Shown here piece after piece: positions 1 through 64,000 of a stretch of DNA of 64,000 nucleotides (the stretch's first letter is position 1; every line of letters begins with the position of its first letter). The position numbers and the translations under genes were made by a program. The DNA is from Candidatus Aenigmatarchaeota archaeon. Its GTDB lineage: Archaea > Aenigmatarchaeota > Aenigmatarchaeia > QMZP01. The notes beneath the pieces were generated by a model that had not been told where the DNA came from, made no database searches, and worked only from the letters and a program-made list of their open reading frames with translations. The stretch is taken from assembly GCA_043824495.1 (NCBI GenBank), contig JBDRSV010000010.1, positions 41,995-105,994 of the forward strand, read 5' to 3'.

Positions 1-143
1 ATAAATCTTGAACTATTCTTTTTATAGATTCAAGCTCCCACACTTCTTCTTTTCCTGAGATTTTAGATTTATTTTCTATATAACTCTTTACATCAGTAAA
101 GAAGCCTTCTGGAAGACTTGTTAGGCTTTTTGCAGCCTTTTCA

Positions 144-1457
144 TCATTTACGATTTTCATTATTGTTTCGTACGTTAGAAGCATATTTTCTCCTCTTTTT
201 AATTGGCGTTGCTTTTTTAATAGAGTAATTTACAGGATTTTTAATTGTTTTCTTGTGGCCTCCACATTGCGAATCTGGTTTACATACCCCAAAGTCAGTG
301 TACCATCCCTTATATTCACAGTTTGGTGGAAGTAATATCTTATTTCTGTTTTTATGCCATCTTACCTGCATTCTTATGTAATTCTCATTGATTGGTGGAT
401 TATTCTTTGTGTTCCACTCAAAAATCTTAGCTTCTATTTCTTCCCAGCTCCACTTCAGCGAAGAGAAGAAATTTATCAGTGTGAAAACAGATCGCTTTTT
501 CCCATCAGATAAACCATTCAGAATATTATGAATGCATGGTGGAGCAAAGTCCAAAGGAATTTTTTTAGTTATCTGAGCTCTTTGTACTAGCTCTTTTGTT
601 TTTTGTTTTTCATATTTAGAGCTCCAATCAATTGCCTCTGCGACTAAAACTTGGGCTTCGTTTTCTTTTTTATGAATTAGAAAGTTTTCTTTTACTTTTA
701 TTTTAGCTGGATCAGCTGTTTCTCTTTTGAATCCTGGAAGATCATGAACTGAGAGTGGTAAAGAAAAGAATCCGCTTGTTTTGTGTAGAGAATATGGCAT
801 GCGAACTAAATGTCTAGGTGAAATCATTACAGGATCAACGTCAACTATTTCATATGGTTTCAGTTCCTCGCCATCCAATATTTCTTCTTTACTTTTTCCT
901 GTTTTTTCTACGAGTTCTTCTATAGAAAAACTCTTTAAAATAGCGTCTCTAAGAATGTCTTTTGTAAAATCTTTCAAATAAGAAACTATGCTTCTAGGCA
1001 AATCTGGATACATTTCAACTGTTGGTTTGTAGTCTATTTTATCAGGAATTGCTTCCCATGGAATACCCAGATGAAATCCTTTATTTCCAGAGAATTTAAT
1101 AGAAGGAATGATACCATGTTTTTTCAATACTTGAACAAAAACTAAAGCGCCTATTTTTCCATGCTCAAAGTCCTTACAATCGAGATCAAGTAATAGGTCC
1201 CATCCAGATCTCATTTTTGAATAATTGTCAGTTTTTAGAGCCATTGGATTTGACCATCTTTCAATAGAATAGTGAAATTCAACTACACCCGATCTAGCCA
1301 TGGATACAATATCTTTTGGGTATCTGATTGTGTTGGGTCTTGTTCCAAATCCCCCATTCCTGAAAACACCCACAACTTCTCTGCCTTCAGCTGATTTCAG
1401 CATAGCTTGTTGTACATCATCTCTAGAATAGTATTCATAGATCTTTCCAAGATTCAT
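144..1457 (-). CDS. priSL: Fused DNA primase (PriS catalytic domain + PriL Fe-S C-terminal domain), DPANN type
   Basis: AEP motifs DLLLDLD, FSGNKGFH and RMPYSLH are followed by a PriL-CTD-like segment (PPCI...PPNC...GVC...C) in one 437-aa ORF. Confidence 0.9.
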   Translation of the reverse strand: MNLGKIYEYYSRDDVQQAMLKSAEGREVVGVFRNGGFGTRPNTIRYPKDIVSMARSGVVEFHYSIERWSNPMALKTDNYSKMRSGWDLLLDLDCKDFEHGKIGALVFVQVLKKHGIIPSIKFSGNKGFHLGIPWEAIPDKIDYKPTVEMYPDLPRSIVSYLKDFTKDILRDAILKSFSIEELVEKTGKSKEEILDGEELKPYEIVDVDPVMISPRHLVRMPYSLHKTSGFFSLPLSVHDLPGFKRETADPAKIKVKENFLIHKKENEAQVLVAEAIDWSSKYEKQKTKELVQRAQITKKIPLDFAPPCIHNILNGLSDGKKRSVFTLINFFSSLKWSWEEIEAKIFEWNTKNNPPINENYIRMQVRWHKNRNKILLPPNCEYKGWYTDFGVCKPDSQCGGHKKTIKNPVNYSIKKATPIKKRRKYASNVRNNNENRK

Positions 1458-1489
1458 GTAGAAAAATTGTAATAAAGAAATAAAAGAGC

Positions 1490-2653
1490 TTATTTTCTGA
1501 AAATCATGAAGACAAGTCCAGATATTACAATAAAGGTTATAATTGCATATACGTACATGCTTTGCACTCCAATCAAATCTGCAGTTATACCAAATACAAA
1601 TAGTAGAGCAGCTAGTAAAGGCTGCTTTGTGAAACTAGATATTGATAAAATAGTGGTTCTGTTATTTGATTTTATATTCTTATTTATCTCGTCCTCGAGA
1701 ACTATTCTATTAAATCCTTCAGCAAATCTAGTTATAATCACAGCTATGATAATTATTAATCCAAATCCAAATGCCTGGCCTAAGAAGCTGAGTAGAATCA
1801 AACCAAAGCCCAAAAATAAGAGGCCCTTGAATCCGATATGTTTTTCTAATCTGTGAATTGTCTCTCCGCCTAATCCCATAACTACTCGCATAATAGCGTA
1901 TATAACACCGAAATAAATAACACTTAGGCCTGAGATTAGAAGTAATGGTTGTGTAAATGTAGCACTCATGAAAATGAAAGAAGCTACAATCGTATTCACC
2001 AATAAAGCAAATAATAATTTTTTATTTGAACCAATTTCTTTGAAAGATTCGAGTAATTTCTTATTGTAAAGGGAAAGAGTATCTTTCTGTTTCTTCAGTT
2101 TTGTAGGTTCAACAAAAAGTGATGCAGATATGAAAGATCCTACAAAAAAGAAAATTCCTATCAAGAAAGGAAGTTTAGTATCAATCACATAAATTACAGG
2201 AATGGTAAGCAGAACAAGCGCATTTATGACATGAGAATATAGCACAACCCGTCCATTGAATTTCTTAAATTCTGATGTTCTTTTCAGTTTAACTAGAGTG
2301 TCATAAAGTAGAGCATTCCTGGTTCCTGTTACAAAGGCTCCTGCAATGCCATATGCGAGGGCTGCTAGCAAGAAATAAGCAAAAGAATCTCCTATGAAAT
2401 AGAGAAACATTGTTAATGCACCGAAAACTGAATGAAGAAGAAGGGATTTTTTCTTTCCATGTAAATCAGCGAAAACTCCTCCATGAAGTTCTGTGCTTAG
2501 AACAACAACAGCTGTAACAGCTAATAATATTCCTATTTGTGTATAGTTCAGGTTGTTTAATAAAAAATATATAATAATTATAGGCATCGAGACTCTTTTT
2601 ATCAAAGCGCTGTATACGTAGAGTAACGGTATATTCCTATAATAATTAACCAT
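1490..2653 (-). CDS. MFS transporter
   Basis: About 12 hydrophobic helices; MFS motif-A-like GVFADLHGKK. Confidence 0.85.
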   Translation of the reverse strand: MVNYYRNIPLLYVYSALIKRVSMPIIIIYFLLNNLNYTQIGILLAVTAVVVLSTELHGGVFADLHGKKKSLLLHSVFGALTMFLYFIGDSFAYFLLAALAYGIAGAFVTGTRNALLYDTLVKLKRTSEFKKFNGRVVLYSHVINALVLLTIPVIYVIDTKLPFLIGIFFFVGSFISASLFVEPTKLKKQKDTLSLYNKKLLESFKEIGSNKKLLFALLVNTIVASFIFMSATFTQPLLLISGLSVIYFGVIYAIMRVVMGLGGETIHRLEKHIGFKGLLFLGFGLILLSFLGQAFGFGLIIIIAVIITRFAEGFNRIVLEDEINKNIKSNNRTTILSISSFTKQPLLAALLFVFGITADLIGVQSMYVYAIITFIVISGLVFMIFRK

Positions 2654-2683
2654 AACATAGGTTTGGTTCTCTGAAAATAAAAA

Positions 2684-3001
2684 CTACTTGTGAGCTAATC
2701 CAAATAGTATGGAGTAAACCCCTTTCAGTATTACAATTATTCCGATGTATAGGAAGAAGTGGAAATGCATGCCTGTGAATACTAAATACAAGAATATTCC
2801 TGCAACAAGATCAAACACTCCTAGAAGATCAAAGTAGAATCCAGCGCCTGCTGCTGTTAATATTGAATATACTCCTTTCAAAATAGCTATGATGAATAAG
2901 AAGAATATGAGAGAATTTCCAGTGAAATCAATAATTCCACTAAGGGCTAACGTGAATCCTAACAATAAGTCCAATAATCCTAGTATCATCAGTACAGCCA
3001 T
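2684..3001 (-). CDS. Small membrane protein with internal two-fold repeat
   Basis: Four TM helices; repeats LDLLLG/FDLVAG and LKGVYSIL twice. Confidence 0.65.
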   Translation of the reverse strand: MAVLMILGLLDLLLGFTLALSGIIDFTGNSLIFFLFIIAILKGVYSILTAAGAGFYFDLLGVFDLVAGIFLYLVFTGMHFHFFLYIGIIVILKGVYSILFGLAHK

Positions 3002-3031
3002 AACTGTGTTTTAACAGAAGTATTAATAAGT

Positions 3032-3709
3032 TTACCTGTGATTGTAAGCATCAACAAGTGCTATACTCTGAGTAACACGAGATCCTAGTCTTTTATGTAA
3101 AGGAACAGGAAAATCATCATCTCCGAATGCGTGATACATGCCGCCTGTGTGGAATTGGGAATCAACTCGAATAATTTCACTAGCTTGAATGTTTTCTCTC
3201 TCTTCTTGGAAAGCTGGATCATCTAGAGGATTGTCACCGATAATTTCAGGTCTTAACATTTCATCAAACCAAGCTGCAATTTCAGGATTTGTATAACTAG
3301 CGTCAGCAAGACTGACAAATAGAGCTCTGAAAGTTTTATAGTCTAGTCTTTCACCTATCGAATTTGAAAGATCAGGAATATTGAAAACAGGAAGAGGTAA
3401 CTTTGGATGATCTACGAAATGAACTTCTGCTCCAGTACTTCTCGCATAATCTATGGCTGCTATAACTTCGTATCCTCCATTACGTTCAATGTCTAGAACC
3501 ATTTTCTCATAACCAGGATCGAGTCCATAACTTCTAATTTGTCTTGCTTTCTGATCTCTGATATTCATTATTGTCTCTCTGGCCTGTTCAGGAGAATCTC
3601 CTTTAGGAAATTCAACAGATATAACTTTAGGGCTGTATACACCTAAGAGATAACTAATTCTATTGTATCCTTCTAAGTCAATCTTATGATGTGTTCCTAC
3701 TATTATCAT
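3032..3709 (-). CDS. Hypothetical protein, possibly TraB/GumN-like fold
   Basis: IIVGTHH start, VISVE, VHFVD and GGMYH loosely resemble TraB/TIKI motifs; the fold call is tentative. Confidence 0.45.
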   Translation of the reverse strand: MIIVGTHHKIDLEGYNRISYLLGVYSPKVISVEFPKGDSPEQARETIMNIRDQKARQIRSYGLDPGYEKMVLDIERNGGYEVIAAIDYARSTGAEVHFVDHPKLPLPVFNIPDLSNSIGERLDYKTFRALFVSLADASYTNPEIAAWFDEMLRPEIIGDNPLDDPAFQEERENIQASEIIRVDSQFHTGGMYHAFGDDDFPVPLHKRLGSRVTQSIALVDAYNHR

Positions 3710-3746
3710 GTGTAGCGGTACACGCGCTTACTTTTAAAGTTTATAC

Positions 3747-4265
3747 TTAATTCTTCAGAACTTTGTAATGAAGCTGAAATTCATCTTCAGAAATAATCTT
3801 AGTTTCTAGTAACTTCATTTTAATTTCAAAATCCTCATCTGCTGATATCTTAATACCATTTCCTATTAAGACAGGTTCAACATCAAAATATACTTCATCT
3901 ACAAGATTCTCCTTCAAGAAAGATGCATTTATTTTTCCTCCGCCTCCAACAAATGCGATTTTAAATCTCTTTTCTTCAAGAAGCTTCAAAACCTCTTTTG
4001 GAGATTTGTCAGTGAAAATAACATTGTCTCCCCATTTATTTTTTATTTTTTTATTTGTCATAACTACATTAAGGCGATCAGGATACGGAAAATTACCATC
4101 CTTAACATCACGATCAAATGTTCTTTTCCCTACAATTATATTACCTGCTTTTCTAGTCATTTCATCAAAACATTTCCAAGCGTTCTCAGAAATAAAGCTT
4201 GTATCATCGTTCTTTGTTGCAATCATGCCATTGGCACTAATTTCCATATATAGTATTACTTTCAT
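3747..4265 (-). CDS. Dihydrofolate reductase / RibD C-terminal family protein
   Basis: [24 protein letters not shown] and [17 protein letters not shown] motifs; overlaps the leuS stop (ATGA). Confidence 0.85.
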
Positions 4266-6916
4266 ACAACCTCTATACCAGGTTTCCCTGGCTCGGCTCT
4301 TAATGCTTTTAGGGCGCGAGATTCATAACCATGATGAACTTCTATTTTACATTTGAATTCTTTCTCGAGCAATCCTTTTGATTCATCTAAAGCAGTGAAT
4401 TCTTCATTTTCTGATAGAATTTCCTTCATCTTTCCTAAATCTTTTGTGAGGGTTTGAGCAAATCTTAGTGTATCCTTTCCATATTTATTGAATTTAGGAT
4501 TCTTCATTATTGTTGAAACAATTTCTTTAGGATCTTTAGATTCTAGAATTTCTTTGTGAACTTCATATTTCCATGTTGGGCTTACGTATATGATTATTTT
4601 TTCATGTTTCTTATTGACAATTTTTAGTATGTCGTATATGTCTGATTTTGTTTGTTTTACTAAATCTTCCATTTTCATTATTCTATTGTCTATGAGTTTT
4701 ACATCAGCTTTAGGCCATGATTCTTGTGAAACAAATCCCTTTCCTATTTTCTCCCAAGATTCTTCCATCATGTGAGGAGCAAATGGAGAAAGTAGTATCA
4801 CAAAATTTTTCAATGCGTAACCAAGTACATTTTTATCCCCGTCAAATTTTTGTAAATCTCCAAAGAATCCCATCAAGCTTCCAACAGCTAGATTGAACTT
4901 GAAATTATCCATGTAATCTGAAATGTCTTGTATCAGCTTGTTGGTTTTGCTTAATAATATCTTCTCTTTATTTCCAATTTTATTTACATCAAATTTACCA
5001 AATGAAAAATTATTGTCCTGTACGTAGCCATATACACGCATCAAGAATCTATAAGATCCTGCAACACCTTCATCGTTCCATTCTAGTTCTTTTTCTGGAG
5101 AAGCTAAAAAGAGCAAGAAGATGCGAGCAGTATCTATTCCATATTTTTTAGAAATATCTTCTTGACTAACAACATTACCAAATGATTTACTCATCTTCTT
5201 ACCGTCTTTTATCACCATGCCCTGAGTGAATAATCTTTTGAAAGGCTCATCAACTTTAGATAAACCAAGTTCTTGGAGAACCTTTGTAATGAATCTAGCA
5301 TACATAAGATGTAATATGGCGTGTTCTATTCCGCCTATATATTGATCTACTGGCATCCAATATTTTGCTTTCTCTTTGTCAAACATCGCGTTCTTAGTTG
5401 CGCCTGTATATCTAAAGAAATACCAAGAAGAATCAACGAATGTGTCCATAGTATCTGTTTCTCTTTTTGCTTTTCCACTACATTTTGGACACTTCACATC
5501 AGCAAAAGAAGCAGAAGTTTCTAAAGGGTTTCCTTTGCCAGTGAATTTAACATCTTCTGGAAGCATCACAGGAAGCTGGTTTTCAGGTACAGGAACGATT
5601 CCGCATTTATCACAATATATGATTGGTATTGGTGTTCCCCAATATCTTTGTCTTGAAATCAGCCAATCTCGAAGCTTGTATTGAGTTGTTTTAGCTCCGA
5701 ATTTCCTATCTTCCAACCAGTCAGCCATTTCAGGCAAAGCTTTCCTGTTATTCATTCCGCTGAAATGACCAGAGTCAAATAATATTCCATCGTCTGTGAA
5801 TGCGTCTTTGTAATCCTTAGGGTCAATTGATTTACCTTCAGGACTGATAACAAACTTTAATGGAATTTTGTATTTCCTTGCAAATCTGAAATCTCTTTTA
5901 TCGTGAGCATCACACATGACTATACCAGAACCATACATGAGAGCAAAGTTTGCAATGTAAATAGGAACTCTTTCTCCATTCACAGGATTAATTGCATATC
6001 TGCCTGTAAAGAACCCTTCTTTCTCTTTTTCTTCATTTACTCTATCTTCAACTTTCTGTTTCAACATTTTCTTTACAAACTCTTTTGCACTCTTTTCATA
6101 CTTAGTTCCACCCACAAGATTTTCTATTAAAGGATGTTCAGGAGCTATTCCAAGAAATGTAACACTGTATATAGTGTCACATCTGGTTGTAAACGTAGGT
6201 AAAACAATCTTGGAATTCTCGAGTTTGAAATGAATATCAATCCCACGACTTCTACCAATCCAGTTTCTTTGCATTGTTTTGACGTTCTCAGGCCAATCTA
6301 GCTTATCTAAATCGTCTAAAAGTTGATCTGCATATCGGGTTGTTTTGAAGAACCACTGGCTGAGGATTTTCAACTTAACTTTGCTTTTACATCTCCAACA
6401 TTTTCCTTGTTCAACTTGCTCATTAGCTAGTACAGTTTTACAATGATTACACCAATTCACTGGAGCTTCTTTTTTGTAAGCTAGTTCTTTCTTATACATC
6501 TGTAAAAATAACCACTGATTCCATTTGTAGTATTGAGGATCACATGTGGATACTTCTCTTGTCCAATCATAACTTAATCCAAGAGCCTTTTGTTGTGCTC
6601 TTATATTGTCAATTGCTTGCAGAGTGTATTTTTTTGGGTGAGAATTGTTCTTAATTGCAGCATTCTCTGCTGGTAAACCGAGAGCATCATATCCCATTGG
6701 ATATAACACATTAAATCCTTGCATTCTCTTGAATCGAGCAAAACAATCTCCCATTGCATAATTTCTTACGTGACCCATGTGTAATCCGCTTCCAGATGGA
6801 TACGGAAACATCTCAAGAACATAATATTTCTTTTTCTTAGAATCTTCTTTCACTTGAAAAATATTAGCTTTCTCCCACTTGTCTTGCCATTTCTTCTCAA
6901 GTTTTTTGAAGTCCAT
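4262..6916 (-). CDS. leuS: Leucyl-tRNA synthetase (bacterial-type core, archaeal-like C-terminus)
   Basis: [23 protein letters not shown] and KMSKS motifs; ends [11 protein letters not shown]. Confidence 0.97.
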
Positions 6917-7008
6917 GTAAATCCTGTTATTATATTGTGTTTAGTATAATATTACTGCTTCTCCTGAGGATTTATACAATTTATATTGGAAAAAACACAA
7001 ATAAAATT

Positions 7009-7137
7009 ATGGAGAAAGCACAATCAACTAATAGTATGGTCTGGTTCGCTATAATATTCATAATAGCAGCTGCAATTGTTATCAGCTTTCAAATGGCAGA
7101 TCCTGTTGGTTCTTTTCTAGCATTTCTAGGAATTTAG
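7009..7137 (+). CDS. Small membrane peptide with possible class III (pilin-like) signal peptide
   Basis: From ATG 7009: MEKAQ-STNSMVWFAIIFIIAAAIVISF; a K-A-Q motif followed by a hydrophobic helix. Confidence 0.4.
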   Translation: MEKAQSTNSMVWFAIIFIIAAAIVISFQMADPVGSFLAFLGI

Positions 7138-7179
7138 CATGATATTTATTCTTTCAATGCAAATCGTTTAAAGGGTAAA

Positions 7180-9141
7180 ATGAGTTTTAAAGATCAGAGT
7201 CAGGCTTCAACAATAGTTATCTTCATAATTCTGATAATTGTGGCTACATTCTTCACTTTATTTCAAGCTTCATCCCCTTCTGGATATTTTAGGTCAGTTT
7301 TAGAACCTATTGATAGCGGTACAGTAAATAAGCAAATTCAGTCCATTGAATCATGGGATATGAGAATGGTAGACGGTTTCCCAAAAACCCTATCGGGTGG
7401 AGAGATTGTATACTCTGGAATCCCAGAACAAAAAGCTGAAGTTTTTGTTACTGAACATTCTTCTCTTTTTGGAATTGGGTATGTAGAAAATGTTTTAGAA
7501 CAAAATATTCCGGGAGGAAATAAGATCACTTTTAGACAGATGGAAAACAACCTCCCTGTTATAGATTCTTATATTGGTGTTATTGTCTCGGGTGAGGGCG
7601 TGGTATATGCTGTCTCGTCCACAAAAGAAATTCCGAGAGTAAGCCCCTTTCCTAGCATAACTCCTGAGCAATCTTTAGAATTTGCCCTTGCAGATATTGG
7701 AGCAAGCGAAGTTTTAGGAAAAAAAGTAACACTCTCTATATTCCCATCAGATCCACCTAGACTATCTTATGAAATATTCTTATCAGTTGACAACGGGTAC
7801 ATAGAACCCTGGAGATTTGTTGTAGATGCACATGACGGTTCCATATTATTAAAGAGTAAATTGGTGCTAGAAGTTGATGGTCAAGTGTTTGATCCAAATC
7901 CGATCGTAAAATTAAATGATGATGATTTAAGGGACACTGATCCTGATGAAGATTTTGAGAATGCTTATTTTGTGAGAGAACTAAAAAATTTAGATCCACC
8001 AGTTGGGGGGTTGTACAGTCTGACAGGAAAATATGTGAATATGACGAATATGATGATTCCAACCAATTATCCACCAACGTCTCCAGACAATTTCATATTT
8101 CCTAGAAGTGATAAAGGTTTTGAAGAAGTGATGGGTTACTATCACATTAATAGAAATCAAGAGTATATACAGAGCCTGGGTTTTGAGATATTAAATATGC
8201 CAATAAGAGTAGATGCTCATGGCCTTTTTAATATGGATAGTTCTTCTTACTTCGGAGAACCTTTTGGGGCAGGATACATTGCCCTAGGAGATGGAGGAGT
8301 GGACGATGCAGAGGACGCTGATATAATTATTCATGAATATGGGCATGCTATACAAGACAATCAGACAGTTGGTATTTATTTTGGTCGTAATAATAATGGA
8401 TATGGTGATGAAACAGGAGCAATGTCCGAGGGGTTTGGTGATTACTGGGCCTTTAGTGTTGGTTATGAAAAATCTCAAGGAACAACATTTGAGACATATA
8501 TAGGAGAGTGGGATGCCAAGGGATACACTGATCCGGACACAGATGAACTAACACCCGGAGATTATTTGAGAAGAGTAAATGAAAATAAATACTATCCAAG
8601 TAGTATGGTTGGTAAAAAACATAATGATAGTGAAATATGGTCTAGATCATTATATGATATATTCACTCAGATAGGAAAAGAAAAAACTGACAGAATTGTT
8701 TTATATTCACATTATCTTGTTCCAACAAATCCTGATTTTGAGGACGGCGCATTTGCAATAGTTGATGCAAATGAGATATTATATCCTGCATTTGAGCTTG
8801 ATGGAAGTGTAATAGGACTGCATCATAATGAAATATGTATTTCTTTTGTTGCAAGAGGAATTCTAACCTCCACCGAGTGTCCTAATATTGATGATATTTC
8901 ATTATGCTATGCTGATGAAGTAGGATGTACTGATACTAGTGGATTGCCTTATGATCATTTTTGTAGTGGTCATTCAAGTAAGATATGGGCATGTTCTGCA
9001 GAAGAAACATGTGTTGTGACAGATGGAGAGTTCTGTGAGCATGGATGTATAGATGGAGTATGTCAAGAAACATCTACTGAAGGAGAGATAGAACAAGACT
9101 GTGTATATGATAAGAGACTAGGTATTTGGATCTGCCATTAA
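7180..9141 (+). CDS. Secreted zinc metalloprotease, M36/M4 (fungalysin/thermolysin-like), with FTP/PepSY-like propeptide and Cys-rich tail
   Basis: N-terminal TM; propeptide motifs ITFRQ..NNLPV and WRFVVDAHDGSIL; HEYGH...SEGFGDYW; HNDSEIW; Cys-rich C-terminus. Confidence 0.88.
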   Translation: MSFKDQSQASTIVIFIILIIVATFFTLFQASSPSGYFRSVLEPIDSGTVNKQIQSIESWDMRMVDGFPKTLSGGEIVYSGIPEQKAEVFVTEHSSLFGIGYVENVLEQNIPGGNKITFRQMENNLPVIDSYIGVIVSGEGVVYAVSSTKEIPRVSPFPSITPEQSLEFALADIGASEVLGKKVTLSIFPSDPPRLSYEIFLSVDNGYIEPWRFVVDAHDGSILLKSKLVLEVDGQVFDPNPIVKLNDDDLRDTDPDEDFENAYFVRELKNLDPPVGGLYSLTGKYVNMTNMMIPTNYPPTSPDNFIFPRSDKGFEEVMGYYHINRNQEYIQSLGFEILNMPIRVDAHGLFNMDSSSYFGEPFGAGYIALGDGGVDDAEDADIIIHEYGHAIQDNQTVGIYFGRNNNGYGDETGAMSEGFGDYWAFSVGYEKSQGTTFETYIGEWDAKGYTDPDTDELTPGDYLRRVNENKYYPSSMVGKKHNDSEIWSRSLYDIFTQIGKEKTDRIVLYSHYLVPTNPDFEDGAFAIVDANEILYPAFELDGSVIGLHHNEICISFVARGILTSTECPNIDDISLCYADEVGCTDTSGLPYDHFCSGHSSKIWACSAEETCVVTDGEFCEHGCIDGVCQETSTEGEIEQDCVYDKRLGIWICH

Positions 9142-9417
9142 TTATCTTCCTCTGATTTCAAAATTAGTGAATTCTCCTCTGTATGGGCTCTCTTTTGTTT
9201 CAACAGCTTTTACTAATGCTCCATTAGGACCAATTCTACAAAAATCGAGAAGTTCTGTTATTACGTCATCGTCGCCTTCAAAAACAACCTCTACACCTTC
9301 TGGTATGTTCTTAACCCAGCCACGTACGCCCATAAGATTAGCTTTGCTCAGGATGCCCATTCTGAAGAAAACACCCTTTACATCACCTTTTATTAGAGCT
9401 TGAACTCGAGTTTTCAT
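9142..9417 (-). CDS. acyP: Acylphosphatase
   Basis: GDVKGVFFR, GVRGWVKN, VEVVFEG and IGP motifs. Confidence 0.9.
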   Translation of the reverse strand: MKTRVQALIKGDVKGVFFRMGILSKANLMGVRGWVKNIPEGVEVVFEGDDDVITELLDFCRIGPNGALVKAVETKESPYRGEFTNFEIRGR

Positions 9418-9465
9418 ACCTTTATCTTTATAATAGTAAATTTTAAATTATTGTTATGAGTTTTC

Positions 9466-11616
9466 ATGGATCCTGTCAATAAAGTTCTAGAACTTTCTGG
9501 TTATGAAAAATTGAATCCCGCACAAGAACTAGCTGTTAAAATGGGTTTAGTTGGAGATAAAAATTTAGTAGTGGCGGCTCCAACAGCTTCTGGTAAAACT
9601 CTGATGGCTGAAATAGCTGCTTTAGATACAATACAAAAAGGTGGAAAGGTTATTTACATTGTTCCTTTGAAAGCTCTGGCAAGTGAAAAATATGAAGATT
9701 TCAAAAAGAAATATGAACCTCTAGGAACAATGGTTGGAATGAGTATAGGAGATTCAGATTCTTCAGATACTTGGTTAGCTAAATATGATCTAATAATTGT
9801 TACAAGTGAGAAACTAGATTCTTTACTAAGACATGGAATTTCTTGGTTAGATCAGGTAAAGCTAGTTGTAGTAGATGAAGTTCATCTACTAAATGATCCA
9901 TCAAGAGGTCCAACACTAGAAATGGTTTTGACAAGATTGAGAAAATTTATAAACCCGCGTATATTGGCCCTGTCTGCAACAATAAATAATTACAAAGAGT
10001 TAGCAGATTGGTTAGATGCTGAAACAGTCAAGTCAGATTATAGACCTGTCCAGTTGTATAGAGGTATCTCTTTTGAGAAGAAAATTACTTTTATTCCTCA
10101 AAGAGTTGTTGAGATCACAGCTAAAAATGATTTAGAATTCATAGTTGAAGATACTCTAAAAAAGAAGAAACAAGTTCTGTTCTTCGTTTCAACTAGAAGA
10201 AGTACAGAAGCTCTAGCAGAAAACTTAGGAAAATTTTTACAACCTAAAATTAAACCAGATGAATTAGAAAAACTATCGGAAATTGCAAATAAAGTTTTGA
10301 AAGCAGTGGAGAGTCACACAAAACAATGTGATCGTCTTGCAAGATGTATAGTAACGGGAACAGCTTTTCATCATGCAGGTTTAGTTAGTAAACAAAGAAA
10401 ATTAATTGAAGAAGCATTCAAAACAGGTCTGATAAAAGTTCTAACAGCTACACCAACTTTAGCAGCTGGAATAAACTTACCAGCTTATAGAGTTGTAATT
10501 CGCGATCTCAAAAGATTTAATTCAATTAGGGGAACTGATTACTTACCAAACTTAGAAGTTGAACAAATGGGTGGACGTGCAGGAAGACCAGCTTATGATA
10601 CAGAAGGAGAAGCCATTATTATAGCAAAAAATATGGCAGATGCTCAATATGCTTGGGAGAATTACATAAATGGGGAACCAGAGAAAATCTACTCAAAACT
10701 TGGAGTAGAACCAGTACTCCGCACACATGTTTTAGCTTTGATAGCTTCTGGTACAACTCCATCTAAACCAGCATTATTCGATTTCTTTTCCAAAACTTTC
10801 TATGCTCATCAGTATCAAGATTTGACACAACTAAACTTCAACTTAGAAAAAGTTCTAACTATGTTAGAGAAGTTCAAGTTCATAGAAATGACAAATTCTG
10901 TATCAGATACGATGCCTAACAGTGAGTTCAAACCAGCTAGTCTAATAGACGATGACATAAAACTTAATGCAACAAAAATTGGAAGAAGAGTTTCTGAATT
11001 ATATATAGATCCAATAACTGCAAATAATATAACATCTTCTTTGACTAAGATGACTCCTACTCACATAGCTATCCTACAAACCATATGCGATTGTCTAGAA
11101 ATGAAACCTTTACTAAATATGAGAAAAGGTGATGCAGAAGAAATAAACGAATTCTTGATAGAGCATCAGGATGATTTTGTAAAGAAACCACCAAATGAAT
11201 GGGAAATAGAATATGATGAATATTTCAGATTAGCTAAAACTGTTTCCATGTTTAAATCCTGGACAGAAGAAGATGGAGAAAATAAACTTCTAGATAAATT
11301 CAACATAGCTCCTGGAGAGCTGCGTGTTAGACTAGAAAACGCAGACTGGCTTCTTTATTCAACACAAGAACTAGCTCTACTCATGGGTTTAATGGACACG
11401 ATTAAATATATAAGAAAAACAAGATTGAGAGTAAAACACGGCATAAGAGAAGAACTTTTGCCACTCATAAAAATCAAAGGTATAGGACGAAAAAGAGCAA
11501 GAAAATTATACGGCTCTCAAATCAAATCAGTTTTAGATCTTAGAAAAGTCCCGCTAGAAACTCTATCGCGCCTAGTCGGTCCAAAAACAGCGAGTGAAAT
11601 AAAGAGACAAGTTTAA
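9466..11616 (+). CDS. hel308: Ski2-like DNA helicase Hel308
   Basis: APTASGKT, DEVH, LSAT, FHHAGL, QMGGRAGRP motifs and a C-terminal HhH (IKGIGRKRAR). Confidence 0.93.
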   Translation: MDPVNKVLELSGYEKLNPAQELAVKMGLVGDKNLVVAAPTASGKTLMAEIAALDTIQKGGKVIYIVPLKALASEKYEDFKKKYEPLGTMVGMSIGDSDSSDTWLAKYDLIIVTSEKLDSLLRHGISWLDQVKLVVVDEVHLLNDPSRGPTLEMVLTRLRKFINPRILALSATINNYKELADWLDAETVKSDYRPVQLYRGISFEKKITFIPQRVVEITAKNDLEFIVEDTLKKKKQVLFFVSTRRSTEALAENLGKFLQPKIKPDELEKLSEIANKVLKAVESHTKQCDRLARCIVTGTAFHHAGLVSKQRKLIEEAFKTGLIKVLTATPTLAAGINLPAYRVVIRDLKRFNSIRGTDYLPNLEVEQMGGRAGRPAYDTEGEAIIIAKNMADAQYAWENYINGEPEKIYSKLGVEPVLRTHVLALIASGTTPSKPALFDFFSKTFYAHQYQDLTQLNFNLEKVLTMLEKFKFIEMTNSVSDTMPNSEFKPASLIDDDIKLNATKIGRRVSELYIDPITANNITSSLTKMTPTHIAILQTICDCLEMKPLLNMRKGDAEEINEFLIEHQDDFVKKPPNEWEIEYDEYFRLAKTVSMFKSWTEEDGENKLLDKFNIAPGELRVRLENADWLLYSTQELALLMGLMDTIKYIRKTRLRVKHGIREELLPLIKIKGIGRKRARKLYGSQIKSVLDLRKVPLETLSRLVGPKTASEIKRQV

Positions 11617-12299
11617 TTTATTTTCCTGTGTTTTTCGCTCCACTGCGTATATTTTTTCCAGAACCCTGCAGCTTGTCCTGTTACACTGACTTTTCCTATT
11701 TTTCCATATTTTGCATAAGATGTTATTAAGCCACGAAGTCTTGTCTGAGTCGCTTCAAATTGTGCGTTAGCTCCCCTTCTAGCTTCAGTCCCTTTGGGAT
11801 TTCCTTTTATTTCATTATAATCATGTTCAAGTTGCATAAAAGCATCTTCTATTTCTTTTCGCATATCTTTCTGATCGTGTGTAAATACTTCAGTTAATTG
11901 GCCCTTTGCAAATTGACCAATTGCCCCTCCACCTACGCCAGGCATACCACCAGAGGATCTACCTCCTCCCATAAATTTTTTGAAGAAGACGTATGTACCG
12001 AATATTATGATTACTGCTATATACCAGAATTGGCTTATCGTTAGTATAATTGAATACCAATTTGAAAGAACAATGAACATGTAGAAAGCTATTGCTAAAA
12101 TGAGTCTGATTCCTTTGTTTGTGAAGCTTCCTATGGCATCGCTCAGTATGAATATGAAAAGTATAATGAAAACTGTGGGAAAGAAGAAGAAAAAGAATAA
12201 CTGATACAACTCATTTGGTTGTTGTTGTATAAACTGAGTACACGTAGAAACTGTGTTCCCTTGGCATAATAGGTTAACAAGTACATCAATTATAGCCAT
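11613..12299 (-). CDS. Hypothetical membrane protein
   Basis: Three TM helices, a Gly-rich linker and a helical C-terminus. Confidence 0.6.
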   Translation of the reverse strand: MAIIDVLVNLLCQGNTVSTCTQFIQQQPNELYQLFFFFFFPTVFIILFIFILSDAIGSFTNKGIRLILAIAFYMFIVLSNWYSIILTISQFWYIAVIIIFGTYVFFKKFMGGGRSSGGMPGVGGGAIGQFAKGQLTEVFTHDQKDMRKEIEDAFMQLEHDYNEIKGNPKGTEARRGANAQFEATQTRLRGLITSYAKYGKIGKVSVTGQAAGFWKKYTQWSEKHRKIN

Positions 12300-12342
12300 A
12301 TAATAGTTTTGGTTAAGAACGCTTATATTTGGATTATGAAAC

Positions 12343-13260
12343 TCAAGCTGCTTGGCTTGCAGGAGTAATATCTATTGTTTCTGCTTCTTGAGTTCTATAT
12401 CCTCTCAGTTCTGTTAAGTCGAATGTAAGTGGTGTTGATGTTCTAGGGTTAAACAAGCTCCTTCTAATACCCGCAATCATTTTATATTCTTCCTTTGTCA
12501 AATATTGCCTGAATGCAGGAGGCGACTTAGCTATTAATTGTTCTTGTATTGTATCGAAAGGTGCGTCTATAATATCGTATATCTTGTCACCGATAGCCCA
12601 GTACCAGAAAGAGTTCCATTTATCTGGTAAACTATATTCTCTTACAGTAAAGTCACCACCTTCAGCAGAAACTTTTCTCTCTTTCATTTCTCCGTATTGT
12701 TGCATTCTCCACATATCATCTTTTATAAACCATCCTCTAAATCTAAGAGGCTCAGGGAAAAGTTTTTCATTTTCAATATCACCTCTTGTAAATTTAGGAG
12801 CAGCAACAGCACCAAATTCTGAATCATAGAAATTCTCTACTTTAGCTCTTTGATCATAAGGAGATACATCAGTATCTCTTACAACCTTAATGTTATCTGC
12901 AAGCATGCTATCAGTTGGTCTTGGATCATTTGAATCTCTGAGATAAATAGGAAGTTCATGACCTTTATGAACCACAGTATACATGGTCTCTAAATTTGTC
13001 GGATTGTTAAAAAATCCTCTATAAGCACTGAGTTTAGGGAAGGTTTTGTTAAATCCTGTAAGTGCTCTCTGAAAATATTGTTCTTCAATCCAGTCTAGAC
13101 CAGCATGAAGAGCCTTATCAAATTTGCTTATTCTTTCTTCTGGAGGCTTGGAAAAACCTTTCGCTGCTATATGAATAGCATAATGGAACGGAACTTGCCA
13201 ACCGCCATCATCAAATAATTCTTTTGTATCAACCAAAGGATATTTTTTTAGTTCTATCAT
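12343..13260 (-). CDS. Hypothetical protein
   Basis: Long ORF; the likely start is MIELKK at 13260, immediately after the upstream stop and with GGAGG upstream (track start 13356 overlaps the neighbouring gene). Confidence 0.6.
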   Translation of the reverse strand: MIELKKYPLVDTKELFDDGGWQVPFHYAIHIAAKGFSKPPEERISKFDKALHAGLDWIEEQYFQRALTGFNKTFPKLSAYRGFFNNPTNLETMYTVVHKGHELPIYLRDSNDPRPTDSMLADNIKVVRDTDVSPYDQRAKVENFYDSEFGAVAAPKFTRGDIENEKLFPEPLRFRGWFIKDDMWRMQQYGEMKERKVSAEGGDFTVREYSLPDKWNSFWYWAIGDKIYDIIDAPFDTIQEQLIAKSPPAFRQYLTKEEYKMIAGIRRSLFNPRTSTPLTFDLTELRGYRTQEAETIDITPASQAA

Positions 13261-13261
13261 T

Positions 13262-13819
13262 TTAATCAACCTCCGCAAAAGCATAAGCATGATCAGGTAT
13301 ATCATCTTCGAGTATTGATTTTGCATAATTTTTGATGTCATTCCATAGTGTACCATATTTCTTTGCTGCGTCTCTTACGTTGTCCTTTATTTTGAAATAT
13401 CCATCAACTGCTTTACTGAAACCACCACCGTTTCCATATCTCATGTCATGTAAAGCTAGTCCTGTGAGATAACTCATTAAGCTATCACCTTCTATTCCTC
13501 TATCTGCATTATACTTCAATTCTTTCATATATGCCGCTTCTAAAGGAATTTCTGCTTTGTCTGTTTCTGGTCTTCCATACCATTCAACTTGAAGCTCATG
13601 ACCAAGTAAATATGATTGTATACCTTTAGCTACACTTGCTAGGAATGTATCTCCGCTGTTTTTAGCAGTTTGATAAGCTCCTGAAAAATCTGGTATCTTA
13701 ATTACACCATCGTTGAATCTAGCTTCAGCTAGTCTGTCTTTGTTTATCCTGTTCCCCGAAACCATTTGAATTTCAGGCTCTTCGTATAGTTCATTTTGTC
13801 TGCTCATATCACTCGCCAT
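13262..13819 (-). CDS. Hypothetical protein
   Basis: 185-aa ORF, first gene of a three-gene minus-strand cluster. Confidence 0.6.
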   Translation of the reverse strand: MASDMSRQNELYEEPEIQMVSGNRINKDRLAEARFNDGVIKIPDFSGAYQTAKNSGDTFLASVAKGIQSYLLGHELQVEWYGRPETDKAEIPLEAAYMKELKYNADRGIEGDSLMSYLTGLALHDMRYGNGGGFSKAVDGYFKIKDNVRDAAKKYGTLWNDIKNYAKSILEDDIPDHAYAFAEVD

Positions 13820-13959
13820 AATTTCCGCTTAACTTGTAGTTTTTAATAGTCTAAGTGCTGCAATTAGTTGTCACTGATAAATAGTTACAATAAGGGTATT
13901 TAAAGCTTTCTGATGGTCTATATATAGCGCTTTTGGACCAAAAATAGCTCATTTTTGGC

Positions 13960-14529
13960 TTATTTTTGCCTTTTTTTCACATGTTTCCAAATAAAGAAGG
14001 TAATTAAGAATCCTAGAGCAGAACCAGCAACAACGTCGCTTATTGTGTGAACTCCTAATATAACTCTAGACGCAGCTACTAGCGCTGGTATTATGAATAG
14101 AGGAATTAGCTTCTTTCTCCTAGAAGCTAGTATTACAGAAGTGAATATGACAAAAGCTATTGTAGAATGTCCTGAAGGGAACGAGTAATCCTCAGTACAG
14201 AAAGGATTACATGCGCTTATAGTTTCTGTTAAACATGGAGTGCATGGTCTTGGAATCTCAGTTATGGCCTTAATACCACCCACAGCAATATACGCGATGA
14301 GGAGACTTGCTACTAAAACTATTACAAATTTCTTGAAATTCTTCTTTCTTTTCTGTAGTTTCTGGTTCTTGAATACAGTGTCCAGAGAGATCAAAAAGAA
14401 GAATATGAATACCCCTATCAATACGGTCCATATATAGGGATCTCCTATCAATGTAATAATATACCATGGATTACCAATCATAATTATACTTCCTTTGGGA
14501 ACAATAAAAATTAAGCATTTGCTTACCAA
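13960..14529 (-). CDS. PAP2-family phosphatase
   Basis: K..TEIPRP, SFPSGHS and SRVILGVHTISDVVAG motifs; membrane helices. The true start is probably downstream of 14529. Confidence 0.9.
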   Translation of the reverse strand: MVSKCLIFIVPKGSIIMIGNPWYIITLIGDPYIWTVLIGVFIFFFLISLDTVFKNQKLQKRKKNFKKFVIVLVASLLIAYIAVGGIKAITEIPRPCTPCLTETISACNPFCTEDYSFPSGHSTIAFVIFTSVILASRRKKLIPLFIIPALVAASRVILGVHTISDVVAGSALGFLITFFIWKHVKKRQK

Positions 14530-14538
14530 TAGAATGTT

Positions 14539-15573
14539 ATGTATGAAGATAAGCCAATAATCAAGAATTCAGAAGTCTTTACAGACGAATTTCTCCCAAA
14601 CACAATTAACCATAGAGATGGGCAAATGAAAGCAGTGAGAGATGATCTAAATCCACTTCTAAATAATAAACCAGGAAGAAGCGTGTTCATTTTCGGTGCT
14701 CCAGGGACAGGAAAGACTTCAACATCTAAATACATAATAAATGAGCTAGCTTCACAGTCTGTTTTTACAAGTTACATAAATTGTTGGAATACGAGTTCAA
14801 GATTCAAAATATTATACACAATTCTTCAGAATTTTGGAGAATCTCTGTCTATACACACAAAAGGAACTCCAACGCATGATCTTTTAGAATTACTTAAGAA
14901 AAAAGTCCAAGAAAAACAAGCAGTGATAATCTTAGATGAAGTGGATCAATTAGAAGATGATAAAATTTTGTATGATTTAATTATGATAGCAAATGTTAGT
15001 GTAATTCTAATAGCTAATTCAGAAACAGCATTACATGACAATGATCCTAGAATAAGAAGTAGATTAGCGTCTGCAGATACAATAGAATTTCCTAAATACA
15101 AGTCAGATGAAATAACAGAGATACTCAAAGAAAGAGCAGAACTAGGTCTAGTTCCTGGTGTTGTGAAAAATGCACAACTAGAGAAAATAGCAGAGAGATC
15201 TTTAGGTGATTCTAGAATTGCAATTAATATTCTTAAAATAGCTTCGGAAGAAGCTGAGAAAAAAGATGAAGGAAAAATAACCGATGATGACGTAGAGAAA
15301 GCTTCTCCAAAAGCGATAGAACAAGGAAAGAAAAAGAGTATAGAAACATTGAATGATCACCAGAAATTGATATACTCTGTAATTAGTATGGGTGTCAAAA
15401 CAGAACCTTCTGAACTATACACAAAATATCAAGAAGAGTGTAAAAGAAAAGATATAGAACCTGTGAAAGACAGAACAATCAGAAAATATTTAGACAAAAT
15501 GATACAATATAAGTTAATTCTAGCTGAAGGCGAAGCTCGTTGGAGAACTTATTCTATCCAGAAAGCGCAATAA
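14539..15573 (+). CDS. cdc6: Orc1/Cdc6 family AAA+ initiator
   Basis: GAPGTGKT, YINC, LDEVD and RIRSRL motifs; C-terminal winged helix. Confidence 0.92.
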   Translation: MYEDKPIIKNSEVFTDEFLPNTINHRDGQMKAVRDDLNPLLNNKPGRSVFIFGAPGTGKTSTSKYIINELASQSVFTSYINCWNTSSRFKILYTILQNFGESLSIHTKGTPTHDLLELLKKKVQEKQAVIILDEVDQLEDDKILYDLIMIANVSVILIANSETALHDNDPRIRSRLASADTIEFPKYKSDEITEILKERAELGLVPGVVKNAQLEKIAERSLGDSRIAINILKIASEEAEKKDEGKITDDDVEKASPKAIEQGKKKSIETLNDHQKLIYSVISMGVKTEPSELYTKYQEECKRKDIEPVKDRTIRKYLDKMIQYKLILAEGEARWRTYSIQKAQ

Positions 15574-15616
15574 ACTCTTATTGGCACGAGTATCTAAACC
15601 ACATCAATAGAGCTTA

Positions 15617-16429
15617 TTGGCATACTGGCATACTGGCACGGTCCTAGGATCCAGTTTATATCTGATGAAAATCTACTCTAAAGTGATCCCTATGCGTCTA
15701 GTACCCCAACTCTTAGATAAAATCGAACCCTTCGTTGATGAATTTAGGCAGTGGCCTAAAGGAGACATTCCTTCTTCCAAAGAAGGTAAGTGGCTTCAAG
15801 TTCAAATGTCTCAATTCACACCACCTTTTGTCATTGAGAAGAATTATGAAAATAGTTTCATATCTTCTTCACATGTGGTAGATACAGAATTACTTGATGC
15901 TACCTTGAAGAGAAAAACAAATCTTCTCTCCAAGCAAGAAATAAGAATACTTATTGGTTCAACAAAAAACTTGAAACATAAAATATTATTACAACTATTG
16001 TATGGTTGTGGTCTTCAGATATTCGAAGCTATTGAGCTAAAGATAGATGACATCAACCTGAAAGAGTGTAGAGTCAACGTAGGAACGAGAACAGTTCCTT
16101 TATCAACAAAAATGGTTCCACAACTGGAATTCTTGTTTAGATACACACAAAAACCAGATAATAATCACCTGTTTCCCAACTGGAACGGAGGTCACGTAAC
16201 ACCAGAAGATGCAGAACAGATCGTGAAATATGCATTCGCTGCTGCTGGGTTGAGACCAGTTTCCCCACACGCTCTTAGACACAGCTTTGCTTCACACCTC
16301 CTCGAATACGGCGTCAGAATAGGAATAATACAAACACTTCTAGGAAATTATGATGCAACAAAAATGAGACACATGAAAATTTCAGAAGAAATGATCAAGA
16401 ACGTGAAGAGTCCTCTGGATAAACTTTAA
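15617..16429 (+). CDS. Catalytically degenerate tyrosine recombinase paralog
   Basis: YGCGLQIFE (R to Q), GKGxKDR hairpin missing, HALRH kept, LLGNY (H to N), no nucleophile Tyr, ends KSPLD. Likely start ATG 15665. Confidence 0.8.
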   Translation: MAYWHTGTVLGSSLYLMKIYSKVIPMRLVPQLLDKIEPFVDEFRQWPKGDIPSSKEGKWLQVQMSQFTPPFVIEKNYENSFISSSHVVDTELLDATLKRKTNLLSKQEIRILIGSTKNLKHKILLQLLYGCGLQIFEAIELKIDDINLKECRVNVGTRTVPLSTKMVPQLEFLFRYTQKPDNNHLFPNWNGGHVTPEDAEQIVKYAFAAAGLRPVSPHALRHSFASHLLEYGVRIGIIQTLLGNYDATKMRHMKISEEMIKNVKSPLDKL

Positions 16430-16436
16430 TTTTCAT

Positions 16437-16655
16437 ATGAGTCACAAAATCATAAGATATAGCAAACATACCATTAGAAGAAAATTAGAAAGAAACATTT
16501 CAGAAGAAGAGATAGAAGAAACAATCAGAAACCCTAATTATGTTTTATCTTCATTTGAAGAAAGAAAAATAGCTGTTAAACAAATAGCAGAAAGAACTAT
16601 TCATGTAATCTACAATGAGGAAAAAACCCATATAAATATAATAACCGTATATTAA
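16437..16655 (+). CDS. DUF4258-like putative toxin
   Basis: YSKH...ERNISEEEIEETIRNP...HVIY...IITVY pattern. Confidence 0.75.
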   Translation: MSHKIIRYSKHTIRRKLERNISEEEIEETIRNPNYVLSSFEERKIAVKQIAERTIHVIYNEEKTHINIITVY

Positions 16656-16662
16656 ATGTAAT

Positions 16663-16869
16663 ATGAAAATGACATATGACAAAGAGGTGGATGCAGCATA
16701 CATTTACCTAAAAGACACAATAAAAAAAGGCGAAGTAAAAAGCACACAAACCATGAACGAAAACATCATCCTAGACTTCGACAAAGATAAAAAACTCATC
16801 GGAATCGAAATTCTTTCTGCAAGTAAAGTAATACCCAAAAAGTCAGTAAAAGCACTACAAACAGCCTAG
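16663..16869 (+). CDS. DUF2283-like putative antitoxin
   Basis: TYDKEVDAAYIYL...ILDFDKDKKLIGIEIL pattern. Confidence 0.85.
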   Translation: MKMTYDKEVDAAYIYLKDTIKKGEVKSTQTMNENIILDFDKDKKLIGIEILSASKVIPKKSVKALQTA

Positions 16870-16889
16870 TTTCTTTCTCACACGATAAT

Positions 16890-17726
16890 ATGAAAGAACT
16901 CTTAATACGCTTGGAAAATGAACTAAAATCTCGCGGCTTCAGCAGAAAGACCGTAAAATCCTATTTATTTCACGTTTCAACTTTCTTGCGTCACATATCA
17001 ACAGATTCCACACAAGAAGAGATACAAAGATATTTCATACAATTAGCAGAAAACGCAGATCCCAGAACAGTTAATCTGCGCATAAGCGCAGTTAAATTCT
17101 TTTACAAGAACATCCTACACAGAAACCTCTACATAAACTACATGAAGAGACCCAGAAAAATACCTGAAGTTTTAACTGTACAAGAAGTCATGTATATGAT
17201 ATCGTCCACGACTAACCCAAAACACAGAACTATAATTGAAATGTTATACGGCTGTGGACTCCGGGTATCAGAAATAACTAAAATAAAAAAATCTGACATA
17301 AACATTCCAGAAAGAATAATATTCATAAGACAAGGAAAGGGAATGAAAGACAGAATTGTTCCTCTTCCTCTTACACTAAAAGAGATTGTATATAATTTCA
17401 GTGTAGACGACTGTCCATATGTTTTCCAATCAGAAAGAGGAGGAAAGCTAACGGAAAAAACAATACAGGTGATAGTGAAAAATGCAGCCAAGAAAGCCGA
17501 AATAAAAAAGCGCGTATCTCCACATACTCTCCGTCACAGCTATGCAACCCATCTCCTCGAATCAGGAACAGATATTCGTATAATTCAACGTCTTCTAGGT
17601 CATTCCTCGGTCAAAACCACAGAACTCTATACTCATGTTTCAAGAGCTCTTCTGAAAAACATAAAAAGTCCTCTAGACTTCGTAAAAACATTCAATATAG
17701 AACATTCTAATCCAAACAATGCGTAG
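16890..17726 (+). CDS. Intact tyrosine recombinase (Xer/IntI-related, SAM-like N-domain, no IntI-specific insertion)
   Basis: RGFSRKTVKSY; YGCGLRVSE; GKGMKDR; HTLRHSYATHLLESGTDIRIIQRLLGHSSVKTTELYTH; KSPLD. The full R-K-H-R-H-Y set is present. Confidence 0.95.
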   Translation: MKELLIRLENELKSRGFSRKTVKSYLFHVSTFLRHISTDSTQEEIQRYFIQLAENADPRTVNLRISAVKFFYKNILHRNLYINYMKRPRKIPEVLTVQEVMYMISSTTNPKHRTIIEMLYGCGLRVSEITKIKKSDINIPERIIFIRQGKGMKDRIVPLPLTLKEIVYNFSVDDCPYVFQSERGGKLTEKTIQVIVKNAAKKAEIKKRVSPHTLRHSYATHLLESGTDIRIIQRLLGHSSVKTTELYTHVSRALLKNIKSPLDFVKTFNIEHSNPNNA

Positions 17727-17741
17727 AAACACTAGTTATAA
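17715..17741 (+). other. Putative attI-like primary recombination site (crossover G17735|TTATAA)
   Basis: GTTATAA lies 8 nt after the integrase stop. It starts a repeat also found at the array end and is the exact complement of the first downstream R'' (TTATAAC, 19693). Confidence 0.45.
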
Positions 17742-17798
17742 GAAATCGTTGGTCTTGATTGGTTAAAGGAGATCGCCGCCATTTGGCTTCGCCAAAGA
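17735..17798 (+). repeat. Direct repeat copy 1 (64 bp)
   Basis: GTTATAAGAAATCGTTGG[TCTTGATTGG]TTAAAGGAGATCGCCGCCATTTGGCTTCGCCAAAGA; identical to 21584-21637 except for the bracketed 10 nt. Confidence 0.95.
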
Positions 17799-17929
17799 TA
17801 GCCTGCCTTCGGCAGTATATAGAAAGGGTATTCTTTGTTTTCGAGGACATAGGGAAGTAGTACTCATAAATGGGCATAATAAAGATTAAAAATAACACAA
17901 CACCTATATACTACTAAGGGATTGATAAT

Positions 17930-18851
17930 ATGAATCAAATAGAAATTAATAGAGAAAATCTTGAAAAGAGACTTAAGCAAGTAGGGCTTAGTTCAGATAT
18001 ATACAGCGTCAAACCAAAAAAATTTATTAGAATTAATACGAGACATCCAGTGAAAATAAGAGAATTACAGGAAAGACTTAATAGAAATTATGGAATCGAA
18101 GTAGAATTTATAGAAACATGTATTGAGGAAATTTATGAATCAACAAACTCGGATATTGGAGGGTGGATTAGTGGTAAAAAGAACGAATTCTTTAATAAAA
18201 ATTATTTTATTCAAGATTTAGCAAGCGTTATTTGTGTTAAAGAACTTGATTTAAAAGAGGGTCAATCTCTTCTTGAAACATGTGCAGCGAGAGGTTTCAA
18301 GTCTATTCTGGCTCATGATTTAACACATGGAAAATTAAGAATAACAGCATTAGATATAGATCCTAAAAAAATATCAAATAATGATGGGATTCTTTAAAAA
18401 ATTTGGAATAAATGCAGAAACCCGATTAATGGATTCCACAAAATTTCAAGGTCAAAAATACGATAGAGTACTGGTTGATGCTCCTTGTTCTGGTGAAGGT
18501 GTGACTGTGGTGTATGATGAGAAATTGAGAAGAGATGTTAGTGGATTTGATAATGTTGTGCAATATTCACAAGAAGATGTTGAAAGATTTTCAGAATTAC
18601 AAGGAAAACTTTTACAAAGCGGTTTTGACCACTTAAAGAAGAGTGGAATCCTAAATTACGCCACCTGTACCTTGAATAAGATTGAAAATGAAAGCGTAAT
18701 CCACGAATTTCTTCAAAGAAACGGCGATGCTTCAGTTGTTAACTCTAATATTGATAAATATGGTATCAAGCACAAGGTTTCTAATCTAGGGGTAAGAATC
18801 TTGCCTGGAAAAACTAAGGGCTTTTACTTTACAAAAATTATAAGGAGATAA
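17930..18851 (+). pseudogene. RsmB/NOP2-family m5C methyltransferase split by a +1 frameshift in an A7 run
   Basis: ORF1 has ETCAARGFKS and ALDID; ORF2 has VLVDAPCSGEG and YATCTLNKIENE. Removing one A from 18365-18371 gives DPKKYQIMMGFFKKF and fuses the ORFs. Confidence 0.85.
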
Positions 18852-18883
18852 TCTTCAAAAGAAGACAAAGAATCTATCACCGA

Positions 18884-19216
18884 TTACCTTGTCCTAAAAC
18901 CAAACCTTTTTTCATAATTCTTGTGGTCTAGCCATTCTAGAATAATTGCGATGACTTCAATCTTGTCCCTTCCAAGAGAGTATAATAATCTCCACCCATT
19001 TGGTAAATCATACTTCCAGAGATTGTCTATTCCATATTTCTTGATATATTCCTTTGGAATCAGTTTTTGTTTTATATGAATGAAAGCATTCGGATTCTTC
19101 TCAATTTCCTTAAAGGCGTTGCTTATACTATCATATAACCATTTCTCTCCAGGAGAATCCTTAAGATTGTCATACGCCTTCTTCACATTTTCGTCTGCGA
19201 AAACTAATCGTGTCAT
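18884..19216 (-). CDS. RelE/ParE-like putative toxin
   Basis: LWKYDLPNGWRLLYSL and DHKNYEKRFG; overlaps the upstream gene (ATGA). Confidence 0.7.
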   Translation of the reverse strand: MTRLVFADENVKKAYDNLKDSPGEKWLYDSISNAFKEIEKNPNAFIHIKQKLIPKEYIKKYGIDNLWKYDLPNGWRLLYSLGRDKIEVIAIILEWLDHKNYEKRFGFRTR

Positions 19217-19491
19217 TTAATCAACAGATGTGGTTTACTCATGTACTTCTTTACAAGTTCTGGATTCCAAATCCAAACTACATGTCCTTCTTTGTCTGTG
19301 ACAATCTTACCTGAATCCATAAGGTAATCGAAAACTACACAGAATGTTTGGTACATCATTTTCTTTGGGAGATGTTCCCAAAGCTGCCTTTTCTTGTACT
19401 CTCCACTGTTATTTTTGATAAACTTCTCTACCATAAGTACAGTATCCAACTGTGGATAATGCAAAATTCCTTTCTCCATTAATTGTGGCAT
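19213..19491 (-). CDS. Small wHTH-like putative antitoxin/regulator
   Basis: 92 aa, translationally coupled to the toxin-like gene; preceded by a GGTGA RBS and a palindrome. Confidence 0.55.
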   Translation of the reverse strand: MPQLMEKGILHYPQLDTVLMVEKFIKNNSGEYKKRQLWEHLPKKMMYQTFCVVFDYLMDSGKIVTDKEGHVVWIWNPELVKKYMSKPHLLIK

Positions 19492-19499
19492 AAAATCAC

Positions 19500-19525
19500 C
19501 TTGTTATATATATTTATATAACAAG
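19500..19525. promoter_or_regulatory. Perfect inverted repeat, candidate TA operator
   Basis: CTTGTTATATA-TATT-TATATAACAAG (11-bp arms) directly upstream of the 19491 start. Confidence 0.6.
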
Positions 19526-19801
19526 TATTTATAAAGGTTTCGGTTGAGCCTAAAACATATCATAAGACAAAGAATCTCGTCCGCGGCGGCGATCTCCTTT
19601 ATTAGTTATGTGCACAACGACTCTGCGGCTGCTTCGCAGCCTTGCCTCGCATGGCGAAACCATTTCAGAATAGGAGAAATCCATGCTCGGTCTTATAACA
19701 AGCAGCTTGGCGGTTCGCTGCTGCTCTCCCAAATTCGATCTTTGCTATGAAGGCGGTCTCTTAAAACTAAAACATTTATAAACTGGATACAAATTATTGT
19801 T

Positions 19802-19999
19802 ATGAGCGAATTGAAGATGCATGGAAAACACCAAACTCAATGGGTTACTATATCCCTTGATGAATATGAGAGCATGAAGGCTACTCTCGAGATTTTATCT
19901 AGCCCTAAGGCGATGGAGAAAATTAGACGCGGTGAACAGGAAAGACTAGCTGGAAAGGGGCAGAAACTAGAAGATGTGAAGAAAGAACTTGGAATTTAG
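19802..19999 (+). CDS. Phd/RelB-like antitoxin
   Basis: ISLDEYESMKATLEILSSPKAMEKIRRG pattern. Confidence 0.75.
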   Translation: MSELKMHGKHQTQWVTISLDEYESMKATLEILSSPKAMEKIRRGEQERLAGKGQKLEDVKKELGI

Positions 20000-20250
20000 A
20001 AATCATCTTTATGTAATATAGTATCTATTTGAACTAATTTCTCTTTTTCAATGATTACGTAGATGATTCTCCATCGCTTTTCAAATCTTAATTCCCACTT
20101 TCCCACCAGAGGCCATCTTAGTGGCTTACCATAAATATCTGGATATTCCTTTAACTTTTCAATTTTCTTGAAAAATCGTCTTTGCATTTCTGCATCAAAT
20201 TTCTTCAGATCCTTCTTGGCCTCTGGCATTATCTCGATATCATAACTCAT
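19996..20250 (-). CDS. RelE/StbE-family toxin
   Basis: AKKDLKK...GKPLRWPLVGKWELRFEKRWRIIY. Confidence 0.85.
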   Translation of the reverse strand: MSYDIEIMPEAKKDLKKFDAEMQRRFFKKIEKLKEYPDIYGKPLRWPLVGKWELRFEKRWRIIYVIIEKEKLVQIDTILHKDDF

Positions 20251-20334
20251 GAAATATAATTAAATTCTATACTAATAAATCGGCCGCCCTTTAAAAGACC
20301 GGACTTTGCCAACCTGCTGATGTTAAATAACATA

Positions 20335-20889
20335 TTACTCGGCAGACCGCATTTTGAATTCAGAATCTAAAATACTCATTATCAAATCATTGTAAAACTT
20401 CCCATCTATATAGGCGTTGTCTCTGAGAATCCCATCCACCTTGAAGCCGCATTTTTTATAAGCGGCAATTGCTCTTTTATTGAAATCTAAGACAACTAAG
20501 CTGATTTTATGGAGTTTTAATTGTATAAATCCGAATTTTAGAATGCAATTAATTGCATCGGTTCCATATCCCTTTCCGAAATAGTCTTGAAGAATTCCTA
20601 TTGCTAATCTGACATTTTTATCTTGTTTATTGATTTGATGGAGACGACAACTTCCAATATATTTGTTATCTGATTTTTTGATGATAGCAAATGACAATTC
20701 CGATTTCTGAGCAATTGCCTCTTTGAATCTTTCTTTTACTTTATTTAGTGGGGTAGGTTTCCATTTCTTTGAGCCTCCACACATTATAGTGAATTCTTTG
20801 CTTTCTCTTGTCTTTGCAAAATCTTTGAAATCGGATTCATGTAACTGTCTGATATAAACATTATCCCCATTAATTTTTGGAAGTTTCAT
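20335..20889 (-). CDS. RimJ/RimL-type GNAT N-acetyltransferase (cassette 1, reverse orientation)
   Basis: YIGSC, FGKGYGTDA, NKRAIAAYKKCGF and DGILRD motifs. Confidence 0.9.
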   Translation of the reverse strand: MKLPKINGDNVYIRQLHESDFKDFAKTRESKEFTIMCGGSKKWKPTPLNKVKERFKEAIAQKSELSFAIIKKSDNKYIGSCRLHQINKQDKNVRLAIGILQDYFGKGYGTDAINCILKFGFIQLKLHKISLVVLDFNKRAIAAYKKCGFKVDGILRDNAYIDGKFYNDLIMSILDSEFKMRSAE

Positions 20890-20987
20890 GTATTTTAGTG
20901 GATTTTAGAGGTTATATGATTAACGGTCTGCCTCCGTCATACGCTTCGTCGCTTCGCTCCTCGGTCTCAAACCAAGGTTTTCGACTT

Positions 20988-21070
20988 ATTTAACAGAAGT
21001 TTAAAGGTTCCGCTACGCTGCACCCACATTTTTTCTAAAAGAAAAACGTCTTATAACCCTAACGTTAAGT
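20988..21070 (+). other. attC-like site B (83 bp)
   Basis: R'' ATTTAAC, 5 nt, L'' TTTAAAG, internal hairpin TTTTTCT/AGAAAAA, L' CTTATAA, 7 nt, R' GTTAAGT. Confidence 0.75.
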
Positions 21071-21093
21071 GAAATTGCTACGAGCAAATTTAA

Positions 21094-21528
21094 ATGTCTA
21101 TTCTCTTTACATTAATTATGGTTGATTTTATCAGAAAGAAATCCGAAAAGCCCACATTTTCACAGAAAGGGCTTGATGGATATCAATTTCTTTTAGAAAA
21201 CAAGAATGTAGAAGTATATTTCGTGGACGTGAAAATGGGGCATGATAATTACATTATTAGTAAAAAAATTACTCACATCTATTTTGTTATAGAAGGCGAA
21301 GGATTTTTCGATATAAGCGGAACTAAATTTGATGTTAAACTTGGAGATTTCATAGAAGTTCCGCCAAATAAGGAATATTGTTATTCAGGAAAAATGAAAT
21401 TGTTACTTATCATGAACCCGCCGTGGTTTGAAGGAAACGAAGAGATTACTAAGAAAAATCTTCTGTTGAATAGTTTGCCCTCCGCAACTCTCCCTTCGGT
21501 CGTCACGGATCACTTAACAAAAGATTAA
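21094..21528 (+). CDS. Cupin-domain protein (cassette 2)
   Basis: THIYFVIEGEGFF...GDFIEVPPN; the stop codon falls inside the L'' box of attC site C. Confidence 0.8.
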   Translation: MSILFTLIMVDFIRKKSEKPTFSQKGLDGYQFLLENKNVEVYFVDVKMGHDNYIISKKITHIYFVIEGEGFFDISGTKFDVKLGDFIEVPPNKEYCYSGKMKLLLIMNPPWFEGNEEITKKNLLLNSLPSATLPSVVTDHLTKD

Positions 21529-21590
21529 GACACTCACTACGTTCGTCCTAATTTCCTAAAGGAAACTAGTCTTAACCTCGAATGTTATAA
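21512..21590 (+). other. attC-like site C (79 bp)
   Basis: R'' ACTTAAC, 5 nt, L'' ATTAAGAC, hairpin CTAATTTCCT/AGGAAACTAG, L' GTCTTAAC, 7 nt, R' GTTATAA. Confidence 0.85.
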
Positions 21591-21637
21591 GAAATCGTTG
21601 GTTAAAGGAGATCGCCGCCATTTGGCTTCGCCAAAGA
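21584..21637 (+). repeat. Direct repeat copy 2 (54 bp)
   Basis: Matches 17735-17798 and begins exactly at the GTT of the attC-C R' box. Confidence 0.95.
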
Positions 21638-21675
21638 GGTTTAATATAAATATGAATTAAAACAAAGTTTAATTT

Positions 21676-22983
21676 ATGAGTTGGAAATACAAAGTGCTTC
21701 AGCATAAGAATTTACTCTCCGTTCTTATGATAGTAGCGGTTGTTGTGATCAGTGGATGTACAACTCAACTCGAACCTACACCAACACCAGAACCAATTCC
21801 TACTCCAGAACCGGCACCTGAACCAGAAATTATAAATCAAAAACAAGTTACTTTAGCAAATGGAGTTATTGAAGCAAATAGCCTATTTGCATCAGATATT
21901 TATGATAAATACAAATCAGAAGATGGAAATCTATTTTTCTCACCTTATAGTATTTCATCTGCACTGTCAATGACTTATGAGGGAGCAAAAGGACAAACAG
22001 CAGAAGAAATACAGGCGGTCTTACATTTGCCTGATGATAAAAACAAAATACGTACTGATTTTAAGAGTATTAACAATGAACTTAATAAAGCAGACAAAAC
22101 CTATAAACTAACTACCGCAAATGCTTTATGGGCTGAAGAAGACTATGTTTTTGTTGATGAATATTTTAATGTTGTTGATGAATATTATGATGGAGAGGTA
22201 AATAATCTTGATTTTAAAACAGAAACAGAAAATTCTCGTGTTGCAATTAATGACTGGGTTGAGGATAAAACTAATGATAAGATAAAAGACCTTATTCCAG
22301 CAGGAACGCTTAATAGTGCTACAAGATTAGTTCTAATAAATGCCATCTACTTTAAAGCTAATTGGTCAAGTCAATTTGATGCAAGAGATACTTGGGACGG
22401 AAAATTTAAATTGAGCTCCGATCAAAGTGTTGATGCTAGAATGATGTATCAAACTAGCAATTATAGCTATGGTGAAACAGATAACCTTCAAATATTGGAA
22501 ATGGGTTATCTTGGAAATGATCTTTCGATGTTAATAATTCTCCCAAAAGAAAATAATATAACTCAAATAGAAAATAATTTTAGTATAGAAAAACTTGAAG
22601 ACTGGAAGAATGATATGCAAACCGAAAAAGTAAGAGTTGCATTACCAAAATTTAAGTTTGAAACAAAATATTTTTTAACTGAATATTTAAAAGAAATGGG
22701 AATGCCTTCTGCTTTCAAATATCCTGATGCTGATTTTACTGGAATGAGTCCTACTGATGAATTATTTATTAGTCAGGTGATACACCAAACTTTTATAGAA
22801 GTTGCTGAATATGGGACTGAGGCAGCTGCTGCAACATCAGTATTTGTGGGAGCTGGAAGCGCTGGTCCAACAGAAGAACCCAAGTATTTCACAGCAGACC
22901 ATCCATTTATATTTATAATCCAGCAGAAGGATTCCGGGAATATTTTATTCATGGGAAGAATGAGTGATCCAACTCAAGAATAA
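21676..22983 (+). CDS. Secreted/lipoprotein-like serpin
   Basis: VVVISGC lipobox-like sequence; PTPEP linker; FFSPYSI, NAIYFKANW; hinge EYGTEAAAAT; FTADHPFIFII. Confidence 0.95.
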   Translation: MSWKYKVLQHKNLLSVLMIVAVVVISGCTTQLEPTPTPEPIPTPEPAPEPEIINQKQVTLANGVIEANSLFASDIYDKYKSEDGNLFFSPYSISSALSMTYEGAKGQTAEEIQAVLHLPDDKNKIRTDFKSINNELNKADKTYKLTTANALWAEEDYVFVDEYFNVVDEYYDGEVNNLDFKTETENSRVAINDWVEDKTNDKIKDLIPAGTLNSATRLVLINAIYFKANWSSQFDARDTWDGKFKLSSDQSVDARMMYQTSNYSYGETDNLQILEMGYLGNDLSMLIILPKENNITQIENNFSIEKLEDWKNDMQTEKVRVALPKFKFETKYFLTEYLKEMGMPSAFKYPDADFTGMSPTDELFISQVIHQTFIEVAEYGTEAAAATSVFVGAGSAGPTEEPKYFTADHPFIFIIQQKDSGNILFMGRMSDPTQE

Positions 22984-23078
22984 AATTCCCACTTCAAAAT
23001 ATTATTTTCTTTTTATAAAAAAAGAAATAAGAGAGACTAAGATAAACCCTAAAAAACAAAAATAGTTAGAAAGAATGT

Positions 23079-23396
23079 ATGAACAAAAAAGTCACAGAGT
23101 ATATAGACAAACAAAAATCTCCACAGAAGGAAATATGCAAGAAAGTGAGAAAGATAATTCTTAAGACACTTCCTGGAGTTAAAGAGGAAATGAAGTGGGG
23201 AGTTCCTGTATATGCTAGTGGTAAATATTATATTGGCTCACTTAAGGATCATGTTAATATCGGGGTTGCAATCAAAGGATTATCTAAAGAAGAGATATCT
23301 CTTTTTGAGGGGAATGGAAAAACAATGAGATACATTAAGATTTTTTCTTTGAAAGAATTGAATGAGAAGAAGATTGTGAATCTCTTGAATCTTTAA
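23079..23396 (+). CDS. DUF1801 (YdhG-like) protein
   Basis: VTEYI...VRKIILKTLPGVKEEMKWGVPVY...KTMRYIK. Confidence 0.8.
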   Translation: MNKKVTEYIDKQKSPQKEICKKVRKIILKTLPGVKEEMKWGVPVYASGKYYIGSLKDHVNIGVAIKGLSKEEISLFEGNGKTMRYIKIFSLKELNEKKIVNLLNL

Positions 23397-23409
23397 TTGT
23401 TATAATAAA

Positions 23410-23958
23410 TCAATCCTTGCTCTGTCCGTGTGTTTCTCTCATTCTTAGTAATATGTTTTTTTCTAGTTTTCTTATTTTCTGAAAGTTCTGAAGAACAATA
23501 GCATGATGACCTCGGACATCACCAAGATTTATATCGCCTGTCCCACTGAAGTGTTGTGTTATTGACTGTTGAGCTCCTGGAACACCGATTTCAAGATTTC
23601 CATAACCAAACATTCTTTGTAAAACACTTTGTCTTATATTAACATCTGTGATACTCTTGTAATTAATTCTTGTTGTATTTTTCGAAAAAATTCCTTTGTT
23701 GAAAATTATATTATATTCTTCTAATTTTATTTTTGTTGATCTCATTCCAACTTCAAGAATAGTTAAACCAAGTAAACCGATAATTATTCCTATTGGGTAT
23801 AGAATAGGCAAAAATTCAGAAATGAATGGGACTGGATAATTCGTGATGATAAGAGCTATAGTTCCAAAGAGAATTATTAGAAATAATATGTATTTTGCAA
23901 TGTAGCCAATTCTAGATACATGGTAAGAGGTTGATTCTGTTTCTTTAGATTTCCCCAT
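23410..23958 (-). CDS. Membrane protein with bacterial PH (bPH_2) domain
   Basis: Two TM helices, then KGIFSK...INYKSITDVNIRQSVLQRMFGYGNLEI. Confidence 0.8.
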   Translation of the reverse strand: MGKSKETESTSYHVSRIGYIAKYILFLIILFGTIALIITNYPVPFISEFLPILYPIGIIIGLLGLTILEVGMRSTKIKLEEYNIIFNKGIFSKNTTRINYKSITDVNIRQSVLQRMFGYGNLEIGVPGAQQSITQHFSGTGDINLGDVRGHHAIVLQNFQKIRKLEKNILLRMRETHGQSKD

Positions 23959-24066
23959 ACAATTTAATTATATTTTATCCGTTAAATAGTCTTTTACATT
24001 AACCAGCTTGACTGATTTAACTTCTTAGAGTGAAACTAATTAAACGTTTGATAGCAAATCTAAATT

Positions 24067-24459
24067 ATGGGAAGAATTTTGATTGTAGATACGATAATCG
24101 AGAAAGATGGTAAAATATTGATGCTTAGGAGAAATTTTGAACCTGGTAAAGGTAAGTTAGATTTATTGGGAGGATTTGTAGAAAGTAATGAAACTATCGA
24201 AAAAGCAGCTGTACGAGAAGCAAAAGAGGAATCTGGTTTTGATGTGGAGTTAATCGAAAAGCTAGCAGAACTTAATTATTTTGAAAGAGATGAAAAAACA
24301 ACTCATGCGTTTATAGGAAAAATTATAGGCGGTAAATTAAGAGCGTCGGAAGAAGGCGAACCTTTATGGATAAGTTTTGATGATTTGAAAGCAGAAGACA
24401 TTGCATTTCCTATGATAGGGAAATTGCTTGATATCTATAAGAAATATAGAGAAGCGTGA
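24067..24459 (+). CDS. Nudix hydrolase
   Basis: Nudix box GGFVESNETIEKAAVREAKEESG. Confidence 0.92.
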   Translation: MGRILIVDTIIEKDGKILMLRRNFEPGKGKLDLLGGFVESNETIEKAAVREAKEESGFDVELIEKLAELNYFERDEKTTHAFIGKIIGGKLRASEEGEPLWISFDDLKAEDIAFPMIGKLLDIYKKYREA

Positions 24460-24485
24460 AACTTTTTAAGACTTCTTGATGAATT

Positions 24486-25544
24486 ATGTGTATGGAAATT
24501 AGAGATATCAAGATCATTGGAGCAGGTCCAGGCGGTCTGATAACTGGACTTAAATTACTAGAAGCTGGGTTCGAACCAACAATAATAGAGAAGCAAGAAG
24601 GAATACACACCACTTTGTGTGGTGAAGGTTTGTCAGCTGATACTTTATCTCGTGTACCTTTCAGGGATTGGTCTGAATATGCACCACAAAAATTCGATAA
24701 AGCTACATTCTTATTCCCAGGTGGATACAGTGCTTACGTCAATAAAGAGTGCTATACAATGGATAGAGTTTCTTGGTTCAGTGCAATGGCAAAGGAATTT
24801 GAAAAAAGAGGTGGCACACTAGAACTTGGAAGAAAAATAGACAATGTGAAAGACCTAGAGTATGATCTACTTATAGGAGCAGACGGTCCTCTATCAGTTG
24901 TTGCTAGACATGTAGGAAATAAAATGCAACACATTCCTGGTGTTCAGTGTAGAATAAAACATGATTATGAATTTGATGGAATGGAATTCCATTTAGACAA
25001 AAGATACTCAGAAGAATACGCATGGATTTTTGCTAAAGGTGATGTTTTCAATGTTGGTGTTCTTGGAAGCATGAAGCAGCTCGATGCTTTCATGAAAGAT
25101 AAGGGATTGGATGACGGGGAACTTGTGGATAGACTAGGTTACAATGTTCCTTTCTTTGGAACAAAAATCCAAGAAGGAAATATAATTCTTACAGGAGATG
25201 CTGCGGGCATAACAAATCCATTAACAAAAGGTGGCATGGCTGCTATTGTAAATGTTGCTGATATTATTGTAAAATGTCTGAAAGAAGAAAAAATAAATGA
25301 GTATCAGCAACGAGTTTTCTCACATCCTGTTATGGCTCCTGAATATAAACTAGCTTTGAAATACTTCATGGAACTAGATAACAAAAAATTGGAAATGGCA
25401 GGAAAAATGATAAATGGAAAGGATCTAGGAAATTTAGATAAAAGAACAAGATTGAAACTAGGCCTCGCCGCTGCAATAATTGCGCCACATAAGCTAAAAG
25501 TTCTAATGAAAGCAACTAGATACGCACACGAATATTCTTGGTAA
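24486..25544 (+). CDS. Geranylgeranyl reductase family flavoprotein
   Basis: IIGAGPGG, CGEG, LIGADG, YAWIFAK and GDAAG motifs. Confidence 0.88.
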   Translation: MCMEIRDIKIIGAGPGGLITGLKLLEAGFEPTIIEKQEGIHTTLCGEGLSADTLSRVPFRDWSEYAPQKFDKATFLFPGGYSAYVNKECYTMDRVSWFSAMAKEFEKRGGTLELGRKIDNVKDLEYDLLIGADGPLSVVARHVGNKMQHIPGVQCRIKHDYEFDGMEFHLDKRYSEEYAWIFAKGDVFNVGVLGSMKQLDAFMKDKGLDDGELVDRLGYNVPFFGTKIQEGNIILTGDAAGITNPLTKGGMAAIVNVADIIVKCLKEEKINEYQQRVFSHPVMAPEYKLALKYFMELDNKKLEMAGKMINGKDLGNLDKRTRLKLGLAAAIIAPHKLKVLMKATRYAHEYSW

Positions 25545-25589
25545 TTTGCAATATATAAGCGGGTTAAAACAATATTTAACTAGATAATC

Positions 25590-26012
25590 ATGTATGAGCT
25601 AAAAAGAGTTGGCGTAGTATCTGTGGGTAAAATATTTGCTTTTATAGGTTTAATTTTGGGTATAATTAACGCCGTACTAATAGGTATAATATTAGTGGCT
25701 GCGGGAGAAGCTCTCGGTAGTCTTAGTGCATTATCATTGTTAACTGGAGGATCTGATCCAATATCATTATTCTTAGCAATGGGAATGGGAGCTGTTATAG
25801 TAGTGCCTATACTGTACGCTATCTCAGGTTTTATTGGAGGGGTAATAGTAGCATTTTTTTACAATCTTGCTGCCGGTAAAATCGGCGGAATAGAAATGGA
25901 TTTACAAAACGCAGGATCTAATGTACAAAGAGTTCAAAGAGAAGAAAAGTACCAACAGCCTCCACCTCCAGATAGATATCCACAAGATAAGTACCCAAGA
26001 AGATATTACTGA
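25590..26012 (+). CDS. Membrane protein (DUF3566-like)
   Basis: ELKRVGVVSVGK start, two TM helices, FYNLAAGKIGGIEM. Confidence 0.65.
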   Translation: MYELKRVGVVSVGKIFAFIGLILGIINAVLIGIILVAAGEALGSLSALSLLTGGSDPISLFLAMGMGAVIVVPILYAISGFIGGVIVAFFYNLAAGKIGGIEMDLQNAGSNVQRVQREEKYQQPPPPDRYPQDKYPRRYY

Positions 26013-27747
26013 TATTCATCTAGAAGTTCTCTTTCATCTGGTGTTAATTTACTTTCTATTTTCTTTAGTTTTTCTACATCTTCGTGAGAAAGGAAAACAT
26101 TGAGAACATCGCCTTCTATTATTTCTTTACCTATTGTAACTCCTTGCATAGAAACAGCTACTTTGTCTCCCATTTTTACTTTAGAGATATTATCTCCTCT
26201 AAGTTGAAGTTCTTTTATTTCGCCTACAATATCATTTCCTTTTTTGAGTCTATAGGCTGATTTTAGAGTTCCTTTCAAAACTTCAACACCGAAAATAGCG
26301 GGCTTGCTTGCCCTGAAAACATAACCAGGTAGAACTCTTACTCTTCCAGGCCTTGTTATACTTTCTAATATTCTAGCTTCTTTTCTGGCTCTTTCATCCT
26401 TTTTCCACTTTTCATAATCTTCTACGAGCCTGTAAATGACATCGGAATGGAATACAGATATATTGTTGTCTTGGGCCATTTTCAAAATATTAGAATCAAT
26501 TTTGATATTGAAACCAAAAATAACAGGATCTTTCAAAACTCTCATTTCCATTATATCAGATTTTGTGATGTTTCCTACAACAGCTTTTCTTATAGGGACA
26601 TTTTTATCTTTCAGTGTTTTAATCAAAGCCTCTAATCCTCCGAGTGTATCAGTTTTCAGAAGAGTTCCTTCATTCTGTGTTTCAATTTCAACCTCTTCGA
26701 CTTCTGCCCTTAGTTCTTCAATAGCTTGGTCTATATCGGATTCGTTTGCAACAGCCCTCAAAGGTGAACCAGGTATAACGTCTTCTAAATCAGAAGCGGC
26801 TATTTTTATTCCAGCAGCAGCAGATACGGTATCGACATTAACAAAATTACTATTTTTTAATTCTTTCAAAATCTCAGGTTCTAATAAAGCCTTGACTTTG
26901 GTTTTTATTATTTTGTTTCCACCAATAATTATACAGTCTCCTCTTTTGATATCTCCGTCATATAGGATAACATCTATTGTTGTTCCCAAACCACGAAAAT
27001 TTTTTACTTCAAGAACAGTTCCTTTACCTTCTCCATTAGTTAAGATAAGTCCTCTTTTTAGAAATTTCTGGGAAATACCACTTAGTGTCATAAGCAGTTC
27101 AGGAAGTCCTTCTCCGGTGTGAGCGCAAATTGGAACAACAGCTATTTGTTTTGAGAAATCTGATATCCTGTCTATTCTCTCAGCTTCAAATCCCCTAACA
27201 CCCAACTGTCCAATTATTTTATATATTTTTTCTTCTAGAGCATCTTGAACTCTTTCTGATTGACAATTGTAAGTAACAGTAAATGGCTTATCTTTTTGTG
27301 GCATCCAACCAGCAATTCTATCAAGTTTTGTGATGGCTACCATGAAAGGAGTTTTGAATTGTTTTAAGTAATTCAGACTCTCTTCAGTTTGTGGTTGAAA
27401 TCCTTCCATCACATCAATAACAAGAATGGCCAAATCAGCAATAGCTCCGCCTCTTTTTCTAAGAGTTGTAAAAGCTTCATGTCCTGGTGTGTCAACAAAC
27501 AATAAGCCAGGAATGGTTAACTTAATGTTCATCTTCTCCAACAAATTACCAGCAATTTTTTTAATTAGTTCTGTAGGAACTTTAGTTGCTCCTATTGTTT
27601 GTGTGATGGCTCCTGCCTCCCCTTTTACTACAGAGGTTCCCCTAATTTTATCCAGTAAACTGGTTTTACCGTGATCTACGTTTTCGGTTGAGATAATACT
27701 CAATGTCCGACTACGACCACGATAGGTGATCTGAGTTTTTCAATCAT
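26006..27747 (-). CDS. infB: Translation initiation factor aIF5B/IF2, two exons (27747-27705 and 27681-26006), 572 aa after splicing
   Basis: Exon 1 MIEKLRSPIVVVVG plus exon 2 gives the canonical GHVDHGKT; also GGITQ-like GAITQTIG, DTPGHE, TKLD and KTDTLGGLEAL. The spliced length of 1719 nt equals 573 codons. Confidence 0.92.
27682..27704 (-). other. 23-nt bulge-helix-bulge (BHB) micro-intron in infB
   Basis: AUUGAGUAUUAUCUCAACCGAAA. Central helix UCGG/CCGA, 3-nt bulges AC|A and AA|A, intron stem UUGAG/CUCAA, exon-exon stem CGUGGUC/GAUCACG. Confidence 0.85.
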
Positions 27748-29090
27748 ACTCGTTTTAGACTTTTATAAAAATCAAGTTCCTCCTTTCCTTTATTTGTAAA
27801 CGAATAAATTTTTTGTCTATAGTGGTTTTTATCAATTTTAGCTTTTAAATAGTTCTCTTCTTCGAGTCTCGTTAAGAACATTCTTGTGGTTATTTGGGAA
27901 AGCCTTAAAAATTTTGCAGATCCTAAACTTGTATTAAATCCGTTGTTAACAGAATCTAAATATTTGTAAAGATAAACTTTCTTATTATTAAAAATGTTTC
28001 TTACTAATTTATTTTTCCTTTTCTGATGAGTTATGCAACCTAATTTAAGTAATTTTATAAAATTACTTCTATTTGTTATTCTCACTGACCAATATCCCTT
28101 TTTACCCGTAATATAGTACATTTTACTTGTTCTTATTCCTATAATTTTGCATATATTCTTGAAGAATAATGCATTCTCTCTACTTTCTGTAGAAAAATTT
28201 ACTTCTTTATGAGAAACACCAATATCACCTCTTGACAATCCTCTGAAGGTCTCTATTGAAAATTGTTTTGAACTAAGTGTCAAGTTCATACAATATTCCA
28301 TAATGTAATAGAAAACCTCAGCCAACGTAGAGTTATGGATATTAAGAATACACACACCGTGTGATGCAGATACTCTAGAGTTCTTAATTATTTTTATATT
28401 GTCTTTTAATAGTCCAAACTCTGACCAATATTCTTCAAGATTTCGAATCGTATTTTGATCTTTTTCAGGAAATAGTATTTGCACTTTCCATAAATCCTTT
28501 TTTATACCTAAAATAGATTCAGCGGCTTTGACGAACCAAGCTATCTGAGATCCATCTGCATTAGAAAATGAAAATCTATCTAAATGCTTCCCTTTTTTTC
28601 TACTCTTAAAGCCTTCACAAAAATAAGCTCCAAAGAGCTCCAGTAAGCTATAATTCCCTTTTCTAATAGGTATGAGTTTTGGCAATTCAAATGCATTATT
28701 CCCCTTAGAGTAAATCCATAAAAGAAGTCTATTGTTTTCTAATTCAAATTTATGAAGAGGGTATCCTCTGATTGTTTCTCTTGGTATTATATTGAGTAGA
28801 TTTGCATAACCCTCTTTTTTTACGCTGTTTCTCTCTTTTGGAATACTTATTATATTAAAATAGATATTTTGTGGTGTCTTAATATTATTTGCAAGATGAA
28901 TAGGCACTGTAAATCTCACATCTTTTGTTGTTTTTAGCACAGCGGGAAATGTGGCATCTTTAATTTTTATTAGGGCTGGTTGAACATCATTTAATTTAAA
29001 CTGTCCTATTGAAGATTTTTTAGTTACAATAATGTAGCTAGATTGATTATGTCTGCCTTTGCTCTGTTCATAAATTCTTCCCTTTAACAT
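27744..29090 (-). CDS. Free-standing double-motif LAGLIDADG endonuclease-like protein with C-terminal winged helix
   Basis: LFGAYFCEG followed by FSFSNAD; second motif TFRGLSRGDIG followed by VNFSTE; C-terminal MFLTRLEEENYL...YSFTNKG. Its stop overlaps the infB ATG. Confidence 0.7.
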   Translation of the reverse strand: MLKGRIYEQSKGRHNQSSYIIVTKKSSIGQFKLNDVQPALIKIKDATFPAVLKTTKDVRFTVPIHLANNIKTPQNIYFNIISIPKERNSVKKEGYANLLNIIPRETIRGYPLHKFELENNRLLLWIYSKGNNAFELPKLIPIRKGNYSLLELFGAYFCEGFKSRKKGKHLDRFSFSNADGSQIAWFVKAAESILGIKKDLWKVQILFPEKDQNTIRNLEEYWSEFGLLKDNIKIIKNSRVSASHGVCILNIHNSTLAEVFYYIMEYCMNLTLSSKQFSIETFRGLSRGDIGVSHKEVNFSTESRENALFFKNICKIIGIRTSKMYYITGKKGYWSVRITNRSNFIKLLKLGCITHQKRKNKLVRNIFNNKKVYLYKYLDSVNNGFNTSLGSAKFLRLSQITTRMFLTRLEEENYLKAKIDKNHYRQKIYSFTNKGKEELDFYKSLKRV

Positions 29091-29204
29091 TTCTTCAACC
29101 TCACTATTTTTATTATATTATCGTTCATTAAAAACATCTTTTCTCCATTTAATTTTCCGTTTGTTTGCATATAAACCAAACGGTAGTGGCATGCCAGTAT
29201 ACCA

Positions 29205-29324
29205 CTACATAATATACTCCTTGTAGATCCAAAGTTCTCTGTCATCATCCAGTGGCACTTCGTTATCCACCAGCCACTGGACATATTCTATTTCATTTTC
29301 GTCTGCTTCTTGAATACTCAACAT
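29205..29324 (-). CDS. 39-aa acidic small ORF
   Basis: MLSIQEADENEIEYVQWLVDNEVPLDDDRELWIYKEYIM, with a GGAGG RBS at 29331-29335. Confidence 0.5.
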   Translation of the reverse strand: MLSIQEADENEIEYVQWLVDNEVPLDDDRELWIYKEYIM

Positions 29325-29339
29325 ACTTATCCTCCTTGA

Positions 29340-29575
29340 AATCTTAACGACCTGAAAGACAGACGACTTTATTCGATTGTTGAAAGTCGTCAAGCCTCCT
29401 CCGGTCGCCTTTATTCTAATTCGATACCTTTGTTTGGACAGGGTACGGGTCGAGGAAGCGGTAGCTCCCGTTGACCCGCTTCTAAGAAAGCGTGTCCGCA
29501 GGACGAAAACCATTAAGTGTGAGCTGAAGTAACTGAAGCGAGCCTTAAGGTTTTCAGCTTCCGTTTAGTTTACCT
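29340..29575 (-). ncRNA. Putative structured RNA / 5' leader of unknown family
   Basis: GC-rich island with nested stems at 29522-28/29553-59, 29436-40/29493-97, 29446-51/29473-78, 29362-70/29383-91 and 29348-52/29403-07. Confidence 0.45.
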
Positions 29576-29599
29576 ATTTACTATCAAGTAGCAACAACC

Positions 29600-29615
29600 G
29601 AAAAGTATTTAAATA
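29600..29615. promoter_or_regulatory. BRE/TATA element (GAAAAG-TATTTAAATA), possibly bidirectional
   Basis: Lies ~23 nt upstream of ATG 29636 (leaderless geometry); the TATA box is near-palindromic. Confidence 0.5.
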
Positions 29616-29629
29616 TATCTATCTTAATT

Positions 29630-30484
29630 TTGACTATGGTTATAGCAAATGGTGAGCTGAAGGACAATATAAACATACAACCTACCAGCTCAAGCTATAT
29701 TGATATAGGAACATACAAAAGTTTAGGAAATTCTATTGTTTACTCTACTACACTCACAAGAACAAGAAGAAATTATTACGATTCAAAGAACGAGCTACCA
29801 GAAGGACATAGAATGTCCACGGCAGTAGAAGAACTTGCAATCCAGCTTGGCCTTGAAAGGGCAGGACAAGACCCAAGAAAAGCTGAAGTGCTCAACGATC
29901 TTTTCGGAAGGAAAAACAACGGATGGTATGCATTCCAATGGACAGAAACAGGATTAAGGGTACCTAAAGGATACGATCCAAACAGGACAGAGACAGACGA
30001 ACAAGGAAGAAAGTATTTCCAAAGAATTATTCTGATAGGCGACCAGGAAGTAGGTGAAGTGCTTGTCCCGGAAGGAAGCGGAAGAGCTATTATGGAATGG
30101 GACGAAGTGTTTGGGATACCAAGAGTAACCTCAGACAAGGCCGGAGACATGACGCTCGAAAACCACACAACTCATTTTTACTTTGATGCAAATCCAGGAC
30201 AAGACGATAAAAGCGGCGGATATGATGTATCCGTTGCCCGTGGGAGCGACTGGCATCACGCTGATCACGCTAGGTGCCTGGGCGTCTATGCGGCCTGCGA
30301 GCGTTGGTATGCGTACGTCAATGATGGTGTTCGTCCGGTTCAGGGTTCTCTTCCTGAGATCACACCAGAATTTGTGAGAATTGATCCCGGAATAGTGGAA
30401 GAAGCAAAGGCAAGAACGATAACAATAGACGATGATGCTGCAAACCTGACAGCAAGACAGTTTAAAGAAAAATATAGTGTATAA
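29630..30484 (+). CDS. DGR target (variable) protein with CLec-type variable region
   Basis: Contains the VR at 30231-30335, encoding ...RCLGVYAACERWYAYVNDGVRP. Likely start ATG 29636. Confidence 0.85.
   Translation: MTMVIANGELKDNINIQPTSSSYIDIGTYKSLGNSIVYSTTLTRTRRNYYDSKNELPEGHRMSTAVEELAIQLGLERAGQDPRKAEVLNDLFGRKNNGWYAFQWTETGLRVPKGYDPNRTETDEQGRKYFQRIILIGDQEVGEVLVPEGSGRAIMEWDEVFGIPRVTSDKAGDMTLENHTTHFYFDANPGQDDKSGGYDVSVARGSDWHHADHARCLGVYAACERWYAYVNDGVRPVQGSLPEITPEFVRIDPGIVEEAKARTITIDDDAANLTARQFKEKYSV
30231..30335 (+). repeat. DGR variable repeat (VR)
   Basis: Aligns to 30804-30949 with 13 substitutions, 12 of them at TR adenines; the 3' 17 nt (CAATGATGGTGTTCGTC) are identical. Confidence 0.95.
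30340..30357 (+). other. Hairpin 4 nt downstream of the VR (candidate DGR target-recognition hairpin)
   Basis: TCAGG-GTTCTCTT-CCTGA; positioned like the post-IMH hairpin of the Bordetella BPP-1 DGR. Confidence 0.55.
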
Positions 30485-30803
30485 ATAATTTCTTTTTGAA
30501 TTAAATACAATGGATACTTCAACTTTTATTTCCTTTGGAACCCCAGAGAGAGATAATTTCTTCTACTAACCCACATAGCCAGAGCGTTCCTGATTCTTTG
30601 TATAATCCGTCACTCTTTATAGTCCTGGCCAGAACCGGCTCCGTAACAGAACACACAGCCGGAGAACCCTGAACTATACGCCTGTTCATAGACGAAGCCA
30701 TATAAAATATGTGCTGATGACATGAAATTCAGCAGTGACAGCTAGTAAGCAGAGAAGAAAACTGAAACTGTGGTGAAATCTTGAGTGAACAAGCTACTGA
30801 ACA

Positions 30804-30949
30804 CCGTTGCCCGTAGGAGCAACTGGCATCACGATGATCATAGCGAAGCGCTATCATAAACGATAGGTGCCTGAACGTCAATGCGAACTACGAGCGTTGG
30901 AATGCGAAATTGCTGACAAGCGACGCAAACGGCAATGATGGTGTTCGTC
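30804..30949 (+). ncRNA. DGR template repeat (TR) with two inserts (30841-30860 and 30909-30929)
   Basis: AAC/AAT-rich copy of the VR, immediately upstream of the RT start. Confidence 0.93.
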
Positions 30950-30975
30950 AATAATCCAGTCTGGCCGGGATCTTT

Positions 30976-32057
30976 ATGAAAACTCATGGCAAACTATACA
31001 ATAATATACACTCAATAGAGAACTCTATCTGGCATATAGGAAGGCCAGAAAAGGCAAAAGGAATCGACATTATGTAAAAGAATTTGAATATGATCTACAG
31101 AACAATATACTAAGCTTACAAAAAGAACTAACAGAGCTCACATATGGGCCTAATCCCCTGAAAATCTTTGTGATAAGGGATCCAAAAACCCGTGTAATTT
31201 CCGCATCTGATTTTAGAGATAGAGTTGTGCATCATGCACTATTCAACATCATTGAGCCGATATTTGAAAAAACATTTATCCATGACTCGTATGCAAGCAG
31301 GAAGAACAAGGGGACCCATAAAGCTATAGAAAGGTTTGACGAGTTCAAGAGAAAGACAGCAAGAAACGGAAAACTTATAAAAAATGCAAAAACAAACAAC
31401 ATAGTCATTGGCTATGTATTAAAAGCAGACATAAAGCACTATTTTGATTCAGTTGATCATGAAGTAATGATTAATATAATTAAAAAGAAAATCAGTGATA
31501 AGCACGTATTATGGTTAGTAAAGAAGATTCTGGACAACCATAACACCAAGATGCCATGCAAAGGAATGCCTATTGGAAACCTCACGAGCCAGACATTTGC
31601 AAACGTATATTTGAATAGCCTTGATTATTTTGTGAAACAAAAACTAAGGGCAAGATATTACATCAGATATCTTGATGACTTTGTCATATTTGACAGAAGC
31701 AAAGAGAAGCTGGAAAAATATAAAAATCAGATAAGCGAGTTTCTCAAAACAATAAAACTGGAGCTTCATCCCAATAAATCCAAGATAATACCCCTGCATA
31801 AGGGCATTAATTTTCTCGGCTTCAGAATTTTCTACTATCATAAACTTCTCAAGAAGAGTAATATCAGACTGTTCAGGAAAAGAACAATTGAATTAGAAAA
31901 GTCTTATATATGTGGGGAAACATCCAAAGACAAGTTATGCGAAAAGATCAACGGCTGGCTGGAATATGCAAGGCATGGAGACACATATAAACTGAGGAAA
32001 CGAATTCAAGATGAGATTTCTCATTTCTTAATGATTATAAAGAAAAAACCTCAATAA
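30976..32057 (+). pseudogene. DGR reverse transcriptase with a 1-nt deletion near 31023-31025
   Basis: ATG 30976 encodes MKTHGKLYNNIHSIEN; the shifted frame reads LYLAYRKARKGKRNRH...RDRVVHHA, KADIKHYFDS, GMPIGNLTSQ and YLDD. Confidence 0.9.
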
Positions 32058-32063
32058 ATACAT

Positions 32064-33347
32064 ATGCTGGACATAAAATTGATTCGAGAGACCCCTCAAA
32101 TTGTGAAAAAGAATCTTCAGAAAAGAGGAGACAAAGAGAAACTCGAATGGGTAGACGATGTTGTGGAATTAGATAAAAAGTGGAGAAGTGGCCTCAAAAA
32201 AATAGAAGATCTTAGACGTAAAAGAAATGTGGTGACACATGAAATAGCCAAGATTAAAGCAAATGGAAAATCTGCTTCTAAAGAAATCCAAGAAATGAAA
32301 GACATTCCAAACAAAATTAAAGAGTTGGAAGAAAAAAATCAGAAATATAGAGAGAAAATGATGTATTATCTAATGAGAATACCAAACATTCTCCATGATT
32401 CCGTTCCTAAAGGTAAAGATGATGAGGACAATGTAGAAACCAAAAAGTGGGGTAACCCTCCAAAATTTGATTTCAAATCAAAAAATCATTTAGATTTACT
32501 TCTTGACTTAGGATTGATAGATCAGGAAAGAGCAAACAAAATATCTGGAAATGGTTTTTACTATTATAAAGAAGGGTTGGTCTTACTAGATCGAGCTTTA
32601 CAATCTTATACAATTGATTTTCTTAGGAAAAAAGGATATGTTCTAATCAAACCTCCTTATATGATGAGAAAAAAACCGTATGAGGGCGTAACTGATTTCG
32701 AGTTCTTCCAAGATCAAGCTTACAAAATAGAAGAGGAAGATTTATACTTAATTGCTACAAGTGAGCATCCAATGGCTGCAATGTTCATAAACGAAGTTTT
32801 AGATAAAGATAAACTTCCACTAAAACTTGTTGGTATATCTCCTTGCTTCAGGAAAGAAGTGGGAGCGCATGGTAAGTACACGAAAGGATTATTCCGTATG
32901 CATCAATTTGACAAAATAGAACAATTCATTTTTTGTTTACCTGAACAATCATGGGAGCTTCACGAAGAACTTCAAAAAAACGCAGAAGAACTTTATCAAA
33001 ACTTAGGTCTTTCATACAGAGTTGTGAATGTGTGTACAGGTGATATAGGGGACATAGCCGCAAAAAAATATGATATAGAAATTTGGATGGCTGATGGAAA
33101 GTATAGAGAAGTCGGTTCAAATTCTAATTGCACTGATTACCAATCCAGGCGCCTAAACATAAAATACAGAGAAACTGAAGGCAAGCCTCCTGTAGGTTTT
33201 ATTCACACTTTAAACAATACAGCAATTGCAACAAGCAGGACTATGGTTGCTGTTCTAGAAACTTATCAGAAAGCAGATGGAACAATAGAAATCCCAAAAG
33301 TCTTGAGGCCTTACATGAGTGGGATGAAAGTTCTAGAAAAGAAGTAA
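32064..33347 (+). CDS. serS: Seryl-tRNA synthetase
   Basis: MLDIKLIRE, ATSEHP, FRKEVGAHG, LFRMHQFDKIEQF and TLNNTAIA motifs. Confidence 0.97.
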   Translation: MLDIKLIRETPQIVKKNLQKRGDKEKLEWVDDVVELDKKWRSGLKKIEDLRRKRNVVTHEIAKIKANGKSASKEIQEMKDIPNKIKELEEKNQKYREKMMYYLMRIPNILHDSVPKGKDDEDNVETKKWGNPPKFDFKSKNHLDLLLDLGLIDQERANKISGNGFYYYKEGLVLLDRALQSYTIDFLRKKGYVLIKPPYMMRKKPYEGVTDFEFFQDQAYKIEEEDLYLIATSEHPMAAMFINEVLDKDKLPLKLVGISPCFRKEVGAHGKYTKGLFRMHQFDKIEQFIFCLPEQSWELHEELQKNAEELYQNLGLSYRVVNVCTGDIGDIAAKKYDIEIWMADGKYREVGSNSNCTDYQSRRLNIKYRETEGKPPVGFIHTLNNTAIATSRTMVAVLETYQKADGTIEIPKVLRPYMSGMKVLEKK

Positions 33348-33348
33348 A

Positions 33349-34854
33349 TTATAATCCAATCAGAGTTGCCTTTTTCTGAAATTCAAATCTGGCTTTGAAA
33401 TGTCTTAGTGGAAGGTCTTTACCATAAACAACATTAACAGCTGGAATTTTATCTCTTTGCTCGTACAGAGACTGAAGAGCTTCTGCTACAGAATCTAAAT
33501 CTTGTTTTTCATATCTGAGGCGAGGAATAGCAAATCTAACAAAATTAACTTCAGGGAAAGTTTCCTTTCCCGTTTCTTTGTTATATGAACCAAAAGCAAA
33601 ATTGCCTAGTTCAATGGCTCTGTGACCATAAGCAGCTAAAAGAACAGCGGTTAAAGCCACTCCACCAAAATCTTCTGGTTTCATATCTGTATCCGCGAAG
33701 AATTTATTTACATCCAAATAAATTGCATGTCCTCCTGAGGGTGCTAAAACTGGAAGATTTTTTTTGCGTAAATTTCTTCCGAAATCTTGAACTTGGTTTA
33801 TTCTATGTTCTAGATATTTTTCTTTTGTTACAGTGTTTAAACCAACAACAAGAGCCATTATGTTTCTTCCAGAAAGACCACCATAAGTTGGGTGTCCCTC
33901 TTTTAGAATTTGATGGTTTGTTAGAGCGTCTGACATGGAAGGATATTTTTTTACAAAAAGTCCATCATTTCTAAAGAAAAGACCCCCTCCCATGTTCACA
34001 AGGCCATCTTTTTTGAAACTGATTGTAAATCCATCTACATATGAAAACATTTCTCTGATAATTTCTGGTATATTCTTGTTGCCATAACCACTTTCTTTAT
34101 TTTTAATGAACCAGGAATTTTCTGCAAATCTACATGCATCAAAAAACAAAGGAATGTTGTGTTTATGGGAAATTTCAGAAACTTCTTTTATGTTTTCCAT
34201 TGATACCGGCTGACCTCCGCCGGTGTTGTTGGTTATTGTGAGATAAATCAGAGGAACTTGATTAGCTGATTTTTCTAGAAGGTTTTTGAGTTTTTCTGTG
34301 TTCATGTTGCCCTTAAAGCAACAATCAGAATCAGAATCTTTTAATTCAGATGAAAATAAATTTATGGCTTGTATTTTATTAGCTTCTATGTTAGCTTCTG
34401 TTGTGTCAAAATGACCATTACTAGGAATTATGAGATTAGATCCCAATTTGCCTATAAGACTGAATAGGGCATCTTCGCATGGACGACCCTGATGAAAAAT
34501 GAACGCGTTTGGTTTTTCTTCTGGCTGATTGAAAAATTTTTCGCCGAAAACAGTTCTGATCTGTTCTGCTAGTAAAAAATAACCTCTGTTAGATCCATAT
34601 GCTTCATCTCCTTTATGTAATGCGGCCCACTGTTCATTTGTCATTGTAGTTGTTCCAGAATCAGAAAGCATGTCGCATCCGGTTATCATTTCTGATGGAA
34701 AAAAGAAAACGTTCAGTCCAACACGTTCAAGCATTTTAGTTCTTTCTTTTGATGTGTATTGTTTCTTAAGTTCAATGGAGTGATTAAAATAAGGACGTGT
34801 TTTCGTTTGAAGATTATCTTCTTTGAAATTGTGTATAATTTCGTTTAAATCCAT
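33349..34854 (-). CDS. Tryptophanase / tyrosine phenol-lyase family PLP enzyme
   Basis: DMLSDSGT, GDEAYG, HQGR, HFDTT, TNNTGGGQPVSMEN, DACRFAEN and PLP-Lys motif SFKKDG. Confidence 0.88.
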   Translation of the reverse strand: MDLNEIIHNFKEDNLQTKTRPYFNHSIELKKQYTSKERTKMLERVGLNVFFFPSEMITGCDMLSDSGTTTMTNEQWAALHKGDEAYGSNRGYFLLAEQIRTVFGEKFFNQPEEKPNAFIFHQGRPCEDALFSLIGKLGSNLIIPSNGHFDTTEANIEANKIQAINLFSSELKDSDSDCCFKGNMNTEKLKNLLEKSANQVPLIYLTITNNTGGGQPVSMENIKEVSEISHKHNIPLFFDACRFAENSWFIKNKESGYGNKNIPEIIREMFSYVDGFTISFKKDGLVNMGGGLFFRNDGLFVKKYPSMSDALTNHQILKEGHPTYGGLSGRNIMALVVGLNTVTKEKYLEHRINQVQDFGRNLRKKNLPVLAPSGGHAIYLDVNKFFADTDMKPEDFGGVALTAVLLAAYGHRAIELGNFAFGSYNKETGKETFPEVNFVRFAIPRLRYEKQDLDSVAEALQSLYEQRDKIPAVNVVYGKDLPLRHFKARFEFQKKATLIGL

Positions 34855-34932
34855 GTTCTTAAAATTAATTTAAAAATATTTAAAGTATTATCAAATTGTA
34901 ACGCTTATAATCTTTAAATTTCACAATTTAAT

Positions 34933-35151
34933 ATGGCGAAAGTGCCTTCAGGTTATGTTGTGTATATACACCGAGATTTCTGTAAAGACGTAGAATGTCC
35001 TGTACAAATAGAATTGGACAAAGAGGAAATAGAATCTGAAAAATATAACACAATATGCGAAACGTGCAAGAGAGATTGCAACTTCACTGCAATTGGTTTT
35101 CAAAAATGGCTAGCTTCTCATGGGTACTTGATAGTCAAAACATCTAAATAA
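34933..35151 (+). CDS. Small Cys/His-rich hypothetical protein (possible metal binder)
   Basis: H..FC...C and C..C...C pattern. Confidence 0.55.
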   Translation: MAKVPSGYVVYIHRDFCKDVECPVQIELDKEEIESEKYNTICETCKRDCNFTAIGFQKWLASHGYLIVKTSK

Positions 35152-35205
35152 AAGAAGTGAAGTATGGTGATTGGCTTAATCATATGTTAAACTTTTTTAT
35201 ACCTT

Positions 35206-36273
35206 TTGCTGCAACTGTTTGTTATGTTAGTAGGAGATAAGCATTATAGAACTGTTTGGATGGAAGGTAACATAGTTAGAATGATTAATCAAATCAAACT
35301 CCCACATCAGTTTATTATACAAGATTTTTTGGATTACACACAAACAGCTCTTAGTATAAAAGATATGTACGTAAGAGGAGCTGGAGCTATAGGAGCTACT
35401 GCAGGATATGGAATTGCACAAGCAGCTCTACAAGCGCCTGATCAGAGATTTCATGAATATGTAAACCTAGCGGCTGAGCACATAAAACAAACAAGACCAA
35501 CAGCTCAAAATTTATTTTATGCTGTTAATAGAGTATTGAAAAAAATAGAAAATTTAGAACCAGCAGTAGCAAGACAAGAAGCTGTTAAAGAGGCTCAAGC
35601 AATTGCTGATGACGATGCTAATTCATGTAAAAAAATAGGAGAATTAGGAGCAGATCTGATAAAAGATGGTTACAAAATATCAACACATTGTAATGCTGGT
35701 TGGCTGGCTTTTGTTGACTGGGGATCAGCTTTATCTCCGATATATCAAGCAAAACGACAAGGAAAAAATGTTTTTGTTTTTGTTGATGAAACAAGACCAA
35801 GATCACAAGGATCTAAATTAACAGCTTGGGAACTAGTAAATGAGAAAATTCCTCATGCAGTTATAGTTGATAATGCTACAGGATATTACATGAAGAAAGG
35901 TGAAATAGATCTTGTTATTGTCGGTTCTGATAGAATTGCTATAAACGGAGATGTTGCAAACAAGATAGGAACATATTCTTCAGCTGTGGTTGCAAAAGAA
36001 AATAATATTTCATTCTATGTGGCAGCACCAACAAGCACGATTGATCCTAATTGCCCTTCAGGTGATCAAATACCAATAGAAGAAAGACATGAAGATGAAG
36101 TTCTGGTTATAGAAGGATTGACTGTAGAGGGTAAAGAAGAGAAAGTTAGAATAGCTCCAAAAGAATCATGTGCTAAAAACCCCAGTTTTGATGTAACACC
36201 AGCAAAATATATAACAGGTATAATTACAGAAAAAGGCATATTCAAGCCAGAAGAACTAAGAAACTTGTTTTAA
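35206..36273 (+). CDS. mtnA: S-methyl-5-thioribose-1-phosphate isomerase (eIF2B-like family)
   Basis: VRGAGAIG, RPTA, THCNAG, DETRP, GSDRIA..GDVANKIGTY and FDVTP motifs. Likely start ATG 35224. Confidence 0.88.
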   Translation: MLQLFVMLVGDKHYRTVWMEGNIVRMINQIKLPHQFIIQDFLDYTQTALSIKDMYVRGAGAIGATAGYGIAQAALQAPDQRFHEYVNLAAEHIKQTRPTAQNLFYAVNRVLKKIENLEPAVARQEAVKEAQAIADDDANSCKKIGELGADLIKDGYKISTHCNAGWLAFVDWGSALSPIYQAKRQGKNVFVFVDETRPRSQGSKLTAWELVNEKIPHAVIVDNATGYYMKKGEIDLVIVGSDRIAINGDVANKIGTYSSAVVAKENNISFYVAAPTSTIDPNCPSGDQIPIEERHEDEVLVIEGLTVEGKEEKVRIAPKESCAKNPSFDVTPAKYITGIITEKGIFKPEELRNLF

Positions 36274-36328
36274 TTATTAAAACCCGAACTTTTATTCCAT
36301 AAATTCAAATTAAATTTAAGGTGATTTA

Positions 36329-36637
36329 ATGGGAGAATTTGTTGAAGTTATTAAAAAAGCTGATTTAGAAGAAGGAAAAGGAATGGTAGTCGAAGTTGGA
36401 GATAAAAAAGTAGCTCTTTTTAACGTGGGTGGAGAATTCCATGCAATAGATAATCTATGCCCACATAAACAAGGCCCTCTAGGAGAAGGCATGCTTGATG
36501 GTGATAACGTGGCTTGTCCTTGGCATGGTTGGGTTTTCAGCGTGAAAAACGGTGTTTCTCCAGTTAATCCAGCAACTAAAGTGGTCAAATATAACGTAAA
36601 GATAGAAGAGGATAACGTTTTAATAGAAAAACAGTAG
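36329..36637 (+). CDS. Rieske-type [2Fe-2S] ferredoxin (NirD-like)
   Basis: CPHKQGPL and CPWHGW ligand boxes. Confidence 0.92.
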   Translation: MGEFVEVIKKADLEEGKGMVVEVGDKKVALFNVGGEFHAIDNLCPHKQGPLGEGMLDGDNVACPWHGWVFSVKNGVSPVNPATKVVKYNVKIEEDNVLIEKQ

Positions 36638-36704
36638 ACATCAGGCCTTTAAAAATATTTTAATAAAGCTTTATATATACAGAATATAATAGGTTTAGTA
36701 TAAA

Positions 36705-37427
36705 TTGATACAGGAATGCGATATGGAACAAATACCGCCAAATTATATGGCATATGATAGAACCATTGTTGTTTTCTCTCCTGATGGCAGATTGCTGCAG
36801 GTAGAGTATGCACGACAGATGGTGAAGAGTGGAAGTCCATCAATAGGCATAGTCTTAAAGGACGCTGTTATTTTAGGTGCAGTGAAAATCTCAATGCCAC
36901 TAGCTATAACGGAATCTTACAAAAAGACACATACTATAGATGACCACATAGCCCTTTCAAGCTCTGGGTCTCTCGCAGACACGAGAGAACTTGTAGAAAT
37001 GGCAAGGGTAAAGGGACAAGTCAATAAAATTACGTATTCAGAACCTATTTCAGTTAGGTCTTTGACTGAGTACATATGTGATAGAAAGCATATGGTAACC
37101 CAATATGCGGGTGTTCGACCATATGGTGTAGGACTTCTAATAGGCGGAATTGATTCGAGTGGTCCAGCGTTATACGAAACAGAGCCATCAGGAACCATGA
37201 TAAAATGGAAAGCACAAGCAATTGGAAAAGAAGGAGAAAAGATAAAAACTGTATTGAATAAGAGTTACAAAGATGGTATGGATCTTAAAGCTGGCTTAGC
37301 TTTGATGACTAAAGCTATATCTGCGGGAGAAAAGAAGAGATTGACCCCAGAAACATTCGAAGTTACGATTATCACAAAAGATGGCGTAAGCAAAATATCA
37401 AAAGAAGAGCTAGCAAAGTTCCTATAA
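36705..37427 (+). CDS. psmA: Proteasome alpha subunit
   Basis: YDRTIVVFSPDGRLLQVEYA and RPYGVGLL motifs. Likely start ATG 36719. Confidence 0.95.
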   Translation: MIQECDMEQIPPNYMAYDRTIVVFSPDGRLLQVEYARQMVKSGSPSIGIVLKDAVILGAVKISMPLAITESYKKTHTIDDHIALSSSGSLADTRELVEMARVKGQVNKITYSEPISVRSLTEYICDRKHMVTQYAGVRPYGVGLLIGGIDSSGPALYETEPSGTMIKWKAQAIGKEGEKIKTVLNKSYKDGMDLKAGLALMTKAISAGEKKRLTPETFEVTIITKDGVSKISKEELAKFL

Positions 37428-37472
37428 AATATCGTATTCTAAGTTAGGTTTAATGAGAATTTAGGTGATTTC

Positions 37473-38174
37473 ATGGTTTCTGTTGACAAGGCAGTTATAA
37501 CAAAAGTAACTAAGGACCACAAGACATTTGAAATACTTGTAGATCCCGACTTAGCTCTAAAGTTCAAGCATGGAGAAGCTGTATCAGTAGAGAACATGCT
37601 TGCTGTTAGAGAAATTTTTTATGACTCTAGAAAAGGTGAAAGAGCCTCAGCAGAGGATCTACAGAAATTTTTTGGCACATTAGATGTGCTAAAAGTAGCA
37701 GAATATATACTAAAACATGGTCAAGTACAATTGACAACCGAACAAAGAAGACAACTTCTGGAAGAAAAAAAGAAGCAGATAGCTGATATTATATGTAAAC
37801 AGGGAGTTGATCCTAAAACAAAGATCCCTCATCCTGTAACTAGAATAATGAATGCGATGGATAATGTTCATGTGAATATTGATGCATTCAAGCCTGCTAG
37901 AGATCAAGTGGAAGCAATTCTCATCAAAATACAGGAAATTCTACCAATAAGCGTAGAAAAAATAGAGATTGTAGTGAAAATACCATTGCAGTATGCAGGT
38001 AAAGCTAGCTCACTCATAAGAACCATGGCTTCTGTTAAAAAAGAAGAATGGAAAGCGGATCACTGGTTGGCCCTAATAGAAATACCAGCCGGAATGCAAT
38101 CTGACATATATGAGAAATTAAATGGTCTAACTTCCGGAAATGTTGAAATAAAGGTGCTTAAGGAGCAACGATAG
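37473..38174 (+). CDS. Ribosome maturation factor SBDS/Sdo1
   Basis: FEILVDP, VFYD-like IFYDSRKGE, QLTTEQRR and PHPVTRI motifs. Confidence 0.95.
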   Translation: MVSVDKAVITKVTKDHKTFEILVDPDLALKFKHGEAVSVENMLAVREIFYDSRKGERASAEDLQKFFGTLDVLKVAEYILKHGQVQLTTEQRRQLLEEKKKQIADIICKQGVDPKTKIPHPVTRIMNAMDNVHVNIDAFKPARDQVEAILIKIQEILPISVEKIEIVVKIPLQYAGKASSLIRTMASVKKEEWKADHWLALIEIPAGMQSDIYEKLNGLTSGNVEIKVLKEQR

Positions 38175-38228
38175 CTTTATATTGTATATAAAAAGATTAA
38201 GAATAATATGATCGAAAGGTGGTAAAAT

Positions 38229-39023
38229 ATGACATTAATGAAAAAAGACAGAGAATTAGCAATACCTGGTGATGAATTGGTTAAATCCATGGATTATTTA
38301 CCAGGAAAAAATTGCTTCAGAGAAGGAGAATCTATAATAACAAAAAGATTAGGTTTAGTATCCGTAGACGGAAGAGTTATTTCTATAATTCCTCTTTCAG
38401 GTGTATACTTACCAAAATACGGAGACATGGTGATAGGTACTGTAGCAGAGATTCAATCATCCGGATGGATAGTTGATATTAATTCTTTGCATCAAGCATA
38501 TCTTCCTTTATCTGGGGTAAAGGAGTTTATAGACACAAAGAGAACCGATTTATCTAAGGTTTATGCAATAGGAGATGTTATCTATTCAAAAATATCTCTT
38601 GTAAATGGAGATTCTGTGCATCTTTCTATGCAGGATACAAGATCTAGGAAATTCACAAGCGGAAGAGTTATTAAAATGAGTTCAGCTAAGGTTCCTAGAC
38701 TAATAGGGAAACAAGGTTCCATGATACGACTAATAAAAGATTCAACTGGATGTCGCATAAATGTAGGACAAAATGGAGCTGTTTGGATAGAAGGAGCAAA
38801 CGATAATACTGTTTTATCTGCAGTTCAACTTATTGAAAAAAATTCACATATAGATGGTTTGACAGACAAGGTTTCAGAATTCCTTGGTAAAACAAAACTA
38901 GAAAAACCTGTAGAAAAGATTGTAGAAAGACCAAACGAAGTGCAGGAAAAAGAACCTACAAAAGAAATCAAGGAAGCAGAACCTGTTTTAACAAAAGGAG
39001 TAGAACATGAAAAGAGAAAATAA
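38229..39023 (+). CDS. rrp4: Exosome RNA-binding cap subunit Rrp4
   Basis: PGD, S1 domain (YLPKYGDMVIG) and KH domain (VPRLIGKQGSM). Confidence 0.93.
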   Translation: MTLMKKDRELAIPGDELVKSMDYLPGKNCFREGESIITKRLGLVSVDGRVISIIPLSGVYLPKYGDMVIGTVAEIQSSGWIVDINSLHQAYLPLSGVKEFIDTKRTDLSKVYAIGDVIYSKISLVNGDSVHLSMQDTRSRKFTSGRVIKMSSAKVPRLIGKQGSMIRLIKDSTGCRINVGQNGAVWIEGANDNTVLSAVQLIEKNSHIDGLTDKVSEFLGKTKLEKPVEKIVERPNEVQEKEPTKEIKEAEPVLTKGVEHEKRK

Positions 39024-39690
39024 TAGAAAAATTGACGAAACAAGACCCATTTATGTAGAAGCGGGCGTCATACCAAATGCTGATGGTTCAGCAATTTTTA
39101 AAATGGGAAGAACAATAGCAATAGCTGCTGTTTATGGTCCAAGACCATTGCACCCAAAACATATGCAAAATCCTAGCAGATGTCTTTTGCAAGCATATTA
39201 CAATATGCTTCCATTCTCTACAACAGAGAGAGTAAGACCTGGTCCTTCTAGAAGAAGCCAGGAAATTTGTAAGGTTACAAGAGAAGCATTAGAACCTGCT
39301 ATATTTTTGGAAGAATTCCCAAAGACTGCAATAAAGGTCTTTATACACATAATCCAAGCAGAAGCAGGAACAAGAACAGCTGGTATTAATGCAGCAAGTG
39401 TTGCTCTTGCAGATGCAGGTATCCCAATGAGGGATCTTGTAGCTTCTTGTGCTGCTGGAAAGATTGAAAATGAATATGTTTTAGATCTTGAAGGTAAAGA
39501 AGAAGATGCAAGTGTATGTGATCTTCCATTGGCTTACATGCCAAGAACAAAGGAAATCACTTTATTTCAATTAGATGGAGACATAACCAAAAAAGACGTC
39601 TCAGAAGTAGCAAAGCTTGCAATTAAAGGATGCGAAGAAATATACAAAAAACAAAAAGAAGCATTAAAGAAAAAATGGATAGGTGAATAA
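39007..39690 (+). CDS. rrp41: Exosome catalytic subunit Rrp41
   Basis: NADGSA, YGPR, GPSRRSQE, GTR and DLEGKEED motifs. Confidence 0.95.
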   Translation: MKRENNRKIDETRPIYVEAGVIPNADGSAIFKMGRTIAIAAVYGPRPLHPKHMQNPSRCLLQAYYNMLPFSTTERVRPGPSRRSQEICKVTREALEPAIFLEEFPKTAIKVFIHIIQAEAGTRTAGINAASVALADAGIPMRDLVASCAAGKIENEYVLDLEGKEEDASVCDLPLAYMPRTKEITLFQLDGDITKKDVSEVAKLAIKGCEEIYKKQKEALKKKWIGE

Positions 39691-40471
39691 TATGGGACTA
39701 CAAGAAAATTATATTTTGACTCTTGCATCTATGAACACAAGAATAGGAAAAAGAGGAGATGAAGAGTTTAGAAAAATAGAAATAGATAAAAATCCAATAG
39801 AAAAGGCAGAAGGTTCTGCTAGAGTTAAAATTGGAAAAACAGACGTTCTGGTTGGAGTAAAACTCGGTGTCGGAGAACCATTCTCAGACAAAGAAGATGA
39901 GGGAATTCTTATGACTGGTGCAGAATTAAATCCTCTTGCATCACTAGATTTCGAATTAGGTCCTCCAAGAGAAGAAGCAATCGAACTAGCTAGAGTAATT
40001 GATCGTGGAATAAGAGAATCACATGCAGTTGACCTGAAAAAACTCTGTATAAGAAAAGGAGAAAAGGTATGGATGGTATTCATCGATATTAATATTCTCA
40101 ACCACGATGGAAATTTGATGGATGCGGCTGGTCTTGCAGCTATAATAGCTCTATCAAACACAAAAATGCTTGAATATAAAGACGATAAGATAGTCTACGA
40201 AAAGAAAAAAGGCGATCTTCCTTTGAATAACAAACCAATATCAATAACATTTGCTAAAATAAGTAGCCCAAAGAATAATGTAAGTAAAATAATTGTGGAT
40301 CCTTCTAGAGACGAAGAGAAAGCGATGACGGGAAGACTAACAGTGACAACAACTGACAAAGGTAACGTATGTGCTATGCAAAAGGGTGGATCAAGCTTTA
40401 CACTGGAAGAAATATACAAAGCAGTAGATATTGCAATCAAAAAGGGACAAGAATTAAGAAAGATGATTTGA
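39683..40471 (+). CDS. rrp42: Exosome subunit Rrp42
   Basis: KAEGSARVKIG, ELARVIDRGIRES, HDGNLMDA and AMQKGG motifs. Confidence 0.95.
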   Translation: MNNMGLQENYILTLASMNTRIGKRGDEEFRKIEIDKNPIEKAEGSARVKIGKTDVLVGVKLGVGEPFSDKEDEGILMTGAELNPLASLDFELGPPREEAIELARVIDRGIRESHAVDLKKLCIRKGEKVWMVFIDINILNHDGNLMDAAGLAAIIALSNTKMLEYKDDKIVYEKKKGDLPLNNKPISITFAKISSPKNNVSKIIVDPSRDEEKAMTGRLTVTTTDKGNVCAMQKGGSSFTLEEIYKAVDIAIKKGQELRKMI

Positions 40472-40478
40472 GGTTAAT

Positions 40479-40694
40479 ATGGCAAAGACAAAAAAAGTCT
40501 TATCAGCAGGGAAGTATGGTGTTCGATACGGAAGAAAAATGAGACAAAAGATAATAAAGGTAGATGTAGATTTCAAAAAGAAACACGCATGCCCTTCTTG
40601 CCTTAAGACTGTGTTAAAAAGAGAATCAAGCGGTATATGGGCCTGTAAAAAATGCGGACTCAAAATGGCAGGTAAAGCATACAAACCTGCTTAA
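40479..40694 (+). CDS. rpl37ae: Ribosomal protein eL43 (L37Ae)
   Basis: GKYGVRYG, CPSC, GIWACKKC motifs. Confidence 0.95.
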   Translation: MAKTKKVLSAGKYGVRYGRKMRQKIIKVDVDFKKKHACPSCLKTVLKRESSGIWACKKCGLKMAGKAYKPA

Positions 40695-40736
40695 TGTTTA
40701 TAAAAACACGAACCAAAATAAAAGAAAGGTGATTAT

Positions 40737-40868
40737 ATGTTTAAGTGCTTACATTGTGGAAAGACGATAGAAACTAGTTCTTCTCAGAAGATTCAATGTA
40801 CTTATTGCGGTTACAGAGTTTTACTGAGAACTAGACAACCTGTTATAAAAAAGGTTAAATCAAGGTGA
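40737..40868 (+). CDS. rpoP: RNA polymerase subunit Rpo12 (P); below the ORF-track length cutoff
   Basis: Manual translation MFKCLHCGKTIETSSSQKIQCTYCGYRVLLRTRQPVIKKVKSR; GGTGA RBS; syntenic position. Confidence 0.9.
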   Translation: MFKCLHCGKTIETSSSQKIQCTYCGYRVLLRTRQPVIKKVKSR

Positions 40869-40872
40869 ATGA

Positions 40873-41199
40873 ATGTTATCAGAACAAGATCAACAGTTAC
40901 TGGCTCAGGCACAGATGTATCAACAACAATTACAAATGTTGGCGTCCCAAAAAGAAAATATAAACATGCAACTAGTAGAAATGAAGAAAGCTCAAGAAGA
41001 ATTGGAAAAAAATAAAGAAAATGAATTATTCAAGGTTGTAGGTCCACTTCTTATCAAAACAGATAACGTAAGCATGAGAAAGGAATTAGCTGAGAAAAAG
41101 GATGTTTTAGAGCTAAGATTGAAAACTTTAGACAAAAACGAGAAAAAGCTTCAAATTACTTTCGAGGAGCTTAGAGAGAAATTATCCAAAAAGCTATAA
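40873..41199 (+). CDS. pfdB: Prefoldin beta subunit
   Basis: QQQLQ coiled coil, FKVVGPLLIK hairpin, LELRLKTL. Confidence 0.92.
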   Translation: MLSEQDQQLLAQAQMYQQQLQMLASQKENINMQLVEMKKAQEELEKNKENELFKVVGPLLIKTDNVSMRKELAEKKDVLELRLKTLDKNEKKLQITFEELREKLSKKL

Positions 41200-41250
41200 G
41201 AATCCATGAGCCCATATATATAATAGGTTAATTTATGACGGAGGGTTGCC

Positions 41251-41499
41251 ATGGAACAAGCAGAACTAGTTTCCATGCTAGATCAAATTATAAAGGACAG
41301 AGGGGTTCCGAGGAATATAAGAGAGACTCTAGAGGAATCCATCCAGATCTTAAATGGCAGCGAATCCATGTCAGAGAAGGTGTCTTACATCATTTCTCTT
41401 CTTGATGACGCTTCAAATGACACTAATCTATCTTCTTATACTAGAATCAATATTTGGAATCTCATTTCTACTTTAGAAAATTTTAAAACTGATATCTGA
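41251..41499 (+). CDS. UPF0147 family protein
   Basis: DRGVPRNIR...LDDASNDTNL...TRINIW. Confidence 0.88.
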   Translation: MEQAELVSMLDQIIKDRGVPRNIRETLEESIQILNGSESMSEKVSYIISLLDDASNDTNLSSYTRINIWNLISTLENFKTDI

Positions 41500-41558
41500 A
41501 TGACAGTTATTTAAATCTTACTTCCAAAAATAATGTAGTTGTATATAGGAGGGGTCAC

Positions 41559-41909
41559 ATGCCATTTGGAAAATTCTTTTCTAGTCGTGAGGAAGAATCA
41601 TTAGAAACCGAAGCAGACAATTATGTTGAAGTAAATGTTATGGATGCAGGAGAAAAAAAAACAGGTAAAATTAGTATACGATTAGAAAAACTTAATGAAT
41701 TTGGTGATACCGAGAGAGTATTAAAAATCGTAAGAGACGGGTCAATTGTTTTCCTAAAAATCAAAGGTTTAAAAGAAAAGGATATGGGAGAACTTAAGAG
41801 AGCTGTTGAGAAAATCAAAAAGACAGTTCTTGCTAACAACGGCGATATTGCTGGTGTTGAAAATGACTGGCTTATTATTTCACCACAGTTCGCAGCTGTA
41901 GAACGATAA
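41559..41909 (+). CDS. sepF: Cell division protein SepF
   Basis: VRDGSIVFL...ELKRAVEKIK...GDIAG...LIISP. Confidence 0.88.
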   Translation: MPFGKFFSSREEESLETEADNYVEVNVMDAGEKKTGKISIRLEKLNEFGDTERVLKIVRDGSIVFLKIKGLKEKDMGELKRAVEKIKKTVLANNGDIAGVENDWLIISPQFAAVER

Positions 41910-41962
41910 TTTTAATGTATTATATAAAAAGCCATCTTATACGAGATGGTTTAATATTTTTT

Positions 41963-43843
41963 TTATCTTAATCTAGTTGTTTCTAGATTCTTTGGAGCCA
42001 CTGTTTCTATTCTGAATATTTTATGCAGGTCTCTTGCAAGTTCTAAGCATCTTTTATTTTCTCCGTGATTTACAAGAACCTTATCAGGTTTGCTTCTTAA
42101 TCTACGGAAGAAGTTGAGTATTTGATTTCTTCCAGCATGACCACTAATACCATGAGCTGTATCGATGTTTAGCTTTAATCCTACGCTCATGTTTCTCCCA
42201 GTCTTATGATTAAAGACAGGTAAGTCTTTCCATCCTTCTTGTATCCTTCTACCAAGGGTACCTTCTGCCTGATATCCTACGAATAACAATGTATTCTTAG
42301 GATCATCTGCTAGTCCTTTTACATATTCTAAAATAGGTCCACCCGTCATCATACCTGATGTGGCTATGATTATTCCAGGTTCTCCTGAATCTATCACGTC
42401 ATTTCTCTCTTTAGGAGCAACTCTATTGAAAACTTCAGATGTGAATGGATTCTTTCCATATCTTAGTATACTCTTCTGAAGATAATGAGACAAATATTCT
42501 GGATAAGCGGTGTGTATAGCTGTTGCGTCCCACAACATACCTTCCATGTGAACAGGATATTTAAGACCGAACTTGTCTAGAATTACCATTATTTCTTGTG
42601 CTCTTCCAACACCAAAGCTTGGAATAATGACCTTGCCGCCCAGTTTTATTCCCTTCTCAATCTTTTCTACGAAGGATTTCTCTGCATCTTGTCTAGAGGG
42701 CATTGTATTATGTGCTCCACCATAAGTGGATTCAATTATCATGGTTTCTATTCTCTGGAAGTCTGTATATGCAGGATCCAAAAGACCAGAATTGGCGTAG
42801 TTAAGATCTCCAGTGTATAACAAGTTATGGAGACCGTCACCAATATGTAAGTGAATCAAAGAACCCCCAAGTAGATGTCCGGATGGCTGTAAAGTTAGTC
42901 TTGCATCAACTGTGATGTCAGAAACTTCACCATAATCAAGAACTATTGAATGCTTCAAAGCCTTTTCAACTGACTTTTTCTGATATGGTGGCTTCTTACC
43001 GTTTTTTTGCATAACATCAATATAATCAAGACAAAGCATAGCCATCAAATCTCTTGTAGGAGCTGTTGAGTATAATGGTCCAGTAAATCCATTTTCATAT
43101 AAGTATGGGATGTAAGATGAGTGGTCTGTGTGAGCATGACTCAATATAATAGCATCTAGAGTGTCCATATTAAACTCTGGAATATTCAAATACGGTGGAT
43201 TTCCTGTTGTTGGGTCAGTTCCACAATCCATGAGTACGTTTGAATTTGATGTTTGAACTAAAATACAGCTTCTTCCTACTTGTCTGAATCCACCCAAAGA
43301 AGTAATTCTTATCCACTCGTTATTTCTCTCTTCTTCAGTCAAGACTCTAGCGTTTATGTCTTGTCCAACTCTGTTCAAGAACTTTTTCCTGTAAGCTATT
43401 TCAGAATGCATCAATCCTCTAACAGCTCTTACAACATCAGATTTTATTGCAGGAGCTCTTTCTATTTTAGGTAGCCATAAAGTTTCTGATTTAATTTTCT
43501 TAAATGTCTCACCATCCCTTCCTATAATCAAACCAGGCTTCTGAGCTTCTATAATAACCTTACCCAACTCAGATTCAAAATAAATTTCTTTGATACCAGC
43601 ACCCTCAGGGACTATTTCCATTATTTTGTCTCTTGCTTTTTCTGGATCAATTGTTATACTTATGTCTGGTCTTATCTCTACTCTTTTCTTAATCAGACGA
43701 ACTATATCTCTAATTGAAGACTCACTTGTTCTGAAAAAATCCTTACTCTTCGTGTATAATACAAGTTCGGAGCCCTCAAACTTCACCTCGGAGATGTTTG
43801 CGTCTGCTGGTAATCTGTCTCTTAATTCTTTTAGAATTGACAT
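41963..43843 (-). CDS. aCPSF1 / FttA beta-CASP ribonuclease with KH domains
   Basis: KH N-terminus, LGGFRQVGRS, SHAHTDH, GHLLG, ESTYG and SGHA motifs. Confidence 0.95.
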   Translation of the reverse strand: MSILKELRDRLPADANISEVKFEGSELVLYTKSKDFFRTSESSIRDIVRLIKKRVEIRPDISITIDPEKARDKIMEIVPEGAGIKEIYFESELGKVIIEAQKPGLIIGRDGETFKKIKSETLWLPKIERAPAIKSDVVRAVRGLMHSEIAYRKKFLNRVGQDINARVLTEEERNNEWIRITSLGGFRQVGRSCILVQTSNSNVLMDCGTDPTTGNPPYLNIPEFNMDTLDAIILSHAHTDHSSYIPYLYENGFTGPLYSTAPTRDLMAMLCLDYIDVMQKNGKKPPYQKKSVEKALKHSIVLDYGEVSDITVDARLTLQPSGHLLGGSLIHLHIGDGLHNLLYTGDLNYANSGLLDPAYTDFQRIETMIIESTYGGAHNTMPSRQDAEKSFVEKIEKGIKLGGKVIIPSFGVGRAQEIMVILDKFGLKYPVHMEGMLWDATAIHTAYPEYLSHYLQKSILRYGKNPFTSEVFNRVAPKERNDVIDSGEPGIIIATSGMMTGGPILEYVKGLADDPKNTLLFVGYQAEGTLGRRIQEGWKDLPVFNHKTGRNMSVGLKLNIDTAHGISGHAGRNQILNFFRRLRSKPDKVLVNHGENKRCLELARDLHKIFRIETVAPKNLETTRLR

Positions 43844-43881
43844 TACAAATTCCTTATTTGGTAAAACATGAATGTTTTACA

Positions 43882-44520
43882 TCATTTTAAAAATGCCTGA
43901 ACTTCTTCATTAGGCACTTTCTTGAGTCCGTTGGAATCTATTACAACAAGATCTATTCCGCTTCCCCCAGATGCTATATCTCTTTGTGTTGCTGAATATA
44001 TAGCCTTGGTGATCATTTCTTTTGTAGCCTCAACAGTCATGTTTCTTTTGTATTTTTCTTCTAGAACACCAAAAGCAAATGGTGAACCAGATCCTGTTGA
44101 GAAGTATTCTTGTTCTTCTGTTATCGAACCTGAAGGATCGAAAGTGAATAATCTTGGAGCGTCGTCAAATCCGCCAACAACAAGTTGTACTATGTATGGA
44201 TAGAATCTTCGTGCATACAAAATGTTTGCTATTAAGGATGCTGCAGCTTTTACGCCAATTCTTTTGTCTTCTTTGAGCTTGTATAGCTTTAGTTCCGCTT
44301 TTAAGTATCTCTCTAAAGCTTGACCATCTCCTTGCATACCTGCCATTGTCATTGCTATATGTTCGTCTAAAGGCAATATCTTTTGTGTGTGCTTATTTGC
44401 AAGTAGATAACCCATTGTGGCCTTTCTTTCCGCACCCAAAACAACCGCGTCTCTGGCTATTACGCCCACAGTTGTAGTGCCTGTTTTTAAATTTTCGATT
44501 TTATGATCCATATTAATCAC
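43882..44520 (-). CDS. psmB: Proteasome beta subunit
   Basis: KTG|TTTVG propeptide junction, GSGS and RDIASGG motifs. Confidence 0.95.
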   Translation of the reverse strand: MINMDHKIENLKTGTTTVGVIARDAVVLGAERKATMGYLLANKHTQKILPLDEHIAMTMAGMQGDGQALERYLKAELKLYKLKEDKRIGVKAAASLIANILYARRFYPYIVQLVVGGFDDAPRLFTFDPSGSITEEQEYFSTGSGSPFAFGVLEEKYKRNMTVEATKEMITKAIYSATQRDIASGGSGIDLVVIDSNGLKKVPNEEVQAFLK

Positions 44521-44662
44521 TTAACTCATAAGTAGAATCAATCATATGACTTATCAGTTATAAAGTCTAATTATAAATTATTCTTTATAAGTCTTTAGTG
44601 GAATATTCTTTATAAATCTTTCTTAAATGTGTTTTTAAATACCTGCGAGCCATAGAGACCAG

Positions 44663-47600
44663 GTGCATATTTTAGTTTGTACTATTAATATAATAAATAC
44701 TATGAAATATGCCATTTTAGTAGGTATTATACTAACCTTGGTAATTTATGCAATCTCTCCTATAACCATCAATAGTCAAGCTTGTTCTGATGGTCAAATT
44801 AAGCCTTGTGGAAGTAATATAGGTGCTTGTTCTTCTGGTTTCCAGACATGTAGCGCCGGCATATGGGGCACATGCGATGGTGGTATAGGTCCAGGAGCAG
44901 AAGTATGTGATGGTCTGGATAACAACTGTGATGGTAAGATAGATGAGAAATTCGATAGAGACGGAGATGGTTATACATCGTGTAGTCAGCCGCAGGATTG
45001 TGATAATGTAAATCCTAAAATAAATCCAGAAGCAAAAGAAACATGCGACGGGGTAGATAACAACTGTAATGGTCTTGTAGATGAAGAATGTCCTTGTGTA
45101 GCTGGAGAAACAAGAGCATGTGGATCTAACATAGGTGCATGTCAATCTGGAGTAAGAATATGTTCAGATGGTCAATGGGGAGCATGCGAGGGTAACATTA
45201 AACCACAAGAAGAAGCATGTAATAGTATAGATGATGACTGCGACGCAGAAACAGATGAAGATGGTGTATGCATTGCATTGGAATGTCAAGACGGAGAAAC
45301 AAGATCATGTGGATCCAACATAGGAATATGTAAAGCTGGGATAAGAACCTGTGTATCAGGAAGCTGGTCTGATTGTACTGAAGACATAAAGCCTCAAGAA
45401 GAGATATGTGATAACCTGGATAATGATTGTGATAGTATTGTAGATGAAGGCTGCAAGCAGCCTTCTCAACCAACGAAACCAACAACGCCAACAAAACCAG
45501 CTGCAGACACGGAAAAAGTTCATCAAGTGGTTTTGGATGAAATATCATCAAAAGCAGAATCCCGGGTGATTGTTAAATTCAAGGAGACACCAAAAAGCCT
45601 GAACATAAAACAAACAGATTTCAAAAACATAAGAACAGTAGACAAATACCAGTCAGGTGTAGTAAACAAAAATGGCCTGGATTCATTGCTGATAGACCCT
45701 GATATAGCTGAAATACTCCCAGATCAGGAAGTTAATCTTCTACTAACAGAGTCTATACCATTGATACACGCAGACCTGCAAAACTATAATCTCGGTCTTA
45801 CAGGATCAGGTCAGACTGTATGCATTCTGGATACAGGTGTTGATTATAATATAATCACAAATTACAAGAGCGGTTACGATTTCATAAACAATGACGATGA
45901 TCCAATGGATGATCACGGACATGGAACACAAGTTGCATATATAATTCAATCAGTAGCTCCTGGCTCTGAGATAATCGCAGCCAAGGTGATAGACAGCTCA
46001 GGAAATGGATACGAAAGCGATGTACTACAAGGTCTGCAATACTGCATAGACCAGGGAGCAGACATAATAAGCTTCAGTATAGGATCAGGAGAATACAGCG
46101 GCTTATGTGATGCAAATCCTGTCGCAGAACTTGTAAACGATGCTGTCAGCCAGGAAATATTCGTAGTAGCTGCAACTGGAAATGATGGCTCAATCAACTT
46201 TAAGGCTCCATCATGCGCTTCTAAAGTTTTGAGTGTTGGTTCAACGAATAAACAAAACATAATTTCTTCATTTTCAAATGTGAGAGAAGATTTGGGAGTG
46301 TTTGCTCCTGGTGTTGATATTGTGACAAAAACAATTGGAGGGGATGATATTAGTTTGTCTGGAACTTCTGCTTCGGTGCCTTTTGTTAGTGGGGCTGCTG
46401 CTCTTGTTTTAGAGAATGAGACTTTAGCCCCTTTGGATTTGAGATATAGGTTTGCAAGTACTGGTTTGCCTATATTGTATAATGAAATTAATATCTCAAG
46501 GCTTGATGTTTATAATGCAGTGCTTAATATTTCTACAATGATTCCTTATGGGGGGGAGTTGAATCAGAGTAATATTATAGAGGTTAATGAGACGAATTTT
46601 ACAACTTTGGCTGTGCCGGTCGTATCTTTAATTCTTCCCGCAGATGAAACTTATTATGGTTCTGCTCTACAGGATGTGCCTTTTCAATGTTATGTTACTG
46701 ACACTGCTGAGGGAGGCGTCCCTGCCGGGATAAATCAAATTTCTCTTTATACAAGTTTTGATGGAGGCGCATATTCTCTTAAAGATACAATTATATTGGC
46801 TCCATTGTTGAGTGATTTACCAAATTATGTTAATAATTCTGACGGGACATTTACTACAAATTACCAACCTCCCAATGGAACTTCGGAGAAAGACACTTTT
46901 CTTTATTGGGCAGGTACCTATGATTTTAGTTCTTCCGATTCTCTTTATGTTGCTGGCGGACAGGCTAAATGGATCTCCCAACCTCTTTTGGAATTTGATT
47001 TGAGCGGCTTTCCTCAGGGAATGGTTGTCCAAAACGCCAACTTGAGAATGGTCAAAAAAAGCGGAACTACTTCGTTTGGTACTCAGATTCGTAGAATTTC
47101 AGACTCCTGGATCAATGGGAATCTTACACAACCATATCCAAGAGATAGTGGTTCTGATTATGCCAGTGGGACGATACCACTTTCAGGAGGAGATGTGGTA
47201 ATTTATGATGTAACTGAATTGGTTCAGGAATGGATTGATGGAACTTATCCTAACTATGGCTTGAAGATCGTGTATACTTATTATACAGGAGTGAGTGCTT
47301 ATTTATATTCTGCTGAGGAAAGCATTGCAAATCGGAGGCCAAAACTTGAAATTACTTATGATGTTGACCCAACATATACTGCAGATTTTCAACTAGATAA
47401 TGTTGTAACAGGGAGCTACAAGTGGTATTGCAGTGCAAAAGATATTGCTGGAGGAAACAGCAATTCGGTTACTCCCTTTGATTTTTATGTTGGGAAATGT
47501 GAAAAAGGAACTGATTGTCCGAGTGGGTTGTGTGTGAATGATAGTCTTGGGGTTGGAAGGTGTGGGGACTCTTGTGATATTTATGACGGGTATGGTTGTA

Positions 47601-50600
47601 GTGATGATGCAATTCTTCTTTCTAGTGGACTTGGAACATGTAGTAATGATGGGTGTAGGGATATTCCTTTTGTTAGCATGGATTGTGGAACTGGGGATGC
47701 TTGTGTGAAGGGAACAGATACAGCAACTTCTGTTCCTACTACTGGATCTTGTTATGGTAATCCTCAAATAGGTGATTCTTGTGATTCAATTGTTGGAGGA
47801 GATTTTTCCCAAGATGGAATTGTCGCATACGGCTTATCTAATAATCTTTGTTCTTGCGAAACTGAATCAATAAGTAATTGTGTTTATTCTACTGGTTCGT
47901 CTGTAATACCAGTTGCATCTTGTAATTATGTTGGGGCACCTGAAGGTAGTGTTTGTAATGAACCCCCTTATGTTGGAGATTTTTATTTTGCCTCTACAAA
48001 AAAATTAGATTCTGATGGAACGAAACATTGTGTTGATTGTGGGACTGGAGTAATAGATGATGATGGGTCTGGAACTTGTGAAAGAGCTTGTGATCTTACT
48101 ATAAGTAACACCTATTGTGATGAGAAAAATCCTGGTTATAAGTATTGTTCTATTAATAATATTATAGAATCAGAATGTGGTGAGGCTAATTTTTGTACTT
48201 ATTTAACTTCTGGGGGAAGTATTGGTCAGTGTTCATCTGTGCCGCCTCCAAATAGTGATGGTGATTGTAATGCTAATTCAAATTGTGATGGTAAAGAGCC
48301 TGGGGGTTGGTGGTGTAGTCTAGATAGTAAAGTGACTGTAGCGTGTACCTCTGCTTGTCAGGTGGTGGATGCTGATGATATTGGAGAGTGTGAGTCTAAT
48401 AATTCTTATAATACTTTTTGTAATGCTGCTCCTGAGTGTGATGAGTTAATTTCTGGAGGTTATTGGTGTGATGCAAATAATTTAATAAGTTCTGGATGTG
48501 GATCTAGTTGTGGGTATACAACTACTGGTACTCCTGGTTCTGGTCTTTGTGAATCTACAAATTCCTATAATACTTGTGCTGCCGATCCCTTATGTGATGG
48601 GAATGTTCCTGGAGAAATAAATAATTGTGGAAACGATCCATTTTTAGATAAATGTTCAAGCACTTGTTTAGCAGAAGATAGGGGGGATAACATTTGTACT
48701 TCCAATGCCGGGTGGAGTTGTACTGCAGATGCTGGTTGTAATTTAGAATCTCCAGATGCTTGTCCTGATATTGATACTTATTGTACAGACATTTGTGGAT
48801 ATGAAGACAGAGATGATTCTCTAACGGCTTGTACTGCTACAGGGGTAGGGTGTGTTGCTGGTTATTCTTGGGAAGTTGGAACTCCTACTAGTCAGTGTTG
48901 TGGAGATGATGGAATCTCTGATGATTGGGATGCTGATAATTTTACAGGAATTACCAATGCTTGCTATAATGGGAATTTGATTTTTCCAGGCACTCCTGTT
49001 GGGACTTTGTTAGTTGATGATTATGGAAAACTTTATGATTGTGGTGATCAGGTTCCTTTCCTTGAGGATCAAGGGGTTGCAGAAAGTATTGTAATTGATT
49101 GTGAAGGGTATGATAGTGGGGGTAGTACTTTTTATTGTGATACTGATACTTTTGAATGGATTGTGGGCAAATTACCAAGAACTTGTATTTGTACTAATGG
49201 GAATCAGTGTAAATCTACTTATTGTGTTGATAATAATAATAATGGTGTGAATGCAACTTGTCAAAATAGTTGTAATGGTGGTTTTGATGGTTATATGTGT
49301 TCTAATGATACAAATGATTTTAATACGGTTGGGGGTGGGGTTTGTGCTGTGAATGGTGGTTGGATTTGTGATAAGGGGGAGGTTGCTTTGGGCACAACTG
49401 ATTATAAACAAGATTGTTTTTATGCTTTGGGTGGAGATCCAACTTTAACAACACAGTGTGATAGGAATGTTTCAGATACGGGGGAGACTTTGGGTTATGT
49501 TGCTGAGAGTATATGCACTTATTCTACTGGAACACCAGCAGCAAATAATATGGATTGCGATTTAGATAATGAGGTTTGTAGAGATTCTTCAAATAGATAC
49601 AGAGCTGATTGTAGTAATTGTGGTAGTACCCTAGAGAATGATTGTGATACTGATGGAGGAACAAGTTATAGTGCTAATGGTGTTTGTGTTTTGGATTCAA
49701 ATAATTGTGATTCTTATGAGGTTTGTTTTGATGATTCGTATTATAGAGATGATTGTAATAAGTGTTCTGTTTTAGCAAGTGATGTTGATTCTTGTGATTA
49801 TGGCTCTATTAGTGGAGGAAATTATGTTGCTGATGGGTATTGTGTTGCAGGAGGAGGGTGTGCTACGGGAATTGTTCGCGCCTATGGAAATCCTCTAACT
49901 CTTGGTTGGGGTTGTACTGATGGTGGTGGTGAGCAGTGCGATTCGGATGCTAATGGTAATGAAAATAGTAATGATTGGGTCACTAATTCTGCTGAAGGAC
50001 TTTGTGTTTATACAGGTCTTGGAGTAGAATTTGGGGATTGTGAGATTGGGGATGTTTGTTTTGATGGGGCGGTTTATCGTGGGGATCTTGTTAATAATTG
50101 TGAAGATGGTTGGGGCTGTGAGTTTAGGAATTTAGAGAGTACTATTTATTCCAGGGAAGGATATGTTTGTAATTCTGAAAGCTTAGGTTGTGTTGTTGAC
50201 GGGTCAAGGACAGAAGCTCAGAGATGTTGCCAGAATGACAATTGTGCTGGTGGTGTTCCTAGCTGTGTTGATAGTGGAATTGTTGATGAAATTTATTACA
50301 AAGGATGCTGCGCCTTGACAACAGATTGTTCAGGACCAACTCAATGCTATTCTGATACAGAGATTTACTATGGTACTTTGAATAATTATTACTGTTATGT
50401 AGGGGCTTGGATAAATAAAACACAATATAATACCTGCACTCCATCGGGAAGTTTTGTTGATTTAGTTATTGACCAACCAGGGATAATATGTAGCGGAGTA
50501 ATAATAGACATTGCTTCTTTAACTGTAAAAAATGAAGGGGAATTAACTTTATTAGACGAATCAGAATTAATCGTAGGAAATGTGACAATCGAGGAAGGTG

Positions 50601-53600
50601 GGAGTTTTTATGTCAAGGACTCGCAGAACACACTCTGGATAAATAGTAATATCACTTTATTCGGGAAAGTTGTCTGGCAAAACACAACAGTCAGGTTCAA
50701 TGGAACTGGAACAGACGGAAGTGTTGGGTTAAAAGTGATTTCTCCGGGAAACCTTACAATAAACCAAAGCTCTAACATCACGAACGGCGTTGATCCAAAC
50801 TATAATTATTTCTTCATTGTGGAGAGTGGAACCAATTTCTCAATGAAAGATTCTCATTTAAGTTATGCTGGGTGGGGTGATTCACAGGGAATAAGAGGAC
50901 TTGAGTTACATGTCAATCCAGATAATTTTTCTGGAAATAATTTAACTAATAATTTTTATGGAGTTTCTCTTTATGCAAATAGTAGTTTGGTGCAAGGAAA
51001 TAACATAAGTAATAATTTTAGGGGAATTTATTTGGGGACTTCGCATAATATTATTTCGGATAACATATTAAATTATAATGGGGATGTTGCGATTCTTTCA
51101 TTTGTAATGCATATTGAAAATAACACTATTTCAAATAACATTGTTGATTATAATGGTTTTGGATTGGTTATTTTTGAGGATTTTGATTATGTTATTTTTA
51201 ATAATAGTTTTAGTAATAATGTGAATGGAATATATGTTTTTGGGGGATTGGGGGGAGATTTTGTAAGAGACCATATTGTTTCCTATAATGTAATTAATAA
51301 TAATTCAGAATTTGGAATTGGTGCTACTAGTAGTAATGCTGGTTTTCTGAATTCTGTGTTTTATAGAAATGTTTTGAAGAATAATTACATTGGAATTGAT
51401 TCTGGAAATAGTATGAACAACAATCTTATATGGGATTCAGTTATTGAAAATAGTTCATATTTAGATTTTCGAATGATAGGTGTTTCAAAAGATAATACAT
51501 TTCTTAATACAACTTTTAATAATAGTCATGTTTCTGTTATAGATACGGCTTATATTATAGTCCAATGGTATTTAGATGCGAATGTGATGGACGAGGATTT
51601 GCTTTCTTTGTCTGGGGCTAATGTCTCTGGCCAGAATACAACAAATTCTTTGATATTCTACAATTTAACAAACTCCTCAGGAAGCGTGTATAGGTTCAAT
51701 GTGACAGATTTCATAAAAAGAAGCGGAAGTGCTGATAACTGGAACAACTACACAATAAACGTAAGCTTGTATGGTTACATTCCACATTCAGAAGAAATTA
51801 ACATATCTAAAAGCACAGTAATGGACATATTATTATACAGAAAACCACCAGAGGCTGTGTTCGTTCCTCCAACACCAGAAAACGGAACCAGGACAATAGG
51901 AAACATTGTTAACATAAACGCTACATTAGATGCCTTTGGGCATCAGCTAGATTCTTCTGTACTTGAATGGGACAATGGAACAGGCCCTCAGAATTATACA
52001 ATGAGTATTGATTCTGAAGTCTCTTCTATATCCATGCAAGTGAATGATGGAGTTGAGTATACATATAAAATCTATGCGAATAACACAAACGGAAATACGG
52101 GAAACAATAGTTTGAGGACGAATATGGAAAATACTCAACCAACACAAACAGATCCAATTATTATTCCTGCAAAACCTTTAACATTTGATAATTTCACATG
52201 TTATAATCAAAGTACTTCAGATGCAGAATCAGATAACGTGACAAATGTTTATAACTGGAAAGTTGATGAAGAGCCTATAGCTGTTCTGAATATGCCATTC
52301 GAAAATAGGAGAGATTCTAATTACACATACAGTGATATTGTTACGGATTATTCTGGTTTCGGAAATGACGGAATCATTGGTGGAGGATATTATGGTAACA
52401 TGTCAAATTGGACACAGTTTGGAATAATTGGGGGAGCATACAATTTCACTCATGGTAACATTACTATACCTCAGAATTCTTCTTTGGTTTTCTATGACGG
52501 ATTTAGCATTGAAGCTTGGATATATCCAGACACAGTTTCGGGAATAAAATATATTTTTACTAATTATCCTGGAGGAAGTTTGTTTGATGGTTTAGTCGTT
52601 CTTAATAGAAACGGTGATAACATTAAATTTGGTTTAGACACTTCTTCGTGTACTTACTATAATTTTGATGGTAATTTTGTTTTAACACCTGGAAACTGGT
52701 ATCATGTAGTTGCAGTGGTTTACAACGCAGATAATATGAGTCTTTTTGTGAATGGGAATTTTGATAATAGCATATCATTTAATAGTAATAACTGTGCTCC
52801 TTACATGGATCAGACAAGTAAAAATTACTCTATTGGAAACACGATCGGAATAGGACCAAATAATTTTGATGGTCTTATTGATAATTTTGTGATTTATAAT
52901 AGAAGTTTAAGTCCAGAACAAATAGCCTTTAATTACCATCAAGGTATAAGTGAATTCTCAAATTCCACAATTACTTCTAGTGAAATACTTCCAGGACAGA
53001 ATTGGACATGTGAAGTCACACCTGTGGACTCTTATGAAAGTGGTGTTATGCTGAACAATATCACAACAATAAACACCCCTCCATTTATACAGGGTGTTAA
53101 TCTGATACCAGATGGTGCATTCACAAATGATACAATTACATGCAACTTTAGTGCGAATGACGATCAAGAAGTAGATGATATTTATGTAAATGTTACCTGG
53201 TGGAGAGATGTTGGGAATGGCTTCGAAGAGTGGCACCATGACGATGAAAATAACTTACTTGTTTATAATAGTGAATCGACGAGAGGCGATATGAATATGG
53301 ACGATGAAGTGAATCAGACGGACGTTGAAAATCTGACTGCATATCTTTTCGGTGGTGGAGGAGAACCTCAACCTCCAGGCGTTGCAGACCTCGATGGTAG
53401 TGGACAAATTGATGCCTTAGACCTGGGAGCTCTAGTCGACATTATCTACAAAGTGTATACAACAACATCTATTGGTGATATAGAAGATGAGAAGACGTTC
53501 CATGATCAAATATGGAAATGCTCTGTAACTGCTTATGACGGTGGTGAATGGTCTGGATGGACGAACTCCAGTCCAGTCACAATAATAAACTATACGTCAG

Positions 53601-56584
53601 CTCTGCAAATAGAACATGATTTTGCCCCTTTAATAAATAAAATGGTTTACTTCAGAGCCAACTACTCGAGCTATCAGATAGGAAATATAGGAAGAATTTT
53701 ATGGAATTTAAGCCAATTAAGTAGCGGGCTTAAAGCAGTTTCCCTTATAGACTTGGATAGAGACAAAATCAAAAATGATATTGTTGCCTTTAGCAACATA
53801 TCGGGTCAGCAAAGTCATCTATATGGTTATTATTATAACGGCAGTCAGAAATTTGATGTGACATTATGGAGACAGGAGCCTATAGAAATTGAATCTGGTA
53901 ACATTTTGGGTAGTATTGAAGATCAGTCTGTGATAGCATTTATTGATGGATCAATAAGTGTGTATGATGGTATTGGTTCGCAGAGATGGACATCTGATGC
54001 GCCACTAGAATCAGAGTCTATACTATATTCTACTGTAACCATCGGAAACTTTGATGCACGTGGCTTTAAAAACGACATGGCAAAAGCATGGGGTAATACT
54101 TCAGGTCATTATGTCACAGTATATAATCTCACTGATGTTGGAATCCATGATACTCTATGGTCAGTACAAATAGTGGGAGATCAAGTGGGATCAGAGACCG
54201 TAGGAAACCTTCAGAACATTGAAATCATGACAGTTGACGTTGATAACGACGGTGATGATGATGTTGTTGTTATAGATAGAAGAGGAGGAGATGTAACGGC
54301 TCTTCTAGGAAACAATGGTTCTGTAATATTCAATGCATCATATTCTGCTTGGAAGAAATCCATGTCTGTAGGAGATATTGACATGGATGGTTATGAAGAT
54401 GATATAATTGTTTCAGGTGGAGGAGAGAGTAGAGTATTCAGGTTTAATGGTTTGTATGATCAGAAATATGGTAGTACCGATAGCATAAGCACAACTACTG
54501 CTCATGCTGGAAACACTTGGGAAACTAGATCATTTAATTATGATAAAGATGGTGTAAAAGGAGAATATGTAGTAACTGATTCTGGAGGCAGCGGAGCTGC
54601 GTATATAAGAGCTTTTGATAATGATAGTAATTCCATATGGACCTATACAATGACATACCCAGACGGCGGTTCTATTATACCATCAATAAGTGTTGGGGAC
54701 ACAAACGATGAGATAGGAGATGATGTTTTCTTCTTTGATGATAGAAATGATAATATTACATTGATTGATAATGAAGGTAATGAGATTTTCGTAATACAAG
54801 AATCGCATGATATTAACGATGTGTATCCAAGCATAGGATCAGAGATGAGTACAGCTCTTGGTGATCTAAATGATGATGGTATAGGTGATCCTATAGTTGT
54901 GTTTGAGGAAGGCGCACTCTACGTATTCCAAACAGGAAACTGTGAGATCAGATTCGATGACGGTAATCAGTCAAACATGACCTGGAACACATATATCAAA
55001 ATGTGGGAGCATGGAAGAACATTCTTAGCAGAAGCTGATTACGATTATAATGTGACATGTAAGAAAGGTGGATACAACGATACCTTTATTCAGGATACTG
55101 TTTCAGTAACAGATTATGAAATTGGATTGACAAAGATATTTAATCCTGGATCAGTGCTTGCTAGAGAGAATGAATTGATTAATGTGACTATATTAGCTGA
55201 AGTTCTTAAGACAGCATATAATGTGACATCAATAAATGTTTCTGATGAAATACCATCAGGATTCACGCCACCCGCTGTGCAAGATGTAAAGGTTGAGTTC
55301 TATGATTATGATGAAGCAGGATTGGTCACAGACATAACAAATGATGTGATTATTACTGTGCAAAACGGAAGAGTAAATGTGACTATATATAACTTAAACA
55401 CAACTGCAGCAAATACACACGGAAGGAAAGGAGATATTGTAAATATAACATATGATACTCTAAGTTCTCTGATGGAACCACAGACGAATATATCGACAGA
55501 GACAAACGCAACGGCATTTGATATCAGAGGGATTTACACAAGAGATGATATTATCACACAAATCAATGCATCCCTTGTTGTACTAAGAGGTTCTAAAAGT
55601 GTGTGGATACCTGATTACTCCAACCCACAAAACATATCAGTTAGAATAGAATTCAAAGCTATTGGTGGTCCAGTGGGAGAAATAGAAATGACTGATTATC
55701 TTCCAGCTGGCGCTGACCTATATAACACAAGAACATTCACATACTACAATAACACAAATAACATAGACATAGATATGGTAGAAGATGATGATTACAAGTT
55801 AGGTGGGATTACACAAACCGTATTACCTGATGGAACATATGTTGATATACATTTCTACAACTTATCAGCAGGAGCAGATAATGTGAGTTGTACAAACTGG
55901 GACTGTTTCATGTATGACAATGATTCAATAATAATAGAGTATAACACAACTGTTCTTGGTGGCGGTAGATGGGAACTTCCTGCAATACTTGGAGGATATG
56001 ACCCTTCATATAACCAACACATCAAGACAGAGATGTACGCATCTGCTAGTATTCCTTCATTCGACGTTGAGGTAGAAACTCTTACACAAATTGTGTCAGA
56101 TCAGGGTGATGTGGTAAAAGCTCTACTCAGAATGATAAATGTGGGTGGTCCAAATGCTAAAGTTGATGTGCATTCTACATATTCCATCAAAACAATGGAT
56201 GGGACTCTGATAAACGAGAGATCTGAAACATTTGCTGTTGTAGAAACAAAGGAGAAAGAATTAAGATTAGCTGTACCTTCTGGAATAGAACCTGGTTTGT
56301 ATGTGTTCGAGGTGTTTGTTACATATACAGGAAGAGAAGCTGTGTCCACAGACACATTCGAAGTTAAAGGTGGAGTAGCTCCAGTGACGCCTGGTGGAGT
56401 GAGTGGACTTGATGATGTATTTAGTTACATATTTGCACTATTGGGTGTTGTAATAGTTGTAATTGTTGTTCTTGTTGTGATAGTTCTAAAGAGAACTGGT
56501 AGAAAAGAGGTAATATATAGAGAGACTCCTTCAAGAGCACCTATTCGAGAGCCTCAAGATTCTGAACCTCGTTCTGAGTATTAG
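44663..56584 (+). CDS. Giant (3973 aa) membrane-anchored surface protein: Cys-rich CDGxDNNCDG repeats, S8 protease, DNRLRE-like domain, long Cys-rich tract, beta-helix, LamG, dockerin, FG-GAP-like propeller, Ig-like domains, C-terminal TM
   Basis: Motifs LDTGVD/HGHGT/GTSAS, IEAWIYP..WYHV, GDMNMD..ADLDGSG and DVDNDGDDD; TM IFALLGVVIVVIVVLVVIVL followed by KR. Confidence 0.85.
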   Translation: MHILVCTINIINTMKYAILVGIILTLVIYAISPITINSQACSDGQIKPCGSNIGACSSGFQTCSAGIWGTCDGGIGPGAEVCDGLDNNCDGKIDEKFDRDGDGYTSCSQPQDCDNVNPKINPEAKETCDGVDNNCNGLVDEECPCVAGETRACGSNIGACQSGVRICSDGQWGACEGNIKPQEEACNSIDDDCDAETDEDGVCIALECQDGETRSCGSNIGICKAGIRTCVSGSWSDCTEDIKPQEEICDNLDNDCDSIVDEGCKQPSQPTKPTTPTKPAADTEKVHQVVLDEISSKAESRVIVKFKETPKSLNIKQTDFKNIRTVDKYQSGVVNKNGLDSLLIDPDIAEILPDQEVNLLLTESIPLIHADLQNYNLGLTGSGQTVCILDTGVDYNIITNYKSGYDFINNDDDPMDDHGHGTQVAYIIQSVAPGSEIIAAKVIDSSGNGYESDVLQGLQYCIDQGADIISFSIGSGEYSGLCDANPVAELVNDAVSQEIFVVAATGNDGSINFKAPSCASKVLSVGSTNKQNIISSFSNVREDLGVFAPGVDIVTKTIGGDDISLSGTSASVPFVSGAAALVLENETLAPLDLRYRFASTGLPILYNEINISRLDVYNAVLNISTMIPYGGELNQSNIIEVNETNFTTLAVPVVSLILPADETYYGSALQDVPFQCYVTDTAEGGVPAGINQISLYTSFDGGAYSLKDTIILAPLLSDLPNYVNNSDGTFTTNYQPPNGTSEKDTFLYWAGTYDFSSSDSLYVAGGQAKWISQPLLEFDLSGFPQGMVVQNANLRMVKKSGTTSFGTQIRRISDSWINGNLTQPYPRDSGSDYASGTIPLSGGDVVIYDVTELVQEWIDGTYPNYGLKIVYTYYTGVSAYLYSAEESIANRRPKLEITYDVDPTYTADFQLDNVVTGSYKWYCSAKDIAGGNSNSVTPFDFYVGKCEKGTDCPSGLCVNDSLGVGRCGDSCDIYDGYGCSDDAILLSSGLGTCSNDGCRDIPFVSMDCGTGDACVKGTDTATSVPTTGSCYGNPQIGDSCDSIVGGDFSQDGIVAYGLSNNLCSCETESISNCVYSTGSSVIPVASCNYVGAPEGSVCNEPPYVGDFYFASTKKLDSDGTKHCVDCGTGVIDDDGSGTCERACDLTISNTYCDEKNPGYKYCSINNIIESECGEANFCTYLTSGGSIGQCSSVPPPNSDGDCNANSNCDGKEPGGWWCSLDSKVTVACTSACQVVDADDIGECESNNSYNTFCNAAPECDELISGGYWCDANNLISSGCGSSCGYTTTGTPGSGLCESTNSYNTCAADPLCDGNVPGEINNCGNDPFLDKCSSTCLAEDRGDNICTSNAGWSCTADAGCNLESPDACPDIDTYCTDICGYEDRDDSLTACTATGVGCVAGYSWEVGTPTSQCCGDDGISDDWDADNFTGITNACYNGNLIFPGTPVGTLLVDDYGKLYDCGDQVPFLEDQGVAESIVIDCEGYDSGGSTFYCDTDTFEWIVGKLPRTCICTNGNQCKSTYCVDNNNNGVNATCQNSCNGGFDGYMCSNDTNDFNTVGGGVCAVNGGWICDKGEVALGTTDYKQDCFYALGGDPTLTTQCDRNVSDTGETLGYVAESICTYSTGTPAANNMDCDLDNEVCRDSSNRYRADCSNCGSTLENDCDTDGGTSYSANGVCVLDSNNCDSYEVCFDDSYYRDDCNKCSVLASDVDSCDYGSISGGNYVADGYCVAGGGCATGIVRAYGNPLTLGWGCTDGGGEQCDSDANGNENSNDWVTNSAEGLCVYTGLGVEFGDCEIGDVCFDGAVYRGDLVNNCEDGWGCEFRNLESTIYSREGYVCNSESLGCVVDGSRTEAQRCCQNDNCAGGVPSCVDSGIVDEIYYKGCCALTTDCSGPTQCYSDTEIYYGTLNNYYCYVGAWINKTQYNTCTPSGSFVDLVIDQPGIICSGVIIDIASLTVKNEGELTLLDESELIVGNVTIEEGGSFYVKDSQNTLWINSNITLFGKVVWQNTTVRFNGTGTDGSVGLKVISPGNLTINQSSNITNGVDPNYNYFFIVESGTNFSMKDSHLSYAGWGDSQGIRGLELHVNPDNFSGNNLTNNFYGVSLYANSSLVQGNNISNNFRGIYLGTSHNIISDNILNYNGDVAILSFVMHIENNTISNNIVDYNGFGLVIFEDFDYVIFNNSFSNNVNGIYVFGGLGGDFVRDHIVSYNVINNNSEFGIGATSSNAGFLNSVFYRNVLKNNYIGIDSGNSMNNNLIWDSVIENSSYLDFRMIGVSKDNTFLNTTFNNSHVSVIDTAYIIVQWYLDANVMDEDLLSLSGANVSGQNTTNSLIFYNLTNSSGSVYRFNVTDFIKRSGSADNWNNYTINVSLYGYIPHSEEINISKSTVMDILLYRKPPEAVFVPPTPENGTRTIGNIVNINATLDAFGHQLDSSVLEWDNGTGPQNYTMSIDSEVSSISMQVNDGVEYTYKIYANNTNGNTGNNSLRTNMENTQPTQTDPIIIPAKPLTFDNFTCYNQSTSDAESDNVTNVYNWKVDEEPIAVLNMPFENRRDSNYTYSDIVTDYSGFGNDGIIGGGYYGNMSNWTQFGIIGGAYNFTHGNITIPQNSSLVFYDGFSIEAWIYPDTVSGIKYIFTNYPGGSLFDGLVVLNRNGDNIKFGLDTSSCTYYNFDGNFVLTPGNWYHVVAVVYNADNMSLFVNGNFDNSISFNSNNCAPYMDQTSKNYSIGNTIGIGPNNFDGLIDNFVIYNRSLSPEQIAFNYHQGISEFSNSTITSSEILPGQNWTCEVTPVDSYESGVMLNNITTINTPPFIQGVNLIPDGAFTNDTITCNFSANDDQEVDDIYVNVTWWRDVGNGFEEWHHDDENNLLVYNSESTRGDMNMDDEVNQTDVENLTAYLFGGGGEPQPPGVADLDGSGQIDALDLGALVDIIYKVYTTTSIGDIEDEKTFHDQIWKCSVTAYDGGEWSGWTNSSPVTIINYTSALQIEHDFAPLINKMVYFRANYSSYQIGNIGRILWNLSQLSSGLKAVSLIDLDRDKIKNDIVAFSNISGQQSHLYGYYYNGSQKFDVTLWRQEPIEIESGNILGSIEDQSVIAFIDGSISVYDGIGSQRWTSDAPLESESILYSTVTIGNFDARGFKNDMAKAWGNTSGHYVTVYNLTDVGIHDTLWSVQIVGDQVGSETVGNLQNIEIMTVDVDNDGDDDVVVIDRRGGDVTALLGNNGSVIFNASYSAWKKSMSVGDIDMDGYEDDIIVSGGGESRVFRFNGLYDQKYGSTDSISTTTAHAGNTWETRSFNYDKDGVKGEYVVTDSGGSGAAYIRAFDNDSNSIWTYTMTYPDGGSIIPSISVGDTNDEIGDDVFFFDDRNDNITLIDNEGNEIFVIQESHDINDVYPSIGSEMSTALGDLNDDGIGDPIVVFEEGALYVFQTGNCEIRFDDGNQSNMTWNTYIKMWEHGRTFLAEADYDYNVTCKKGGYNDTFIQDTVSVTDYEIGLTKIFNPGSVLARENELINVTILAEVLKTAYNVTSINVSDEIPSGFTPPAVQDVKVEFYDYDEAGLVTDITNDVIITVQNGRVNVTIYNLNTTAANTHGRKGDIVNITYDTLSSLMEPQTNISTETNATAFDIRGIYTRDDIITQINASLVVLRGSKSVWIPDYSNPQNISVRIEFKAIGGPVGEIEMTDYLPAGADLYNTRTFTYYNNTNNIDIDMVEDDDYKLGGITQTVLPDGTYVDIHFYNLSAGADNVSCTNWDCFMYDNDSIIIEYNTTVLGGGRWELPAILGGYDPSYNQHIKTEMYASASIPSFDVEVETLTQIVSDQGDVVKALLRMINVGGPNAKVDVHSTYSIKTMDGTLINERSETFAVVETKEKELRLAVPSGIEPGLYVFEVFVTYTGREAVSTDTFEVKGGVAPVTPGGVSGLDDVFSYIFALLGVVIVVIVVLVVIVLKRTGRKEVIYRETPSRAPIREPQDSEPRSEY

Positions 56585-58776
56585 AAATCATCCGTGCTAG
56601 GTGGTCTTCTTCCTGCTTCAGGCATTCCAACATTAAACACTCTGTTATACAAATTTCTGATATGGTCAAAGTAAACAATAGATTCTTGGTACGGTCTTGA
56701 AATCTTTAATTGAGAATAAATTAGAACAGCTCTCTCATACAAATATCTAGCTTCTTCAAAGTCTCTCTGCCTTAAACTATCATTTGCGTGTGCTATCAGA
56801 TCTTCGAATTCTTCTTCAAGGGTTCCTAGTTGTCCGTGCTCTGTTTTTATGTATCTCCTAGGCTTAAGTGGGCTAGATCCTATAATAACAGGTCCAGGCG
56901 ATGTTCTTGAAACTGTCATTGGCTTATCTGGTATTACAGGTACTATCTCTAGTTCTTCTGGTGGTATTGATCCTATTTCTGGTTGAGGTATTTCTCTAAC
57001 CTCTTTCTTAGGAGGAGCATATAGATGTTTAGGTTCCATATGTTCTGGTGAAAGCTCTGGAATATGAGGTAATATAGGCAATTCTTTTTCTAGAGGACCT
57101 GGTCGTGGTTCTTTTCTAGGTGGTTCTCTTAGTCTAGGTTCAGGTGCATATGACTCAATATCACGCAATTTCTTTCTAAGAAGTATCATATCTGATTTCA
57201 TTTGACTTATTTCTTGTCTAGATGAACTTGAAGATGTAACAGTAGGAACTTGATTATCTAAATGATTTTCTATATTTTGTAATCTATTCATGATTTGAAG
57301 GATTTCCTTGCTTTCAGTAGCTCCTGATAATGATTTAGAAGGAATTCTTTCTAGGTTTTGAACCCTTTTGATCAACTCGCCTATTATAGATTCGAAATCT
57401 CCTGGATTCTTAATCTCACCAGAAACAGCTGGATAATTGTTGTATCTTTCTATTTCTTTTACTCTGGATTCTAAATCGTTTCTAGTTTTCTCCACCCTAG
57501 ATTCTAATTCATCCTTAGCTTTACTTATGTTCTCTAACTCATTTTTCAGCAGCTGTTCATACTCTTCTGGAAGCCTTTTATCTGATTTTGCTGTCTCAAC
57601 TTTTTGTATCCTAGATCTCGTGTCTTGCATGTTTTTTCTGATTTCATCTAACCTCTTTGTCATATCTTCTATTTCTTTTCTAGATGCGAAGTCTTTGTTA
57701 ATCTTGACTACTCCCTTTTCTATATCTTTGAATCCCTTCTCTTTCATTGTTTTCACGAGTTTTTGCATTAAGTCCTTCATATCCTGGACTTTATCATCAT
57801 AAGCTATGTGTATGTTCTTCAATCTATCATCTATATCAGTTAAGTCATCCTTGTTAGCTGTTTTATCTAATTTAATTTCTATCAAATCTACGGATTTCAT
57901 AATCTCATTAAGCATGTCTTTGTTCAGTTCTATTTGCTCTTTGTATTTCCTGAACTCTTTTAGTGTTTTATTAGATTCAGAGAACATACTTTCTACTTTT
58001 CCAGCTTCTCTTGCCATATATTTCTTGTCGCTTTCAATCTCATTGAGTTTCTTCTGCATTTCATCAAAAACACTAATTATGTTCTCAAAACTTCTAATCT
58101 TTGCTAGAATGTCTCTCAAGCTTTTGCTATCTTCTGTTATTTTATTTGTTTTGAGTTCAAGACTCTCTAATTTGGCTTGATCTTTAAGTATGATTTCATT
58201 TATCTGCTCTAGACCTTTAATTACTTTTTCAGGCTTTACTTCATCTATTATATCCTTCATTTTGCTGTAGCCGCTTTCTATTTTATTGAAGGTTCTTTCT
58301 CTCTCTAAAAGAGCTGATCTAAGCTCTCCTATCTCTTCAGCTAGCCTGGATAGTCTCTCATCACCAGCTGCTCTCTGACTATCTAGAGATTCTAACTTGC
58401 CTTCGAGCTTCTCCACCTTGAAAAGTAGTTCGTCCAGGTTTCCGCTTCTTGGACTCTCTTTTTTCTGTTCAACATCTTCGTCTTTCTTGCTAAATAAACC
58501 AAACTTCTTCTTTTTCTCTTCTTTCTCAAGATCTTTGAATTCTTCTTGGCTGATTACGTTTTCCTCTTCTTTGATATTTTCTTGTGGCTCTATGGCTGGT
58601 TTAGCTTTCTTTTTCTTAGAACCCTTTGGCTCTTTCTTTTCAATTGTATCGCCTGTGTTCATTATCGCTTCTTTTATGTCTTCTAATTCTGTAGAATCCT
58701 TCCTTCCCTTCTTCTTTGCTTTTTTCAAAGCTTCTTCCAGTTCTCTATTAACTTCTTCGTCTACCATCGATATCAA
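56581..58776 (-). CDS. Long cytoplasmic coiled-coil protein with Pro-rich linker and terminal helical bundle
   Basis: K/E-rich heptads over ~400 aa, a PEP-rich tract and no TM; overlaps the upstream gene's stop. Confidence 0.75.
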   Translation of the reverse strand: MISMVDEEVNRELEEALKKAKKKGRKDSTELEDIKEAIMNTGDTIEKKEPKGSKKKKAKPAIEPQENIKEEENVISQEEFKDLEKEEKKKKFGLFSKKDEDVEQKKESPRSGNLDELLFKVEKLEGKLESLDSQRAAGDERLSRLAEEIGELRSALLERERTFNKIESGYSKMKDIIDEVKPEKVIKGLEQINEIILKDQAKLESLELKTNKITEDSKSLRDILAKIRSFENIISVFDEMQKKLNEIESDKKYMAREAGKVESMFSESNKTLKEFRKYKEQIELNKDMLNEIMKSVDLIEIKLDKTANKDDLTDIDDRLKNIHIAYDDKVQDMKDLMQKLVKTMKEKGFKDIEKGVVKINKDFASRKEIEDMTKRLDEIRKNMQDTRSRIQKVETAKSDKRLPEEYEQLLKNELENISKAKDELESRVEKTRNDLESRVKEIERYNNYPAVSGEIKNPGDFESIIGELIKRVQNLERIPSKSLSGATESKEILQIMNRLQNIENHLDNQVPTVTSSSSSRQEISQMKSDMILLRKKLRDIESYAPEPRLREPPRKEPRPGPLEKELPILPHIPELSPEHMEPKHLYAPPKKEVREIPQPEIGSIPPEELEIVPVIPDKPMTVSRTSPGPVIIGSSPLKPRRYIKTEHGQLGTLEEEFEDLIAHANDSLRQRDFEEARYLYERAVLIYSQLKISRPYQESIVYFDHIRNLYNRVFNVGMPEAGRRPPSTDDF

Positions 58777-61700
58777 CTAGGCTTCTTTTTATTAATACTT
58801 AAATGTTCTTCTAGCGAGGTTATATATATTTTGGCCATTCTGAACCTACCAAGCTTTAATTTGTCTTTAGCAAGCTTTACTTCTAATGAAACATCAAATA
58901 TGTCTTGTCCCTTAGCTTTCATTTCTGCTACCTTTTGTTCTACTACTTCTAATCTCTTTGTGAATTCCTTGTATATCTCCATTTCCTCGTTAGTAATTTT
59001 ATGTGGGTTATGCCACGTTGGTCTGAAGTTCACAAAGTATGGTTTACCATCATTATACTTAGGATTTTGAATCATTCCCACACCTATTGCTTGTCTGGAA
59101 ATTCTTTGAGCAAACTCTGATCCATACTTCTCTTCTACTTTCTTAATGTCTGACAATGACTTTGTATTGAGCTGTATATCTGTTAATATGTTACCTGCGA
59201 TAGCTTCCTTAAAGTCTGTGAGTACTTGAGAACACATGACTATTCCTATTCCCCACTTACGGAACTCTCTGGCAGCCTTCTCTAACCAGATATAACCACC
59301 TTTACCGCCGTATTTCTCGAGTAATCTGTGGACCTCATCAAATACTATGAGCATCCTCAAGCTTGTTGATTCTTCCCATCTAACCTTAAACATGGAGGAT
59401 ATAATGTCTTGTACTGCTTGATCATATTCTCCTGGTTTAAGCTTGTCAAGAGTGAATACTGTGATTTCACCAGGATTCATGTATTTCTTGATGTCAAGTC
59501 CCATCTTAGGTTGGGTTACTTCGAAAATCATACCTTTGTAAGGTCTTACATTTAGTTTATCCATACCAAACTTTGGATAGTGTTTTAGAAGATTATCATC
59601 TTTCAATGCCTTTACAAATCCTGTCCATTGTGATGTTGGATCGAATACGATTACTGGTATTTTTCTATCTAATGCTTCTTCAACAAATACAGAAGCTGCT
59701 ACGCTCTTTCCTGCTCCTGTTGATCCTGCAATAATCACATGTGTTGTTAAGTCGTCTAGATTGAACCATGCCTTTTTCTTTGTTTCAGCTACATTACCTA
59801 TCCAGAATGTTCTCTCATCTGGTTGTGGAAGTTTCTTGTAGTTAAGAGGGAACACGTATCTAGCCTTTGATTTCTTCCATTTTATGTATCTCTTTCGTCC
59901 AAAATATCCGCCAGCTCCGGCTACAATCAATATGATTGCTATTATGATTATTCTTCCTATCAGGGAATCCCAGAATGATTCAACAACATCGAAGACTTCT
60001 ATATCTTTCACTGATTGTGTTTCACCAAAATCTGCCCATACCTCAAGGAAGTAATTACCAAGAGGTATTTGTAATCCTCTAAGTCCTATGGTTTTTATGA
60101 AATTTTCTGTGTCTATAATTTCAATTACTTCACTCTCTTGTTTTACTATTTCTTCTGTATCACCTTTTTTCAGTATGTATGTGAGTGTGATGTTAAATCT
60201 GTCTTTGAATCCAGTGTTCTTCAGATCCACTCCGAATTTAAGATCACCTTCAGGGCTGATACTCTTTGTAATAATATCTATTATCATGCTTAAGGAACTG
60301 TCGCCTTCTATGCTTGTTCTTAGGATTATAGGAATTTCTTGTGTCTTTCCATCTGCTGATACTGTTAATACACCTGTGTATACACCAGGCTCTGTGTTCC
60401 TTGGAACTAGTACTAACGCTTCCAATGTTTCGCTTTGATTCATATCAAGATTGAATATATCTTTTTCCAAGAAGATGAAGTTACTAACTTCTCCTGTAAC
60501 TGATAGAGAGACAGCTAGATCTCTCTGAATAACATTTGTAACTGTAATTGTGTGGGTCTTGTTCTCTCCTATATGCATCCTAATGTCACCTAGGCTTGTT
60601 TTAACTGTGAATGGGAATTGAAGACAATCTGTAGCACAGTTTAGTGTGTTTTCTCCTGTTTCACATATCCCATTACCACAAGTAGCTGTTTTATCTGTTG
60701 TGCTAGGAGGTGTTGATCCGCCTCCTCCGCCTGTATTTGAAGTTCCTGTTGGAGTAGGTGGTGATACTTCACCACAAGATAATCCTCTACACCATTCAGC
60801 TAGAGCGTAAGAAGACGTTGAAGTCAATGTGAAAGACATTGTGTTTGCAGCTACATCTATATTTGTGTCATCTATTCCTGAAACCATTACAAAGCTATCT
60901 GAACATGTTCTGCTATCCAAATTCCATGCTCCACATCTGAATACTCTTATGTATGTTTCAGGTATTGCCTTTCCTATATCATTGAGTGCTTGTGTATAGT
61001 CAATCACTAAGTTTATGTTTGAGTATGAGACTGAAGAGGGTTCAATTACAACAGCCAACAGAATATTTCTTGCTGCATCAGGAGCATCAGCAGGTAAAGC
61101 TATGTTTCCTATATCTGTAGAATCGTTCAGTGTTACAGTGTCGAATATGAATGAATTTGTTAGGTTATCAGCATCTGTTGAGTTGTGTTGTAGTAGAAGA
61201 GAAGCTAACACATCAAATGAATTGAATGTTATAAAGTGGTTGTTCAATTCAAATTCTGCATCATAAGATCTCTTTCTCGCTGAGAATGTGTACAAGCCCT
61301 GAGTTGAATCAGCTTCAAATGTGTGTATTAGATCAGATGTTCCTGGTTTGTAGAAGATTATGTTCATTGTTTTATTGTCTCCATCAGGATCTGTTGTGTT
61401 TATGATCAAGTTTACTGGTATGTATACATCAAACCAGCCTGTTGTGCTATTCGCTTGTCCTAATGTATCATTTGCAAATACATGAATTGTATACTCAGTT
61501 GCAACATTTGGATTGTTGAATGTGAATCTATACTCGTTTCCAAATATTGCATCATACGTAGGTATTGTTACATTAACTCCGGAATATTCTACTATTACCC
61601 AAGCATTGTCAATAGCTGTGTTATCTGTTATATTTACTCTGATTTCTATTGTTGGTACTGAAGCAGCTTGGTCTACAGATGTTGCTGATACACCAGAGAA

Positions 61701-64000
61701 TTGTGGAGGTGTAACATCTACATATTTTATAGCATTGGACTCTTCATCAGATAATGTCATTCCGTTTATTGGTGTGTAATTTCCAATCACTCTCAAATCT
61801 GTGTTTATAGGATTGCCTTGTATGAACGGAGCACTACAATTAAGCCACCATGTTTGTGCGAGCACAATTGGTGGTGTTGTAGATACACATTCCTCACTTT
61901 CTATCTCTACGCGCCAGATCATACTGTCGGTTATAGGGACTTCATCGAATGTAGAATTTATCTGTATGTTTATCTCGGTCCCGTTATTGACATTAGTCTG
62001 TGGGGCTAGACTAGTTGGTAAAAGTATATCAACGCGTAAGTTTATGATATCTAGTGAGACAGAGACATTCTTTTGTGTCGGTGTTGCTCCGTCATTGTTT
62101 GTTATTGTAACGTTGGCAATGTATGTTCCGGTTGAAGCGGTTGTAGCATTATGGTGAATAGCTAAGTTGGTTGAACTTAGATTTTGTACATCAAAGTTTG
62201 AAGCACCTGCTGTTATGTTACCTGAACTATTTCCTGTTACGGTTGTATCAAAGTTCAGATCTTGATTGATGTTATTTGTGACTAGAACATTTCCTATTGT
62301 TCCACTAATACTTCCTATTCCAATGGTTCCTGTTAGTGTTTCAGGTGTGATGAACCAGTCTTGTTCTGTTACTGTTAAGTTTAGGAAGAATGCATCCCAA
62401 CAATCAGATTCTGGGAAGCAGGAAGATCCTGTAGCGTTTGCTCTTATGTAAATATAATACGTGTCTAGCGAAGCATTTAGAGGAAGAGTTGCAAACAATT
62501 GTACAAATGTATTTCCATTTTTTGAGATTGTTGTTATGTCAGTTGGTGTGAACTCCAAACTCCATGACAATAATTCAGAAGTGTTTGGTCCATATACATC
62601 GAAGACAATCGAAGATATTGGTGTGTTTCCGAAAGCTTCTACTGTGAAGTTTGCTATATTAGTTCTTGCTCCTATTGGTGCTGTAGAAATTACATTGGAC
62701 TCTACTATGTTAAGCACTGTAGTAGGGTCTATAACAACTGTTGTGTTGTTGTAAGCTAATCCCTTTGTTACATCACCATTTGTCCACTCAGCGCTTATGT
62801 TTATTAATTCTGAACCGATGTTTGCATAAGCTGTGACATTTATTTCACTTGATGTTGCACATGTGGATTGTGCTGCTATAGAAGTGCATGTTGCTGGTGT
62901 TGAATAGATGCCAGTAAGTGTTGGGATAGTTATTACAGGATTAAACATGGTTTCATCCCCTGTGTTGTTTATTATTAAATCAATTGTGAATGTGTAATTA
63001 GAATCTAATTTCAAATTAGTTGCAGTTTCTGTTACAGGTAATTGTATCAAGTCTCCGGTTGTGTTTCCTGTGGTTATGTTTATTTGAATTGTATCATTAT
63101 TGTCTGGTGTTGCATCATAGAATATTGAAGCATCAGCTACAATTCTACATTCTATGTTATGTATACCACCTTGGTCTGTTGAATTCAGCCATAGGAACCT
63201 GCTCCATCCTGTTGTGTTTGTTTGACTTGAACCTATGTAAGAAGCATCAGAATAGAAGCTGACATTATGCTTCTCCACCGCACTACCAGAGTCTTCATCA
63301 CTAATATCACAATATAGATCAATTGATGAATTACCCATACATTTTATTTGACCTAGGTTAATGCATCCATCAGAATATAGATCAATTGCTGTTACGCTGC
63401 TCCTTCCGAATAAATAGAATGGAATTTGGTTTGATCCTGTCTCATACAAATCTCCCCACGCATCTGCTTTTGCACTTCTAACACCAGGAGTTTCATTGGA
63501 TGGTATTTGCCATGTTGTATTTTCCGTGTTGCTGATTGTAGTCTCTGTCACAAAGTTTATTGTGTTAGAATCACCTGATGTGTAACTTAAACAATTACCT
63601 GCAGTATCAGCTATGCATATGTAATCTATGTAAACATGAGAAGCTTGTGTACCAGATCCTCCATTACCTTCGTCATGAACTGTTATAGTAAGTGAAGTTG
63701 CTGTTTGGAATCCAGTGTCATTACAAAAAGTTGTGTTCCATATTGCTGATCCTTGTGAAATAGGGGATCCTGATGGATTGATATTACATGTTCCTGTTCC
63801 TCCAGTTATTGTTATGTAAGAACCATCACCATATGTTCCCCAAGCTTTGTAATGTACTTTAAGGTAGTTTGATCCGATCACTGGGACATTCTGTGATGCT
63901 GTTTTGTAGCTTCCATCAACTATTTCCTGAGCTGATAAGTATAACGAGTAATCTTCAGTGTCTGCTTCAGTTGATATAATACAATTACAGTTTGCATCAT
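58773..64000 (-). CDS. Large surface (Ig/S-layer-like) protein with TM helix and cytoplasmic HerA/VirB4-like P-loop ATPase; 5' end lies outside the window
   Basis: Thr/Asn-rich ectodomain, TM IIIIAIILIVAGAGGYFGRK, THVIIAGSTGAGKS, LIVFDEVH and REFRKWGIG..SQ. The frame stays open to position 63998. Confidence 0.85.
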   Translation of the reverse strand, partial: DANCNCIISTEADTEDYSLYLSAQEIVDGSYKTASQNVPVIGSNYLKVHYKAWGTYGDGSYITITGGTGTCNINPSGSPISQGSAIWNTTFCNDTGFQTATSLTITVHDEGNGGSGTQASHVYIDYICIADTAGNCLSYTSGDSNTINFVTETTISNTENTTWQIPSNETPGVRSAKADAWGDLYETGSNQIPFYLFGRSSVTAIDLYSDGCINLGQIKCMGNSSIDLYCDISDEDSGSAVEKHNVSFYSDASYIGSSQTNTTGWSRFLWLNSTDQGGIHNIECRIVADASIFYDATPDNNDTIQINITTGNTTGDLIQLPVTETATNLKLDSNYTFTIDLIINNTGDETMFNPVITIPTLTGIYSTPATCTSIAAQSTCATSSEINVTAYANIGSELINISAEWTNGDVTKGLAYNNTTVVIDPTTVLNIVESNVISTAPIGARTNIANFTVEAFGNTPISSIVFDVYGPNTSELLSWSLEFTPTDITTISKNGNTFVQLFATLPLNASLDTYYIYIRANATGSSCFPESDCWDAFFLNLTVTEQDWFITPETLTGTIGIGSISGTIGNVLVTNNINQDLNFDTTVTGNSSGNITAGASNFDVQNLSSTNLAIHHNATTASTGTYIANVTITNNDGATPTQKNVSVSLDIINLRVDILLPTSLAPQTNVNNGTEINIQINSTFDEVPITDSMIWRVEIESEECVSTTPPIVLAQTWWLNCSAPFIQGNPINTDLRVIGNYTPINGMTLSDEESNAIKYVDVTPPQFSGVSATSVDQAASVPTIEIRVNITDNTAIDNAWVIVEYSGVNVTIPTYDAIFGNEYRFTFNNPNVATEYTIHVFANDTLGQANSTTGWFDVYIPVNLIINTTDPDGDNKTMNIIFYKPGTSDLIHTFEADSTQGLYTFSARKRSYDAEFELNNHFITFNSFDVLASLLLQHNSTDADNLTNSFIFDTVTLNDSTDIGNIALPADAPDAARNILLAVVIEPSSVSYSNINLVIDYTQALNDIGKAIPETYIRVFRCGAWNLDSRTCSDSFVMVSGIDDTNIDVAANTMSFTLTSTSSYALAEWCRGLSCGEVSPPTPTGTSNTGGGGGSTPPSTTDKTATCGNGICETGENTLNCATDCLQFPFTVKTSLGDIRMHIGENKTHTITVTNVIQRDLAVSLSVTGEVSNFIFLEKDIFNLDMNQSETLEALVLVPRNTEPGVYTGVLTVSADGKTQEIPIILRTSIEGDSSLSMIIDIITKSISPEGDLKFGVDLKNTGFKDRFNITLTYILKKGDTEEIVKQESEVIEIIDTENFIKTIGLRGLQIPLGNYFLEVWADFGETQSVKDIEVFDVVESFWDSLIGRIIIIAIILIVAGAGGYFGRKRYIKWKKSKARYVFPLNYKKLPQPDERTFWIGNVAETKKKAWFNLDDLTTHVIIAGSTGAGKSVAASVFVEEALDRKIPVIVFDPTSQWTGFVKALKDDNLLKHYPKFGMDKLNVRPYKGMIFEVTQPKMGLDIKKYMNPGEITVFTLDKLKPGEYDQAVQDIISSMFKVRWEESTSLRMLIVFDEVHRLLEKYGGKGGYIWLEKAAREFRKWGIGIVMCSQVLTDFKEAIAGNILTDIQLNTKSLSDIKKVEEKYGSEFAQRISRQAIGVGMIQNPKYNDGKPYFVNFRPTWHNPHKITNEEMEIYKEFTKRLEVVEQKVAEMKAKGQDIFDVSLEVKLAKDKLKLGRFRMAKIYITSLEEHLSINKKKPS

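Follow-up and report, generated by a model that had tools for sequence, protein, structure and literature searches.

The end of this contig from a Candidatus Aenigmatarchaeota archaeon raises the question of why a giant surface protein and a cytoplasmic ATPase are made as one polypeptide, followed directly by a gene for a long coiled coil. The initial annotation of the window (the whole 64,000-nucleotide stretch analysed here) described an Ig/S-layer-like ectodomain joined across the membrane to a HerA/VirB4-like ATPase, six chains of which would bundle around a channel for uptake or host feeding. We conclude that the two genes, here called A and B, very probably represent a single copy of a two-gene module that is widespread in archaea, and that the contig end cuts the first of them. 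The features concerned are the following.

58773 to 63998, minus strand: gene A, giant surface protein of the SPEARE type whose C-terminal part is a HerA-like ATPase; its 5' part is lost at the contig end (open reading frame and translation)
59979 to 63998, minus strand: ectodomain part of gene A, residues 1–1340 as seen, Thr/Ser/Asn-rich and adhesin-like (composition, sequons)
59895 to 59978, minus strand: single transmembrane helix, residues 1341–1368 (hydropathy)
58992 to 59894, minus strand: RecA-like ATPase core, HerA clade, preceded by a K/R-rich juxtamembrane linker, residues 1369–1669 (AF2 model, fold matches)
59703 to 59726, minus strand: Walker A GSTGAGKS, residues 1425–1432 (read from the sequence)
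59334 to 59339, minus strand: Walker B acidic pair D1554/E1555 (sequence, conservation in alignment A1)
59226 to 59270, minus strand: REFRKWG...SQ motif, residues 1577–1591 (aligns with ARE-GRK-G...SQ of HerA 4d2i)
58776 to 58991, minus strand: C-terminal helical region, counterpart of the published 'coiled-coil tip', residues 1670–1741 (model helices, invariant K..K.G.F....IY signature)
56581 to 58776, minus strand: gene B, predicted cytoplasmic coiled-coil partner, 731 aa from TTG (translation; no transmembrane helix)
57742 to 58464, minus strand: conserved core of the partner, residues about 105–345 (conservation profile over 68 partners, alignment A2)
56617 to 57144, minus strand: Pro-rich variable linker (residues ~545–650) and C-terminal helical domain of ~70 aa (651–720) of the partner (occupancy)
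44663 to 56584, plus strand: gene C, convergent 3973-aa surface protein with a C-terminal transmembrane anchor and no ATPase (Pfam)

The gene A frame comprises 1741 codons on the minus strand, from 58773 to 63998 at the window end, which is also the contig end, and has no stop on its 5' side. These residues are colinear with relatives of 2,950–2,970 aa, and the first of them corresponds to residue 1227 of the 2972-aa relative P0003 (52% identity). The copy therefore lacks approximately 1,226 residues at its N-terminus, and these did not turn up in the rest of the 80%-complete assembly. The annotated succession of ectodomain, membrane helix and ATPase in one chain holds as an architecture, but the gene is incomplete and, given that its N-terminal half is missing, the ectodomain content of the window copy has to be deduced from its relatives. 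When full length, these carry an N-terminal signal peptide, PQQ-type beta-propellers, an ectodomain of ~2,550 aa and one transmembrane helix ~400 aa from the C-terminus. In the visible part, 44 N-X-S/T sequons precede the membrane helix and 0 follow it, cysteine makes up 1.8% of residues before versus 0.3% after, and a K/R-rich stretch comes after the one hydrophobic segment (residues 1341–1368). Hydropathy, sequons, motifs and fold bear out the single chain, its predicted topology and an intact HerA/VirB4-like ATPase, although 'Ig/S-layer-like' is a loose label for a visible ectodomain with weak Pfam matches only. Gene A is thus of the SPEARE type: a predicted Sec-exported, glycosylated, adhesin-like ectodomain, a transmembrane anchor and a HerA-clade ATPase with a conserved helical tip.

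Across 30 ATPase modules (alignment A1; residue numbers such as K102 are A1 columns) the mean column identity is 62%, whereas the ectodomain is hypervariable across the family. Invariant positions comprise G96, T98, G99, G101 and K102 of Walker A, D225 and E226 of Walker B, R248, R251, S261 and Q262 of the R...R/SQ motifs, and K384, K386, G388, F390, I395 and Y396 of the C-terminal region. After Walker B lies a family-specific loop, KYGGKGGY, with invariant G235, G236, G238, G239 and Y240 and a 90%-conserved Y234. Judging from the invariant motifs, the ATPase is predicted to be catalytically intact. The transmembrane stretch of the same 30 modules contains no invariant or 90%-conserved column, and the helix resembles a membrane anchor rather than a pore. 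Sequence and fold both place the ATPase closest to HerA, ahead of VirB4. Its AF2 model (pLDDT 87; C-terminal helices 341–366, 372–386 and 390–403) is closest to HerA 4d2i (VIA Z 25.0, 254 residues aligned, rmsd 3.1), followed by DndH (Z 23.9), VirB4 4ag5 (22.3), TrwB (17.8), FtsK (17.0) and EccC (16.6), and the best Foldseek matches are also HerA. A PDB profile search finds HerA 4d2i at 4.5e-11, and Pfam DUF87 and HerA_C match all 30 modules; FtsK_SpoIIIE matches in the two neighbouring paralogue modules checked fall below the model cut-off.

Gene B overlaps the gene A stop by 4 nt, as the initial annotation had it, if translation starts at TTG, but not if it starts at the ATG at 58767, 5 nt past that stop, where the database copy (728 aa) begins; the two genes are operon-like with either start. 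The AF2 model of gene B consists of three long helices (65, 125 and 44 residues), and G150 and R153 in the EEIGELR stretch of the core are invariant. Roughly three quarters of the partners have the C-terminal helical domain (occupancy 0.72–0.76). This part of gene B is 38% identical to its counterpart at locus L002 and gives only sub-threshold TPR matches. Genes downstream of gene A relatives match gene B at 48% (E 3e-106) and 29% identity (E 7e-36).

Conservation of the gene pair was the test that the initial annotation had set, and the pair proves to be tightly linked. The partner is the first gene after the ATPase gene in 62 and the second in 10 of 82 related loci (72–73 of 82 in all), and no match to its family was found elsewhere at these loci (7,271 ORFs). 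The ATPase module occurs in 76 and the partner in 77 of 151 genomes of the phylum; 74 have both (74 of the 76 ATPase-positive genomes) and 72 neither; the module is therefore present in half of the sampled genomes, at 1–3 ATPase copies each. Each locus has a single partner, including those in which a short ATPase paralogue lies in tandem with a giant one. Co-inheritance of the partner with gene A has hardly any exceptions. The ATPase family is large, with 536 matches by word search, 406 clusters (50% identity, E<=1e-30; proteins of 356 to 7,878 aa) and at least 569 matching stretches in a species-representative genome collection. Its occurrence in the non-DPANN Hydrothermarchaeota (a 2.2-Mb Hydrothermarchaeum genome) and in other MAGs not labelled DPANN weakens the suggested DPANN-specific host-feeding role.

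Gene C contains S8 protease, CBM96, LamG, dockerin and FG-GAP domains (Pfam) and is homologous to a convergent 2463-aa neighbour at L002. Related giants are convergent at +2 in 14 of the 82 loci, and lie on the same strand at -1/-2 in 14 placements, their protein cluster being represented in 24 loci overall; gene C accompanies the module only loosely and does not belong to its core. At the 82 loci the module has no conserved neighbour that encodes a channel, pilin, type IV secretion component or multipass membrane protein, hence the conduit idea is unsupported. The six-chain bundle forming a channel likewise finds no backing in a single, unconserved membrane helix per chain. No nuclease was found among the domains of gene A or the conserved neighbours.

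Together, the module identity and a ring beneath the membrane are likely the best explanation of the locus, although this version of the ring mechanism is itself tentative and somewhat doubtful. Homology to HerA, FtsK and TrwB suggests that the ATPase domains could assemble as a ring, which would gather several surface arms into one attachment site and spend ATP on a cytoplasmic polymer, whether DNA or protein from a cell–cell contact or the coiled coil of gene B. The latter could serve as scaffold, adaptor or track; the membrane helices would tether only, and passage through the membrane would need a component outside the conserved module. Architecture, predicted topology, motif conservation, fold, linkage and distribution are the data behind this proposal, and from there we infer ring assembly, substrate and direct partner binding. 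Enzymes of the HerA clade usually work on DNA alongside a nuclease (NurA, Sir2, DUF4297), and that none accompanies the module counts against it, as does the fact that we know of no HerA-family enzyme working on a coiled-coil protein.

Several other readings share part of this evidence. An FtsK/TraB/Ced-like translocase, in which the ring would move DNA into or out of the cell at the point where the adhesin grips another, agrees with the action on DNA of all the closest solved relatives (HerA, DndH, TrwB, FtsK), with an ATPase position in the AF2 model that would put the ring about 20–25 residues from the membrane, with the invariant Gly-rich loop with K and Y after Walker B and with a weak P-loop similarity to NCBIfam CedD. 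However, the CedD match scores 37.7 bits where the cut-off is 600, the module lacks a membrane pore, a nuclease and a DNA-binding partner, and its strictly conserved neighbour is a coiled coil rather than a protein that processes DNA, which makes this reading unlikely. We give similarly little credence to a force or positioning device, in which ring and partner would together make up a cytoskeleton-like platform for clustering, holding or moving the giant adhesins. Suggested by the anatomy, it would account for the near-obligate co-inheritance of the coiled coil, its single copy beside tandem paralogues, a membrane helix that is a plain tether and a hypervariable ectodomain on a conserved motor; Mycoplasma mobile, in which an internal ATPase drives giant surface legs, is a loose parallel, but we know of no precedent in the HerA clade.

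More improbable is the type IV secretion 'straw' of Reva et al. (2023; PMC10266531), in which the giant protein is both channel and ATPase of an effector injector. In its favour, the ATPase of gene A folds much like that of VirB4 (4ag5), weak matches to Pfam AAA_10, TrwB_AAD_bind and T4SS-DNA_transf occur in 22–27 of 30 modules, and the membrane anchoring is like that of coupling proteins. Yet HerA scores higher by sequence and fold, gene A has no VirB4 N-terminal domain, neither this domain nor TrbL/VirB6 was found in the 80%-complete genome, and the unconserved membrane helix, the lack of a conserved channel, pilin or multipass neighbour and the Hydrothermarchaeum copy all argue against an injector. 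Nor, to our knowledge, do beta-propeller or Ig-like-repeat ectodomains act as conduits. An anti-virus HerA system is highly improbable: PADLOC matches to mad8 (9.7e-18) and several defence HerA models, and solved relatives including Sir2-HerA and DUF4297-HerA, are offset by the absence of an effector gene linked to the module and its presence in half of the sampled phylum genomes and several other archaeal lineages, and we know of no defence HerA with a giant glycosylated ectodomain. Least credible, and already contradicted, is the original SPEARE reading of a cytoplasmic restriction endonuclease degrading imported DNA (Hamm et al. 2019; PMC6642349). Pfam ResIII matches 24 of 30 modules, and gene A at residues 1413–1561, but the latter match covers the P-loop helicase-type core only, below the cut-off (17.4–21.2 versus 22.5 bits), gene A has no detected nuclease domain, and Reva et al. 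likewise rejected this reading (PMC10266531).

Among known systems, the Sulfolobus solfataricus HerA (4d2i; HerA-NurA, Sir2-HerA) gives the best profile and fold match and, like gene A, has Walker A/B, an ARE-R-K-G motif and an SQ sensor, but the gene A ATPase is tethered by a transmembrane helix in place of HerA's soluble N-terminal domain, has a far more compact core (about 300 aa) and no nuclease partner, and scores far under NCBIfam HerA cut-offs (32.5 versus 800 bits). VirB4 and the coupling proteins (4ag5, TrwB 1e9r, TcpA) share the superfamily fold (Z 22.3, 17.8), the latter also the N-terminal membrane attachment, but gene A lacks the VirB4 N-domain and the all-alpha domain, and no other type IV secretion genes were found in the genome or conserved at the loci. 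EccC/EssC and FtsK/SpoIIIE, which move protein or DNA at the membrane, are membrane-anchored members of the same superfamily (Z 15–17), but have at least two transmembrane helices, several ATPase or gamma domains and no giant ectodomain.

The closest counterparts are the SPEARE proteins of Nanohaloarchaeota (Hamm 2019, PMC6642349), also published as giant membrane-anchored extracellular proteins with a C-terminal 'coiled-coil tip' (Reva 2023, PMC10266531): Ca. Nanohaloarchaeum antarcticus NAR1_1133, Ca. Nanohalococcus occultus SVXNc_0300 and Ca. Nanohalovita BNXNv_0298. Hence, the view that no characterised system has this architecture is right as to function, which is uncharacterised, but not as to the architecture, which is published. 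The A1 profile matches frames of 9,439 and 8,891 aa in Ca. Nanohalococcus occultus SVXNc and Ca. Nanohalovita haloferacivicina BNXNv at ~1e-185, and the coiled-coil partner follows these genes too, although the SPEARE literature, as far as searchable, does not discuss it. The window copy differs in its ~2,950-aa size class and truncation, in having no short ATPase paralogue between gene A and the partner, and in its S8 protease and LamG modules, which lie in a separate convergent gene instead of within the giant chain. Common to both are the Sec signal, PQQ-type propellers and long Ig-like ectodomain (in the full-length relatives of gene A), the single transmembrane helix near the C-terminus and the conserved cytoplasmic P-loop ATPase with its helical tip. 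To this family we add the affinity to HerA, motif invariance against an unconserved membrane helix, the co-inherited partner and the occurrence outside DPANN.

The two genes at the contig end, gene A (a giant surface protein ending in an ATPase) and gene B (its coiled-coil partner), together with the convergent gene C, are laid out as follows.

58773 to the last window base, minus strand: gene A open frame, 1741 codons without an upstream stop
Gene A, ectodomain part: ~1,340 residues, rich in Thr, Ser and Asn
Gene A, residues 1341-1368: transmembrane (TM) segment, the sole strongly hydrophobic segment in the 1741 residues seen
Gene A, cytoplasmic part: 373 residues, Lys-rich, with GSTGAGKS, a DE Walker B pair and REFRKWG...SQ
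56581-58776, minus strand: gene B, 731 residues, without a TM segment
44663-56584, plus strand: gene C, 3973 aa, converging on gene B

Gene A carries 44 N-X-S/T sequons ahead of the TM segment versus 0 behind it, its cysteine content falls from 1.8% to 0.3% across the same boundary, and a K/R-rich stretch, RKRYIKWKKSKAR, lies just inside the membrane. All three figures are consistent with a chain that runs from outside to inside and places its ATPase in the cytoplasm. The initial annotation was right about the single-chain anatomy, with its ectodomain, one TM segment and intact P-loop ATPase, and about the coiled-coil gene that comes next. Residue 1 of gene A aligns with residue 1227 of the 2972-aa relative P0003, which is colinear to the C-terminal end (52% identity overall, 76% in the ATPase part), and the N-terminal ~1,226 residues are thus missing from the window copy; the window ends where the contig does. 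A search for this half on the other contigs of the assembly (1.01 Mb, 29 contigs, 80% complete) gave only a chance-level match (E 7e-4). Full-length relatives have a signal peptide at the start and a single TM segment ~400 residues from the C-terminus; in P0003, a signal peptide and PQQ-type propellers occupy the N-terminal region that the window copy lacks.

An alignment of 30 TM-plus-ATPase modules from relatives (alignment A1) has a mean column identity of 62%. Invariance is complete at the Walker A, Walker B, R...R and SQ positions and extends to most of a C-terminal K..K.G.F....IY signature and of a loop peculiar to the family, KYGGKGGY (G235, G236, G238, G239, Y240); from its sequence, the ATPase of gene A looks catalytically competent. 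No column is conserved anywhere in the TM stretch of the 30 modules, and the membrane helix looks like a mere tether. In an AF2 model of the module (pLDDT 87), a long TM helix and a short beta-hairpin precede the RecA-like core, and three helices form the C-terminal end, with the ATPase within ~20-25 residues of the membrane. The best PDB profile match is S. solfataricus HerA (4.5e-11), the best Foldseek matches to the model are HerA throughout, and VIA-align scores run from HerA 4d2i (Z 25.0) through the DndH C-domain (Z 23.9), VirB4 (Z 22.3), TrwB (Z 17.8) and FtsK (Z 17.0) to EccC (Z 16.6). Pfam DUF87 and HerA_C match 30/30 modules, AAA_10 27/30, and FtsK_SpoIIIE and TrwB_AAD_bind 24/30 each; gene A itself is above the cut-off for DUF87 (2.3e-10).

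Gene A has the core features of the HerA family, namely a RecA-like core, Walker A and B, a conserved Arg motif, an SQ sensor and a HerA-like fold. Family assignment used Pfam PF01935/PF05872 and the NCBIfam HerA equivalogs, for which the scores were 32.5 bits for NF040937 (cut-off 800) and 16.8 for NF040819 (cut-off 970). For the Ced DNA-import system (CedB/CedD), gene A reaches 37.7 bits with CedD NF053655 (cut-off 600), in the P-loop region only. Because HerA leads the sequence and fold matches and the HerA and CedD equivalog scores lie far below their cut-offs, the ATPase forms a branch of its own within the HerA/VirB4 part of the FtsK-HerA superfamily, compact and tethered to the membrane. 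The gene neighbourhoods also differ: HerA has an adjacent NurA-type nuclease, whereas gene A lies beside a coiled-coil protein and surface proteins.

The family is large. A word-based search returned 536 relatives of gene A with lengths clustering near 2,200 and 2,950 aa, whose named sources include Aenigmatarchaeota, Nanohaloarchaea, Anstonellales and 'DPANN'. An exhaustive profile search gave 406 clusters at 50% identity (E<=1e-30) of proteins from 356 to 7,878 aa, in which the match lies at the C-terminus and nearly always spans the full module, and species-representative genomes hold at least 569 matching stretches. The module is present in 76 of 151 sampled genomes from the window's phylum, and in 44 of the 89 that are of high quality; carriers have one to three copies, and the longest open frame reaches 14,526 codons. 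Outside that sample, the module occurs in a 10,846-codon frame on a 1.9-Mb contig of Ca. Hydrothermarchaeum profundi and in an 11,081-codon frame in a Hydrothermarchaeales MAG, while six copies, arranged as three giant-plus-short pairs, occur in a 1.7-Mb MAG with the label Methanosarcinales. The family is not confined to DPANN, and finding it in Hydrothermarchaeota speaks against a DPANN-specific basic function.

Five genomes of ~1 Mb from the same phylum (G096, at C3:21546-22778, and G061, G024, G141 and G029) have frames of 13,200-14,526 codons ending in the module, the products of which would rank with the largest proteins of archaea; such a frame would occupy ~4% of the genome. Tandem paralogues, seen at L076, L083, L021, L027 and in G152, consist of a giant ATPase-ended gene, a short gene of the same module (~620-700 aa; 1,393 aa in L027) and a single coiled-coil partner. 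Some members carry long acidic low-complexity tails beyond the ATPase (P0239 residues 965-1347, P0248 residues 430-684) and are probably of halophile origin; the P0239 tail contains two copies of a small module with the signature F..HV....N.FADWIE.

Gene B starts with a TTG that overlaps the gene A stop by 4 nt, with an ATG 5 nt past that stop, and is homologous to the downstream genes of two relatives (48% identity, E 3e-106; 29%, E 7e-36). Searching the full set of 7,271 ORFs from 82 related loci with a profile of its relatives gave 75 matching ORFs: 65 directly behind the ATPase gene, 10 in second place after it (one of these, in L036, on the minus strand) and none elsewhere in the 82 loci. 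All-against-all clustering finds the partner in 73/82 loci, and most of the others are without downstream sequence. Intervening genes encode either a second, short ATPase paralogue or a ~300-aa coiled-coil-like protein. Across the 151 genomes the partner is present in 77, both genes in 74 of the 76 with the ATPase, and neither in 72; the ATPase occurs without the partner in two genomes, one of them at a contig end, and weak partner-only matches occur in three. These counts come from related genomes and are hence non-independent trials; the pattern holds across 47 genera. The coupling of the two genes suggested by the initial annotation is thus a conserved one.

Some loci, including that of Ca. 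Hydrothermarchaeum profundi, have an extra ~270-340-aa gene between the ATPase gene and the partner (L044:11209-12024, L032:11193-12203, L038:6488-7438, L059:7687-8646, L062:11196-12113). It has no confident Pfam match, gives weak coiled-coil-type matches in L032 and L062, and may be a second, diverged partner. A short partner-like match with three stop codons in a genome without the ATPase module (G021:C13:33497-33787) may be what is left of a module since lost.

The partner has a core (residues ~105-345) with invariant G150 and R153 in EEIGELR, followed by a variable middle, a Pro-rich linker and, in roughly three quarters of members, a ~70-residue C-terminal helical domain. The core model has helices of 65, 125 and 44 residues; its low pTM would be expected of an elongated coiled coil that needs partners. 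Databases offer no family that explains it: Pfam had no match at E 0.01, NCBIfam and PADLOC returned only coiled-coil noise of the SMC/Rad50/LmuB/JetC type, PDB profiles only designed or generic coiled coils, and the protein atlas only unnamed archaeal clusters. A Rosetta-stone search of 128 family representatives for ATPase-partner fusions found none matching the partner profile; their C-terminal extensions are acidic low-complexity tails. The partner's C-terminal domain (56617-56826, minus strand) and the ATPase tip (58776-58991, minus strand) share a helical-hairpin pattern, A...L..G/D.F..A..(I/L)Y...L, that is reminiscent of TPR/MIT-type repeats, in the partner behind a Pro-rich linker. 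We demoted this likeness to a lead, given that Pfam TPR was sub-threshold on the partner's domain (E 0.002-0.19) and absent on the ATPase tip, and that MIT gave no match.

Large secreted proteins are the only other recurrent neighbour cluster (24 of 82 loci), placed convergently at +2 in 14 loci and on the same strand at -1/-2 in 14 placements. Gene C belongs to this cluster and has a homologue of 2,463 aa in the locus of the closest relative (L002), likewise in convergent position; gene C combines S8 protease, CBM96, LamG, dockerin and FG-GAP modules (Pfam) with a C-terminal TM segment. The window has 'protease-adhesin' and 'adhesin-ATPase' functions in two tail-to-tail genes, an arrangement also found in L002. 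In Ca. Nanohaloarchaeum antarcticus, S8 protease and LamG were reported within the SPEARE chain itself (PMC6642349).

In this locus an arm that is secreted, glycosylated and hypervariable is joined by a single, non-conserved TM segment to an intact and strongly conserved HerA-like ATPase, with an obligate coiled-coil companion in the cytoplasm. By analogy with the known behaviour of the family, the ATPase domains would form a ring under the membrane, which could gather several surface arms at one site and might spend ATP on a cytoplasmic polymer. The initial annotation had instead proposed that the chains bundle around a candidate channel for uptake or host feeding, a proposal that finds no support; the single, unconserved TM segment and the lack of a conserved membrane partner argue against a conduit made by the chains themselves. 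The 82 neighbourhoods show no conserved multipass membrane protein, pilin or nuclease beside the module. Contact-dependent DNA translocation by the ring, whose relatives grip DNA, is unlikely on our reading. We are about equally doubtful of a mechanical or positioning device built of ring and partner, for which conservation of the pair speaks; complex prediction with the ATPase part (A1 residues 40-412) and the partner core (alignment A2) scored 0.00 in two runs and carries no weight either way. A transmembrane actuator of a new kind, in which the HerA-like ring would grip or move along the ~2-nm coiled coil of its obligate partner as its relatives grip DNA, so that six plain TM tethers pass the motion on and ATP inside pulls, clusters or releases adhesins outside, is a long shot.

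Slimmer still are the chances of T4SS-like effector injection. Reva 2023 (PMC10266531) reassigned the intracellular part of the family to VirB4/TraG-like ATPases, with a coiled-coil tip behind the ATPase, pointed to another ATPase gene downstream and put forward a 'straw' resembling a T4SS. In contrast to VirB4/TraG of type IV secretion, gene A is without the VirB4 N-terminal domain PF03135; neither this domain nor TrbL/VirB6 has a match in its own genome, which at 80% completeness does not establish absence. Hamm 2019 (PMC6642349) had interpreted the conserved intracellular part as a type III restriction enzyme, and gene A has a sub-threshold Pfam ResIII match at the P-loop that reproduces the origin of 'RE' in SPEARE. 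The seen part of gene A has neither an S8 nor a nuclease domain (Pfam), and Reva 2023 (PMC10266531) argued that S8/nuclease are not real features of the family. We rejected the restriction-endonuclease reading on the missing nuclease domain and the sub-threshold match, and the defence reading of the HerA-like module as well; even taken together the two are hardly credible. The probability that remains falls to a generic ring-plus-scaffold arrangement with its substrate unspecified. A HerA-like motor, a helix that is a mere tether and a partner inherited with the motor leave fewer hypotheses and give biochemists a defined pair.

Genes of this type are some of the largest in archaea, and with open frames of up to 14,526 codons in ~1 Mb genomes of the same phylum, one gene can amount to several percent of a reduced genome. 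The giant ATPase-ended proteins are leading candidates for how DPANN grip and exploit their hosts, and the spread to Hydrothermarchaeota argues for a basic function wider than that. The initial annotation knew of no characterised system with this architecture, but the same layout has been published as SPEARE (PMC6642349, PMC10266531). Hamm 2019 (PMC6642349) described very long nanohaloarchaeal proteins, mostly extracytoplasmic and with a TM segment towards the C-terminus, detected a SPEARE protein by proteomics and found similar sequences in Woesearchaeota, Aenigmarchaeota, Micrarchaeota and Altiarchaeales. Gene A has this layout, being mostly extracytoplasmic, with one TM segment towards the C-terminus and a cytoplasmic C-terminal region.

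Its cytoplasmic P-loop domain is also homologous to that of the published proteins. Run over 70 genomes of the phylum containing a Nanohalobium MAG, the A1 profile, built from gene A and its relatives, matched frames of 9,439 codons (2.2e-185) and 8,891 codons (1.7e-186), each in a single-contig genome (948,351 and 1,046,959 bp), which we take as the SVXNc and BNXNv giant genes by agreement with the published sizes (9,409 and 8,880 aa; PMC10266531). Each is followed by a short paralogue of ~620-660 aa, and a 1,118,574-bp genome has module copies of 8,596, 677 and 3,488 codons. In all three genomes the short paralogue has the partner gene directly behind it (E 1e-42 to 1e-50); the section on giant proteins in Reva 2023 (PMC10266531) does not mention this gene, and we found no account of the family in the literature on HerA/DUF87 in DPANN or in archaeal 'dark matter' papers. 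The window locus is a truncated further member of a known, functionally unsolved family, and the picture of that family is usefully refined by the HerA assignment, the plain-tether TM segment, the near-obligate partner and the occurrences outside DPANN.
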